Source: Bacteroidia bacterium (GTDB lineage: Bacteria; Bacteroidota; Bacteroidia; M30B66). From it: a DNA stretch of 64,000 nt. The position numbers and the translations under genes were made by a program. The notes below the pieces were generated by a model. That model saw only the letters and a list, made by a program, of their open reading frames with translations. It made no database searches and was not told the DNA's origin. Shown here one piece after another: positions 1 to 64,000 of this stretch; positions within the stretch are counted from its first letter, which is position 1, and every line of letters starts with the position of its first letter. The stretch is from positions 86,626 through 150,625 of the forward strand of contig CBDIHM010000003.1 of the NCBI GenBank assembly GCA_965279035.1. The letters run 5' to 3'.

Positions 1-1096
1 TGGACCCGTAGATCATTGCGGAAACACTTGACTGCCAGTGCACCACATCTTTAAATTAGAATTACGTGCGTTATTTTGCTTCCACAATGTACGGTTGCGT
101 GTCAACTTGGCACATTTAAAATGTGATGAAACTTTGCCAAATTAATAATGTTGGGTTCGGTCTTTCCGGCCAGTGACGGGCGGCCCGGGTTGGTCGAACG
201 TGAGGACATCACCTCATGTGAACCAACGACTTGCGCTGCCATCGGCGATTCAAAAATTGCACGTTTCGAGCATCAGCGAGGGCCCACTTGGCGGAGATTC
301 TTCATCGCAATCTCCAAGACAGTCGGCAGCATCACAGCAGCAGCGCCGAAACAAGCACCGGCGATGAAAGACGAGTATCCCCATCCTGTCGACATCTTGT
401 GCACTCGATATGTTCAGGGGCGTCGTACACTGTGAATTCCACGTATTCTGAGCTCAATCGAAGTTCAGAGTGCCAAGTTCTTGGACCTTTCTTTCGTCAA
501 ACACGGCTCAGGGCTTTTACAGAACCTTGGAGTTTTTGTATGTGCCCCTTAGGGGATTTGGAAAAACATAGGTTTTGACCTGGTTGAAATTCACTCATTA
601 GAAAATGCCACTTTAATCCCTTTTCCACTGTACTTGTTCTGATGCTAGCACACCACAGCTTCAAGATGTTCTGCGCCGTTGACTTTCCAACAGGTTTCAT
701 GATGCCAGCATGGTCCCATTTAAATTTCAAATCCCAAATCCCAAGTTGGGGCCGATTGCAAGGAGCACGTCTTCGTATGATTTTCAAATTTGGCAGCTTA
801 GTGCCACACAGTCCGTTGGACATGCAAAGGCGGACCTCTCAGTGAGTGCTCCAAGGTGTTCCACATTCTTGGACATTAATGCATTATCTACACGAAATAC
901 TGGCCATGTCCTTTGTAGCAGCGCTTGTCAACAAAGCTGCAGCTGGTCTTCAACAAATTTGTTGGTTTAAACCAACCCAGCGTCCGATACTCAACGGTCA
1001 ATATTTTCCCCTGCTTTCCTCCTTGTCTTCATCTTGCTTCTCATGCAACCACTGAACAACATTTTTTGAGAACTGCACTGGGATCTCAGAGACACT

Positions 1097-3321
1097 CTAA
1101 TTGCCTTCCACTGTGCAGTGCTCCACCCAGCCGGTCTTGACGCACTTCACTCGCGGACGCTTTGGCTTTGGCATATCCGGCTGCACCTCAGACGCCGCTT
1201 CCAGCCACCAGGGCTTGTTTGCTTCTGCCCTCGGCCTTCTCATCCGCGCTTTGATCAGCACCCATTTCACACCAAAGACGCCCCATTTTGCAGCACCAAT
1301 CACACAATACCTTGCCGCCCTGCCCACAGCGCAGCCTGTGGCGCTCACATTCCTGACAGTGACCACCAGAACCGGCCGCGAGCCGGGATTCGCAAAGTGG
1401 AAATCCGCCATTGCAGCGCCGACCGCCACTGAAATGACCAGCGCGCTGAACTCGGCATTCGTGCGCACAATGCCTGCTCTGATTGCCAGCTGGCTGGCTG
1501 CGCAATATGCATCAGCGGCAGCTGCCAGGATTTTGTTGCGCGGCCTGGGTTCCTCTGGAACTGCATCTGGAAGTACAATTGGAGCCGGCTGCGCATGAAC
1601 GGTGCCGGGGATGTCAACTGCCTGGCAGCCGGCGGCTGTGAAGTGGGAGTCGGGGTCGCGCGCCGGCATGCGCTGGCCGCACACCCAGCAGACGTGCGTG
1701 CGGCAGACCGTGCACCTGCAGGGAACCCTCCGATCAGCAACGATGACATTTTATCAAAAGTTTCCCATCAGTCCGGGGGAGGCCTGACCAACATGATCCT
1801 GTTTATTGGCACTCACTGATGGCATGCTGGACAGATAGTCTGAGCAGATCTGACATATTGTTTATTGCGGTCTGCCAAACAGATTTGGTTCATTGAAGAT
1901 CCTTTCTCCTTTGAAAGGAGTGCTTTAGCTGAGATTAAATGGGTTCTAGCACCAATCCTCCAAGCATGTGTGACTGGGACATAATCAGAAATCTGACACA
2001 TTCCAGGGTAAAGAGAATTATTGGAAACACACTGTAGATGATTGCAGCCGTCAATTTTCTGGAGCCCATTGTTGCAGGTGGGGCAGCGCACAATCCTATT
2101 TGCGGCAGTGTACTGCTGAAAAGCATTGTCCACTGTCTGCTCACCCCTCTGCCTGGTGTAATGGTCACAGCTCAGCCCGCCATGCCAGGCCACCTGGCAT
2201 GCCTTGCACCAGGCATGCTCGCGCACGTTGCAGACCAGCATTGGAGCCTCTCCCTCTGCCACACCACAGGTGTAGTAACCATTATGTTGCACATTGAAGA
2301 CTTTACAAGAGCCGCATGGAAGACTTTACTACAGCTTGGATGAAGAAGGATTCACAGGTGATGACTCTAAAACAACCCAACAGGGAATGCAACGACTGAC
2401 AACAGCCAGCTATGCACCAGATCGCTGATTCACCTGATCAGTCAAATAGCACAGAGTTTATGTGGGCCGTCTTTGCTCGAGCAGAGCACTCAAAGTTTAA
2501 ATTTAAATTTAAGAGCTCACCTGCACAGTCAACGGCTGCTCCGTTGCAGTCTGGCTGGGGGCAGGGTACCATGTCAGGGCTAAATTGATTCCTGCTCGGA
2601 CGCTGCACTGCTGATACTGTGCATGCTCCGCTGGAGTGAGAAGCTGTGCCATGTCTGGGTCTAGGCAGCAGCACTCCTTGCCGGTGCTGGCGGATTGATC
2701 ATTCAATGGCTAGGTGCATCTGGCGCAGAGTGCTTCACCCCCGGCCTGGCAGATCGGGCAGGGGATGGGCAGGCTGGAGCCCCTGCAGAGGGATCACAGC
2801 ATCTGTTGGCTACAGGTGAACCCATGCAGAGCATCTGACAAGACGTGCTCTTCGCAGCAACGCTGTGGGCACAAGGTAAATACAGAATATGCCATGGACA
2901 CCTTTGCAGTCTCTAGCCTGCGCAAAGATCAGAATAGATTCTACAGCAACGCGCATGGATAATGCCAGTCCTGCTGACGGCTTGTACAAGGCAAGGGCTC
3001 TGCAGTCTCCCATTTGAAATCTGACCGCCTTTCCTTGCAAAGCTTTCCCCAGACTGATCCACACTGCCAGTAAAACAATGTATATGCTCACCTGATGGCC
3101 TGGAGCACTGTCTTCCTGGCAGCCTCCCGGCACATGCAGGAATGGCCGCACATGCTGGCTGTGAACAGTTCCTCCAGGGGGTGATCATCGAGGCAGACTG
3201 CGCAGCGAAAGGTACCGCCGCTGTCCTGGGATCCTCCAGGGAGTGTTGCAGGTCCTTGATTTGGTGCTGCCAAAGTGGTGGGGAGGACATTCTCACGTTT
3301 CGTCCTCAGCATTGTGACCAC
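1097..3321 (-). pseudogene. RBR (RING-IBR-RING, Ariadne/parkin-type) E3 ubiquitin ligase, disrupted; 5' exon(s) uncertain
   Basis: Spliced exons give RING1 (FRCAVCLDDHPLEELFTASMCGHSCMCRE...IPCPICQ), IBR (MVPCPQPDCNG...LVCNVREHAWCKACQVAWHGGLSC) and RING2 (IVRCPTCNNGLQKIDGCNHLQC...VCWVCG). There is an in-frame TAG at 2710-2712 and a 1-nt frameshift near 2582. Confidence 0.8.
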
Positions 3322-5524
3322 CTGTAAGCAAAAAACAGCCCATTCAAATCCCAGCATCTTGCACCGTGGCTTCCCACAGATATCGTCGAGGGTTTTCGTC
3401 TGGAACGGGTATGCATGCGCAAGCAAGGAATGCATTTTGAGAATGGCCCACGTTCTGCTCCAGTAAGACAAGATAAACTTGCACATCTCAAGCAATCTCT
3501 CACGATGCCTTTGAATATGGGCGTTGGAGGTGCATGGAGGAAGCGCTTGCGTCCGAGGTTCGAGTGATGCGGCAAGATTATTGCAACAAGTACAGCGCAC
3601 TGTGGCATCGGCCAGTGTAACATTGAATTTTTGACGAGATGCAAGAGCAGCGAAGAGTGCACAGCAGAGAACGTGTGGATCATCTCCACAGCATCAAAAG
3701 TCAAGGAAGAGCTCGCGCCCGGCCGTCTTGAGCGGATCAGTCAATTCAAAAAGTCTCAGTCGATCCTCCCTCACAAACTTTCAATACTTTTTAAATTGAA
3801 GTGTCTGGCCCCTCGTCTGGAAAGCAATCAAGGTAGCTACTCCCAGGTTACAGAAAGGCCGATCCTGCTTGCCAAGTTGATGAAGCTCTTATCTTAGTGC
3901 TTGAGATGTGTCACTGATGATTCCTCTACTTAATTGGTTCTCTTGTGCGTCTTCAAAAGCAACAATGGTACCTTGAAACGGGTGTCCAATTTCCACTAGG
4001 GAGCTGTGCAACATTCCATGCACCCTTGACACGCCTGCGAATAGACCTGCTTAGGTTTTGCTGATATCCAGAGTAAAGGAAGCTCATGCAACCTGAATCG
4101 CAGGGATGTTGGATTTGAAAAAAATGACTGCTTGCCATTACTAGTAGTGGGCAGATTTTAATGCTCCAGTGCGAGAGTCTGCAAGCTTTGACAAAATTAT
4201 GGGATTCCTTCGAAGCACTGTGTGCATGCATGTCCGAGCAGCCGCAGTGGTAATTGCCAATCCCTGTGGCACAGCCAGTGTGATTCCAACCTTTTATAAA
4301 ACTCCAAATTCCCAACCTCGATGTCAATACTCTTAGCAACCCCAAATAACCAGGGCAGCACACCAGTTGGTCATGCGGCTAAATCCCACATTCTAAACTT
4401 GATCAGCAGATTTACGGCAACTTGCAAACTTGAATGCTTCAAGTTTCCAATTTGTAACACTACTTGAACTTATGAAGCCCATCACCACACGAGCCTGCTA
4501 GGCACAATTTGAAAATTCACCAGCGAGCATGATGTTTGGCGGCATTCCACCACTGGCAGGGCCTGCAAAGCCTTGCATTGACAGAAGCCACACTGGCCAC
4601 CTCTATGGGCCGAGCCATCCGGAGCGCTGCACCGCCTGCATCTTTTCTGGCTTGTGTCCGTCAGACACGTCATGCGCCACCCATCCAGCAACGAACGAGA
4701 TAACAATCGCCACGCCTATGAAGATGAAGACGTCCAACAGATGAATTTCAGCAGTGTTTCCGTCTTGCCAATTCTGTGCTTGGGACAATTGTCTTTGCGG
4801 ATGTCCCAGTGCACTATCAGATTTGGGTGCAATCCCACGCGCTGCTTTTGCATTCGCCGGTACGTCAGGGGGCCTGTCAGCGAGATGAGCAGGTCATTCA
4901 ATATGCAGCAGGGTTGCATGCGTAGGCGTTTGGCAGCAGTTTAAAAGTGTGGAGTATCACGTTGACACCACTGGAACCCAATCAGGATTGCTAGTGCCCA
5001 AACGTACACGGCCAGAAATTCATGCCTTCAACTTCGTCCAATAGCGTCACTGCAAAAGGGCAGAACGTGTATCATACATGCATGCATGATGCTACAATCA
5101 TCACTCTTCAAATAAAACTTGCAGTCTTGTGTTTTCCAGGTGCCTTCACTTTGTCTGTCCTCAAAATGGTGTAACGTTCCCATGAAGAGTAATCTGTAGG
5201 GTGCAACCCCTGGACTGGCTCTAGCAGGGAGTTCTACATCTGGACTTATATATATTTACCACCCCTTCTCTCTAAGCAGAGGGATATGTTGCCTAGGGCT
5301 CAAAGCTGGTGTGAAGGATCGTGAGATCCATTCCCGACTCTATCATTTATCTATATCATTTATATATTGAGCTAAAGCTTCAGTGTGATTGTGGGTATGA
5401 GAACACTGAACAGGAGGATTTGTAGAGTGGCTTGCGTTCCTTCACATGAAGGACTTCAGAAGGAGAGCTCTAGATTTCTAATCAACAGATACCTTTCAGC
5501 TTGATCTCCTTCCTTTGATCCTCA

Positions 5525-8500
5525 ATGACCGCCGTATGGCTAGTCATTGCAGCCTTGGTGCGCACTTCGTTTTCTCTTAATACTGGATTCCGACTCTGAC
5601 ACAGCCTTCCTTTGGCCGAGGCCTCAACCTCTTCTGATTCTTCTGATAATTAAATGCACATCCTCTCCTACGCTATACAGGCAGCGCTGTGTCGCGATGG
5701 TATAGCGATAGAATAAGTAGATCCATCGCAGGTCACTCCCAATGGAAACAAGATGAAGCAAACCCTGATGCTATGTGCGTGCAGGTGGTGCTTCTGACGC
5801 TGTTGATGAGGTTTCTCGCCACCTGGTTTGCGAGACACGAGGAGGAAGCGAGCAAGGTGTCAGAGAGGTTCTTTGTGAGCCCAACATCCTTCCAAAAGGT
5901 GCGCACCAGCTGCAGTGTATGCCATCAATCGTGTGACGGTAAGTTTGTCAAATATTTCTGTGCGATTTCTCTCTTTAATGCAGCAGAATGAAAGATCCAA
6001 TAGTAGATGCTGGCTGGTGCAGATGCTCGCCCCGTCAGTATTCAGCGAGGCGACCAAGTCCCTGACTATTGTGGTCCCTGCATACAATGAGGAGGCGCGG
6101 CTACCTAGCACCCTGGATGAGACACTTCGGTGAGAACCAAACATGTCCACACTTTTGGGGCTCTTTTTCTTTTGCATGCAAGACAATGGGTTTTGACCTA
6201 AGGCACCCACGACTTGCCGCTGGTCCGCAAATGCACCATCCTTTTCATGGCATGAGATCATCCAGAGGATGATGCACAACATTCTGTCTTGATTCAATGT
6301 ATTAAGCCTCCTGATGGAACACAAACAGCCCTTTTGATCCATCAGATCTTGAGGTAGCAGCTTTACCTGCCAGGCAGCTCACATGAAGGCACCTGAAATG
6401 AAAGGCACGCATGCACTGCCAGGCCCGCATCAGTCAAGGGATCAGCACTTTGAGTCATGAAAGACAGGACACAGGCACACAGTGCAGACATCCTGCACTC
6501 AAGTAACTTCTTGTTGTGACTCTCTTTTGTGCTGCCAATGCAGGTATCTGCAGGGGAGGCGGGACAGGCAGGGGCCCAACTTCACGTACGAGGTGATCGT
6601 GGTGGACGATGGCAGCATGGACGCCACTGTACGGACGGCATTTGAGTACGTGCGCAAGCACGGCGTGGACGCTGTGCGCGTGCTGCAGCTGCCGCGTAAC
6701 TACGGCAAGGTGCGGCGGCGCAATCAACCGCTTCGGGGCTGTCTCAAATTGCGGGTGCAACTTGTGGTTATGTGCCACTGAAACAGGACCACAGCAAGTA
6801 GTGTCAGGGATATCCATATAAACGTGTCGGTTTTCAAATTAGGCAGACAGATTCAGATCACCACAGCTGCTCAGCTCTGCAGGTCCAAACTACGGCGAGT
6901 TCGGCAATGCTGGCATGATTCATCATGGAGGGCATTGTATTTTCGACAGGCTGGCATCTAACCATCCACGACAGTGTGTACACAGACCAGATGGATGGTC
7001 ACATTTGCTGTAGTGGGCATGCCTAATGCCACCTTTCACATCAAATAAAGATTAAGATACAAGCCTGTAGGATGTGTAATGCATGCTGCATGTTGTGGAA
7101 CAAAAAATGCCGGCGCAGGGCTCATTAAGTCTGGCATTGTTCTAGTTTCAGTGCTCTGTTAAAGATAGTCACTGGCGGCAACATGCATGGAGTAAAATGC
7201 TGTTGATGGCAGGGGACAGGTGCTGTTGTTGCCATGTGAGCCCAGCACCTTTGTCAGTACTGCAGAAGCTCATCCCCAGTCCAGAAGGAAGAGCGACAGA
7301 GCACCAGGAAGGGAGGAAGATCTGAAGGCATGCATTACAGGGGATTCAGCAAACCCAAGCTTTGGGAACCACCGGTGATCTTGATGATCCAGCACCAGGT
7401 GTCAGGAGATAAAAAAACCACCTGTGACACTCTATATGGTGAAGCTACAAAGGCTAAATGCATCCGCTACAGCTCTGACAATAAACACCCTTCTGCTGCA
7501 GGGGTATGCGGTGAAGGCGGGCATGCTGGCGGGCCGCGGCGAGCGCCTGCTCTTCATGGATGCGGATGGTGCCACCCGAGTCTCCGACGTGGAGAAGCTG
7601 GAAGCAGCGCTCGCCACAATCAGCGGCAAAGGCAAGCTGCAGCCCTCAACTGTGCACTGGTCAAAGCCCCAAAGCAGCACAGGGGATGTCGCTGCAATGT
7701 CCCACTGCCAGTGTGCATGGATGCTGAATATTCAGCTGGCTTATCCTTTAATGTTGTGTACTGTATATTGAGCATCTCTGGTTAGGATGTTTGGAATTCA
7801 TACATACATGGCCGCATGGCTGCATGTTGGGACATGCAACATTCTTTGTGTCAAAGCTGCCATTCTGACACAATGTGGGGCCACGATCCTCCAATAAGGT
7901 GGCACAACTACAGAAGAAAATCATTCGCGTTGGGGTACCAAAACAAATCCCTCTATTGCACACTCCAGGGGCGGACAATGGGGAGGGGCCCCCGGTGAGG
8001 AGGGTGGACAGAGCGGGGGGCGCGGCGGTGGCGGTGGGTTCGCGCGCGCATCTGGAGGCGGTGGCCATATCGCGGCGTACCTGGTACCGCAACTTCCTCA
8101 TGCATGGCTTCCACTTTGTGGTTCTCCTCGTCGCTGGCGGCGCCGTCAAGGACACCCAGTGTGGCTTCAAGGTGCCTCCTTTTCACTCCTGCAAATCGCT
8201 GGATCTGGTGCTTGATCTGCTTCACCTGACATCAAAGGCGAGGACGCAAAGAGATGCCTGGCTTGCTCTGTGGGGATCAATAAATGTACCCTCATTCAAG
8301 CAGCCGCAGTTCGTTGCCACAGAGCCCTGGACATTTGCTCTCTCTCCCTCGGGAGGATATTTAAGTTCAACAAGTGCATGCTGTTGCGGCGCGAACTGGC
8401 GTGACTTGCTTTCCTGGCAATGTTTCTAGGTATTCTTATGATGTGCATTGCACCAAGAGTGTATCAGAACGGGTGACTTGCACATGGCTCAACGAAAGAC

Positions 8501-9086
8501 CGATGTTCTATTCATGTGGTGATGTTCCCTGCGTGCATGCGCGCAGCTGTTCACAAGAGGGGCGGCGCGGGCGCTCTACAGCAATCAGCATCTGCAGCGG
8601 TGGTGCTTCGATGTGGAGCTCATATTTCTGGCGCAGCGGCTGGGCATCCCCATTGTGGAAACCTCTGTGAACTGGACAGAAATTCCCGGTGCGCTCTGTT
8701 TTACCTACCAAATATGACAATGGCTGCTGAAATCTCTTGTCTACATTTGTGTGTGATTTTGACGATGGCCTAGTTTCTACTTCTGTTCTCAACACCACAT
8801 GGGCTGGCAACCTTGGCTCCGCCTCGTTTGCAGAAGCAGAAGCAGACAGCCCGGCGGTTGCAACAGAGGCAACAGAAGGAGCGGGTTGGGCCATTCATAT
8901 GCTGTAGGGACTATACTTGAATTACAGTACAAAACAAAAATTACAAGTATTTGTTCATGGTGCGCAGGATCCAAGGTGTCCATATCGTCGATAGTCCACA
9001 TGACATGGGAGATGGCGGCCATCCTGATCGGCTACTCGTGGCTGGGGCTCTGGCATATAAACACCTCGGCGGGGATAGCGCAATAG
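5525..9086 (+). CDS. ALG5: Dolichyl-phosphate beta-glucosyltransferase (GT2), about 8 exons
   Basis: N-terminal TM segment, then SLTIVVPAYNEEARLP, YEVIVVDDGS, NYGKGYAVKAGML, LLFMDADGAT, GSRAHLE, DTQCGFKLF, RWCFDVEL and WTEIPGSKV across exons with compatible phases. Confidence 0.93.
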
Positions 9087-10267
9087 GACAGAAGGCTTTC
9101 CTGAATGGCAGTTCTGCGCGGCCCAGCGGCCAGCTTGGTACCGCGAACAGTGTTGCAATGTGAAGAGACATGCGCCTTCTATTTTACTGTATAGAGAATT
9201 CCCGGTTCTCTGGGCCAGTAGATCCACCAAGACCTAGTCCTAGCTTAAGGCAGTGAGCTGACCTTAAAAGAGCAGACATGCTGCAAGCACTTATAAACAT
9301 AGACAGCATGCATGTGTGTCTACAATTGGATATCATCTCTGACAAGTAGCTCTTGCCCAGGCACTGGGTAGATTTCCTCAATGGGGAAGCTGCAGCATGC
9401 ATCATGCTGTTTTTGCAGCCAAGTTGCAAATCGGCCATGCAAAGGGGGCTCGCAGAGATCACTTGAATACGCCTTTAAAAATGCATATAACATCTGCGCA
9501 ATGCCCTCTTGGCAATTCCTTCATGTCAGCTTTCGTGAAATGTGCGCCGTGCATGGTAAGATTGAGCCTGCATAGCACTGCAAGGGAAGCCATCCTTCAC
9601 CACTGGTAGAAATCTGCAGACCCTGTTGGGCTGATGACACGCCCCGGAACCGATTGTTGCCAAAAAGCTCCAGCAGCACACAACTGCATAACTTCTACAG
9701 AAACCTATTAACACAGTCCGAACACGGTTGAATTCAGGACAGGAGCAGCTTGTGCCTCGCAAGGTAGAACAGGTAAGGAAATGCCCAGGACTAAAAGCGA
9801 TGGTAGCTTAACATATATAACATTCAAACAAATCAGTCACATTGTGGGTTCTCACCCACCTTCTCTCGTGCCTTTTAGAGATACGTAACCGCTTTTCACA
9901 ACCTTCGCGGGTTCCCAGCTATTGCAGCGACGATGTATCTCGCATTTTCTCGATAACATCAGACAGTTCTACACAAGGGCCCTGCGCTATGTGCACTGTT
10001 GCTCTTTCTGCAGAGAGTTGAGATTGCTTGATTGTGCTGCTCCAAAGCCAATTGTGAAGACATTCAGCGAGGGGCTGAAGCTATTATTGCTGTATTCGAA
10101 GGCTGTAACAATGTACATCAAGATGTATGGACAAGTGATGGTCTGCCGTTGCTGCCAGGCTCCCGCACGGCCACAGTCCTTCAGAAAGTGCATGTACGCA
10201 TCCTGTAGAGCAATTGCACAGCATACATCTGCAGATATCGTGCATTAAAACCGAAAAACTTGCTGGT

Positions 10268-10376
10268 CTATTTCTGGCCTATGTTCTGGCCGAGGAATGG
10301 CCGACAAAGGAAAATATGGGCCATTCCCGGCCACACTTCGGCCAAATAGGCATTGGCCGAAGTCTGGCCGAAATAG
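10268..10376. repeat. Y-shaped fold-back: outer inverted repeat enclosing two internal hairpins
   Basis: ctatttctggcc pairs with ggccgaaatag; tggccgaggaatggcc with ggccattcccggcca; acttcggccaa with ttggccgaagt (perfect 11 bp). Confidence 0.75.
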
Positions 10377-10864
10377 GGGGTTTCGGCTGTTCCTCGCCCG
10401 TCCGATATATGCCCTATGATTCGTAGCCAGTTGGCAGCTCACCGGTTTTGCAAATGTTATAACAGCACTCATAAAACCCTCCAGGATCCCACATCATCAG
10501 GAAGGGACACGGAACAAAAATATCGGCTCGGCTCACTGCATGAACCAGCTGCCTGGTAGGTTCAAGGAGGGAAATCTGGAAATGACACCTGTCGCTCCGC
10601 CTGTTTTGGCTCCCGGGGTTGACGTTGTCCATGTGTGTCCCGCTGACATCATCAATCAGCAGGACAAAAGCCACCAAGGAAAAAGGAGCTCTTCTGCACT
10701 TTAGCATGACATAACTCAATTGCAGCTCACTCCTCCCAGCATTGCTGTAGACAGATCCGCACCTGGGCTCCTCAGCCAGGCCAGTACAGCCACGAGGCAG
10801 TGCGTGAAACAGAGAACTTTCTGATTACGTTTACATTGGAGCCTGTACTTCCTAGAGCTGCATC

Positions 10865-13800
10865 ATGGCGGAGATGACCGCAGAGCAAGGCACAAAGACA
10901 TTATGGATGGGAGACCTCGCCTACTGGATGGACGAGTCCTTCATTTACAGTATCTTTGTTGGTGCGCCCAGTGGATCTTGGCCTGCTATCATTGGTTTTG
11001 ACAGCCGTTGTCTGTGCCTTCTTCATGCGGCCTATGCCTTGCCTTAAGACATTTTTTCCACAAGTAATGAACTGTGCGTGATGCATGCCCTGCGAGAAGC
11101 TAGCCCTGACCCCTTCGAGATCGTGGTAGTCATCTTGATGTACATCTTGCCAAAAACTCTCTTCTTGTGACTCAGGGTCGCTGCTGGATGCAGGCACTGG
11201 TAACCTGGTGAGCGTCAAAATCATCAGGAACAAGAATACAGCAGTGTCAGAGGGGTACGGATTTGTGGAATTCGCGACGCACGAGGCCGCAGAGCAAGTC
11301 CTGCGCACATTCAACGGCTGCCCCATTCCCAACACCGACCAGATTTTCCGCTTGAACTGGGCAGCCTTCGGAGTCGGCAAAGTTACAACCGACTGTAAGT
11401 TCCCACCTTTCTGTATCGTACACACGCTGGGGGGACAAGAATTGTGTGCCACCCATTGCGCGACCAGCCAAAGTCGCTGGCCTCCGTGAGCTATTTGCGG
11501 GCATCCCTTTGCTGCTATTACGGTCCTATCCGACTCAAAAGAGCTTTCTTGTCGATTGCTGGCTCCAAAAAGATCGCGCAAATTTGGTTGGCAGACACCT
11601 GTCGGCCATGCTGCATGCCCCCTTCAGTGCTCTGACTGCTGCCTTCCAATGCTGTGCAGCTGACTACTCCGTCTTCGTTGGCGACCTGGCCCCAGATGTG
11701 ACGGATTACGCTCTCCAAGAACACTTCAGGCAGTTCTTTGCCTCTGTGCGCAGCGCAAAGGTGACCTGCATGCATTTCTAATTTACACTGAACTCCCTCA
11801 TCCTTCCTGCTCTTTGGGTAGCAGGATCTGTAGACCATTTTCAATTGCTGTTCCCTTCTGGCTCTCATTGTGGGAAAGAATCATCTGCATGCCATTGAAT
11901 GCAGGCTGCTGAGACCTGTTGCGTGGCGCTGTGCAGGTGATCACAGACCCCTTGACAGGGCGTTCGAAGGGATACGGATTCGTGCGCTTCGGCAATGAGG
12001 CGGAGAGGGATCGCTCGCTGACTGAGATGTCTGGCCACGTCATCAACAGCCGCCCCATCCGCGTCTCCATCGCCACCGCCAAGAAGAGCCAGACCGCCAC
12101 CATGGTAAGCGCACTTGGATCAATTGCCAGTTGTGATGGCTGTCCCACTACTAGCATTCCTGGCTGAAGCTTCTGCATTGCTGTGATTCAAAAACCTGCT
12201 CCACAAAGGCCTGCAAACCTCTTGAGTGTGCTGCTTTTGGTGGCGCCAACTCTTGAGACACACCATGGACTTCGTTTCTATGTCGCGCACATCAGCCAAG
12301 CCACCAAAACAGTGTCAGAATTTTGATTTCGAAAATTTTCGTTTGCGCGCGCAGGGTGCCCCGGCGCCGGTGGCGTCGCAGCCGCACCCGTCGGACTACG
12401 ACCCGAACAACACCACGCTCTTCATCGGCGGGCTCTCATCGGGAGTCTCCGAGGACGATCTGCGCGTGCTATTCGGCCGCTTTGGAGACATCGTGTATAC
12501 CAAGATCCCGCCCGGCAAGGGCTGCGGCTTCGTGCAGTTCGTGCAGCGGCCCGCCGCTGAGTCCGCCATGGCGCAGATGCAGGCGCGCTGCAGCCCTTCC
12601 CTTTTTGTAATCTGCATTGTGTGACAATTCTATGTGGAGCTATTCTGTTGGCATGGCATGCACACTGCCATAGTTGCGGGCCAAGATTGCTGATGCCCGA
12701 CTGCCAGGCGATGTTGGCCCTTGGAGTTGGCTGGTGCATGCCATGCCAGATGACTACGGAGACTTTTACTGAGTCTGAACCTCCAAATACCCACTTCATG
12801 TACACTTTCCGTGTGTGCTTGAGACTACTATCTTGATAGAACAGGGGATGCTGGAGATGAGATGTACTTGACTGCGGACACGCCTGACGGTTGCAGCTGT
12901 GGTTGAACAGGGTCAGATCCTGGGCGGGTCGACCATCCGCATCTCCTGGGGCCGCTCCAGCACTTCGCGTGCCGCCGTCAATGCGGCAGCCGCCGCAGCC
13001 GCGCCCTACCCAGGGGCGTTCCCTGCGGCCGGCGGCTACGGCGCAGCCGGCGCGGCCACCTACGGTGAGGCGCCACTGCATGTTTTGATCACCCCGAAAA
13101 CAGCAGGTTGAGTTTGATTTTTTCAGCAAGGGGTTTCTGACCGTATTGAGTCAATGTGCGGCAGGAGGAGATGACCAGCGGATGGATGGTGTGACTGTTT
13201 GGATATTTCATGCAGCACTGATCAGCATTCGTATATTGCGCATGTATGCAGGGCCGTACATCAGTTGATCCAGTACTGCAATGCTTCGTAGTCTTGAAAC
13301 TTACCGCATTCGCATCAGGTTTGTGGCTTACCATGAGACAAGCGTTCAAGCACAGGTCTGCATTGCACAGGAATCGGCGCTTTTGATGCAAATGGCTACG
13401 GCAGTTTTGGCGCTGCCCCGGCCGCAGCCACGGCGACCTCGGACCCGTACTCGGCGTACTATGCGGCTGCTGCCTCCCAGAACCCTGATGCCAACCTGTA
13501 CCAGGTGCGCTGTGCAGCACCTAGCTTTATAACGGGAGCATACCTGTCAAGTGAGCAAGCGTCGTGCTGTATGTTGCATCCTAAAGGAAAAAGGCAGCTA
13601 AAGCTCAGGAGAAGAATATTGTTCACCTCATGATGTTGCTGTCCTGTGTGCCCTCTTCAGGTTATTCTGTGTCAGAATTGGTTGCAAAGGCTATTTCCCA
13701 ATTCTCCTGGGTCTTGCAGGGAGGGCTTCCTGTGCAAATGGACTAGAACAAGAGGCATGTTCATTGTAAATAAGCTGACGGATTGGTGTGAATGCTTATG

Positions 13801-13983
13801 CAGGGCTTTGGTACGGGCGGCCTCGGCGGCTTGCCAGGGGCGGGATTCGGCGCGGGCGGCATGGGCCTGTCATCCAAGGAGAATGCTTTTGACCCTCTGG
13901 CACCCATCGACGTGGAGAAGCTCAACGCCGCCTTCATCAGCCGCCACCAGGCCGCGCTGCTGGGCAGCCACCTCAGAGCTTAG
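10865..13983 (+). CDS. RBP47: RBP45/RBP47 (Nam8/TIA-1-like) triple-RRM RNA-binding protein
   Basis: KTLWMGDLAYWMDES; GYGFVEF...FRLNWA; DYSVFVGDLAPDVTD; GRSKGYGFVRF; DPNNTTLFIGGL...GKGCGFVQF; IRISWGRS; C-terminal DPLAPIDVEKLNAAF. Confidence 0.9.
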
Positions 13984-16900
13984 TCACCCCCGGCCGTGCG
14001 AATCCGCCCGGGTGGTGATGACTCGTCTGGGTCATGTGGCTTGCGCTGGGGGAGTGAAAGGCCAAGGGTGCATATGAGGCGTGCTCAGGCTCCTGGAGAA
14101 ATATGATGGGCAAGCGAGAGATGCCGGCGGCTGCTGTGCTGCAAGAGAGTCTTTGTGTACGAGTGTTGTTACTGGCGGTGTCGTGCATCTTGCAGGGGCA
14201 GACAACAGGCAGAGGACCACAGAAAGCCCAGTCTGATTCACCCAATTTTTGGTTTGTTCTGAGCCCGACAGGGTCTGTGCAAATATGATGTTCATACAGA
14301 GGGTCGCATGAATGAGCTCCTCGGCAGCAAGAGTGTCTTGAGGGGCCTGCCCACTGGGGTGGGTGTCTGCGTGTACACCAGGGCATGCGATTTCAAATTC
14401 ATCTTTGTGCTCGCTTTGGCAAGTGATAAATTATTGGACCGGCGGCCCAACGGCTGGCTGCAGAATAGGCTGATGGGACTGGCATGTGCACGTACGAATG
14501 TGCGATGAGAGCGCCCTTTTTCACAAATTCAAGTTTGCCACAGCTGGGTAGTAGGAGTAATTCGCTGCAGACAAAGCATTACTGGTTTTGTGCTGGGCAT
14601 TTTCTCTGGGGAGGCATGCTTGCTAGGAAGCCCCCGCTCCCCATGCTTTGCTTGACAGGAGCCTTGGGTCATGTGTTTTGCACATTTCCCTGCCTCTGTT
14701 TGTTGCCGTGAGCATTTCAGCTTGAGCTTCTGGGATATTGATTCAGTGCTGCGCTACACAAGGGACAAAATCTCTCTTTTTTTTCTGCCCACAGATCTTC
14801 CTCTGTTAGTGCACTGGCCAAATGCTGGCCGGTGCAACTGGATTAATAACCATCTTGGGCTTGCATGTCAGTGACTGCTTTGATGCCCCCTGCTAGCAGT
14901 GGGCTTCTGCTTAGGGCAAATTTCTTTCTTTTTTGTGTCGCTGCAAGGACAATTCCTCTCACGCGTGGGTTGCAACTGGAAGGCTTCGTTAGAACTGAAA
15001 TACAAGAACAATTTTCGCTGCCTTCCAATGTGGTACTCCCTTTTCAGTGGCAGCCCGTGTGCACCCCTATTTGGAGCTGTCTGATGCTGGGAGAGAAGCA
15101 GACTTGATGTCGAGGCAACAAGCCTTCTTACATCTTCAGCTGGACGCTGATTGTATGTGCTTAGAAGTACGCTTGAGACCACAAAATTTGCCGGGTTGCT
15201 TATGGGAGAAAACAGGGCCTGTGATACGGCCCCCCTGTCCTGAGATTTTGGGGAGCGGATTCTGCCGTGCATTCTTTGAGCAGTGCTTGGGGGTTTAGCA
15301 CCTGCCACAACCCTGTGTCCTTTTCACGTGCCCCCTGGACCCTAGAGGGATTTGGGACGGGGGCGGTGTAGGAAGTGGTGGCATGTGCTGTAGACTGTAA
15401 GTTGCGCATGCAGAGATTGTCATGCATGACTAATATTTTGCTTGCATTGCCTTCTGCTCAGTCTGTGTCAGCAGGTCAGTGTGCAGTGTTCTCTAGAGCG
15501 CTGTTTGCAGAGAAACCCAATCTTGGTTGCACAGGGCTCTTTCTTGCTTTTGCTGGAAACAATCTGTGAGGTGGCGCTTGTTGTGTCCATAGGGGTCTCA
15601 TATCCAGCATTTCTTGTGTCTGTTTTGCGCTGCCCCGGTTCGAAGCTGTGTAGGTACTATAAATGCGGTCTGCAATTCCGTTGTTCTTTCTTAGAAATCT
15701 GTGAGGTTAACCTGATGGCAATATGGCTGCTTACTAAGAGCCCAGCTGGCATGCGTTTGCTTTGCTGCAGACATCGCGTACTGGTCTGCACCTATACAGA
15801 GACCAATCCTAGATGTGCAGGTCTCTTTGCAGAGCCTTGAACCTCTGAGTGTTTCACAATGCGTTCAAGCTTTTGCTTTCAGACAATGTTTGTTGTTTTC
15901 CCACTGTCATTGCAGCATAGGCGCCTGTAGTGCAGAGTGCTTGGCTGTGCACATTGCAGATACTAATTGTTGAGCATTCATGCGTTCTGCTCCTGTGTTA
16001 TCCCTCTGTAGACCTAGCCGCTGCTTTCTTCATGATCATGGCTGTAAACAGTATGCTTTATGGATTTGCTCATGTGCAGCTAGTAGCCTCGATCAAGGGC
16101 ACCCACAATGCTGCATTGCAATTGAATGAAATCGCGGGTTTTGACCCAATGCATTCATATGATGCTGCAACATTGACTTCATTGCAGGCTGTACTGTGCA
16201 GCTTCCACTTGAACTATTGCTGGCAACTCTCACAGCTAACATTCTACGCATGCATATATATGCCTGCACTGACCAGCTGGAGTCTCGTGCACGGGCCTCG
16301 GCTCGAAGCCGGGTTCTCTGAGAGTCTGCACGCTGAGCCCGGGCTGAAAGCTCATAAGCTTTCGCCAGGAAGTGAGCTTCAGGGTGCCTTTCCGCACACC
16401 TTGCCTGGCTAGATGCGAAACGTGGCTTCACCACCTCACCTCATATCGTGCGGCAAATCTCCAAGCGAAGCCATTCATGCATGGTGAGCCAGATTTGGCT
16501 CCGGAAGGCTTGTCCCGAGTGGGTTCCGGAACGTTCCGGAACGTCCCCCTGTCGATTCCTGAATTCCGCATCCCCAAAGACTGAAGAATTTGGGAAAAAC
16601 TTGATACGATTGGAATGCTGTTCAACGATCTGCTCATCATCGGACTGGCACGACAAGGCCAGTAGGATCTTGCCCCTCTCGGCCTCGATTCTGGTAGCCA
16701 GTTTCCAGGCAAGGCAGTCCGGACATAGTAGGAGTCCTAGCTCCTAGAAATAGAAGTTTAAATCGACACACAGCCCCGTACAGGTGATACGCGTGAGAGT
16801 GGCGATGTCACTTGCCCAACATCCTCCAATATCACAAGATGTTGCCAACTTAATCATAAGGTTTAACGAATACTTAGTACACATAAGCTGCTAGATGTAA

Positions 16901-17360
16901 GGTATTTACAAAGATTCATATAGTGCCATTTGAAAGCTCTTGATCGCTCTTGCTGTTCCGGAAGATCGCTGGATGGTGCCTTCTGGTGCATCTACATAAT
17001 TGATCTTTCATTTGTTGTTGTCGCTAGGCATCATCCACAGCTAAAGGCATGCAATCGCCTTCGTAAAGACCGTTGAAGTCCCGTGGTCGTACTGCAAGCT
17101 TTGGTGATACCTCCAGGTGAGTTCCTCCCTGCATCGTACTGGCCTCACGTGCACCTTCTCTGCTTTCACAAGAGCAATGTCAGTATCAAAGTACTTCTGT
17201 CCTTTGTCCTGCATTCCACAGATCTTGCTGCTGAGGCTTGCGCGATAGGAGTGTTTCTGTGCCATTGCAGGCTGGGCCTGAGCCAGGATGTCCTAGGTGA
17301 CAGAGACATCAGCACATGCTCAGCAGCGGAGGCAGTGGAAGAAAACCACATAGAGAGGCC

Positions 17361-20300
17361 ATGGTGCGGTCGTTGAAGCTGCTGGCACTCTGCGCAGTGC
17401 TGGCAGTGTCGTTGTTTTGCCTGGCATCTGGCTGGCAGACAGCGGAGGATGGCACAGTAACTCGCACCACCTCCACCAGAGTGTCAATGCTGCGCCGAGC
17501 CAAGCAGGACAGCGGCAGCACAGAGCCACAGTCACCCCTCCTGCAGGTGTGCCCCCTGTGGACTTCATTGTAATGCGGGACACACAGTCTTACTTTGCAG
17601 GGGCGGAGTATTGGGGTAGGTATGGGCGTGCAGATACTGAGATATTTCATCTTGAGGGGAGGGGAGGGTATAGAGGGCATGACTATGCTCGCGGGCATGC
17701 TGCCTTGAGCTGCGACGAGCAGAATCTCGGGCTGCAGCAGAAATGCCTCATGTGAGTCTGCAGCGAACCTGCCTGGACGTGGTGATGACTACGCAGGAGT
17801 CGGTCCGCATGCTGTTGATCTGAGCAGGGCTCCTGCGCACCAAACAGGATGCAATGTCAGATGCAGTGATCCTCCAATATCCGGGACTTCAATCACCAGT
17901 TTTCAAGCTTGTCTTGTGCATGCCATCCCTACAATTGTCCAGCTCGTCTGGATGCCGGGGTCCAGAGGTGTGCATTACCACCAGCAACCCTTTGACGAAG
18001 GGGAATATGGGGGTTGTGGCAGGCGTGGGAGGGTTTCTGCCGCCACAAGCAGGAGTGCGGGCGCCACCCGCAGCCGCCCACCAAGGCTTATCTCATCAGC
18101 CTGCCCGCGGACGAGCCCAAGCGCGCTTACTCCCTCCAGCTGCTGACCGCTCTCGGCCTGGATGTCGAAGTCATCGACGGCATCAAGAGCGTGCAAGTGG
18201 GCGCGATCCGCTTGGCTTGCTGTGTGTTGTGATTTTCTGGGCCCCAAGGCCTCAGTGCCAATCTTTTGCATGATATGCAAAGCAGGGATGCTTGAAGCCA
18301 GTCCTGGCTTGGTCTGGATGACAAGAGATGGGAGATATTCAACCTGCGCCAGAGCGTGGCAATTCGAGTCCAGTGTCTCAGTTTTGCGGAATGCCGTTCA
18401 TATATAAATGTGGCACGCTGTATGTTGCAACAATGTCTGCACTTATGGGCTGGTCGGGAGTGCTCTTCAATCAAAAGATCACTGTACAATTACCTTGCTG
18501 TGCTACGGCTTGTGAGAAGGTGAAGTACAGAGTATCACATAAAAGGGACTCAGTATGCCATGCAAGCATACGTTCAGTATCAGCGCCACTTCAACTCTGG
18601 TTTTTTGGGTTTGTGCATGTCTCTTCCTAACGCTGTGCTGCACCCTTATAGCCCGTACTGCTGAGGTGCCATGTGTGCTGATGTGCCGATTGTATCCTCG
18701 CGCGCAGCTGGGCAGCTTGGAGGAATTCACAGAGTGTGTGCCGGCTGGGTCGGCGGACGACTGTCAGTTTGGGCTGACGCAATCACACATGAACGTGTGG
18801 AAGGCACTCGCCACCAGCCAGCACCAGGCCGCCTGGGTCTTCGAGTGCGCTCCCTCTCTGGCACTGCCTTAAATACAAAGCCATATTTAGATGTAGTACT
18901 CCCGTTCAATCACCCAGGCAATGTTGGGATATCTTTGATAAGGAAATTATGGGAGACAGCTGCAAAAGTTGTCCAGCTGGGCGCTCCTTTCAAGTAGTGC
19001 GCTGTTTGTGAGGCGAGTTTTAGCAGGGCATTCAACACAGTGCAGCTTGACCTAAAGTAGGTGCAGCATAGGGGTTGGTTTGGACAGAGTTCAAGGTGGC
19101 CATTGCCAAGTCTGGCCAGCTGCAATAAAGCCAAGAGCACCGATGTCACCTGTCAGATAAATCAATGTAGGTGTCTTGCTGCAATGCAAGTTCTTGTAGT
19201 ACTGATTGAAGCTTCAGGGTGCTGCAGAGTGTGGGCCGCTAAGCAACGTCATTCGCAAGGCAGAGAGCATGAAAAGCCGGCATGCATGTGCAGGGATGAC
19301 GTGGTGTTTCATGACGATTTCCTGACGCTGTTCCCAAAGTACTGGGCGGCGGTGCCCCACAACTATGAGTACATCGCAGTGGGCATGATTCCCCGCCACT
19401 TCAACGTGTCCAAAGAGGCTGTCTACGGTGGGGTTCCCCTTCTTTTTGTTCCTTCTATTGAAGGGTGCTTTATTGAAGGATGTCCTGCCCTTGAATCGTG
19501 TCGGCAAATCGTTGTAGGCCAGAGCTGAGTGAAGGGAAGCAGTGAGAGACCCTCACGCGTTGGGAAGCCAGCAGTTGCACCTGACTATCATTCAGAGCTT
19601 GGTGATTCACCACTGCAGACACTTTGCTTATTGTTGACAGCTCTGGCCGGTGAAGCTCTTGTGCCCTCTGTCACAAAGCTGCTGCAGGACTAGCATGCAC
19701 AGCAGCCAGGTCTTTGTGACTGCACGTGTGACTGCACCAGGGCAGTGAGTCTCTCATTGGCTTGCAAACGGGCTGGTTTAGCAAAGAGTTCATGAATGTG
19801 CACAGCGGGAGCGCATGACCCCAACTTTCAATTTCTCTGGTTGAGTGGGTAGTTCCATTTGAATACACATTTCAGTAGGTTGGACTGAGCTGAGTCATGC
19901 TTGTCGCATGCAGTGGCGCCCGAGGCGATGCCGTGGGGAACCCACGCTTACATAATCAACGCGAGGCAGGCCGAGCGCATGGCGCTGACGGCTGAGTTGA
20001 TGGTGGCGCGGGCACGCCATCCCACGGACGACTTCCACACAACTGCCTGGCAGCTGGACGGCGAGGATATAAAGATTGACCACTACTTGAGCGTCTACTA
20101 TTCCGACCTCACCCCCAAGAACGACCGCCGAAGGCGCGCACAGCTTTAACTCTGTATGCCTGGTTTGTTTGGAAGTTTCTAACTGGAAGGCCGCTGTGTG
20201 TGCTTCAGAGTCGAGACTTCTGCAGTGGACTCTAGAGAATCTGTACTAGAGATCCATTGCTGATCACTAGGTCAGAATCTTAGGTGTGCACCAGTTGGCT

Positions 20301-21229
20301 TTGGTGGCTCACATTCCATGCAGCCTGTTGCAGTATGCAACAGTATAGAAAATGTCGTTCCCTGCATAGGAGCTGCATTTGGAACATGGGCACTGCACAG
20401 GCAGTCAGTCTCTCAAGTGATGTTGCCGTGTTGATCAGACAAGTGAATTACCCAAGCTAGAAAGGGAGAGTGAGCGCATGGGTGTCTCTTGGGTGGATCA
20501 GGTGGGTGGTGTTTGACTCGCCGGCGGAGGAGCCGTTCCGTTACGGGAACGTCAGCTGGGCCCGTAATGGGGGCTGCCAGTGCAGCTGCGCCAACATGGC
20601 GGCATGTGCCGCGGAGGGCCGCGCACCTGCCTGGGGCATGGGATTAGTCGCGCAGCACACCTGCCGGGAGCAGGTCGACCGCGTGCCCGTCTGGCATCAG
20701 GTGCGCAGCGTTCTCTCCCACTTTGATTTGAACATGAGTTTGGGTTCGAGGGCACCTTGGACTCCTGAGGCCAAGACTACTGCTAGTTGAAACAATTAAT
20801 GCAAGACGCATATGGGCACTGCGCGAGCACAGGTGGAATGGCAGATGCCCTTCTCCAAATGTAGCAGTGCTCAGATATTCCTTGCCTGCGGCAGCTAAGA
20901 CAAGTTTAATGCAGTTTGCAGATCGGACTTCAGAGCATGGCTAGTAGAATCGGCACCCAATAGCTGTGACTGCAGGGTGCAGAGTCCATGCATAGCATGC
21001 ATGATCTATTTTGCGCTGTTTGTGACGGGTTGCCCTGCAATGGTGGTTGCAGGAGATGGCGAGGCTGGAGGCTGCGGGCAAGGTGCAGCACTGCAGCGAG
21101 CTGAGGGCGTGCGGGAGCTTTGTGTGCGAGTACGAGACTCTGTACACGGACGACGGGGAGCCTATGGAAATAGAGGACTTGGAAGAGGAAGAGCAGGAGG
21201 GTGGGGACGAAAACAAGGAAGCCAGCTGA
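17361..21229 (+). CDS. Glycosyltransferase family 25-like type II membrane protein
   Basis: Signal anchor LLALCAVLAVSLFCL; AYLISLPADEPKR; VIDGI; FGLTQSHMNVWK...WVFEDDVVF; PWGTHAYIIN; KIDHYL. This is the GT25 motif order. Confidence 0.75.
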
Positions 21230-21998
21230 GAGGGTCAAGCAGTCCGCATGTTTGCAAATTGCAAAGTGCATAAGGACAATTGTTGTCATCATGAGGACAT
21301 CAAAAGGACAATGTCATGCATAAAGACGTGATCAGCTGACTGCTGTGTGCAAAGCAACTGCACAGGCATCTGCACTGAGATATCTGATCGATCACTTGAC
21401 ATTTTGGGCAGCTGCGCCTTTGACAGAGCCTCAGTGAGACTTTTAACGAGCTCGTTGGCATGGATGTAGTGTGACACTGGCAGTGGGTACTATAGTAGTA
21501 CTACGGCTGAACTGGGTGGTCCTTTCACAAATGATTTGAGCCACCTCTGGTACTTGGCAGCTAGAAATTGAAAGTAAACACATTGCTGATTCAAAAGTTG
21601 CTTGCATGGCATACAAAATTATCAACTGCAAATCTACTTATGCTGGCACGTGTCCGAACTGTCAATTGAGTTGCAACGGTCACCGTTTGCCGGCAACGGT
21701 TGCCATACCATATTTAGCCAGGGCTGAAGGAGGGGGTGGGAGAATCCTCACAGGTGCAGAGGGGGCCAGCGCCAGAACGTGGATATTATCTGTGCCCTTG
21801 GAGTGCCGCATATTGCAAGCAGCCACAAGAAATCAGAGGCTTACATTCTGTTTAGGCATGACGAGGGAGTTACTCTATCGATAATTCAACCAGCTGGGGA
21901 TCAGCTGGAGTCCATGACCTGCTGCTCATGAAGTTTGCGGATGGTTCAGACGCCTGTTTTGAAGAAAGAGATGCTGAAGCAGTGTCGAAATCTTCGTG

Positions 21999-23398
21999 AT
22001 GAAGGCACGAGCAAGTCGTCCTGCCCTGCCGAGTGAGGTTTGGGCCCTCATAGCAAGCAAGACTCCTCTGCAGTATTGGGCGAAAGCACAATGTGTTGCA
22101 AGGCATTCCGAAAGTTAATATGACAGATCTGTGTTGGATTCAGTAATTCTCCAAACGGTAGGCATGCCGGAGAGCTTTAAATTTATAAGGCGTGGGAGAA
22201 CAGGTGCAGCTAAACTCTCAGCGTGGCCATAAAGACAGGAATGGCGGCCAAGTGGTTGGCTTTGCACTTTTTCGACATAGGAGTGCTTTCCATCTACCTC
22301 AATGTCAATGACGACAGTTCTGATGAACTGGAAAAGTCTGTGTCAGTCCCTGGCAGCATTCCTAAGCTGCCAAACCTGCTGCAGCTGATCAATTGCTGCC
22401 CGCCATTTTCCAGAGCTGAGTGCAGCAGCATCATAAATAAGTGGGTCAACGCCATCCTTTTTGAGCACTCTGCCAAGCTTCAAGTGCTGTCTTTGAGCAT
22501 TGGAGCACTTGATCTGGCCCCGCCTATGCTCCAGCTCAACCACCTCCTGCTCAAGACCAGGGAGATGATATCTGATGAATGCTGGAGCAGCCTAAGCTCC
22601 CTGTCATGCCTGCAAACACTTCTGGTGGAGGGCTCAAGGTTGTGGGGCTCCGAGTTGTGGAAGGGTCAGGAGTATGTTGTGAACATGCGTGGCTGTGTGC
22701 AGCTGCAGAGTGTGTGCTTTGCCACCATGCTTCCTTTGTGGTCCGCGTTCCTGAGGCATGCTCCAATGCCATCAATTGCTCAGCCAAGCATGTGGTGAAT
22801 AGGGCATCCTGCATGAAGCAGTGCCACATTGCTCACTTGCATGTGGATCACCTGTTTGAGTCTGTGGATTGGCCATACTACAGGATTCTGTTTGGTAACA
22901 CATGGTACGGTGTCCCGCAGTCCCTCAATCTGACAACTTTGTCGCTGAGGGCACCAGCCGTGGGTACCCCAGAATGTCTGATGCTGGTGGATGGTGCCTT
23001 GCTTTCTGAGCTGAACACCCTGAGGGTCAAGTGCCAGACAGCTTGCTTGCGTATTGCAACTTCAGCAAAGTTGACTAGCCTGAGCATTGACAATGACAAG
23101 TCCCTATCCTTGCAATTTGAAGATCAGCAAGCCTTGTGCGCACAGCTGGAACAGTTTAGCTGTTTTGGCACATTGCATAAATGCAAAGGCGCTCCTGTGC
23201 TGGTAGCGAAGGGAACTATCAGAGCGTTTCCCAGGTGCCCAATGGTTCATTCGCATTTTTGATGTCAGTGACGAGATGGCCAGAGTCTTCTACTACCCAG
23301 CGGATGCTCTTCTGGATGATGTCAAGTGCAATTGCCGATGCTGTTCAGAATGCCTTTCCAGGGGTGACACAGCGTACCCATTTCCTGAAGAGGTGTAG
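21999..23398 (+). pseudogene. F-box-like / LRR-like protein, frameshifted (paralog of 50679-52185)
   Basis: LPSEVWALIAS F-box-like start; FEHSAKLQVLSLSIGALDLAPPMLQLNHLLL aligns with the paralog; C-terminal CNCRCCSECL. Frame changes are needed near 22095, 22735 and 23240. Confidence 0.65.
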
Positions 23399-23776
23399 AT
23401 TTTTACAGGCACAGTGGGGTCCTTCTCGTCTCAGTAATCGGTATGAGCATTATGTAGAGCTTTGCAACAACCTTTCATTTCAGAGGTCATGTCATGTGCG
23501 GTGCAGAGTAGATCTTACTTATACAGAGGCCACCGTACATGCTGGCATGACTGGATGCAGTTACTAAGTGATGAGCCCACCATGGCATCTTAAGCTCTGC
23601 TAAGCTTTGGCCACTCGCAGTGGACTGTTTTTACCCTGATACCTTACTGTGATCATTAGCAAGTTACATGCCAATCAGTTGAATTTGCAGGCTGCAGGCA
23701 TGTAGCTCTGTTCATCAAAGTCCATTGTTGCACTGCATAGTGCAACCTGCGCTCGATTCCAAATCTTGTAAAAGCC

Positions 23777-26700
23777 CTAAGGGTCGGTATTTGTGACGGG
23801 CACCGTGGTGACCCCTTTGCTATCAGTTTCTTCCTGCCGCTGATTCTGCTCTTGCTGCATGCACGTGTCTTTTCTACCCGCTATATCCTCTGTTACCTTC
23901 AGCTCGCCCAGATCAACCTCAGTGCCCCATGATTCTTCATCTTGCCCTGCACCTGTTTGACAAGTCCCCTGGTCAGACCCCCCGCATGCTGACGTCGCTT
24001 CAGCCCTGCTGACATCAGCCGCGCTTCCGCCCTCCTCCCCTTTGCTGACCTCACCCGATCGCTCCCCAGATTCGCTGTCCTCACCCTCGTCCTCAGAGCT
24101 GCCGTCCTCGCCAGAACCATCAGATTCGCTGGAAGCATCGTCTGACTCGCTGTCTTCTTCGCTGCTGCTGGGGCCGTCGCGCGGTGCAACCATGCCCTGC
24201 AGGGCGCTCACATAGCTATCCAGAGCGCTGAAGTGCTCCTTCTTGAAGCCGGATGCGGACAGCTTCACATCCAGTTTCTCCGCAGCTGCCGCTGTTGCTT
24301 CCTGCAGCAAGCCAGCACACCTTATCAGGCTTCCACATGAGGCAACGCAGAGAACGGACAGAAGGCCATGCATACCGCAACATGTCTGGATCTGCTCTGC
24401 AGTGTTCCGATTATACATGTAAAAAGCCCTTGAATAGCTGAACGACCACCTGACGACAACCTAGGGAAAGTTGCTTATCTGAAAAGGAGCCGCATCTTCC
24501 CCTAACGGAAAGCCCAAAGATCATGCTAAAGGCAATCCACGTCACTGCAGCAGCAGTACAGCACAGTACAGCACAGCATGCATTAAGGAGCCCGTTCAGC
24601 TCTGCTTTACTTGCTCCCTAACGGCCTCCCAACCTCAAATTCACCGATCTTCAAGTGCCTGCAGGAGTGCTATTCACGCCCACAAGGAGACCTGATCCAC
24701 TTGATACTAACGACTGCACAAGGCCCGCGAAGGAACTGAAAGAATGGGGGCACGCCTTGAAGTCTGGGCGCAGGTAGGGCAGGGAGGCGTCCTGTTCGGA
24801 GACGTAGCCAAGTTTCTTGGTGAAGAAGCGGATGACGCAGTCGATGTCGCGATCAAACAGCTCCTCTGCATTGGCGTGGCTGGTTGACACCATCTGGGGA
24901 AAGTCTATCAGCGTCACACCGCCCTGCTCGTCCACCTGCATGGAAGGCAGAAACATTAGTCGGTGACCATTGCGCACATTGCCAATACTGGGCTGATTTT
25001 TACTGCCTGTAGGTAAGGGGAAATGCCTCTGCAACAAAATAACCAGCTTAAGAGATGCACATGACAGAACATAAACAAGAGCAGTAAAGTAAGGGATGCC
25101 ATTCGAAGATTGAATACAGAAATAGCTGCAGGTGGATCTAGACCAGCAAGAGTCCAGATTGTCAGGGAGGGACAATCATATCAATCAATGCAGACGGCAT
25201 ATGTCACCATGTGTGAACCTGCTCATGTGCTGCAAGTTTAGCTATATGCCACCCCAGTCACAAGAAGAACGATTGCACAGCACTGGAGGAGGGTTGCATA
25301 CCAGGATGTTGAATTCGTTAAAGTCGCAGTGGACGAGGCCCCGGGAGGCCAGGTCCCCAATCATGTCCATCAGCTGAAGATACACAGCCCCAGGATCCGC
25401 CAGTTTCACCTGAGCAGGCGCACATCTCTTGATCACCTGATTTTCAATTTAGGAAACATGCTTCGGCAAATAGGTACACCATGATCGGTGGGGGGTATGG
25501 CAGTTCCAGCACAGAAAGCGTCTAAGAGGAGCTCTCCAAGCACAACACCAAGTGATACGCTTGGAAAGCCCCCGCAAAAAGGTCTCTGTGCCAGAGCTGA
25601 ACCTGCAGCCAACTTCTACAAGCAGCCTGCCACTGTCCCCATCTCTGCAAGAGAGAGGTCAACCAAAGAGATAAGCAGAGATGGTTGTAAGCGTCTTCGC
25701 AGTTCGAGCGGAAAGAACTACTGGAGGAAATCTCCAAGGCACCCATTTTCAGTGAGTGGTTCACAAATCCCCCGGAATGGCACTCTGTGCCCCCGCCCTC
25801 CAAGGTGTTGAAACTATACAACTGATACAAAACCCTTGGAGATCACGAGCGGCATGTGCGAGCATGTGCAGTCATCGTGTGTGCCGGGCAGCCCCATCTG
25901 TGCTAATGCTGCAATGTCCAAGGACGCCCCCCAAGCCAGCATGTACCACAAAGAGCCTGTCCCGGAGATGTGCAGGCATGTGGGAGCGGCATGGGTAGCA
26001 TATGCGCGCACCTGCACGAGGGGCACTGCGTCAACGAGGGACATCAGGACGGCGTGGCGGTTGTGCTCGATCGCGCGCGGCACCGGGAAGCCGGCCGCTC
26101 CGAGAGCCTCCATGAACGCAAACTCCTTGGCCGCCGCCAGTCTCGACAGCCACAGCCAGCTGCGCGCAGGCAACACACACATATGCAAGTGCTATGGGGC
26201 ATCTAGGTGATATTGACAAACCAGGACGCTAAGTGAGCACCAAAATTCCTGATCTGAGCCTGACACCGCAATCATTTGGAGTTCTGGGCACAAGTCAAAG
26301 TGATGTTGAAGCACATTATGCTGCAGAATTTCACAACCATTAAGCATGGGACAGCACTAGTGTGCATTCCTACATGACTAAGGATGCTTCTCTGCTGTCA
26401 ACACCATGGTTGTAGTGTGACCCTTTCACTTTCACATTTCCAGAAAGGACTGCGTCGGCACCTGAAGGAGTTTCTGTGCTGCAGGTAGTCGCGCTTCTTC
26501 TTGACTGCCCGGAAGGAGGTACGCCCCAGGCGGTGCAGCTTCATCGCCAGCACCTCGCCATCAGCGTTCAGTACCTGCGCAGGCATAACAGCGTCGCTCT
26601 CCTTGTGATATTTTGCATGCATGCTTGCCAATTGGACTCTACTGCTGATTTTGCGTATAACATGCACCAATCCCCAGGGCACGATACATCATAGGACACG

Positions 26701-27511
26701 GGGCCATATCCTTGCTCCAGATGAGTGGCTCTGAACCTAGGTCTGGAAAAGCGGATATACAAGAATACGCCAATGGATTGCAGAAAATCCCACCCACTCT
26801 CATCTGCGGACAAAGTTCAGTCTCCTGCACCTCCTTGCTAGTGCCCACCATGCGTACATCACAACAGGGAGGAGGCAACCAACAACAGCGGCTGCACCAG
26901 GGAGGGGGCATGCCTCGAAAACATCGGACTCCTTGCCGACGCCGATCTGGCGGCCGACGGCGGTGATGGCGCCGCGCGCGACCAACGCTTTGAGCGCCAG
27001 GAAGTCGTAACCGAGGGGAGTCAGGCGGTAGCCGTCGTAGCGGCTGTTGTCATGGTGCACTAGCTTCTGTCGCAGCAGTGCCTTCAGGCAGCGCTCCACG
27101 CCCCCATGCCTGTGCAGGCGCCAGGCTCCCAGATCAGAGAACAAGGCTATCGCCCCCTGGCACCATTCTAGGCCAGACTAGCGTCTGGATGGCAAGACAA
27201 GCGAGATGGTCCTGCAACAGTCTCAATTGCGCATGCTTCCTTCGTCACAGTGATGTTTGCCAGTGTTACAACCAGGGTCAGAATGGGGCTACTCACTTGA
27301 GGCCTGCGATGCTGTCCACCAGAGGGACAGGGACGATATCGTGCTGCAATTCAACACAGAAACGTTGGTTGACATCTTCTCAACACTAAATGCACCCAGA
27401 CTGCACTTCTTGGGTATGTATACTCACGTTCTTTTGGCCGATCTCGACGGCTTGCAGCGTTCTGCTTTCATCCCGCGATAAATATCGAAGAGCATTGACA
27501 TCCAATTTCAT
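23777..27511 (-). CDS. RIO2: RIO2 atypical kinase (40S biogenesis)
   Basis: MKLDVNALRYLSRDESRTLQAVEIGQKN; YDGYRLTPLGYDFLAL; IGVGKESDVF; MKLHRLGRTSFR; AAAKEFAFM; GLVHCDFNEFNIL; LIDFPQMVS; acidic tail. Confidence 0.95.
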
Positions 27512-28456
27512 TGTTAAAGCGTCCTGATCGCCAAATTGCCGGCTAAGGTTTCGGCGAGAGCCACCAAATAATTCTTCCTGCTCGGATATTAGTACTCGCG
27601 ATCGCAATTGATGCTAAGCTTGCTACCACTGCAGTATTGCTGGGAAATCAAGCAAGATGTCAAGTTGCTTGCCGCCAGCCTTGGAAGTTTGTCTTTTGCC
27701 GAAAGAAGTCTAGGGCCACTACCCCTGTGCTAGCGTAGGGCTTGGGAGATTGAGGTAACAAACAGGGCAACCCCCTTAATTTAGTCACAAGGCCTTGCTA
27801 GGGCCAAATCCCTTGCGTTAGCAGAGGGTATGGGTGTCTGGCGTTATATTGAGGGTATCTCTCTTATTTAAATAACCTAGATCCATGCGGAAGTTCGAAA
27901 GTTCTCGCAGTGGAATGAATTTTCGAGGAAGAGATCTATGTTGCAAATTCATGGTGATGACGATGTATTGTGTGCGACAGTTCACGTGGATGTGTTGATC
28001 CTTGGACAAATAGTCGACGTCTGTACACTGTCGTAGTCGTTGGATTGAGCTCGTGCGTGTGAGCGTTCAGTAACGTGGGATATACCTCGGGTTGGTATAG
28101 TCATATATATCATTCTCAAGTTTTACAAGTATTCAGTTGCTCCGTATATAGGGGACCAAGCAAATGTCTGCGAAAGCATGGCATCGCATGCTTCTACTCC
28201 ACCTCGTACAACTAGTGGAGCGTTAGTACTGTTTACTATGAGGGACTGAACTTCCAAAAGGTGCAGCCCCAGAGATACGCACGCTTGTATATCGCTTACA
28301 AGTGACCTTTTCTACTTGACCAGGCAATCCTGCTTCTGACATCGACAGCCAGGACTGCACCTTGCCTCTCACTATCCCAGAAGGATTTAATTGGTAGCTT
28401 TAAAGGCTTCAAGCTTCATCGCTCTGAGCAGAAGCAGTGCATGCGCAGGGCGGTGC

Positions 28457-31400
28457 ATGGCATGTAAGGCTTGGCACCTGGCCCTGCTCGCGGCCTGCCT
28501 GCTGCACAGCACAGGGCTTGCGCAGAGGAGTTCGTCCGGGGGAACTGCCTCTTCGTCCCGTAGCGGGGGGTCCTTCCGGGCCACCGCACCGCCACCGCCG
28601 CGCGCCGGGTCCAGCAGCCGTGGGGAGGACAGCAACAGCGGCAGCGGCGGCTTTGTCACTACCTTGAGCGGCGGTATGTGCACACCTGCGCTTCTGATGT
28701 CACTCCCTGCACGCTCAGCTCTCCGCCTGTGAGCAGAGCCGCCTCTGTTTCCGCGGCAGCGCGCGCTGCAAGAACAAGTGCATTCCATCTGTTGGCCATC
28801 TGTTGGTACCAACGTTGCCGCCGCTTGCAGCCGCATGTAGTGTCTCATTTGATTTCAGTTGCATCAGAGTACCTGGCCCAGAAGCAGCCAAACTTGAGAC
28901 TGTGGCAGAGGAGGGCCTCTGAAACCTGCAGCAAGAAGCACAATGCTTCAGGAATGCTGCGCAGCCCTAATTGACAGTGTCCGTGCATGATGGCGCAATT
29001 CCGTCTAGCTCAGAAGCTGACTGTGGACATGTCCCTGCAGGGTCGTCCTCCAGGAGTAGCAGTGGGGGGACCAACAGCAACAGCGGGGGGTCCGCATTTG
29101 GGACCCTCTCGGGCAGTTCATCGTCAGCTGCTTCTTCTTCTTATGGGTCCTCCAGCCGTGGAGGCAGCAGCCAGGACTCCTCCTTCCCAGGGGGAGGCCT
29201 GTCCACCAGTGGCAGCAGTAAATCCCAGGACACTACTAGCACTTTGAGCAGCGGCAGCTCACAGTCTGCGGGCACTACCACCACGAAGACATCGGCGTCC
29301 CCTAGCACGGGCACATCGGCCCTGACAGATGGCACAACTTCAACCACAACAGCAGCAACCACTTCTGCCGCCAAGCTTGTTGGCACAGTCACCAGTACAA
29401 CCTCCACGTGAGGCACAGCTGTGTGGATGACACCCTCATGCCCAATGACGCTTTTCATACAGTGTTTTTGGTACACCTTGTGAGAAATATCCAGCACAAA
29501 TTCCGTGCATGCGTGTGAAGAGGCAGCTTATGATCCTGCTGCCATGCAGGAATCCGCACACCCAAGCAACTGGTGAGTTTGCCAGTAAATTAATTACCAT
29601 GTGTGGCTGCACTGGGCCAGGAGTGGATGTGGAGTCGGGGGTTTGACCAACTGCGGAGGTGGAAACTCCGATCCGGTGATGTATGGCTTTGCCGGCCGCG
29701 CCTTCAATTTCATGGGCGACTCCGGCAAGATCTACAACATCATCTCCACCCTTAACATCCAGGTGCGCACACCTGGCCGCACATGACTGCACATGCCTTC
29801 ACAGAAGTCACTCACAGCTCGCCAAGGCATCTGCTTGGCATGCGGTTTGCTGGCTTGATTTGAGGGCAAGCAAGAACAGTTATAACGTAACAAATGCAGC
29901 TGGAAATGCTGAATGCTGACTCTTTGCTGTTGCAGGTGTCAATGAAGCTGAAGCTAGCACAGATGTGGGACCATAACGGCACAAACATGGAGGTGCGCTC
30001 ACTCCCTGACATATTCGTGACAAAGACTGCTGCTTGAGGAACGCGTGCGCCCATGATTGTCAGAACTTTATGGATGGGAACGCACTGCAGTCTGCAGCAA
30101 CGAGAATGCAGCAACGATGAGCATGGACTGCTTTTGGGCAGGCAATTGGATTCATGTACCGGAACTACAAGGTGCTGGTTTCGCTGGACGCTAAGGAGGA
30201 CGTGGTCGGTGAGTACCCCTTAGTCACCCTAATTAGACAAAATGTCATCATTTTTCACAAGTAGTCAAATCGAAGCCGAGAAACATGGCAACAGCATAGA
30301 CAGGATTGTTGTGCATTACTGTATGCAGCATTCTTGGTGAGCCAGCTTGCGGGTGCATGCTGCAGAGAGTATCAGGAAGCCATCTAGCGTGTGCCGACAT
30401 GTGCTGGCATGTGTGCCCGCAGTGACGGCACAGGGGCGCACACTCAAGGTGAAGAACATGGCGAAGCACTACGCATGGCGGTTTGACGACGGTGCATATA
30501 TTCAGACGACATGGGAGCGCTACAAGCCGGGCCTGGGCAACACCGTCACCATTGAGACCGGTGCGCTGCAAATCTGTATCTGACAATTTGACCCAATCTG
30601 ACATATCTGACACCTTCTGACTCGTGAGAATCCACAGTATATAGCCTGCTCTTTCCATGCCTTCATGCCTGGTTGGCAGAGTGGAAAGGAGAGCCAACAA
30701 GGCGGACACAGGCCATTCCATTTTTCGAGCACTGTGGCGCGTAGTGATGGTTGCTTTTCAGGCTTGTTGGCTGTGCCACGGGATGTGTGGTCTACCATGC
30801 TGAACAACCCAAAAGGCAGACAACTTCATGCTGGGGACTGCAGCAAAGCATAGGACTTGATGGTTGCACTCCTGCTGTGCAGTACTGCTTGTAGTGCTCA
30901 GCTGAATTCCTTGTGTGTGCAGATGTGTTGAAGATGACCATCTGGCAGACGCCGGCCGGTATTGTGGACGAGGGTGGCATGATCCTGGGAGCCTGGCTCA
31001 ACTTTGGGCTCAGCCTGGAAACGCCTCCGGCCAATGGCCTCATGCATGTGCGCGGCGCTGTTTATTTTTTGCCTGTCTTCAATCAATGACAAATGTCTGG
31101 AATGCCATGTGGCTTTGTAGAATGGGGACACAGTAGTGGCTCCAACTCAAGAGTGGGATCTCCAGTCCCTCGTGAAGCAAAGTGACCCACAAGCCGAACC
31201 TAGGAATGACCAAGTTGGCCGACTGGGGGGCAGTTTCGCTTGCGCTGTCTGGGGGAAAGCAGTGCCAAGAAACAGCTCGGCAGTTCGTTTGCAGGACCCT
31301 GTATGGCTTCAGCGTTGGCAGGCATACACGAAAGATTCAGTGGCAAGCTGACACGGCAAGTTGACATGGTTCCAGGGGATCGTGGGCGGGACTTATGACC

Positions 31401-31921
31401 GCTTCATAATGGGCGAGACGGCCGTCAGCGACCCAAAGAGCCAGCTCTACCTGCCTCCTGATGTGAGCACCTCCCTTGCGTAATATCTGCTTGTACAGTT
31501 CATAGATGAGCATCAAAGCGGAGTATTGCATGCAGCAAGGAGGACAGGTTTTGGTCCCGCGCAGATGGCCCTACAAGGGTGGCACTTATGCGATGTCTCT
31601 TTTACGATTTCATGGATGACACTGCTCGTGACATCTGCACTGCATAGTTAATGGTGCCGCAGATGACATCAGCGGCTTTGCTGAGGTGGATGTGTTTGGC
31701 AGGGGGCGTTCCACGGCCGGTACAAGGAGGAGGAATATGAGATGGCGGACCATTGGGACACCACCTTCAGGGCGAACCTGTTCGGGGTCCAAAACCCCTT
31801 TTCCCAGACGCAGCAGCAGGGGCGGTCAAATCTGGAGATCGACGCGCCTCAGGGGCCGTTCCCAGCTTTTGCCCGCGCATGCTTCCTCTGCGCGGCCACA
31901 CCCTCTGGCCACACTTTCTGA
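28457..31921 (+). CDS. Secreted Gly/Ser/Thr-rich protein with C-terminal root-cap/LEA-related (VWD-like) domain, copy 1
   Basis: Signal peptide MACKAWHLALLAACLLHSTGLA; low-complexity G/S/T stalk; NSDPVMYGFAGRAFNFMG...IYNIIS; GIVGGTYDRF; ends ARACFLCAATPSGHTF*. Confidence 0.75.
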
Positions 31922-34713
31922 AGCATTTTTTAAATCTTTTTTGGCACTGCCCTTCCTTCAGTGCTGTCTATTTTTAGCACTGTCACTGTGGAAGAAAGCC
32001 ATACGCAGATGTGATGGATGCTTAGTTTCCAACCTCTTCATTCTTTCCCTGGATAGTCATGGGAAGCATGGGTGGCACATCCTGCAGCCGTGCAATTTGT
32101 CCTGCGGCAAAGGAAGTTATGTGGTTTCACTGATCTTTTGGTTCAGGCATATTTCGAAGTCTTGGTGAAGCATTGAATGCACCTTGGGGTCATTGCTGAT
32201 CAGGCTGAGAATGCTGCATTTTTCCAAGTAGAATGCGGATCATGAGGCTTGATCAGCAGGCGTTGCACAAAGGCATTGAAGGCCATTGCTTCAAACCTTT
32301 TGCAACGGGACCTTTCTTGGTTGTTGGCACATCCTCAGGTTCATAACTGTATTATTGGGGTATGTGGGCCAGTGCAGAAGTTGGTGTTGTGCAGCTTCAG
32401 ATTGGACATGTTTTACTCAAGCTGCTGCCATGTGTGTGGCCGCCAGCTGATAAAGGAAGTGAGTTTCCTTGACATTCTTGAGAATACCGTAGCACCGTGC
32501 ATCTTGCCTTTCTTTACTGAGAGGGTGTGGTCGCTTATTTATTGGCAGTTCACCAGGCAAATTATGTGACAGGTTGATTGTTTGGTGACAGCAATGTTAC
32601 TGTACATCTCGATTGGATTTGCCTTGTGCGCTGCTGCTAAATGATTGCCAATGACATTGACAAATTGCCATGTATTGGCAGAGTACTTCACTTCAATGCA
32701 CGTTGTTCTGTTGGAGCTGCTTCTAAACTGATACTATCTAACTGATAGTATCAGGACGATTTTGAAGAACTTGCAGCCTGCATTTTAAGTGCCTGCGACT
32801 TGGCTGCACAGTACCTTGTAAGCATATTCAGGCTGCCAGCTGGATTTCTTAAGGCTGCCCCCTTTTTACATTGCTCTTGAGCCATGGCCAGGAATTGACT
32901 GCAATTAATTCTGTGAGCAGGCCACATGGCCACTCCAGCAGGATGTCACTGTTGGAAACCATTTGTGGCAGCTGCAGTGCATTTTGTGCACTTCCACTTG
33001 ATGCAGTGATCAACAGTCATAGCATGGATTGTTCAACAAAAACCCCTCAGGCCATGGCAGCAAAGATGTGCACACTCCCATACTATTATCAGAAGGGCTG
33101 TGCTGGGAGTGACACTCAGGCAGAGCTGCCTGCAGCCTGCTATACTGAATTGCCCCAAGGGCATGCGCCCCACAATGCCAAGAAGCAGTACAATAGAATC
33201 TACCCGAAGCTAACACTGCCGAATGCATGCAAGGATCATCTGATGCTGCAGCAAAGAAATTTGCTGGTCAGCCAGCTGGCTGCAGCCAGCAGAGGTGAGT
33301 CTTGGAGAACCGTACAGAGCAAAACTACATGCAGAACCAGGCTCAATCCTTGGCACAAGACTCATATATGCGGACAGGGTTATCTGTCATGATTTGTTAA
33401 GCAGATCTGCAGGAGTTTTGCTATATCTCCGCACAGCAATCAGAGATGTAAAAACCTCCTTTTATTTAGACGTTTGCTGACTTACTTCATTAACCAGCTT
33501 TAAGAACCTTCAGTCGCTACAATACGTAAAAGAAACGAGATCAAGCCTGGGAGAGCTCCTGAACCAAGCAGCAGGCTCGAAACAGGCGTCATCCCGACTT
33601 TTTTTTACCGATCATATGAGGGTGCTGTCCACATGTTGCTGCTTGGTCATACACGCATCTTTACCAAGCAACAGGTGAGAAATTAGCAGGCACTGAAGTG
33701 TTGTATCGGGCTGTGCGCTTGAAGCTATTCAAGCCCTGTGCTCAACATCCTGGACCAGGGCTTTGGAACAGGGTTGATATCGAATATATTGAGGAGGGCT
33801 TTTGAGGGTTCCGCTAATCTTAGGGACAGAAAGGGGATTGCAGACGATCAAACTGATCAAAGCGATGACTGACAGAGCGCGTCCTGATGAATCATTGTGA
33901 AGTTCGAGCTGCTCTAAGAGGTCACCGACACCTCGGTTCAAGCAAATTCGCGATCTTCAAGCAGGATCAAGCACCACAAAGTCCTGGAATTCAGTGCTCA
34001 CAGCCTAGAAGTAGGACTTTGAGAGGGATCCACGGAGAGTGTAGCAGCAGGAGGCTGAAGGGTCGGAGCAGTCTTTGGCAACGAACAGTGACCGGCAGCA
34101 AAGTAAAAGCCGGAGAATCAGTGAGCGGCAGTCCATAGGTGACTTCTATGTACTTTGACAGATCGCTAGCGCATCAGAAATCCCGCAGTGTTATTCTTGG
34201 GTGGAGAGTTGGTTCCGGAAGCGCATGGTGACCACTGCGGTGGGGATGGGCAACGTCAGCAGTGGCTGATGCCTCCTTCGTGCAGATACCACATTCGATG
34301 TGGCCCTCAGTAGCTGTTTCACAGCGTGGTCAGCCTCGTCAAGCTTGCTCAAGCTGAGGCGGTGACTTGAAAGTGCAAACGATCGGCCTTTTGTCACCGC
34401 TGCGGTTGAACGCACCGCGGAGACGTGGATAAAACTCTCGTTGCTAGGTGTTTCTTAGCGCTATTACGCAATTCCATCGCGGGTATAGCGCTAGGGTGCG
34501 GGTACACAAGCTGCAAAGCCGACTTCCTGCTGCTGAGCGAGCACGAGAGAGTTCTGTGTGATGCTCTGGGTCCCAGATAGCTGCACGAACACTCCAGCTG
34601 GTGTCATTCCTGAAGGACCAGGTCGATGTGACCATCTACATCAGGACTCAGCTCCTGTAAGCAGGGCAACGAACTCAAAGGCACTGCTGATCTGCTGCGC
34701 AGGAAGAGACCAG

Positions 34714-37700
34714 ATGTCCAGCAGGGCCTGGCAGATAGGCCTGCTGGCGTTCTGCCTGCTGATAGCCACAGCCAATGGACAGAGCAGGGGGGAGGCAGCA
34801 GCCGGGGGTGGCACAATGGGAGGCGGTGGAGCTAGAGGGGGGTACAGGACCCCCCCAGCCCCCAGATACGGCAGCAGTGGCAGCAGTGACGACAGGGGCA
34901 GCACCGGCGGCTTTGTGACAACTCTCAGCGGAGGTGCGCGCATTCTCCACCTAATCTTTAGACTGCTCAGTGCATGCCGCACGCTCTGATCGAGCGCCCT
35001 TGATGCCAAACCTGCAAGCAGCCTTCTGAGCCCAGCTGCGCAGAAAGATCGCCACCGTCCGTGCCTGTCTCTCCTCCATAAATCAGCTCTGCCCTACACG
35101 GCGCACTGGAGTGCTCGGAAGTTCAGTCGATCGTCCACTAGATGAGGCAAGGTGTGACTTGAGTGAAACTTGTAGCTGAAGCCTGTGTCCATGCTTTGGC
35201 ATGCAGGTGGCGCCACATCCGCAAGGGGCACCACTTCTGGAAGTGGAAGTGGCAGCGGCTTTGCAACCACTTCTGCTGGCCTGACATCCGGCGGCACCCG
35301 CGCCGGAACATTAGGTTCATCAGGTTCATCAGGTGAACTACTTCGCCGCCCAGCCTCGCCTGCATTGACTCAGAGGATCAAACAGCACCCAGGCGCCTTG
35401 TGCATGCCACCCTGAGTGGCTTGTGGCGCACTGTCCAAGCATAAACAGCTCTGCCAGATACTAGTTATCCGCACATTCATGTGTGACAGAGAAAATAGGT
35501 GCTGACCGGTCGGGGGCGTTGCCTTTTGCAGGCACATCAGGCGGCACATCGGGCGGCAGCTCGGGTGGGACGCTGGGAGGATCTTTCGGCGGCGTGTCTG
35601 GCGGGCAGGCCACGGGGAATTCTGGGTCCTTCAGCGCCGGCAACAGCGGGGGGTCCGGAAGCGCCGGAACCACCACCGGGGGGTCCACTTCCTCCTCGTC
35701 CTCAGGTACAGCCTCGGCACGTCTTCAAAGATTGCGCAGAGTTCACAATCTTTTCACTAAATTGGTTCCAGAAACTAAATGAGGAGGCTCCTTGGTTGCC
35801 ATTACACAGTGGGGGTGTCACCAGAGTTGTCAGAGTCTCCGAGCACCTTGATAGCCTGCAAATTAACAAGCATCTCCGCTATGCTTCAAGACTGGAGCCC
35901 ATTGCTGTTGAAGCCTCTTCATTTTCCTGGGAAAGGTCAGGAAGATGTGATTCTCAAGGCATCACATTGTATTGCGCAGGTACATTCTCTCAGACGCGGG
36001 GGTCCGGCACTGCCACCACCACTACGGGCACCACCGGGAGGGCTGACACCACCCCAGCCACGACCACCACCACCGCACCCGGGGGGACATCCGCTGTCAT
36101 CTCTGGCGGCACTGCCACGTGCGTTCCCTCTCCCTCCCTTGAAGTCTTATCATGCTCTCTTCCATGCTACCAAGTGGGACTTTATGCCCTTGGTTTGAGA
36201 GAATCTTCTCCTCATGTGTGTGAGCTCCCGCTGGATTTCGTCATGCCAGATGCCCGGTGGATGGAGTACAAAGATTGTGCTCCTACTTGCAGTCGCCGAC
36301 CCTCAGACTAGCAGCACACTGCCAGCAAGTGCACTCAACAACAAAAAATAATGCCTGTCGGTGAGCTCATGGCATTGCAATCGTGCTGCTGTCTTCAAGA
36401 AGGAGTTCTGACACGATTGGCGCCTGTGAAACAGTGCGGCGACGTGCGGAGTGGACGGCAACCCGGCATGCGCGGGCGGCAACTCCGATCCCGTAATGTA
36501 CGGATTCGCGGGCCGCTCCTTCAACTTCATGGGCGAGGTCGGCAAGATCTACAGCATCATCTCCACGCAGACCCTGCAGGTGCGTGCTCAGGTTGCTTTG
36601 ATTTTGAACTCTGGAAGGCTGCACTGTGGCCAGAGCTGTGTGCATCTCAATCTGAGCACGCAGCCCTGGCCGCGTGCTGAGAGTGAGATGCAGACATGAC
36701 CCGTTGCTGTCCAGAGAAACTGAAGAGATAGTGGTGGATTCCTGAATCCAAATGGCTTTGGGTGTTGCTGCCCTGGGTGTTGCTGTTTTGTCTAGGGCTG
36801 TCAGGCACCAATTGCAGGAGAGTCAGTCCTATCATGAGGGCAGAGTGTCAAAGTCTTCAATATGAGCGCTGCGGCTGATGTGGCGGCTGGTGTGACTGGC
36901 GCAGGTGTCGATGAAGCTGAAGCTGGCCAAGATGTGGGACCATGAGGGCACCAACATGGAGGCCATCGCGTTCATGTACCGCACCTACAAGGTCCTCATC
37001 GCCCTCGATGACAACCAGGAAATGACCGGTGCGCGCCCCTTTCTTATCCCTTCGAACCCCCTGCAATGATCAGTCTGCTGGCCTGTGCATGCAAGACTTC
37101 AACGCCACAGTTTGATCCTGCAGGAGTATCCTCCTATTTATTTTCTGCCCATGCATTCACTCAGGCGAGCAAGGCGTATCTGGAAGTGATTTGAGGCGAG
37201 TCGAATGGGTTTGTTTGCTGCCTTGCTGCTTATCATGCCAGCGCTGCACAGCATGCATGCCCTTGTGCTGCTCGTGCTTTCCAGCAGGCTTTAAAAATGA
37301 AGATTGAGCATACCTGGTGTGCTGTCTGTTATGTCTGAAAATGGCGGCTGATTGGACTATGTTGTGTGTGCGCGCAGTGTCGCTGCAGGGCAAGGTGCTG
37401 AAGGAAAAGAAGACAGCGCAGCACCACGCATGGCGCTTTGAGAACGGCGCATACATCGAGACTGTGTGGGACAAGTACAAGCCTGGCCTGGGCAACACTG
37501 TCACCGTCACCACTGGTGAGTAATGCCTGCTACCTGCACCTGCCTGCACCTGCCCGCGCACTCCTCCTTCTTTCATGCTGTACTGTCAAAAGCATCATGA
37601 CCTACTTATGGTAGTTTGCATTGGGCATGGCGGCCAGCTCATCCGGGATTTTCACATCCTCTCCCCTGCTTGCATGCCTCCTGAAGCGTCACTTTTGGAA

Positions 37701-38733
37701 GTTCCGGTGCTCCCAGTATTTATAGGCGTTGAGCTTATGTGCTGAGTGGGCTGATGTGTGCAGATGTGCTCCGGATGACCATCTGGCAGACACCTGCTGG
37801 CATTGTGGATGAGGGCGGCGTTGTGCTCCCCTCTTGGCTCAACTTTGGCATCACCCTCCTGGGACCCCCCGCCAATGGCATCATGCAGGTGAGACCCCTC
37901 TGCCGCTCTCCCACTTGTCTTATATAATGCACTGATTGCTGCAATCATATTCATGATTGTCCTCTCAGTGAGGATGCCCCCAGCTGTAAGGAATGCCGTT
38001 AGTATGGAAGCCACCTCTCAAAATGCAGATTCGATACCTATTTATAGTCTCTTTGAGGCTGTCTCTTAGCCAGGTCCTGTACAGCTGCCAAATGTCTTCT
38101 CTACAGAGTGCTGACTGGTGCATTGTTCTTATCTGCAGGGCATTGTGGGAGGAACCTATGACCGCTACTTGGAGGGCGAGTCTGCTGTCAGCAAGCCCGA
38201 GAGCCAGCTGTACCTCCCACCTGATGTAAGCAACCCTCATCCTTCCTCTTGCACGCTTATCCCTGCCCAGATCAGGTTTTTTGCCATGTCATGCCTTCAT
38301 ACCTAGCAGGCTTAGCCTCCTCTTGGAAGCATTTTCTGAGCAAGCCTGTCATTCTCTGCTACCAAGAGAATGCACTGCTTCCCGCCAGGAGTCATTTTGC
38401 ACCCAAGAACACCACTGCTGACTTGTGCAATAGAGATTGCCAGAAATGTGTCCAATATGCAAGATTCAGAAGAATGTTGGGAGCAAGTAAGCTGACAGGC
38501 ATGTGCCGGCATGTGTGCAGGACGCGTTCCACGGCAAGTTCAAGCAGGAGGAGTACGAGATGAAGGACTTCTGGGACACCAATTTCCCGGCCAACCTCTT
38601 CGGCATCAACTCACCCGAGATCAAGGAGCGCTCCAGCCTGGAGGATGACACCAATCAGGCGGTGTTCCCTGTCTTTGCGCGCGCATGCTTCCTCTGCGAC
38701 CAGACACCCTCCGGCCAGAGCCACACCTTCTGA
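34714..38733 (+). CDS. Secreted Gly/Ser/Thr-rich protein with root-cap/VWD-like domain, copy 2 (tandem paralog)
   Basis: Signal peptide MSSRAWQIGLLAFCLLIATANG; NSDPVMYGFAGRSFNFMG; YKPGLGNTVT; MTIWQTPAGIVDEGG; matching intron positions in the domain; ends ARACFLCDQTPSGQSHTF*. Confidence 0.75.
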
Positions 38734-41531
38734 GGTGTTGCCTCTGCTGTTTTCGAACCTGCTTTTGATTTCCGCAAACGTAGCTCTCTTTGGAGAGCGT
38801 GTGCCTGCAACACTTTCCAGGCAGCCGCTCGTCTCACCATAGCAGTTTGCACAGAGCCAGGGAATGCCAGGGCTTTGTGACAATAAGTGAACTGGGATGG
38901 ATGTGGTCATAATGCAGCAAGTCATAGCACCCGTGCATACTGTGATGTTTAGTACTAAACTAGTGCACTAGTGCTGAAGTCCAGTCCTGGAGAGACTTGT
39001 GGGTGTCTGCAAGTTGCTTTGCAATAGTAATGCAGTCGCGAGGGATGGCAGAATGTTCCCCATTACTGATGTGTGATTCCGACAGCGTGGGAAGTACATG
39101 GAATGAGAACGGCACACAGTGCCACCGATGAGTTGTACTTCCTTCTTTCAAGTCCAATAGGATGGCACTAGTCCATGGAGTAATAATAGCTTGGAGACTG
39201 GCAAGATGCTGACTGTCATGTGTCCTTTGGTGTACCATCACGGACTGTGGTGCAATTTGTTTGCAAGAATGGAAGATGGGAAGCTCGTGTCGGAGCAGTG
39301 ACACCGAGGCTTTCAGTGACAGTGGTGTTCTTTGCATGCTTGCAAATGACAGTAGGATTTCATTAGCTGATGAAATGGATGTAAGTTCACCGTTTTGCCA
39401 TCAATCATCCTGTGTCCATTGCACTTTTAATCGCACTGATTAACTAGCACCGACACTGCTGCATAGTGGCTGCATCACACCGCCGATCCCCTGGTCAAGG
39501 GGCCTCATATTCAACATCCAGCAAAATTTGTGATTATTGCTCACATTGCTCTGACACCCTAGCTCAAAAATCAGGTGTTCGTTATTGCTCTTCTGTTGCC
39601 AAAGATTACATGGTTTGTTGTTTTGCAGTATGTATGTGGCACATACTATGTGCTCAGGGAGCCAAGCTGTATAAGTAGCGCAGGTGCAGCGTCTAATCTG
39701 CTATGGGCACATGACTGGCTGTCACCCGAGTTGCGCATTTGAGTGGCCCCACGCCTGCTGGTGTCAAATGCTAATGGCTAATGGGACACCAGAAGCAGTA
39801 CAGAATACTGTGACCCTCAGAGCACAGATGCACAGGTGCCCAGGATCACTCACTGGGGCAGGAACATTCTTGGCAAATCAAATAGGCCAACCTTTCCATC
39901 CTCGATAGAGTGCAGCCAGACTCTGAGAGCAGATGGAAAACACAGCAGCTCTATCACGTCGGTGGCCGCCTCTTCTGCAGTTTTTCTGAAGCTGCAACCC
40001 TGTGCAGTCATTCAAGTAAGCTTACTGTCCCAATTTTGACCAATTACAACTGTTGGTGCCTTCTCCGCCTGAAACCTCATCGGAAGGAGGCCGCATCGAC
40101 ACAGTGATCCTCACCGTGCTGGTTGTGCTTGTTGTCGAGCAGTACCGCTACCCATATTTGTGACTCCAGTAGACAAAAGGTAAGCCGCCGTGATGATGCT
40201 AATGCCATAAGTCACAGCGCAGATGATTTTCGACTTGCGATTGTCCTCATCGTCAGGGTGCCTTCGCAAGTGCGAAATGATATTGTTGAGGACGTTTTCC
40301 GACATATTGGACCCTTAAATGGGATGAAATATCCCTCTTTCAGCTTGCAAGTCCAACGATGGCCGGCAAGCAGTCCACTTGAACTGTCCCGTGTAAACGT
40401 CCAAATTCTGTCGTTTCCCAATCCAAAGCGTCAAGGGGTCACCTACCCTCAAAACTGGACTCAAAACCCCGAGTGAAAAATGTTTTGGTAGCTTTTCATT
40501 GTATCATCGCATCTCATAGTCACTGGCAGCCTTTGAGGATGGTGTTGCACGTTCCTTCAATTGGGGTTGACCCTGCAGAATAGCATATATGTCTGTCCAC
40601 TTCTTGTGCACTGCTGCCACTGAATTCATCGAAGCACAGAGAGCCCCACACATAGATAACAATAAAAGGGCCCATGCAAACCCACCTGAGGAGCCTCTGC
40701 ATTCCCCTGGGCCCATGTTATGGGCTGTGCGCATATCTCACTGCCGCAGCTGGTCATGCGCATGTAGTGCATGCCATCATTATAATCATACCTAGCACTG
40801 CTTTTGGCAATAGATATTGCAGACATTTTACATGCCGTGCTATAAATGTGGAGTCAGTTTGGCGGCATACATTCCCTGTCCTGTACAAAAGTTGAGTGTC
40901 CTCTCACAGAACAATGCATGCAACAGAACTCCTCGATACAAGCAGCCAAAGCTCGGCCAGCAAGAGCCACTCAACGCTTTCAACAAGAGGCAGCGTCAAA
41001 TCAAATAGTGAAACGACTGCCGGACAGTAAAAGCAACGGGTCTGTTCAAGAATGTGCACATGCAGTTTTCTTTTCACAGCTGTCAGGAGTCATGTCATTA
41101 AATCCGTCTTTGCTGCCAACAAAGATATTTCATACTTGGCACAGAAAGTGCAAGAATTCAGCAGTGTGGAGCTACTTGCAGCTGCTAGTGCAAGCGGCTC
41201 TGCTGTGCTCACCCTGCCTCAACCCGGCTCCAGTTTTGCAGTCACACACTTCAACCCACCCCTCCCCACTGCCATGGACAGCTGCACTGTGCTCTGTCCA
41301 GTTCCCCGCAAAACTGTGGAAGAACAGCCAACAAAGATGTGCCTCCCTGCTGGCCTGTGCTGCTACAAGACTGCCTGCTGCTGCGGACCTCTGTCTCCCT
41401 GCACCCCTCTCCACCTGGCAAGTGTGTCTGCGTGCTGAGGCACAGGTACAGGGGCGCTTGACCAGCCCAGTAATCTGTGCTGCCTTCTAAGCGCTGGCAG
41501 CAGTGTGGCGGCTGCGGAGCAGCTCGGCGCA

Positions 41532-42723
41532 TCACTTGGCGGGCGTCGACCGAAGCCTGGTGCGGCGCGGGCTTGCGGGCGGCGCGGGGGTTTTCGCCGC
41601 TGCAGGGGTCTTGGGAGCCCCCGGGGTTTTGGGCGGCCGGCCAGGCCCCTGTATACCAAATAGAAGTTTGTCAGGATGTGTGGGCAAGGAGCTGTCACAA
41701 GCTTATGTGGACTTTGACTCAGCTGCACAAATCTGTAGCTACTGAGCAGCTGCAGCTTGCAACAGAAGCTGCGTTCCTACTTCCTGAGCAACAGTGAAGG
41801 AACAGACCACTCACTTTCGTCGCACCCAACGTAATTCAAATTGTATAGAGCAACAGATCTTGTGCTGATGAAGCTTTCTCCTCACGACTGCAAGCATTCG
41901 AGTGCACGCAAGCTGAGTCACTGATGCAGGGTGTTGCAACTGCTTGCGCACCCGCTTTATGACTGCTTCTACTACTGGTGTAGCAACGTCATTCGCAATC
42001 GCAGCAACCTCTTTCTTGACGCTCTTCACAGACACTGGAGTTTTAGGCTCCTTCTCCTGCAACATTTCAGAGGACTTGCTTTCATGCAAGCTAAGGAACA
42101 GAGTGATGCAAAACAACTAGCACATACTATTACTTTGGTCCTGCTGAAAGATAATAGTCTTCTTTAAATAAATAAAGCATGGAATGGAGTCTCAAATTTT
42201 TGAAGTAACAACGTCAGCAACACATCTGGAGCATTCTTCCCACAGTAAGACAAGCGCTGCAGAAGGTATATTTGCGAGAAAACATGGGCAAATGAATCAG
42301 AATTAATCTGCAGCGTTGCAGCAGACTCTGAGGGTGGGCCTCACCTTCTCAGCTGGTTTTGCAGTTTTTGGGGTACCATAGCCTGTTGGAGACGCTAAAT
42401 CGTCGGGGCTCCACCTTGCAACTGACTTTCGCGACCTATACATCATCAAGTATCTTGAGTCTGCTGCAATTTGGACATGGGTCCGTGTACGCCGAAACAT
42501 CCGTCCCTTCCATGAGAAGAAAATCTGCTGCGCACCTGGTAGATCTCCTGACTGTCTGGCCGTCTATGCTGGTCACGTACTCTGTGCCCCCCGGTCCTGA
42601 CCCTGCAATCTTCTTCCTTCTGAGCACGTAGAGTGTAACGACAGTGATGGCGACCACTATCAGACCAAGCACTGCAGGAAGGAGAACATCCTTCTCAACG
42701 GATAAGTAAGCCTTGAGAGCCAT
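41532..42723 (-). CDS. Small (~166 aa) single-pass membrane protein with basic S/T-P-rich tail and AT-hook-like motif
   Basis: Four in-phase GT-AG exons: TM VLLPAVLGLIVVAITVVTLYVL followed by RRKK; VRRSTR|SRKSVARW; EKEPKTP...IKR|GPGRPPKTPGAPKTPAAAKTPAPPASPRRTRLRSTPAK*. Confidence 0.7.
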
Positions 42724-43306
42724 GAAGCCAGCCCAAAACGCGGTAATCTAGCCCACTTCCGCACAATTTTAAGTCATTTCAACAGCAGCGCTACGAAATT
42801 GAGCCGTAGGGGAGAGGAAACCCCGCGACCAAACGGTCAGAAGGTTTTGTGAGTCACTGAGGGGTCGCTGGAGGGGTCGGTATTCCAGCAATGGCTTGAA
42901 GGTCAACTGCTGCAACAATTCACACATTGGTTTTTGAATTGAGATGCAGGAATACACGTGAGAAGCTCTAAAGCAACGTCGAACGCCTGGGCAACAGTGA
43001 AGAACAAATCTGACACCGATTGGAAGTGGCATGTTGATGCCGAAGAAGATATCTAAGCCTTATCGAAGCTTTTGCATTAATATTGAGTTTTCTGGTCGGC
43101 TTGACTGATCAAGATCGGGCTACATATACAATTTCAGGCGCACTCCAAAACAACCGAGACTGCATCTGCATCAATGCTGCAACAAGAAAATGATTTCTCT
43201 AGCAAGATTGACGGATTGGATAGACGATCTGCAAAGAACATTAACTGATGTCAGATTGAGTAGAGCTAATTGAGACGTGCCAGCCTATGTCAAGCTTCTC
43301 CAACGA

Positions 43307-46300
43307 ATGGATCTGAGGTGGCGAGCTTTGCTAGCACTGACAGCGCTGAAGCTGGTTCTGCTACCGTCATATCGTTCCACGGATTTTGAAGTGCACAGGA
43401 ACTGGCTTGCTATCACCAACAGCTTGCCCCTCTCGCAATGGTGAGCTGCCTTGACTTGCTGCTTCTTCACCGGTCCAGGACTCCTGCTGAGCCCGAACGC
43501 CACCAACTTTCCCTGATTCCTATGCGCGTGGCTTACTTATATACCTTGTGTAATAATGCAGGTACAAAGAGGCAACTTCGGAGTGGACATTGGATTACCC
43601 GCCCCTGTTCTCATGGTTTGAGTGGGGCCTATCACATGCGGCATACCTATTCGACCCAGCCATGCTAGATGTCTCCAATCTCAATCACGCCAGCCCCAAA
43701 ACAGTACTCTTCCAGGTGGGGTCAGGGCCTGAAGGCGTCAGGCCATGATAGATGCAGTGACAATCTCCACCTGTGCAGTGTTCATGGCAATCAATAATTA
43801 ATGCTAGTGATTTCTGACTCCTGCAGCGTATAAGCGTCATATTCACAGACACAGTGCTGTATGGAGCAGCCTGGTTTGGCACAAGGAAGTACAAAGAGCC
43901 ACAGCGCACTGTAGCATTTCTGCTTCTGGTTGCCAATGCAGGCTTGCTGCTAGTGGATCACATTCACTTCCAGTACAATGGATTCTTGTTGGGTAAGCCC
44001 CATTCATGCTTTGTCTGAAGCGTACTGTCAGCAGATCACTCCAAGAGTCACACAGACAAGCAAATGTGGCTGATTAGGAAGCCAGAAATCGAGCAGCAGC
44101 GCAAGATGGCATTAAAAGCGGCATGAGAAAGCCGCGTGCAATTGTTACCATAAAGAATGACAGCTCATTCATGTGCTCATTCATGTGCTCAGTTGATTTT
44201 TAAAAACCTCACAGGGCTGGTGTGCAAATACTTGGATTTACTTTACTGCAGTGTGGACATGCATCTATATTCTGTGCTTGCTGTGAGCTGTCAGTACTTC
44301 ATCGCTGCTGGCCAAAAGCAGGGTGTAGCAATCTTTCAATAATAGTGTTGACGAGAGGTTGATATTCCAACAATGAAGTCACTGTGGGATGTGGTGATCA
44401 GGGATCCTTCTTTGGTCCATGGCGCTGATTCAAGAGGGGCACGACCTGCTCGGAGGCTTGCTGTTTGCAGTACTTCTGAACATGAAGCACTTGTTTGCCT
44501 GCTTGGGCCCCTTGTACTTTGTCTACCTACTGCGCCATTACTGCAGGTGCTAAATCTGCCTTGCTAAATAAACGTGCTGCTGCTGCATGTACATACTAAA
44601 GATCAAGACGAGCAGATTCTATACTTTCTTCATTGTGACGGCATGCTGTGCCTGCAGAGGGAAGCAGGCAGTGTCCAGGTTTCTGATGCTGGGCGCTGTT
44701 GTTGCAGCTGTTTTTGCGATTTCCTTCGGGCCCTTCATCTTGGCAGGCCAGTTGCAGCAGGTCTGCACATGCTCCTGTCCCTGTGTGCAGTTGTGTATAA
44801 CATTTGCTATTGAATCGCTTTGCCCAGCCATGTTTGAGGCTGTTTGCCACGTCCCATCAACCTTTCAGTCCCAGAAAATCCAGTCTGAGTTGGGCGGAGT
44901 CAGCCACAAGAGAGAGGCATGTACGTCAGTGGTGATGTGCATTCATGCAGGTACTGGGCCGGCTCTTTCCCTTTGACAGAGGCCTCATGCATGCCTACTG
45001 GGCCGCCAATCTATGGGCTTTGTATGCTGCTGCAGACAGGGCACTGGCTGTACTGCTGCCGCGCTTCGGCTTCCCTGTCGAGAAAACAGCCAGCCTCATG
45101 ACTGGTGTGACCCTCTTATGCTGCCTGCTATTGGATCTCTGTTGTGTTGCTGTCATTTATTCTTTGTCCTTTGAGGCTGCAATGAGTCTGTCAATGAGCT
45201 GCAGGTGGAGTGACCGGTACTTTAATAACTTGGATGTCCATGTGATTTTACTTTCTGCTGTGTGGTAGATGAGCTTTGCATTGGCAGGTCCAAGTGGCAA
45301 GTCGCATTTGGGCTTTTGGACAGTGCATGGGGTGCCCTGGCTGATAGATAAATGAAAAATCACTGGCTGTGGTTTCCTGCACCTCATGCTCATGAGTGAT
45401 GGCCCCTATTCATGATGCAGGTGGCTTGGTTCAGGTCAGCAGCTTTGCAGTGCTGCCCAATGTCACTGCAGGGACCACTCTCATTGTGGTCCTGTTTACA
45501 ATGGCCCCAATGCTTGTCTGCGTTTGGAGGAACCCAAAGCCAGAGGCATTTGCTGGTGCTGCTGCCTACGCGTGTATGTGCAGGTAATCCATCTAACACT
45601 GCACTCACTTCTGCTTCTCCCTGAGCTCTTTAATTCACTGAAACGTGCAATAGGATCCCTGACTGGAGATGCCTCTCTCTCATTTTGAATGTCAGACTTC
45701 TGCTGGCTAGGAGCTCTGCACTGACTCTCTCAGACTTGCATGTGCTGAACTTTGCATGTGCCATGTGTCTGCAGTTTCATGGCGGGCTACCACGTCCATG
45801 AAAAAGCGATTCTGATGGTCATCCTGCCGCTCACGCTGGGTGCTGTCAACAGCAGGGCAGCTGCACGCAGCTTCCTCATGCTCAGCATGACAGGGCACTA
45901 TGCCCTGCTGCCGCTGCTTTTCACCAAGAACGAATATCCTCTGAAGGTGAGCCCTCCCTTTCACCCTCCCTGCCAACCTGGGGTCTTGTTGTGCTGCCCC
46001 ACCCTGTTTGCAAGAGAGAAGCCTACGATATTGTTTGCCTTGAACACAGTCTTAAAGCCAGAATGCATTGCTCGGAGGACTTTCTTTGAGGCATGGGTAG
46101 CGCTGATCAGCCTGGTTGGTTTGTGTGTGCAGATGCTGATCCTTGTCATATCATCGCTGGCGAGCTGTGCACTGTTGCGTAAATGTGGGCAGGATCCTGT
46201 GAGGGAAGATGGAGTCTCTAAAAAGTCGACAGTTGGCGACCCAGGGCTGAGGCGCAGCTTAATCCGCCTCTTGGGAGGGCTGAATTGTGTATATCTGTTG

Positions 46301-46456
46301 GGCTTGGTGGGTGTGGAGTTGCTGAGTGTGGCCGTTTGCCCCTTGTTACTGCCAAGGTTGCCCTTTTTGCCGTTAATGTTGAGGTCAGTGTACTGCGCGG
46401 CTGGGTTGACGAGGGACTGGCAATTTCTTTACTGGCAGGTGCAGCATACGGGATGA
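43307..46456 (+). CDS. ALG8: Dol-P-Glc:Glc1Man9GlcNAc2-PP-Dol alpha-1,3-glucosyltransferase (GT57)
   Basis: [18 protein letters not shown]; WTLDYPPLF; [13 protein letters not shown]; [22 protein letters not shown]; [10 protein letters not shown]; PFLPLML. Confidence 0.93.
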
Positions 46457-46841
46457 TGCTTGCTTCCTCTTGAAATTGTGATCACTGCAAGAGATTCAAC
46501 GCCTCTCTTGGCACCACCTTTTCCGCACCATTGCTACCGTTAAGTGTACTGTGGGTTTGAATTATGCATTCAATGCAAATAGCAACAAATATGCAGTGCG
46601 TAGTAGTAGCCCAAAATGAGTAGTGCATATAAAGTCATGCGAATGGGTCTGCACCATCAAAAGCTATCATAGATGATCCGCCAAGTTGGCGACGCCAAGA
46701 AGGACAAGTCCCAACCAACCACTGGATGCAGAGTGTGCTGGACACATTGGCCCACATTCAATGGCAGCTTGCCGGACATTGGCAGATTTGCACGTCATCA
46801 TGTGGTTGTATCATGATGGAAACTTATCTTGACTCGCGCTT

Positions 46842-46878
46842 TCCCCGGGCCCGGGGAGCTCCCCTCGAGGGGCCCCTC
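46842..46878. repeat. Chain of four overlapping GC-rich palindromes
   Basis: tccccgggcccgggga (46842-46857), ggggagctcccc (46853-46864), cccctcgagggg (46861-46872), gaggggcccctc (46867-46878). Confidence 0.85.
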
Positions 46879-48292
46879 CTGGAAACCCACTAGAGAAGAG
46901 AGCAGGTGATTTGAAATTTTTTATCAAGGTGTCAGGGAGATCATCAAGACTCAAAAGCACTCCTGTTCAACGAATGAACCCCCGAAAAAAAAACAAGAAA
47001 AGACTTTTCACATGACAGGCTTGAATTCGCATCTCTTGTTCGCCACTCCGAGGGGGGATTGGACTTCGTACAGCTTCCGCTCTCCTCTCTCAGCCTGATA
47101 GGATCAACCGCACCCCTACATCAGAAGACGGAATGTGTTTTCTTTGTTTGTATTTATTTGACGGCGCAAATGTTATCAACTGCTTCTGCTGTGCAGAGAG
47201 GGCATCATACTTTCATTAGATAATACGCTTGCTGCTTTCCCACTCCCTGCTATCCTGGGATCTCCTTACGTTCAACCCTGTTTGCAACAAAGAGGCCTGT
47301 GATATTTTGTGTCTTGAACACATCATTAAAAATCTAGACCATGTCGGGGTGTCAGGTAACAGTGAAGGCTTCAAATCACAGGATCGCAATTTGTCTTCTC
47401 TGAATGAATGTCACTGGTCGTTCCAATGCATTTTCTCCTGTCGAAGTTTGGTTTCGTACGGTAACCGCAAATTCAACAAATCAGGACCCTTGAAATACAG
47501 GGATTCAACAGAGGGTTTGCTTTAAGCAAATGACATGATGTGATATGCAGGTGTTTGTGCAGCACTACATGACAATGCACACACACCAGGGACCGTTGTT
47601 GAGCTCCACCCAATCGCAGTCATTATACTTGTGCATTCAGACTCATTGCCAATCGGCAGTCGGAATTGCATAATCCTAATTAGTAATTTATATATTCAAT
47701 TCTATCAAACTTTAAAGTTTTTCATATAGTAATAGTCTACTATGATACCAGATGCCGAGCATCTTGTATTCATCAAATCAAGCTCAATTTTTCTTTTGTC
47801 CGGGTGCTGCCGCAGTGCGGCACTGTGCGGCACGGAGCGATAATAATGGATTTTGCTGGCCTTCGTGGTGCCAAGACCGTCTGTGACAGGGCTTGTCCAC
47901 ACTCAAGCCAAGACTCCCATTAGTAGCGCTGGAGTCCAGAGCAGACCTGCTCCATTGCTGAGGTGTACAGTACATGCAGAGTGTCGTCTTCACCACATGA
48001 CCGGTTCCAACATGCATGTGTACATGTTGCAAGCGATGTCTTCAGATGCCATAGATTGCCATCCCTGATAGCCATGCTGCAGCAAAAAATGGATATCGCG
48101 ACCCACAACTCTGAGGACATCGTCCCAATTTTCTTAAACACGCTAGAGGCTACAGGAACAGCGCAGACAACCTCACGCAGACTGTGCCATCATTCTAGAC
48201 ACGCTACGCATGGTATCTGAGGCCAACACTCCCAGAGCCACAGTGGCTGCTGCCCTCCCAACACACCCTACACTGCCAACTGCGCTGCCCCT

Positions 48293-49593
<1,301 letters not shown>

Positions 49594-50678
49594 CTAGCCA
49601 CCGTCTATCTAATTGGCGGAAAGTTGACCGACAACGCCTGGAATACCCACAGTGAGGGTGATTGGGATGTGCACCTTCTTAGTCTCGAAGACACTGGTCG
49701 CACACGCTTGCAAATCGGTTAGATGGATTATTTTCCGGGACTTGGACTCAAATACAGCAACCAGAACAGACAGAAATTTAAAGGGACTGGGTTCCATCAA
49801 AGCTTGGGCAACCCAGGGGTGGATGACTCATGTTCAGTACCCTCTCAGGGGTGAGCCCTACAGGGGCTTGAAGGGAATAGATTGTTGTGTGATTGTTTGA
49901 TTGTCACAGACAATTTGTCTGCAGCGCTCATCAGAATGGTGCCAGGAGATGGAGGCATGCCATGGGGTCCAAAATTCCTTCTGTACAGTGCAGCCTGTTT
50001 TGCAATGTCACAACGGTTGTCTCCTTGGAGTCTTGATCAATCATCAATCATGATGCGCATGGCGCATAGATCATGCATGATCGTGCACGTGCACGTGCTG
50101 GCATGAAGAGACACACGCCGTGACACCGGCGGTATCATACAATGATTAGAGAAAGAGGTATGCAGACAATGATTGTACTACATAATATGACTCAATCGAA
50201 ATTCATTCATGATCACAGCGACTGACCAATGACGCCGCGTGCATGCGGCATCGGATGCGGTATGGCATGAGGCATATGTTGCCGCGGCGTCAGCAGACTG
50301 CAGTGACTCACTCAGGAGTGCTGCCACGGGCGGCTGCTAGCAGACGCTTCATTGTAGCTATCATCATGATAGCTACACCGTACTATAGGATGCTCAGTCT
50401 GACAGAGCTGCTCAGCAATAATGCTAGTGATGTTTATTGCTCATTGTTACTACCAGTGGTGGTGCCAGCAACATCTGAGAGTCACTGGCATGAGATTCAG
50501 AGGCTCATGAGCTGTGGGCTCTGATCGGCATAAGCCACAGAACCTCTTTTATAGCTGTCACGGTAATCAACCAGCGATGAGGCAACCAATGTGTTACAGA
50601 CATCCCGGCCTCGAACAAGCTTGCATCACTACTTGTGCAATAGAATTCAGTCCTGTCACAGGTTTGACTACGAGGAGG

Positions 50679-52185
50679 TCAGATGCCAGCAATCCCAAGG
50701 CAGGAGTGGCATGCCGTGCAGTCACATCCAACGCCATCATGGCTCGCAACATACTGGGGGAAGACAACCCTGCCCATCCTCTTTGGCTTCCCGCAGTTGT
50801 TAAGCACCCCATACCTTTGCATGACACATCTGAACATAGAGCCCTTGTAGCGCTCTGAGTTCATCACACCACGCCCAATTGACACGGGAGCCCCAGCCAC
50901 GTCCGACCATACTCCTTGGCAGAAAAAGTTTCCATATGATCGCACAGGGCTGGCTGATCCTCAACATCCAGGCGCATCGCCCATGTAGAGTAAATGCAAA
51001 AGATCTTGAGTTTGACTGAAGGCTTGAATGTCAGGTACGCAGTCTTGCAGTTGACCCGCAAGATCTGCAGCTCTGGGAATGTGTCGCTGCCTATCACCAT
51101 ATGATCGCCAAGAGTCCCCAGCTGCTCTACATCAAGCTTCAGCATAGTGAGTTGAGGGAAGCGCACCTGCTGTGTCCCCTGAAACGCTTCGCGCACGTCA
51201 ATCCAATCCACATATTCTATGGACTCAAACCTCCCATCCCAGGACAGCTCAGCAACCCTCCATTCTTCATGCCACGAGCACTTGTCAGTCAGCAATCTGG
51301 CTGCTGTGCACTTGACAGCCACGGAGCATGCCTCCGGCACCCAATATTTTGCAGGAAGCCGGGTGGAAAAGCAGACCCTCTGCAGCTGCACACAGCCACG
51401 CAGGTCTACAGCATACTGCTGACCATCCCGCACAGTCAAGGGCTCAATGAAAATTGTGACCAATTGAGGCAGACATGCCAGGCTTCCGCAGCACTCTGGA
51501 GAAATAGGGTTCCTGGTTATGAGCACCAGGTGCTTGAGCAGGAGCATGGGCGGGGCAGAATATAAAGCCCGGATCCTGAGAGACAGAACTGTCAGCTTTG
51601 CGGCATGCTCCACGACGATGTCCTCAAGGTACTTCTGGGCCGCCCTGCTCCTTTCACTTCTCTGTGGTGAGCAGCTGACCACCAGCTGCACCAGGTTGCT
51701 TGCCCTTGGGATGCTTGCAGGGCCTGATGCATAGTCCACAAAGTCATCGAAGCCGTCGTGGTTGATGTCCAAGTGCACGGAGAGGCCCGTGAAGTTCGAT
51801 GCGTGTCCAGCTAACCACTTTGCGGAATGTGTTCCCTCGATGCAGATACGTCCTTCTCCAGGGTGCACCTATTCATCAAGACAGCTCATAAGACACTTCT
51901 TCAAGTATTAGATTTCGTTCCATATGCATTACGATAGACACCATTTGTCTATCTAAATAGAATGTGCCGGACCTTTTGAAGCCCCTTGAAGGAGCAAGCG
52001 GTGGCTGCCCAGTCCTTTGACGGCAGGTAACTGGCAATGATGGCCCAGATCTCGATGGGAAGGGTAGGACACGTTCGCATCTTCACGGTTGCTTTCCGAT
52101 TCACTGAGAGCGTTTGCCTGACAGGTACTCTCTCAGCATTGCGTGGTTCAGCACAGACTTTTCTCCTTTTCCTGTTCTTCCCCAT
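50679..52185 (-). pseudogene. F-box-like / LRR-like protein with one apparent frameshift (may be intact if this is a sequencing error)
   Basis: PTLPIEIWAIIASYLPSKDW F-box-like motif; 334-aa ORF with LxxLxL repeats. The C-terminal CDCTACHSCL lies in another frame, which is restored by one extra base in the A-run near 50925. Confidence 0.65.
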
Positions 52186-52644
52186 TGAATTGACTCGCTG
52201 CAGGCTTCTGCAGATCACGGACCCGCGATCGCGACTTGCTTTGGGGATTCAATTTGCATTGCTTCTCGCAAGGTGCTGCATGGATCCGAGTTTAGGACAC
52301 TCAGCCAGATTCATAATGATTCAGGGCCTGAATTTCAGGCATGGCTTTGCTTTTCACATCCTAGTGTTCCCCTTGCGTTATAGAACCCTCAGTACATGTA
52401 CATATGTATACACTATTGTAATTAGTGTGAAAAACTCCACAGTCCAGTCATGTCATCCACTGTGACAGCACGAGTCTGTCGGTTGATGTTCTTTATTGTT
52501 CCTGTGATCAGCTTGTGATCCGTGCAAAGAATTGGGGGGACAAGATTGCTGGATTCTTGGGTGCACACTATCTCTTTCGAGATCTTTCTTCCATCTTTCA
52601 TGTCGTTGTAAGGTCAGCTACAGAACTTAGTTCAATTGAAGGAC

Positions 52645-54087
52645 ATGGAGACGCATTTGACTTTTGACAACAGGGGGAAACAGCTTGGTATACTGGTGAA
52701 GGAAAGGCTGACCACAGACCAGAACTTGCAACTGAAGGTGACTGTGTCCCTCCGATGTTCGGTGCATTTTGATGATGCAGACAATACGGGAGTAGTATTT
52801 ACTGGTAGTATTTACTATGACAATCGATGCATGATAAATTTTTGCGCTACAAAAGATGTGCAGGAGTCCTTACGTTAGCACCTGATTCTACCAACTGCTT
52901 GGTATGGCTCACAAGACTGGAGCGTTTCTCTGCAGGTTGTCGGCGTTTTGAACACAGTGAATGGCGGCTTAGAATACTGTGCAAAGCTTCGGAAGTTCTT
53001 TGGAGTGCCAAAGCCCCGTGCAAGAGTAGCCAATACACTGCCAAAGGACTACTTCCTGAACCTCAAAAGAAAGGGTCAGGTGAAGTTCGGTGAACGAATG
53101 GAAACTACTTCTCTCCAGCTTACAAATTACTTCCTGTTTATCAGAGGAACCGGACGCCATGATCCAGGACGCCTGCATCTCTGTGCAGCTGAGGATGGAG
53201 TGGCTCTGCAGGTGGGCCTGGGTGTGACTTACCTTTCAGGCACTGATGACATCCTCACGGGTGTGGTAGCACAAAAGCAGTTCTTCTTTGGGCAAACGCT
53301 GAATCCGTTCTCTTTAAAAGTGAAGGCCCAGGCAGACTACAACACACAAACGCAGCAGGTGACCACCATAACACCCGCCTGGAAAGCTGTACAAGGTTGC
53401 ATGAAGGTCTTCTGCTGGCCAAGATTGTTCCAGACTGTGGGTATTTCCTGCGCTGGTACCAGCAGTGACAATCACATAAACTTTGAGTGGGCATAGGATG
53501 CATCTATTGTGCCTGGTCTACAATTGGGCAGAGATACCTGGTCATGTTCCAATACCTAGAGACACGAGAAGCTTACAGTCACGTTTTGTGGAACTTGGAG
53601 GATGGATTGTGCCTGTCTGCACAGGTCGATGGTGTGGGGCGAGTGCAGCTGAGCAAAACAGTGTACAATTTCACAGACATGCAGGACCTGCGTTTGGTGC
53701 TGGGCTGCAAAGCCCACATTGACCAGAAGGGCAAAATCACGCCGGTGCGCTGTCAGATCTCTGCTTGTATGCTGGTATGACAGGCGTCCTGTATGTGCTG
53801 CAGTGATTGCATCTGTGCGGGACACATCAAAGTGGTATGCAGATCTGCTTCTTTGTGTGGCGCAAGGAACTGCTGCAGCATGGTGCACACCTGCATGAAG
53901 TGTGCGCGTCGGGGCACATATTGCTCTGCCTTTCATTGAATTGAGTCCAGCACTCATGCAAACGAGTCAATTTGTCACTCGAACAAATTGTTTGGCTGCG
54001 CAGACGCCATACGGACGCCTGCAGGAGAATAATTGGTCCCTCTTCTTCAACTTCCAGGGCTATTGGGGTGTGCGGTATGACTTGTGA
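52645..54087 (+). CDS. OEP21: Chloroplast outer envelope pore protein 21 homolog, 5 exons
   Basis: METHLTFDNRGKQLGILVKERL...; VYNFTDMQDLRLVLG; PYGRLQENNWSLFFNFQGYWGVRYDL*. The C-terminus matches the plant OEP21 ENNW...W.VRYDL pattern as I recall it. Confidence 0.8.
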
Positions 54088-55131
54088 TCTCTCTGGCGAT
54101 ATTCCAAGCCTTGTGTTTGAGCCCTTGCTGTGAGCTGTGCATTGCTCACAAGGACAACGGCAGTGCCGGCGCATGCTAAAGAAAGGGCATGCGCGTGCCC
54201 TGGAGGAACACAGTTTACACATAGTTAACCAGCTTGTTGTCCTGTCGGTGATACCTTCTCGCTGGGGAGAGGGTTCAGGTGGCCGACTAGAATGGCTAAT
54301 GAATGTGGTCATACATTTCGTGACTTCCAGCCTGGGACAGACATTCAACATGCATCGTTGGATGTACCTTTGATCTTTGTGCAACACCAAGTGATCAAAA
54401 TGTTTTTTTGGCAAAGAAACAAGGCTTGAGCACGGACAATTGAGTTGGTCATCAGGCGTCACTGTCGTTGGAGAGACTCGTGGTTGTCACAGAGCTCCGA
54501 CACATGAAGTCATGGTGATGGATGATTTGAAATCTTTGGGATGTGCCACCCCTTGCTGGATGCTAAGAAATCCTGCTGATGCTCCCTGTGGCCTGCACCG
54601 AGTGGATGTCACTGTAGCTGCCAGCGGCCAGCAGCTGGGTTAATGGATTGCACTGAAGATGGCCAGGCCCTCGTGCAGCAGACCGACGCATTGCTGAGCT
54701 GCACAGGCACATGCTCACCACGCATGCACATGTATTGTACGGTACAATCTATGGTGGCCCACCGGGGGACATCAAACATTCTGGAAGGGAGCCGGATGTC
54801 ATTGATGACTGTAATCTATTTTTGACCCTGCTTTCTCTTGACCTTGTGATCGTTTCAATTCTTACAGTTGGGACCCGTTGGCCAGAGCCATCATGGAAAA
54901 CCAATGATGGTTCCCAGCCGGGCGGCCGCGGCATCATGATTGGTACTTTGACGCCACATATTTCGAAATTGAATTAAATAGCCAGCCTGGCAGGATATAA
55001 TCCTACGAGTACGCCAGAAGTGCATGAGGAAACTTTCTCAAAACCTGCATTGACACCACACCAGCATGCCTCACCACCTGTCAACGGTCTCTTGAGGTCC
55101 CATCCTTGAGGCCACACAGTGCTCTTGGATG

Positions 55132-55174
55132 CAGGGGGTACTAAAGACTAAAGAGTAGTCTTTAGTACCCCCTG
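55132..55174. mobile_element. 43-bp miniature inverted-repeat element with 7-bp target-site duplication
   Basis: Perfect 19-bp arms cagggggtactaaagacta / tagtctttagtaccccctg around a 5-nt spacer, flanked on both sides by ttggatg. Confidence 0.8.
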
Positions 55175-55405
55175 TTGGATGGCATGCCAGGGTCTTGGAA
55201 ACATCCGCTTCAAATACAAGCTTGTATACCAGCTCCCTTAAGGGAGCTGGTCCCAGGAGCCCTACTTGGGTTGCGCCTTTCGGAGATAGCGACGAGTCGC
55301 CGACGACCCAATCCCTACATGAAAATCGTCCTGCACAGTCCTACAATAGAATCCGCTGGACAAAGATCGTGCATGACTCCTCAAAGTCCTTGTATCGGCA
55401 TTCAG

Positions 55406-58400
55406 ATGTCGGTGCGATTGGTCTCACAAGATACGGGTGCTCATCTTGAGCTTGGCTCGGGGGATACTTTCTCGCTGGGACGGAAAGCAAGTCTCGGCAT
55501 CAGTGCAAAGAATGTGAGCAGGGATCATTGCACGGTCACGACAGGTGTCGGCTCCGGGCATCTTGTACGGCCAGTCGTCTCTGCAAACAAGAAAGTTTAC
55601 ATTCTTCGTCACGGCGAAGCCGCAACGCTGCATGCGGGGGAATTGTCCGAGGTGCTAGATTTTTTAGCTGTAATGGATCTCTGTATGAAGACTGATTTAT
55701 GCAAAAAAAGCGCTTCAGAGGTTAATCGAATGCCCTTCCTGATGCAGCTGCTTCATGGGGACACACTGTATCTCACCCAGGAAGGGAGTCAATTCAAGCA
55801 CGGTTTCTTTGTCGATATTCCCGGGTCACGGCTGCGTGACCAAGAGGTAGTTGCATGCCCACCTTGCCCTTGCCCAGATCACTTCTAGGTGGAGTGCATG
55901 TGAGGCAAGAAGAGAGCTTCATGGTGCCTTCCCTGTCCCTTAGGCCGCGATTGGAGCAGATGCAGTTTTGCTTGATGGATGAATGCCGTGTCAGATCGCG
56001 TCGTGGCACTTATACTGATTATCATGTTGCCGTAGTGCTAATCCTGGTTTCCTGTTGGTAGGCTGGCAATGTGCACCAACCTAAGTATCCCCCTCTCGGA
56101 CAATCACCGCATTCCAAGAGGCAGCGAAGTTCTGGCCAGGGCAGGGAGGACCACCCAGCCCCCAAAGCCACTTCTGCTGGGCCAAAGGCACAAAGTGATG
56201 TGCCCTGCTCAGTGAACACCACAGACGTATTCTGTGGCCTCACCTTTGTCTTTTGGACGACACAATTCATGACTCCTCTCATGATCAGGTGCAGTATGCT
56301 TGCTGCCTGACCTCTCACTTCCCCATAGGGAGCCTATAGCACAGCAATGATCAGATGGACGACCGCAACAGATTCCCAATAAATATATTTCTGCTCCTAG
56401 AGCAAAGCAGGCTGGTGCGGAAGTGACAGAGGAGCTGCTCATTAGAACCACCACGCACGTGGTTGCAAGCAGAGACTTTGATGCAGACGAGGCTGCCAGG
56501 AAGCTACAAGTTGTGGAGATGCATGCAACCACAGAGTGCTATGAGGTACGGGTGGACCTTCAATGCAGCAGGGCTGCTGTGTTACTTTCCTGAACAGTAC
56601 AGGCATGCCAGTGCTGGAAAACACTCATGCAATCCCAGACATGCAGGTATCATATGACGGCGGCAAGCTTTTGAGGCTGCCAAAGGAGGTTCATTTTGTC
56701 ACGCCAGAATATGTGAGCGAATGCCTCGCGCATGGTCAACTGCAGCCCGAGAGGGAGTTTTTGATAGACATAGTGCGCATGGCTGTTCTGGCCACTGGAC
56801 AACAGGTATCAGTTGCTGCTCTACTGTGAATTTTAGCACATGCGATGCTTTCACTGGAACTGCAAAGACCTGATGTGGCTGGCTGGATACTGTCAAGCTT
56901 AGCATGTATCTGGCCAGGATGTGGGCATCGCAGATCTGGATGTCACCATGGCAGGCAGCGTGCATAGACGAGGAGCGCATCATGATCAATCAACTTCGCA
57001 GGAGGCCGGCACCGAGGCAAGTCCTAACCATTCAACATGCCAGCTGCTCTCGGCACAGAATCTCGTTGGAGGTTTCTAGTGCATGCACTTCGAGGGAGTC
57101 TCACCGGCCGTCGCCCACATACTGCAAGTCTGCTGTGTCTGTCGCTCAGTCGCATGCAACAATTATCCTGTGCTGAAAGCAATGTTCTGCAGGCTGCGCG
57201 CAAGAGCGACAGCAGGCATGGAGGGGATCTGAGGGAGCCCAGCCGGATACATGCGGAACATCATGGCGGTGGAGAAATGTCGCGGGATGTGTGGGAGCAG
57301 TGGCAGAGGGCTGGGTTTGTGCCTGCACCTGCAGCGACCCTGAATAGCAAGCATGGCAGCAAGACACGTGATGCTGCCCCGACCAGTCATCCTACAAGCA
57401 AAGATGTGGATGTCACAGAGAGAGATCAGGGGGCATCTGACGTCAGCAAGCCCTCCTTGAACAGCAAGGTCATCGCAGAGTCTCCTGGTGGACTGGTGCC
57501 CCATATGGACACTTCCTCCACAGTCACAGAGCGGGGATCATGTGGAGTGTGGGACGTGGCCTATGACAAGAGTGCAGCAGAGGAGACTGTCAGGAAGCTG
57601 GGCCTGCACTGGCACCGACAGGAGGTGGAAAGTGTCAAGCATGCTGCAGCTGACGGCAGTGGGGACCGCACTTCAGGACCTGGGACTACTGTGAACGGTG
57701 GGATTCCAGGGCATAATGGAAGCCAGGAATTGGCATCCTCTGCGCTGAACAATTCCTGTGCCCACACGGCATGCTCGGCAAAGGTGACCATTTTCAAATA
57801 CTGCATGCAGCGTTTACACTAGATTAAGCTTTGACTTTTGTTTGTTGTTGTATACTGAGTATACTGAGTATACTGAGTATACTGACATAGTATACTGAGC
57901 TTGGGAAAGAAAGCCTCACAGCGAGCATGCCTCCCGACTTGCGCAGGAGTTTTGCATAGTGGATCAACTCGAGGAAATTGAAAGGAACTACCGGAAAGGG
58001 AGAGATCAGTTCAAGATAAAGGTGCCCTGCGCACCACATGTTTACAATGTGAGAAACTTTGTGCAGGAGCCAAGGAAGGCTGCCAGACCCACTGACTCCT
58101 AGCTCCTGTACAGGCCATTCAGCGCGCAATCAAGGCAGTGGTGGAGTCGACCAGTGCTCTGGTGACAGCAGAAGACTGTGAGAAGCTAGGCATCGGAGAG
58201 AAGTCCATCGAGAAACTGCAGGAAATTGTGAGCACGGGAGAGTACCGCCGCAATCAAATCATGGCGCAAGACCCTCATCATCGTGCCATCTCTTTGGTGA
58301 GACAATTGTTGGCTGCTGGCCCCTTAATAATTCCTTGCACTGACCATGTTCCCCTCACAGTGCAATAGGAACAGGAGTGGGCTGCTCATTCATTGTCTGC

Positions 58401-60057
58401 TGGCCCCTTATTGATATCTTGCCCTGATCATGTTTGCCGCACAAAGGAGTAGGAATAGGAGTTGGCTGCTCACTCACTGGTGTGCAGTTCATGGAGGTGT
58501 GGGGCACTGGTGAAGCCACTGCAGAGCGCTGGTACCGGGATGGCTGCCGCTCACTGGAGGATGTGCAAGGCCGCTCTGACTTGAGCATGCAGCAGGTGGG
58601 TATTTTGATTGGGGCCGAGTCTGACCTTGAAATTGGACCGAGATTTCTCAACATTCTCATTCGTACAAAGGCACCGCCCATTGTCATGCGCTCACAGGCA
58701 TTGGCAGCCATCGTGGCATGTCATGTGAACACTCCATTTGCTGGGCCAACGAAACGTCTTTTTGGCATTGACTGACCTGTTGTGTGCCAGAGGACGGGCC
58801 TGAAGTACTTTGAGGACTTCAAGCAGCGCATCCCTCGGTCCGAGGTTGCTGCCATGGGCGCCATCGTGTGCGATGCGGCTGAGGAAGTGCTTGACTGTTC
58901 CAATTTGCCAGATGGCGACCTGCTGTTCTGCAGCGTTTTGGGAAGGTGCTCTCTCCTGTCTTTTGCTGACAACTCCATTTGCAGGGAGACTGCCTAAGTG
59001 GCATGGAGTCCTTTGATCTTGTCAAGTCAGGGAGTACTTTTTCATATTCAAGCGTTTCATAACAGGGCTTTCTGGGGTGTGAACAGCTACACGCGAGGCA
59101 AGCCGTTGACAGGCGATGTGGACATGCTCATTGCACCTCCTCCTAGCTGCGGCGAGATTGACAGCAGGCAGGCACTGCATGCCATCTGCAAGTGTCTCCA
59201 GAAGCGGGTGCGTCTTCCTGCAAGAAACAACACATCCCTCTCTTGTAAATTTGCACATGGGCACTTTCAGCGTGCTACTTCCTTGCAGCATTTGCACATT
59301 AAGATGACTGTGCTAAACTTAAGTTCTGCGGGTGCTATATCAGGGCCTTCTCCTGGACGACATGGCAAGCACTGCCCCTGCTGCCAGGGGGGATGGTGCC
59401 GCTACCTTCATGGGTGTGGCTCGCCACACAACATCCCCCTGCGCCCGGCGCGTGGACATCAAATTCTATCCCCGCAGGTAGAGATTGGACTGCGTCTGTT
59501 GCTGGTAAAAGCAAAGTCTGCGTCAGTGTATCAGGAACAGCCCATGGTGACACCCCAGCACAAGGTTCAGGTCGCATCCAAATGTGTTGTGCTGTTGCTA
59601 TGCAGGGTCCTGCCCTTTGCCATCATGCACTTCACAGGCAGCGGCGCCTTCTCAAGAGCGCTGCGATACTGGGCACGGTCGCGCGCCAATGAGGCACGAA
59701 GGTTTCAGCCGAGTGCGAATGGCTTCAAGCTAAGCGACTACGCATTAGTGCCCATCCAAAGCAAGGAGCCTACCCGGCAGGCGTCCAATTACCACAATGC
59801 TGAAGTACGATCCATTTCCTGCCTGATGTCATGTGCACCACATTGTATACTTTGCTGATGTCAACAAGTGAAGTGCTCAGATGGGGCACATGCTGTTACT
59901 GTCACCAAAAGTGTTCATGGTTGAGTCAATTTGTTTTTATGAATTACAGGTGGAGCTGGGTCCATCACTGGACTGCAACTGTGAAGGCGAAATATTTCGA
60001 GCTCTTGGCCTGGATTATGTCCCACCGCACATGAGATACTTTCATAATTTTGAATGA
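55406..60057 (+). CDS. POLL: X-family DNA polymerase (Pol lambda-like) with N-terminal FHA-like and BRCT domains
   Basis: FHA-like FSLGRKASLGISAKNVSRDHC; BRCT VFCGLTFVF...THVVA...VTPEYVSECL; HhH GIGEKSIEKLQEI and VWGTGEATAERWY; GSYTRGKPLTGDVDMLI; RRVDIK; HFTGSGAFSRALR; IFRALGLDYVPP. Confidence 0.88.
57851..57899. repeat. Intronic 9-bp minisatellite (tatactgag)n
   Basis: Four tandem copies plus one interrupted copy; adjacent units create the palindrome agtatact. Confidence 0.85.
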
Positions 60058-60270
60058 AATACGTGTTGGCATTGAGCGCACATGTGTACATCTGTACAGC
60101 TTTGTGCATGCAGCTGTTCAAATTGGAATTCATACGGTGTAAGTGTTGGTACATTGAGTTCAGTAATCCAAAATTTAGACCATCGCTTATCATATTCTGG
60201 TACTGCCGCATAAAGTGTCTACACTGACCGCAGAGTGCCGGGATGCGCATAGTGCACCCGGATGGGGTAA

Positions 60271-60423
60271 TTTTTTTTTTTTTTTTTTTTTAAGGAGAAC
60301 CCCTCTATTACAGGCATGAGGGTAGCGAACTTCCCAACACACACATAATAGGATATTTAGGGAAACCTGACCGAGTTTGGGGCACGCAAAACACTCCCGC
60401 AGGAGGATAGGGCGATACCCAAG
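60271..60423 (-). mobile_element. Retroposon-like structured 3' end with genomic poly(A), left copy
   Basis: T21 at 60271-60291. On the minus strand TGTAA lies 16 nt before the tail. About 85% identical by hand alignment over the ~94-nt core to 62808-62900. Confidence 0.7.
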
Positions 60424-61426
60424 GAACATCAAAGCAATGGGAAACGGCATGGTCACAATGGCAATCGTGTCCAGACAATCAAGGACAATCAATCATCGTC
60501 GATGGAATGTAGGAAGGTAACAATAGGGCCTAACGCGATGACTAAGTCGGGCAGTCAATAACGCCCACTGGTTTGCGGGAAGCTAATCTCTTCAAAGTCA
60601 GTGACAAAGCATGGCAAGCTTCATACAACACACCAACCCAGCAGTGGGTTGGGATAGGCAGGAGGTACCATGTTCTCAGTCCTAGACACCCGCTCAATAT
60701 GAACACACATGAGAGTTATGAATGCACAGGAACAATGAGGAATGCACCGGATGACACAATGTGAGGGGAAGGACACGTGATGGACACACTTGATGAAATG
60801 ATTCTAATGGGGTTGGAGACAAGAAAACACAGGAATTTGCTACCAGGACCCTGGGGAGAATGGGCTTCATTGAATGGGTGGCAGCGTCAAAGCTCTCCAG
60901 CGCGCCGGTGAAGAGGTGCACAGGTTGAGGGGCGCACGACTGAGCCGCCCGACCGGGAGAACCCGGTACATGAGAGCCGGCGGAGCATGTCTGTGGGGGC
61001 GAGGCCACAAGAACTGGTGGGTGAGGCCAGTGCCCCAGAAGGGAAAGGAAACCCCAGGGGCCATGCCCGGCCGTGCTCTCTGGGATCTTATCATGCAAGG
61101 ACACGGGCATAGAGTCATTCGGCTAGATTACACCCAGGCTTCCTTCCTGTCACACGCCCTCTAGATTGACCTGCACACGAAGATGTCACGTCAACACCCA
61201 TTCTGCAAACTAGCCATGTCATGTGTTAGAGCCAAAAATCCAAAAGGTGCAAAACTCGAGTCGTGGGCGGAAATCGGGGAGGTACTAGTGTTTTTCAGTG
61301 CTTTGTGGGGAATTGTGGAGTTGGGGACAGGCTGGCACGTGCCTTCTAGGTGCTGTGTGGATTGCAGCAGATCTTGCACGCTGAGAAAGGTGTTGTAAAG
61401 TTACTAAAAAACGAAAAACAGCAATT

Positions 61427-62942
61427 ATGGCGTTCGCTAGGGGCGACAAGGGGGTACGGCCACTGAAGTTGGGAGAGATCACGCACAGTTGGGGTGACGG
61501 AGCTCGCAGAGGGGATGTTCGGCAGGAGGTCCAGGCGCACTTGGCGGTGCAGAGGCCTTGGGTGTTATCGATGACAGAACAGGTACTTGTCATCCTCAAA
61601 GGTGGGCGTAGCAAGAAGATGGGGGAGGTGAAAAAGCGAAGTGCAGGGTTTGGTCGGATGCTTGAGCAGACGCGGACGGATATGGACGTTTGAATCGGAA
61701 AGAATTGCTGAGAGCATTGTAAAGTTGAAGGAGATCATTCATTTTGACGAAAAGGCCCTGGATGCTGACATGCGTGTGTGCAATGCAGAATGTGGCGGAG
61801 GCAAGAAAGTTCAAGGATTTCTGGAGGGCGAACCTGGGGCACGCAGCAGCGGCCGTGACGTCTTTCGTGAACGTGAACGTCATCAACGTGTCCGGGATGG
61901 CAGGTATGTCTGAAATTGTCAAGCATACAGATGTATAGATTTGGCAGTGAGAAGTGGAAAGCGACCGATACCAGACAAGCGAGTTGGAAAGCCCTGAGCT
62001 GGAGTGATTTATATGATAGGATGCAGAGAGGTGCATATGCAGAATTGACATGGTGGACGGAATTGCCATTGCAAAGAAGTGCCTGACTGACAGGTGGAAT
62101 GTGCTGGTGACTTGCAGGAAACTGCCTGCTGCATTGCACACTGCATGCAGCGACAAGCCTGGATGACGTCATGGGGCATCAATCCCGGTGACAGCCTGGA
62201 GATGCAGGCAGCGACCCTGAGATTCTGGTTCAAGTCGACATACGAGACGTTTCTGGGAGAAGCACAGGGCAGGGGCGACGCTGCCATGGCCGCAGAGTGT
62301 CTGCGGCTTGTGGAGAGCCTGCGTGGCAGCGAGCACCCGTACGAAGACATGGCGCACCTGATCAGCGAGCAGCTGCGCGCCGATGTGTACGTGGCGCGCG
62401 TGGAGGACGAGCGGCTGTTCACAGCCGAGCGCCACCGGCTGCACGCAGGTGAAAATGACAAACAGTGTTGAGCTGACATTAGAATACAATATACGAATCC
62501 GAACGCGATCCTGTTCTATCCCTGTCGGCCAACCGTATAAACGTGCCTTTCATGTCTGTTCCACCACTGGTTGCCCGCACATCCATAATTGCCTGCCAGC
62601 GATTGATGATTGCCTGCTTTGCTGTGACCCCTGCCTCCAGCTGCAAGCCCTAGGCTTGCCCCGTGGGTCCTCCAACGTCACCTCAGCGGTGTTGCGTTGC
62701 CGGCGGGCTGGAGTGCGCCTCTGGGGATGAGGTTACCCTCTGGTGCTTGGGACATGTCCATCGCTAGGAGTTCCCTTTCTGTGGTATGCCTTCATGCTTG
62801 CGCTTCTCTTAGGTATCGCATTATCCTCCTGCGGGAGTGCTCTGCGTGCCCCAACTCTGACAGGTTTCCCCAAATATCCTATTGCATGCGTGCTGGGAAG
62901 CGTGCGATTGGCACCTATGTAATAGCGGGGGCTCCCCCTTAA
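61427..62942 (+). CDS. Intron-containing orphan gene (possibly decayed) between the two poly(A) modules; model tentative
   Basis: Coding-like exons with GT-AG ends: MAFARGDKG...SMTEQ (61427-61582), NVAEARKFKDFWRANLG... (61789-61903), ...GINPGDSLEMQAATLRFWFKSTYE...RHRLHA (62151-62448). One frameshift in the G-run 62173-62176 is needed. No recognisable domain. Confidence 0.4.
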
Positions 62943-62957
62943 AAAAAAAAAAAAAAA
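62808..62957 (+). mobile_element. Retroposon-like structured 3' end with genomic poly(A), right copy
   Basis: A17 at 62941-62957; TGTAA at 62918-62922; terminal GC hairpin gggg-gctc-cccc; inverted homolog of 60271-60423. Confidence 0.7.
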
Positions 62958-64000
62958 TCCAGTAGGGAGCCCAGACGCGGAGAATATTTGAACTGTGCAA
63001 CAGTAGTAGAACAGACTATGGTAGAAGAAGAGGACATGAAGCGGTGATGAACTGTGAGCTCGCGATAGAAGAGTGCCGGGGTGTGTTGCGTAGAGACCGG
63101 GGACTTGGCGGATCGATGCGTGTGGATGTTTCTGCACAGCGGGCACTTCCAGGTCATTGTGTGCCGCTCGCAATAGCGACTGGTGTTGAGCCCCCGGACC
63201 TCGGCTGATGGCATCGATCACTACTATATATTACCAGATGGTGAGCACTCACTGAGGCATGCATGCCATGGCATGCTGGGGCGCAATGTTGTGTTGGAGA
63301 CCTGAAATTCTGCCGGAGCGCATATGCAGAGATGGGGTCTCTTGTGTGACTGACACGCATGTGTGTATCAGTTGACAGCAAAAGCAAGCATGGCGGTGCC
63401 AAGCGGGGTGCTGATGACAGGCGCACCCGCCGCAGGCAGTGCCGCGGGATCGGGAGTCAATCATGCAGGGGGGCTGGCGGGCCCGGGCAGCAACGGGCGT
63501 GCAGGTGTGGTGACTAAGTACTCGCGTTTTCAGTAAGACAGCAATGGGTGTCACTGGAAGCTTCAGGAAATGATGGTGAAACTGCCATATGGTTTTGCAT
63601 GATCGATCACAGGGCGCCGGAGGGACTGAGTCCTTGCGTTTTCACAGGGTGCATGATCCTGTAACAAAGGGTTGACGAGGTGAAGGCATTGCCCCTTCCC
63701 AGTGGTGCACTCCAGCATCATATTGAGTGGCAATTGAGGCACTCACAGGTCAAAGCCCAAGCTATCACAGGCAGCACTACCCAGAGGCATCAGCAGCAGG
63801 GGAGCGAGTGCGGCAACTGCAGCATTTCGCTCGCACCACTGGAGGCCGCCAAGGCACCTAGAATGCATGGCACATCGAACGAATTCTACCTTCGCTTTTG
63901 GCCTGCGCTGGGGCAGGAGAGGCCTTCAGCAGCGGTGCCAGTCCAGCGCTGTGCCATCGCTGCAGTAGGGTCGCGCCACGCTCCTCTATAATTATAACTT

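Follow-up and report, generated by a model that had tools for sequence, protein, structure and literature searches.

How did two inverted, poly(A)-tailed repeats come to enclose a spliced gene in the genome of a Coccomyxa-like green alga from soil? The repeats stand at the two ends of a 2.7-kb segment (60271-62957) of the 64,000-nt stretch of DNA analysed here, which we call the window. The preliminary description proposed that this segment might be a double-ended, non-autonomous retroelement with a cargo gene. That proposal fails on copy number, on copies of the interior that have no arms, and on an empty site that involves only the left repeat. The segment very likely consists of two 5'-truncated fragments of poly(A) retroposons, members of one family that inserted independently and lie in opposite orientation downstream of a polymerase gene. 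Their tail-outward arrangement is ordinary retroposon debris.

Tails, arms and polyadenylation signals

The repeats and their parts are as follows.

60271..61084, minus strand: left retroposon copy, antisense, 5'-truncated, 814 nt including the tail (empty site in run X16; longer copies in runs X7 and X12)
60292..60423, minus strand: left arm, the common 3' module with UGUAA (BLASTN, MAFFT, predicted folding)
62498..62957, plus strand: right retroposon copy, sense, 5'-truncated, 460 nt made up of 443 nt and A17 at 62941-62957 (depth, contig divergence)
62808..62940, plus strand: right arm, the common 3' module with UGUAA (BLASTN, MAFFT, predicted folding)

The T21 (60271-60291) that opens the segment and the A17 (62941-62957) that closes it are both present as first described. 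They are the only A/T runs of at least 10 letters in the whole 64,000-base window, so the tails are not due to chance. In BLASTN, 60275-60423 pairs with the reverse complement of 62808-62957 over 151 columns, tails included, at 79.5% identity (E 4e-32), and no third arm copy is found in the 64-kb window. A repeat search divides the arms into blocks of 52 nt (83%), 47 nt (89%) and 40 nt (78%), and MAFFT agrees. The diverged inverted copies of about 130 nt adjoining each tail are therefore real, at about 80% identity. As termini, however, they are only parts of longer repeat copies, with lengths of 814 nt (left) and 460 nt (right).

Each arm carries a polyadenylation signal, at the spacing of 16-18 nt that had been claimed. 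On the right, TGTAA (62918-62922) lies 18 nt before A17. On the left, its complement TTACA (60308-60312) lies 16 nt from T21. The peak of the chlorophyte UGUAA polyadenylation motif lies near -17 (PMC1868727). The earlier reading of the tails as reverse-transcribed mRNA ends holds: they are retroposon 3' ends, with poly(A) and UGUAA at the usual chlorophyte distance.

Both arms are predicted to fold into the same two hairpins, with 31 pairs, of which 22 are unchanged and 9 are kept with a change on one side. In 'stringent' LINE/SINE pairs, a common 3' stem-loop is recognised by the reverse transcriptase of the LINE. The present family resembles such pairs in that a 3' module of about 130 nt, with the same two predicted hairpins, is retained by subfamilies whose bodies differ. 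It differs from them in that none of the 31 predicted pairs is changed on both sides (two sequences only) and that for one arm the predicted fold does not surpass that of shuffled sequence (z = +0.70).

No target-site duplication (TSD) surrounds the 2.7-kb unit, as had been stated; its flanks, ...GGGGTAA and TCCAGTA..., are unlike each other. Taken singly, the left copy has a TSD of at most 1 nt (A), and the right copy has a possible but doubtful AATCC that overlaps the tail. Inverted arms, each with a tail and a UGUAA, around a unit that has no TSD would also be expected of a composite double-ended element, in which two inverted 3' modules mobilise the 2.4-kb interior and its gene as one unit. 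Proximity points the same way, since two family members so close together are somewhat unlikely by chance. A rough estimate of about 2% is obtained from about 200 copies (the X7 depth ratio) and a genome of about 49 Mb, and it ignores insertion preference, small intergenic space and case selection. The genome size is that of another strain, C. subellipsoidea C-169 (PMC3446292).

Copy number and the left-copy empty site

The two copies differ from each other, and from the DNA between them, in abundance. Copy number was read from contig depth, that is, from assembled contigs and not from raw reads, and uncovered parts were left out of the evidence, such as 63025-63225 in X7 and everything past 63025 in the RNA runs. 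Over 62422-63024, which includes the right copy, depth is 438-832 in X7, 31-132 in X12, 134-283 in X16 and 27-59 in X19, and the DNA flanks of this copy have a depth of about 3-5. The peak depth of the right type against that of the interior (61417-62421) is 831.6 versus 1.2-6.9 in X7 and 131.9 versus 1.2-4.3 in X12. The subfamily of the right copy is thus a high-copy one, its depth being tens to about 200 times that of single-copy DNA. The left copy belongs to a low-copy subfamily, with depths of 9.4 and 13.5 (X7 record 21 and X12 record 3) against about 3-5 for a single copy.

Contigs from other samples show where each copy ends. X7 record 21 (a DNA contig of 2639 nt) matches the left copy over 60304-61085 with 3 other letters and 1 gap, and X12 record 3 (a DNA contig of 3926 nt) does so over 60559-61085 with 4 other letters and 1 gap. 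Past 61085, both carry the same letters, unlike those of the window, and X12 continues in this way for 3400 nt more; the left copy is truncated relative to these longer copies. Before 62498, family contigs likewise carry other sequence, with 177 unlike letters in X19. In an X7 contig (depth 575), a block like left-copy 60651-60696 takes the place of the window sequence before 62498. Because a left-type block precedes a right-type module there, the two copies are subfamilies of one family.

The site of the left copy lies in the 3' UTR of the upstream polymerase gene.

58000..60057, plus strand: 3' exons of a family X (lambda/beta-like) DNA polymerase, stop 60055-60057 (Pfam, RNA)
60058..60270, plus strand: first part of the polymerase 3' UTR, up to the left insertion point (X16 record 9 covers 59950-60259 and continues)
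61085..61262, plus strand: host sequence, further polymerase 3' UTR as in the relative (X16 record 9)

The last exon of this gene matches the Pfam families DNA_pol_lambd_f (E 4.6e-13) and DNA_pol_B_thumb (E 2.4e-6), and seven GT..AG introns are skipped in X16 RNA contigs, six of them also in X19. A skip of 3.5 kb, from 60186 to 63692, is seen in X12.

X16 record 9, a contig of 3376 nt, represents a spliced transcript of a relative and lacks all seven introns of the polymerase gene. From the last exon and the 3' UTR it passes into 61085-61306 with no change of contig depth (151.7). Its pieces correspond to 59950-60259 (record 373-682) and 61085-61306 (record 141-362). Only 10 record letters lie between them, and these fit 60260-60269, so that 60270-61084 is missing there. 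An intron was considered for this gap and rejected: its ends are not GT..AG, and the DNA contigs of the family also diverge at 61085. The site of the left copy is empty in the relative, with about 60269 joined straight to 61085, as read from the piece coordinates of one contig of one run, in which 60260-60303 is masked; the junction does not appear in the table of joints. No empty site for the right copy was found in the contigs analysed.

These results bear directly on the composite element. A unit that moves as a whole should be present or absent as a whole, and yet the left copy alone is absent in the X16 relative while 61085-61306 is present there. The depth of the arms exceeds that of the interior by up to about 200-fold (contig depth in X7 and X12). 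Nor are the arms met again as an inverted pair enclosing this interior: neither of the two other interior copies with flanks (L002 and L003) has arms. The copy in L002 has 7.6 kb of left and 2.3 kb of right flank, and that in L003 has 8.1 kb of right flank; these flanks contain no arms or A/T runs of at least 9 letters save for a marginal 35-nt match (86%, E 6e-4) in L002. Finally, the interior is in part the 3' UTR of a host gene. The composite element is accordingly very improbable. The marginal match in L002 lies 2 kb from its interior copy.

A single event of another kind has also to be weighed, in which both ends of one break were primed on the poly(A) tails of different element RNAs, a two-RNA variant of twin priming. 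It would leave tails outward, 5'-truncated heads inward and no TSD, as found here. Twin priming of L1 gives one tail, one pair of TSDs and element sequence only. The present locus resembles L1 twin-priming inversions in having head-to-head inverted retroposon segments at one site, but it has a second tail, and its copies are separated by 1.4 kb of DNA foreign to the element. Only element sequence would be expected between the tails, whereas 61085-61306, which lies there, is joined directly to the left flank in the relative, and a dispersed repeat (segment U, below) lies there as well. Such an event is hardly credible at this locus, and two independent insertions remain the preferred reading.

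The interior and its orphan gene

The fallback offered in the preliminary description, two independent 5'-truncated insertions around a host gene, is right about the insertions but not about the interior, which is not a plain single-copy host gene. It consists of the rest of the polymerase 3' UTR and of a low-copy dispersed segment that carries a weakly expressed orphan ORF.

61263..62357, plus strand: segment U, a low-copy dispersed repeat of about 1.1 kb (L002, L003, a loose end in X16 at 61263)
Within segment U, plus strand: parts of the orphan gene, namely a putative 5' UTR, exons 1 (61428-61582) and 2 (61789-61903), and the opening 240 nt of exon 3, which begins at 62118
61904..62117, plus strand: orphan-gene intron, GT..AG, confirmed (an X16 RNA contig of depth 3.7 skips it)
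62358..62497, plus strand: window-type continuation of exon 3 (ORF open to 62471) and 26 nt (P0003, P0007, X16 record 10)

The GT-AG-bounded, coding-like exons that had been noticed are borne out by the X16 RNA contig that skips intron 61904-62117; a second proposed intron, 61583-61788, is putative and falls outside the cover of the RNA contigs. The exon frame is broken in the window: the ORF is out of frame compared with the relatives, which carry 11 extra bases after 62166.

Segment U has sharp ends. L002 matches the window only over 61260-62357 (88.7%). L003 shares 62301-62356 with the window and then differs, its frame staying open for 109 codons past the boundary. In all, three different right flanks are seen and, in related genomes, at least two other left flanks at about 61263. 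The window-type continuation at 62358-62497 is kept in relatives, in P0003 (94% identity) and P0007 (93% over 98 aa), and X16 record 10 covers 62246-62466.

The orphan gene appears from sequence searches to have no homologues beyond its own copies. A word-index search with exon 3 found none among longer proteins. Among 1.84 billion representatives, phmmer with exon 3 returned only P0003, another copy of this gene, and P0004, a TPR-like repeat protein whose match is spurious. A protein atlas search with P0007 gave no usable match. A G-N-C-L-L-H motif at the junction of exons 2 and 3 suggested an OTU-like cysteine protease, but no Pfam family was found for window 62091-62471 (E ≤1) or for P0007 (E ≤0.01).

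The one oddity of the locus is that this 1.1-kb stretch of the interior is dispersed in its own right. No terminal repeats were found in segment U, nor terminal inverted repeats, target-site duplication, poly(A) tail or enzyme domain. A Pfam search of 76 ORFs of L002 and L003 returned no transposon protein, only one trypsin fragment and one sub-threshold chance match (Omega-toxin, E 0.0033). It is conceivable, though improbable, that segment U is an undescribed mobile or recombination-dispersed module of promoter and exons that fuses the orphan frame to new downstream sequence.

The orphan gene and the right copy may also form one transcription unit, in which the copy supplies the 3' UTR and the UGUAA/poly(A) site. 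Such use of the copy would amount to exaptation, and it does not conflict with independent insertion. The ORF ends at 62471 (stop 62472-62474), the copy starts 26 nt further on at 62498, in sense orientation and with UGUAA at 62918, and the cover of X16 record 10 is consistent with transcription close to this point. However, the stretch between 62466 and 62498 is not spanned by any RNA contig. The right copy has RNA cover only at the depth of the whole family, which any member could have produced, and the frame of the orphan gene is broken in the window. We regard this arrangement as doubtful.

Class of the elements and their mobilisation

The claim that the unit has no reverse transcriptase, transposase or recombinase motif agrees with a Pfam search of the 43 stop-to-stop ORFs of at least 40 aa in or overlapping it, none of which gave a domain above threshold; there was one sub-threshold chance match (TP2, E 0.029). 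Penelope-like and DIRS elements, to which the segment had been likened, do resemble it in inverted or non-identical termini and in that introns can be retained. Both were rejected: the 43 ORFs contain no reverse transcriptase or GIY-YIG domain of the Penelope type and no tyrosine recombinase or reverse transcriptase of the DIRS type, and the termini are independent insertions. The left-copy ORF (142 aa) matched only two low-complexity predicted proteins that overlie family copies (P0001 and P0002), and no Pfam domain was found in either; no family copy showed a reverse transcriptase. A copy of the family lies under a predicted protein of Coccomyxa sp. Obi.

What is seen fits a non-LTR poly(A) retroposon: a tail and a signal, a dispersed and variably 5'-truncated family, and an empty site, the last for the left copy only. 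A poly(A) tail and 5' truncation are typical of Zepp, an L1-like LINE, and of other L1-like LINEs. The main known repeats of Coccomyxa subellipsoidea C-169 are given as Zepp and other LINEs, RTE elements and SINEs (PMC3446292), and near-identical, apparently young L1/Zepp copies are described (PMC5203782). The host is the same at the genus level, and the present family is a candidate member of this group. Zepp in C-169 forms one nested cluster per chromosome, whereas the copies here are single and lie beside genes.

The arms may be SINE-like, non-autonomous elements that share a LINE 3' tail, and not truncated LINE copies. Depth in X7 is nearly flat over 62498-62823, at roughly 700-830 after bin edges, which random LINE truncation would not give, and SINEs account for 8.8% of C-169 repeats (PMC3446292). 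Against this, left-type copies extend at least 3.4 kb further (X12 record 3), which is LINE-sized. In addition, an Rfam search of 59500-64000 at E up to 1 returned only a chance-level RAGATH-25 (E 0.7) and no tRNA, 5S, 7SL-type or other pol III-type head, though such a head could simply be missing since both copies are 5'-truncated. A search of the literature for named Coccomyxa SINEs found nothing specific. A SINE-like nature of the arms is possible, though less likely than not. A scan with a core 18-mer gave ten loci, 9 from genome_contigs and 1 from viral_contigs; each is a chance match, 18-26 nt long, to a bacterial or viral record.

For two independent insertions, the following course can be proposed. 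Its own UGUAA signal would direct cleavage and polyadenylation of the element RNA. An autonomous partner would then supply the reverse transcriptase, which, perhaps recognising the hairpins, would use the tail for priming where the target is nicked (target-primed reverse transcription), and an early stop would leave a 5'-truncated copy. The left copy would have landed in this way, antisense, inside the polymerase 3' UTR. Both copies keep the 3' module with its two predicted hairpins, UGUAA and tail.

The retroposon family appears to have been recently active, as the left copy is only 3-4 letters off the copies of other samples in 527-782 nt, and one of its insertions hit a DNA-repair polymerase gene, in the 3' UTR. 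Differing bodies with one common 3' module could be used to seek the partner reverse transcriptase. The spliced, lineage-restricted orphan ORF on a duplicated segment may interest students of gene birth and decay. The locus is also a worked example of how tailed inverted repeats around a gene can mimic a composite retroelement, and of how copy-number and empty-site tests resolve such a locus into its separate pieces.

Ends of the unit and their host

The preliminary description placed a T21 tail (60271-60291) and an A17 tail (62941-62957) at the two ends of the unit, and both are present; no other run of A or T in the 64-kb window reaches 10. The inverted copies that it described beside the tails were recovered by BLASTN (60275-60423 against 62808-62957; 79.5% identity over 151 columns, tails counted, E 4e-32), which found no third arm copy in the window, and also by a repeat search and MAFFT. 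TGTAA also lies where described, at 62918-62922, 18 nt before A17, and as its complement at 60308-60312, 16 nt from T21. According to PMC1868727, UGUAA in chlorophytes, trebouxiophytes among them, is most frequent at about -17 relative to the cleavage site. Because the spacing agrees, both ends of the unit look like 3' ends of polyadenylated RNA copied into DNA.

The name of a predicted protein that overlies a left-repeat copy gives its source as Coccomyxa sp. Obi. The G+C content of the window is approximately 52%, and that of C. subellipsoidea C-169 is given as 53% (PMC3446292). Among the runs in which this stretch occurs are metagenomes of biocrust, soil, and mine drainage. The neighboring gene upstream of the unit is as follows.

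58000-60270 region, + strand: family X DNA polymerase gene (Pfam)
60055-60057, + strand: stop codon of the polymerase gene

The polymerase assignment is based on DNA_pol_lambd_f (E 4.6e-13) and, in the last exon, a thumb domain (E 2.4e-6); seven introns within 58000-59950 are removed in RNA contigs. In this strain, the polymerase 3' UTR is broken by an antisense retroposon copy 213 nt past the stop codon.

The left and right copies

Logan contigs of four runs, X7 and X12 from DNA and X16 and X19 from RNA, were compared with 58000-64000. X16 record 9, a 3376-nt contig from a relative (organism D) that lacks the polymerase introns, aligns to the window in two pieces, 59950-60259 (record 373-682) and 61085-61306 (record 141-362); 61085-61262 is host 3' UTR. 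The 10 record letters between the two pieces fit 60260-60269, which the alignment masks. This spacing indicates that the 3' UTR of the relative passes at about 60269 directly into 61085, with 60270-61084 missing; the junction is derived from the piece coordinates of this one contig and is absent from the joints table. An intron at 60270-61084 was rejected, since it has neither GT at its start nor AG at its end. Independently of that contig, two DNA contigs, X7 record 21 (2639 nt) and X12 record 3 (3926 nt), follow the left copy as far as 61085, differing at only 3-4 letters; past this point both carry the same sequence, unlike the window, for 3400 nt in the X12 contig. This divergence marks 61085 as the 5' truncation point, and the left copy is an 814-nt antisense piece of an element that is longer and LINE-sized. 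Left-copy depth, 9.4 (X7) and 13.5 (X12) against about 3-5 in the flanks, suggests a few copies of the left type per genome, and the near-identity in sequence to other copies suggests a recent insertion.

The right end comes from another subfamily, one that is abundant. Its depth at 62623-62823 is 831.6 (X7), 131.9 (X12), 283.1 (X16), and 59.3 (X19), and that of the interior (61417-62421) is 1.2-6.9 (X7) and 1.2-4.3 (X12). Before 62498, the window sequence is not common to the family contigs: 177 unlike letters stand there in X19, and an X7 contig of depth 575 has in its place, on the opposite strand, a block resembling left-copy positions 60651-60696. Hence the right copy (62498-62957), too, is 5'-truncated. 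Both copies are members of one family: they have an upstream block and the 130-nt 3' module in common, and between these a middle that varies (227 nt vs 310 nt). Family contigs in several runs change to other sequence at 62588, 62688, 62751, 62809, 62846, and 60385, which suggests mosaic subfamilies with short core blocks in common. In one X16 contig, 62625 is followed by 11 A's, and the window has no TGTAA upstream of this point; the run could represent a variant subfamily, or an insertion nested in some other copy.

The interior segment and the orphan gene

A metagenome scan with exon 3 of the orphan gene as the query reached three loci.

L001: identical to 61031-62355
L002 (11 kb): match limited to 61260-62357 (L002 7631-8741), 88.7%
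L003 (8.2 kb): 62301-62356 in common (L003 1-56), different beyond

An X16 contig also carries unlike sequence and then matches the window from 61263. These match limits indicate a sharply bounded segment flanked by several different sequences: 61263-62357 (segment U) is a low-copy dispersed repeat of about 1.1 kb whose flanks are unrelated between copies. No terminal inverted repeats were found in U, which has no TSD, tail, or enzyme domain, and none of the 76 ORFs of L002 and L003 has a transposon domain. Neither locus contains arms or A/T runs of at least 9; their sole arm match, 35 nt at 86%, lies 2 kb away from the U copy of L002, in that locus.

The unit had been suggested to be a double-ended composite with a cargo gene, and as checks it was proposed to ask whether the arms recur as inverted pairs and whether they surround other copies of the interior. 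Both checks went against the composite, as arm depth is far above that of the interior and L002 and L003 have U without arms, and so did the empty-site evidence for the left copy. The same observations on copy number, armless interiors, and the left empty site favor the simpler alternative, two independent 5'-truncated insertions, and the interior is not cargo. Two copies so close have a chance of roughly 2% by our own estimate under a uniform model; their closeness may be chance or may reflect an insertion preference.

The reading frame of L003 is open for 109 codons beyond the U boundary. The polymerase transcript contig of organism D departs from the window sequence at 61306, a point 44 nt into U, and continues with 140 unlike letters. 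Relative to the window, X7 contigs lack 1 nt at 61291 and have 9 nt inserted after 61301, which makes this spot variable. A diverged X12 contig (depth 2.9; shorter side 56 letters) joins 60186 to 63692 via 9 other letters, skipping 3505 nt, with limits that do not coincide with the arm boundaries. The same run has interior contigs at depth 3-4, and two variants may coexist in it.

As for the GT-AG exons described, splicing of the orphan-gene intron 61904-62117 is seen in an X16 contig (depth 3.7), and RNA contigs gave no cover of the proposed first intron (61583-61788). The frame of exon 2 is interrupted in the window. Relatives have 11 extra bases after 62166 (X12 DNA, X16 RNA, and the protein P0007), with which this frame continues into the long exon 3 ORF. 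These bases are absent in the window, L001, and L002, where the frame stops at 62189-62191, so that the orphan ORF is interrupted in this genome. P0007, from another metagenome, is the longer form, with 93% identity to the window ORF from the indel onward. The L002 copy of the ORF also contains a TAG in frame. Compared with the window, L002 has exons of 93-97% identity and introns of 89%; the exons differ by two indels of 3 nt each, and exon substitutions number 12, 6, and 11 at codon positions 1, 2, and 3, with no enrichment at the third. From this pattern, any constraint on the orphan ORF is weak. A search of 1.84 billion representatives found no homologue of exon 3 other than copies of itself; exon 3 also had no Pfam family and no protein atlas match. 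The described lack of enzyme motifs was borne out, with a Pfam domain above threshold in 0 of the 43 ORFs of the unit.

The element family and its 3' module

The main known repeats of C-169 are listed as LINEs, RTE elements, and SINEs (PMC3446292), and young L1/Zepp copies are reported in this strain (PMC5203782). By this comparison, the copies are an already known kind of element; no reverse transcriptase was seen in any family copy. Two hairpins are common to both predicted arm folds.

Hairpin 1 (both arms, 60292-60423 and 62808-62940): short CUCC/GGAG stem with a UGCG loop
Hairpin 2 (both arms): long stem with UGUAA within its 3' strand

Among 31 predicted pairs, 22 are unchanged and nine are retained although one partner differs; in none do both partners differ, so that no two-sided covariation was found between the two sequences compared. 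Folding was better than that of shuffled sequence in one arm only (z = -1.96 and +0.70). The predicted common structure is a lead rather than a result; the two-hairpin module may be what the partner reverse transcriptase recognizes.

Follow-up and report, generated by a model that had tools for sequence, protein, structure and literature searches.

What is the 133-nt module that stands directly before poly(A) in the 64,000-nt stretch of DNA analyzed here (the window), and how does it relate to the inverted copy on the other strand? The preliminary description of this locus had taken the two as arms of one unit. The segments 62808-62957 (+) and 60423-60275 (−) are inverted copies of each other, with 79.5% identity over 151 nt (E 1.5e-31), and each ends in a homopolymer run (A17 in the right copy, T21 in the left; Table 1). 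However, we found that they are two independent insertions from different subfamilies and not the arms of a unit. In contig X16 record 17, a transcript contig from a related organism that lacks the left copy, position 60259 is joined to 61085 with 10 letters between, apparently the empty site. The apparent 2.7-kb "inverted-repeat unit" is thus explained as two ordinary retroposon insertions. A CM search with filters off found no third copy in the window.

The right copy lies just past the stop codon (62468-62470) of a plus-strand gene. Summed contig depth over 62462-62945 was 3,965 to 9,749 versus about 125 in the flanks (run X1), which is 30 to 80 times the depth of the flanks. Loose ends at 62498 indicate that other R-type copies extend further upstream, and locus L010 (positions 60-513) matches 62499-62951 at 87.9% and also continues upstream. 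The family to which the right copy belongs numbers tens of copies. The left copy lies about 210 nt downstream of the stop codon of a DNA polymerase lambda-like gene, likely in the 3′ UTR of that gene. Internally, it matches 5′ portions of the elements L005 and L001 (73 to 84%).

Table 1. Positions in the window of the two retroposon copies and of the parts of their 3′ modules.
Feature	Position	Strand	Details
Flagged 3′ module	62808..62940	+	133 nt; CM R1 143.8 bits; 79.5% to left copy
Left copy 3′ module	60292..60423	−	CM R1 122.6 bits; TGTAA at 60308-60312
Hairpin P1	62812..62850	+	Outer stem 62812-62819/62844-62850; inner CTCC-TGCG-GGAG 62826-62837
TTCCC in linker	62866..62870	+	Proposed pseudoknot 5′ strand; complements GGGAA 62895-62899
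Hairpin P2	62879..62925	+	14-bp stem, 62879-62892 with 62912-62925
P2 apical helix	62893-62896 with 62908-62911	+	
P2 11-nt loop GAAGCGTGCGA	62897-62907	+	
TGTAA, likely poly(A) signal	62918..62922	+	Within P2 3′ arm
Terminal hairpin P3	62927..62938	+	G-run, CT, C-run; then TT and poly(A)
Poly(A) tail	62941..62957	+	17 A
Right retroposon copy ("R-type")	62499..62957	+	5′-truncated, A17 at end
Left retroposon copy, diverged subfamily	60271..61084	−	814 bp; T21 60271-60291 = poly(A)

Further copies of the tail were collected from metagenome contigs by one exact 18-mer, a procedure that holds part of P1 fixed and skews where the copies seem to begin at the 5′ side. The 18-mer occurred at 18 metagenome loci. 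The family was present at 11 of them; we rejected the other seven as chance matches. Scans of prokaryote genomes (nine loci) and viral contigs (one locus) with the same 18-mer returned chance matches only, to the 18-mer alone, at 15 to 19.5 bits. A CM search of the window and the 18 loci with filters off revealed no additional diverged copies.

The tail is common to at least three subfamilies and one decayed copy. Between the right and left copies, identity is 89% in P1, 85% in the linker, and 75% over the whole module, versus at most 52% in the 310 nt upstream. A third subfamily has a 240-nt body in common with the right type but not the 5′ part. Between the right type and L005, the body is 85 to 88% identical, P2 67%, and P3 50%, and the loop is conserved. 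Full-length copies measure about 0.8 to 1 kb, and many copies are 5′-truncated or 5′-inverted (inverted in L015 and L017); L005 and L001 hold tandem tail-to-head copies. We considered and rejected the body upstream of the tail as LINE coding sequence or a LINE 3′ UTR: neither Pfam nor a comparison with ORF2 yielded a match. Frame-breaking indels separate the L005 and L001 bodies. Our favored reading, which we think is probably right, is that the stretch forms the 3′-terminal domain of non-coding poly(A)-tailed retroposons and combines a tail of the stringent L1 LINE/SINE type with a 3′-end signal. No published description of this tail was found in the papers searched.

The preliminary description proposed a set of nested hairpins, and we compared them over nine full tails from four lineages (window and metagenome contigs). 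The first hairpin, GGTATCGC...CTCC-TGCG-GGAG...GCGTGCC, is present in both window copies and in both minimum-energy folds. Its outer stem is 85.5% paired over the nine copies. The inner pairing is uninformative because it is fixed by the 18-mer search pattern, and RNAalifold prefers a rival P1 pairing, of alignment columns 15-23 with 30-37. The second stem was said to differ between the two window copies through compensatory changes. Its pairing is indeed kept (13 of 14 pairs per copy), but none of the 33 predicted pairs has changed on both sides between these copies. Seven of the 14 positions differ: at five of them one strand alone has changed and a G-U preserves the pair, one pair is lost, and one is gained. 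True double changes appear only after the third subfamily is added. Over all nine copies, 5 of the 18 P2 pairs are changed on both sides and 9 on one side, and 86.4% of cells are paired; A-U has become U-A at two adjacent pairs. The P2 loop is AAGCGTGCGA or a close variant in seven copies. The terminal hairpin abutting the poly(A) was also borne out, with 29 of 33 cells paired over the nine copies.

It could be argued that no structure has been selected and that the pairing reflects common descent and chance in a GC-balanced repeat. The sample is small, kinship among sequences can suffice to outdo column shuffles even where no structure exists, and the 133-nt right module taken as a whole gains no stability over its shuffles (z +0.11; 105 of 200 fold as well). 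However, the nine tails keep the proposed nested hairpins at 86 to 89% standard pair cells versus 35 to 60% in controls in which the pairing partner was slid, and these controls keep relatedness. In the fold as proposed, 89.0% of 290 cells are paired, versus 41 to 60% with the partner slid, and seven pairs are double-changed; a nested variant with the apical helix pairs 89.5% of cells. None of 500 shuffles reached the observed pairing or covariation score, a control that ignores relatedness and is applied to a structure partly derived from the very sequences tested. P2 is the most diverged segment (63 to 67% identity) and still keeps 12 or 13 of its 14 stem pairs, and the two double swaps at adjacent P2 pairs are transversions. 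Pairing is also clearly poorer on the antisense strand: of 250 cells, 216 are paired in the poly(A) orientation, 55 of them as G-U, versus 171 in the other, which agrees with the RNA-level signal that had been proposed for the poly(A) strand. The energies of P2 are −17.0, −15.4, and −16.5 kcal/mol in sense versus −9.9, −7.3, and −6.9 kcal/mol in antisense, with z scores of −1.95 for the right copy (−17.0 kcal/mol) and −3.40 for the left (−15.4 kcal/mol). We therefore regard the absence of selected structure as very unlikely.

Copies that the preliminary description never saw were used for a random-placement test, in which substitutions were placed at random on its 25 nested pairs. The P values were 0.010 and 0.003 for L005, 0.015 and 0.005 for L013, and 0.014 and 0.0003 for L010. 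The decayed copies L012, L001, and L002 showed no excess pairing (P = 0.20 to 0.61), and P2 of L002 does not fold. Differences within subfamilies were not structure preserving (P = 0.29 to 1.0), a pattern that fits selection on source elements followed by decay after insertion. These comparisons show that the predicted fold of the tail is confined to the poly(A) strand and consists of P1, a long P2 whose 11-nt loop is conserved, and a short P3, and that the substitutions between subfamilies preserve the predicted pairs.

The preliminary description also proposed that GGGAA in the P2 loop pairs with the upstream TTCCC as a pseudoknot. The complementarity exists, in 39 of 40 cells over the nine copies. 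It would allow an H-type pseudoknot whose tertiary fold is the functional unit: the 5-bp complement is available in all nine copies, loop A-to-G changes still give U-G pairs, and five pairs remain in the third subfamily, where GGGAA has become GGAAA and the upstream TTTCCCC has become TTTCC. On the other side, three of the five pairs never vary, one varies one-sidedly, and the lone double change depends on gap placement. Random-placement tests of this helix gave P = 0.14 to 0.84 in the interpretable directions, which is not significant, and, by a rough estimate, chance would readily supply five matching base pairs between a 30-nt linker and a 19-nt loop. The pseudoknot is only putative, since it and the apical helix draw on the same G residues, two of which the apical helix needs. 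The energy model prefers the apical extension of P2 over the GGGAA/TTCCC helix, and the apical helix occurs in the minimum-energy fold of six of the nine copies and includes one C-G to U-A change. A pseudoknot may form in this model, but it is unlikely to be the functional unit.

Within the 3′ arm of P2 lies a TGTAA, which the preliminary description overlooked as a green-algal poly(A) signal. It stands 20 to 23 nt ahead of the A-run in nine of nine A-tailed copies (21 nt in the left copy), whereas across the window the motif has a background rate of 0.00058 per base and strand. Where it is shifted by 2 nt, the opposite P2 arm changes with it. UGUAA is described as the chlorophyte poly(A) signal, with a peak near −17 (PMC1868727). 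The module itself ends in CCTT, or in CCTT plus one or two letters, followed by the A-run (seven full and two partial A-tailed copies). Judged by its motif and position, the TGTAA in the P2 arm is likely the poly(A) signal. A poly(A) signal inside a covarying stem is a neat and testable detail.

This arrangement bears on whether the hairpins serve formation of the transcript 3′ end, stability, or export and not recognition by a reverse transcriptase (RT). They would then present or mask UGUAA and the cleavage site, and mobilization would need poly(A) alone (relaxed recognition). The location of TGTAA in the P2 arm, its fixed distance from the A-run in all nine copies, and the opposite arm that follows its shift are consistent with such a role, and mammalian L1s and most plant L1s are considered to recognize mainly poly(A) (PMC3472496). 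However, a poly(A) signal by itself leaves unexplained why P1 and the linker, 60 to 110 nt upstream, are the best-conserved parts of subfamilies that cannot otherwise be aligned (85 to 89% versus at most 52%) and why the 11-nt loop is conserved. Moreover, the published example of a tail that is both shared and specific is the Zepp-like L1-1_CR of Chlamydomonas (PMC3472496 and PMC8226300). We consider it decidedly unlikely that the hairpins serve these transcript functions in place of RT recognition.

Fragments of L1-type LINEs lie among the related copies. An RVT_1 fragment stands directly after the L010 poly(A) (E 9.4e-12). Among solved structures, it comes closest to LINE-1 ORF2p (E ~2e-9), with R2 at best at 1.7e-4. 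It shares 86 to 94% identity with LINE-1 ORF2 proteins of Coccomyxa and with the Zepp-type O64428_CHLVU, proteins that include an Exo_endo_phos domain. Of the 11 related loci, 5 contain pieces of ORF2, as does the window at 63806-63919. At no related locus did the C terminus of ORF2 run into this tail, and no ORF2 residue beyond 1335 was matched. There is no RT gene among the 123 ORFs of at least 110 amino acids in the window, and a scan of viral contigs for a partner LINE found nothing. Since the window shares identical repeat tails with contigs carrying Coccomyxa-like LINEs, the host would be, by this indirect sequence link, a trebouxiophyte green alga of soil, close to Coccomyxa.

Three functions had been offered for the module: an RT-recognition element, a ribozyme-like fold, and a nuclease scaffold. 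Nothing was found in favor of the last two. Across the whole window, no Rfam family, known self-cleaving classes included, reached its gathering score. Up to E 10, the region 60200-63100 matched only RAGATH-25, at a chance-level 17.8 bits versus a gathering score of 49, and the 11 related loci matched nothing up to E 1. A self-cleaving ribozyme or nuclease scaffold would account for a structured RNA and for the several copies (L007 and L014) with 5′ junctions near the module start. Such junctions are expected, because the 18-mer sits at the 5′ end of the module and the most strongly truncated copies that it can pick up therefore stop there, and other copies are truncated elsewhere (62499, L013, and L012). 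We therefore rejected the junctions as a processing site, as an artifact of copy finding, and consider a ribozyme or scaffold extremely improbable. A canonical SINE (pol III transcribed, with a tRNA, 7SL, or 5S head) was also rejected, as no small-RNA head was found on the elements. A search with ARAGORN detected no tRNA, either in the window or at the 11 loci, and the 0.8- to 1-kb length of full-length copies and a TTTT run inside the left module also argue against a pol III SINE.

The RT-recognition element fits best. The module holds the extreme 3′ position before poly(A) in at least three subfamilies with differing upstream parts, its hairpins are kept through sequence change, its loop is conserved, and L1-type (Zepp-like) fragments lie among the related copies. 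By analogy with known LINE tails, the module probably lets a LINE enzyme recognize and copy the elements. The UGUAA that an element carries would direct cleavage and polyadenylation of its RNA. The hairpins beside the poly(A) would then be recognized by ORF2p from a Zepp-like LINE of the L1 clade, which would be template recognition of the stringent type. Target-primed reverse transcription would begin in the poly(A) and would yield 5′-truncated, inverted, and tandem copies.

More tentatively, and with rather less than even confidence, we suggest that the whole 133 nt may be a cassette in which P2 carries UGUAA and, together with P1 and the loop (perhaps with the pseudoknot), forms the handle for a Zepp-like L1 RT. 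If so, any transcript acquiring the cassette would become mobile, and stringent L1 recognition would be known from a second class in green algae. The cassette reading takes the partner Zepp-like L1 as centromere associated. If a Zepp-like LINE shares the tail, trebouxiophytes would be the third group of L1-clade cases with a structured tail plus poly(A), after monocots (maize and sorghum) and Chlamydomonas. Sharing with the LINE would also bear on the published idea of ancestral stringent recognition in green-plant L1s. The practical value lies mainly in repeat annotation of Coccomyxa-like genomes and metagenome bins.

The closest systems for comparison are the stringent L1 tails of green plants and algae. 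L1-clade LINE/SINE pairs of maize and sorghum have a common 3′ hairpin and poly(A), with compensatory changes; maize LINE1-1_ZM shares stringent-type 3′ tails with ZmSINE2/3 and with sorghum SINEs (PMC3472496). In Chlamydomonas, L1-1_CR and SINEX-3_CR share a tail of about 80 nt (PMC3472496), and L1-1_CR is the same element as ZeppL-1_cRei (PMC3472496 and PMC8226300). Like these tails, our module is a conserved segment directly before poly(A), is common to different non-autonomous elements, forms hairpins in which the stems vary and covary while the loop is conserved, and belongs to an L1-clade LINE setting in green plants or algae. The Chlamydomonas tail likewise has TGTAA shortly before poly(A) (PMC3472496), although the two tails have no sequence similarity, as judged by eye alone. 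The algal module is longer (133 nt and three hairpins versus about 45 to 80 nt), its carriers have no tRNA or other small-RNA head, and, where the stringent L1 pairs share the tail with a LINE, such sharing is putative here.

Zepp is an L1-clade LINE with a poly(A) end from "Chlorella vulgaris" C-169 (= Coccomyxa subellipsoidea), a genome in which SINEs have been reported as well (PMC3446292 and PMC8226300). Our copies are nested, tandem, 5′-truncated, and poly(A) tailed, and the published habit of Zepp is likewise nested and 5′-truncated (PMC8226300). However, Zepp is reported to form one cluster per chromosome (PMC3446292 and PMC8226300), whereas the window copies are dispersed beside ordinary genes. 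The stem-loops of eel UnaL2/UnaSINE1 and of zebrafish L2-type elements also offer the RT a handle in the form of a 3′ hairpin whose loop is conserved, the role proposed here (PMC3472496 and PMC4176376). By the same sources, those elements are of the L2 clade, end in short repeats, and are experimentally proven, whereas the algal tail ends in poly(A) and its reading is sequence based. A folded 3′ tail is thus an already known kind of feature.

The conserved module is the folded 3′ tail shared by a family of retroposons, and the sequence observations in the preliminary description were largely right. The window is eukaryotic, with short exons, GT-AG introns, a GC content of ~52%, and ordinary genes (RRM, RIO2 kinase, ALG6/8, ubiquitin-conjugating enzyme, and DNA polymerase lambda). 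It is a green-algal contig in an assembly filed under Bacteroidia; that assembly is therefore mixed, or is a metagenome bin with algal contamination.

Features in the window
Feature	Position	Strand	Remark
Collinear blocks	29652-31911 and 36469-38717		five, direct orientation, 70-89% identity, ~6.8 kb apart; probably arose by tandem duplication of a gene or segment
Inverted 130-nt segments	22656-22784 and 51303-51432		75% identity, separated by 28 kb; may represent a further small repeat family
84-bp unit, twice in tandem	58309-58480		78% match; within the DNA polymerase lambda gene region
Left element	60271-61084	-	814 bp
T21	60271-60291		
Inverted relative of module	60275-60423	-	79.5% identity over 151 nt, E 1.5e-31
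46-nt block in left element	60651-60696	-	very high contig depth
5′ head piece of left element	60892-61036		
Gene between copies	~61428-62470	+	intron 61900-62113, confirmed in an X16 contig; no Pfam match
Right element	62499-62957	+	stop codon of the gene lies 28 nt before it
Module	62808-62940	+	
A17	62941-62957		directly after module
ORF2 match	63806-63919	+	~850 bp downstream of right copy; short, degenerate, to Zepp-like ORF2 residues 484-528; weak (49-53% identity, E ~1e-6)

An 18-mer common to both copies occurs exactly twice in the window (chance expectation with up to three mismatches, 0.02). A covariance model run with filters off found no third copy there, the next match scoring only 7.7 bits. 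We mapped contigs of four public sequencing runs on 59800-63400 at 80% likeness. In run X1, the summed contig depth at 62462-62945 was 3,965-9,749, versus ~125 in the flanks, and loose contig ends lay at 62498 with identical upstream letters in three runs. Because of this excess depth and these shared ends, we regard the right copy as a 5′-truncated member of a family that numbers tens of copies. The depth of the left module was only ~1.5-2 times that of its flank, which places it in a subfamily that is both rare and diverged. In run X16, one contig has the polymerase lambda intron spliced out and is therefore probably RNA; here 60259 is connected to 61085 through 10 intervening letters, and no canonical splice sites occur at this joint. 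The joint is an apparent empty site for the left element; 60260-60303 was masked in the mapping, and the exact position of the joint was inferred. Two arms of a single unit had been proposed, but the gene between the copies is simply flanked by two independent insertions. Since its stop codon is so close to the right element, that element may now supply the 3′ UTR and poly(A) signal of the gene.

Scanning metagenomes with the 18-mer gave 18 loci, 11 carrying the family and 7 being chance matches; prokaryote genomes and viral contigs gave chance matches only. The alignment comprised nine tails, all full or almost so: the right type (window right copy, L006, and L010), the left copy of the window, a third subfamily (L005, L013, L012, and L001), and L002, a decayed copy without poly(A). 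All copies were retrieved with the 18-mer; as a consequence, columns 19-36 of the alignment cannot vary, and a copy with its truncation point within the module is invisible to this search.

In the originally proposed fold, pseudoknot included, 89.0% of 290 cells were standard pairs, versus 41-60% when partners were slid by 1-3 columns, and seven pairs had double-sided changes. None of 500 column shuffles matched the observed pairing or covariation score; 16 had as many double-changed pairs and 19 as many further pair types. A nested variant of the fold, in which hairpin 2 is lengthened by an apical helix (62893-62896 with 62908-62911), was 89.5% paired. The claim of compensatory changes between the two window arms was overstated: none of the 33 predicted pairs is doubly changed, and the differences are one-sided, via G-U. 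True double changes arise with the third subfamily and L010, namely, A-U to U-A at two adjacent pairs of hairpin 2 and C-G to U-A in the apical helix. The structure was partly derived from the tested sequences; hence, an extra test used only the 25 nested pairs proposed at the outset and copies that had played no part in the proposal, with the observed substitutions randomly placed on like bases. This gave P values of 0.010 and 0.003 for L005, 0.015 and 0.005 for L013, and 0.014 and 0.0003 for L010. The decayed L012, L001, and L002 were not significant (P = 0.20-0.61), counts being lowered by the missing 5′ end of L001 and 3′ end of L012. Differences within subfamilies did not preserve pairs (P = 0.29-1.0), as selection on source elements, then neutral decay of inserted copies, would give.

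Between subfamilies, no segment has diverged more than hairpin 2 (63-67% identity, versus 85-88% for the body common to the right type and the third subfamily); even so, its 11-nt loop is conserved. Eight of nine copies have the predicted hairpin 2 fold, with slight variants at most, in decayed copies, and z-scores are -0.5 to -4.7 (right copy, -1.95; left copy, -3.40). Its antisense strand folds much more poorly; with all helices pooled, pairing is seen in 216 of 250 cells for the sense strand and in 171 of 250 for the antisense. Shuffled versions of the right module as a whole are just as stable as the module itself (z +0.11), which counts against a strong structure claim. For the inner part of hairpin 1, RNAalifold favours another pairing, the informative columns being frozen by the search pattern.

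As for the pseudoknot, the complementarity is there: GGGAA (or GGAAA) faces TTCCC (or TTTCC) in all nine copies, and 39 of 40 cells pair. However, the claim went too far. The helix is nearly invariant (three of five pairs wholly so), its sole double change depends on gap placement, random-placement tests were not significant in interpretable directions, and the apical helix draws on two of the same G residues. A pseudoknot is possible, though unproven. The suggested ribozyme-like fold is without support, as the module matches no Rfam family.

All nine A-tailed copies (seven full and two partial) have TGTAA 20-23 nt upstream of the A-run, within the 3′ arm of hairpin 2. The motif is also in L012, which has lost its tail, and is gone at the homologous place in L002. 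In the third subfamily it lies 2 nt further 3′, the opposite arm having changed along with it. Chlorophytes, among them trebouxiophytes, use UGUAA as their poly(A) signal, with a peak near -17 (PMC1868727). Given this signal, the element RNA is probably an ordinary polyadenylated transcript. The TTTT run found within the left module and the element length of 0.8-1 kb also speak against transcription by pol III.

Full-length relatives are ~1 kb (L005), with a defined 5′ end common to L005, L001, and L015 within ~15 nt; they have no tRNA or Rfam head and no Pfam domain. Among the few segments that the left copy still shares with the third subfamily are the tail, the 5′ head piece, and the 46-nt block, which elements L005 and L007 retain at 84-92% (depth in bin 60647-60767, 4,678 versus ~160 in the flank). 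5′ truncation is frequent (window right copy, L013, and L012). In L015 (775-896 with 965-1018), L017 (856-930 with 937-1024), L007 (1-188), and L014 (1-330), an inverted internal segment, or an inverted LINE piece, adjoins a tail-bearing direct 3′ segment. Twin priming of L1 elements leaves an inverted 5′ segment beside a direct 3′ segment, and these four inversions look like twin priming. In L005 and L001, copies stand head-to-tail directly behind the poly(A) of another copy.

Five of the 11 family loci hold ORF2 fragments, and a LINE 3′ end is seen in none of the 11. The likely driver of the elements is a Zepp-like L1-clade LINE. After its poly(A), L010 has a reverse transcriptase fragment (RVT_1, E 9.4e-12). 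Its nearest solved structure is LINE-1 ORF2p (E ~2e-9; R2 at best 1.7e-4), and it is 86-94% identical to Coccomyxa-named ORF2 proteins and Zepp-type O64428_CHLVU, which have an endonuclease domain and a reverse transcriptase. The tail most likely combines a poly(A) signal with a reverse transcriptase recognition module of the stringent L1 kind, in which a LINE recognises a specific 3′ tail.

Literature searches yielded no description of this tail; the family may be catalogued in Repbase, Dfam, the original Zepp papers, or the supplementary repeat tables of PMC3446292. Zepp, an L1-clade LINE of Coccomyxa subellipsoidea C-169 that ends in poly(A), forms nested arrays of 5′-truncated copies (PMC3446292, PMC8226300). 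A family copy in a related organism (X16 contig mapped at 62695) runs straight into CCCTAAA-type telomere repeats, which fits the published link of Zepp-type elements to chromosome ends. Ohshima reported that maize and sorghum L1-clade LINEs share a conserved 3′ hairpin and poly(A) with SINEs, with compensatory changes, and that Chlamydomonas L1-1_CR and SINEX-3_CR have a ~80-nt tail in common (PMC3472496); L1-1_CR was later shown to be Zepp-like (PMC8226300). The module is longer than the Chlamydomonas tail, with no sequence similarity to it by eye. Nevertheless, the retroposon tail is of an already known kind: it has the same position as the L1 tails of Ohshima, the same pattern of a conserved loop on stems that vary and covary, and the same L1/poly(A) setting.
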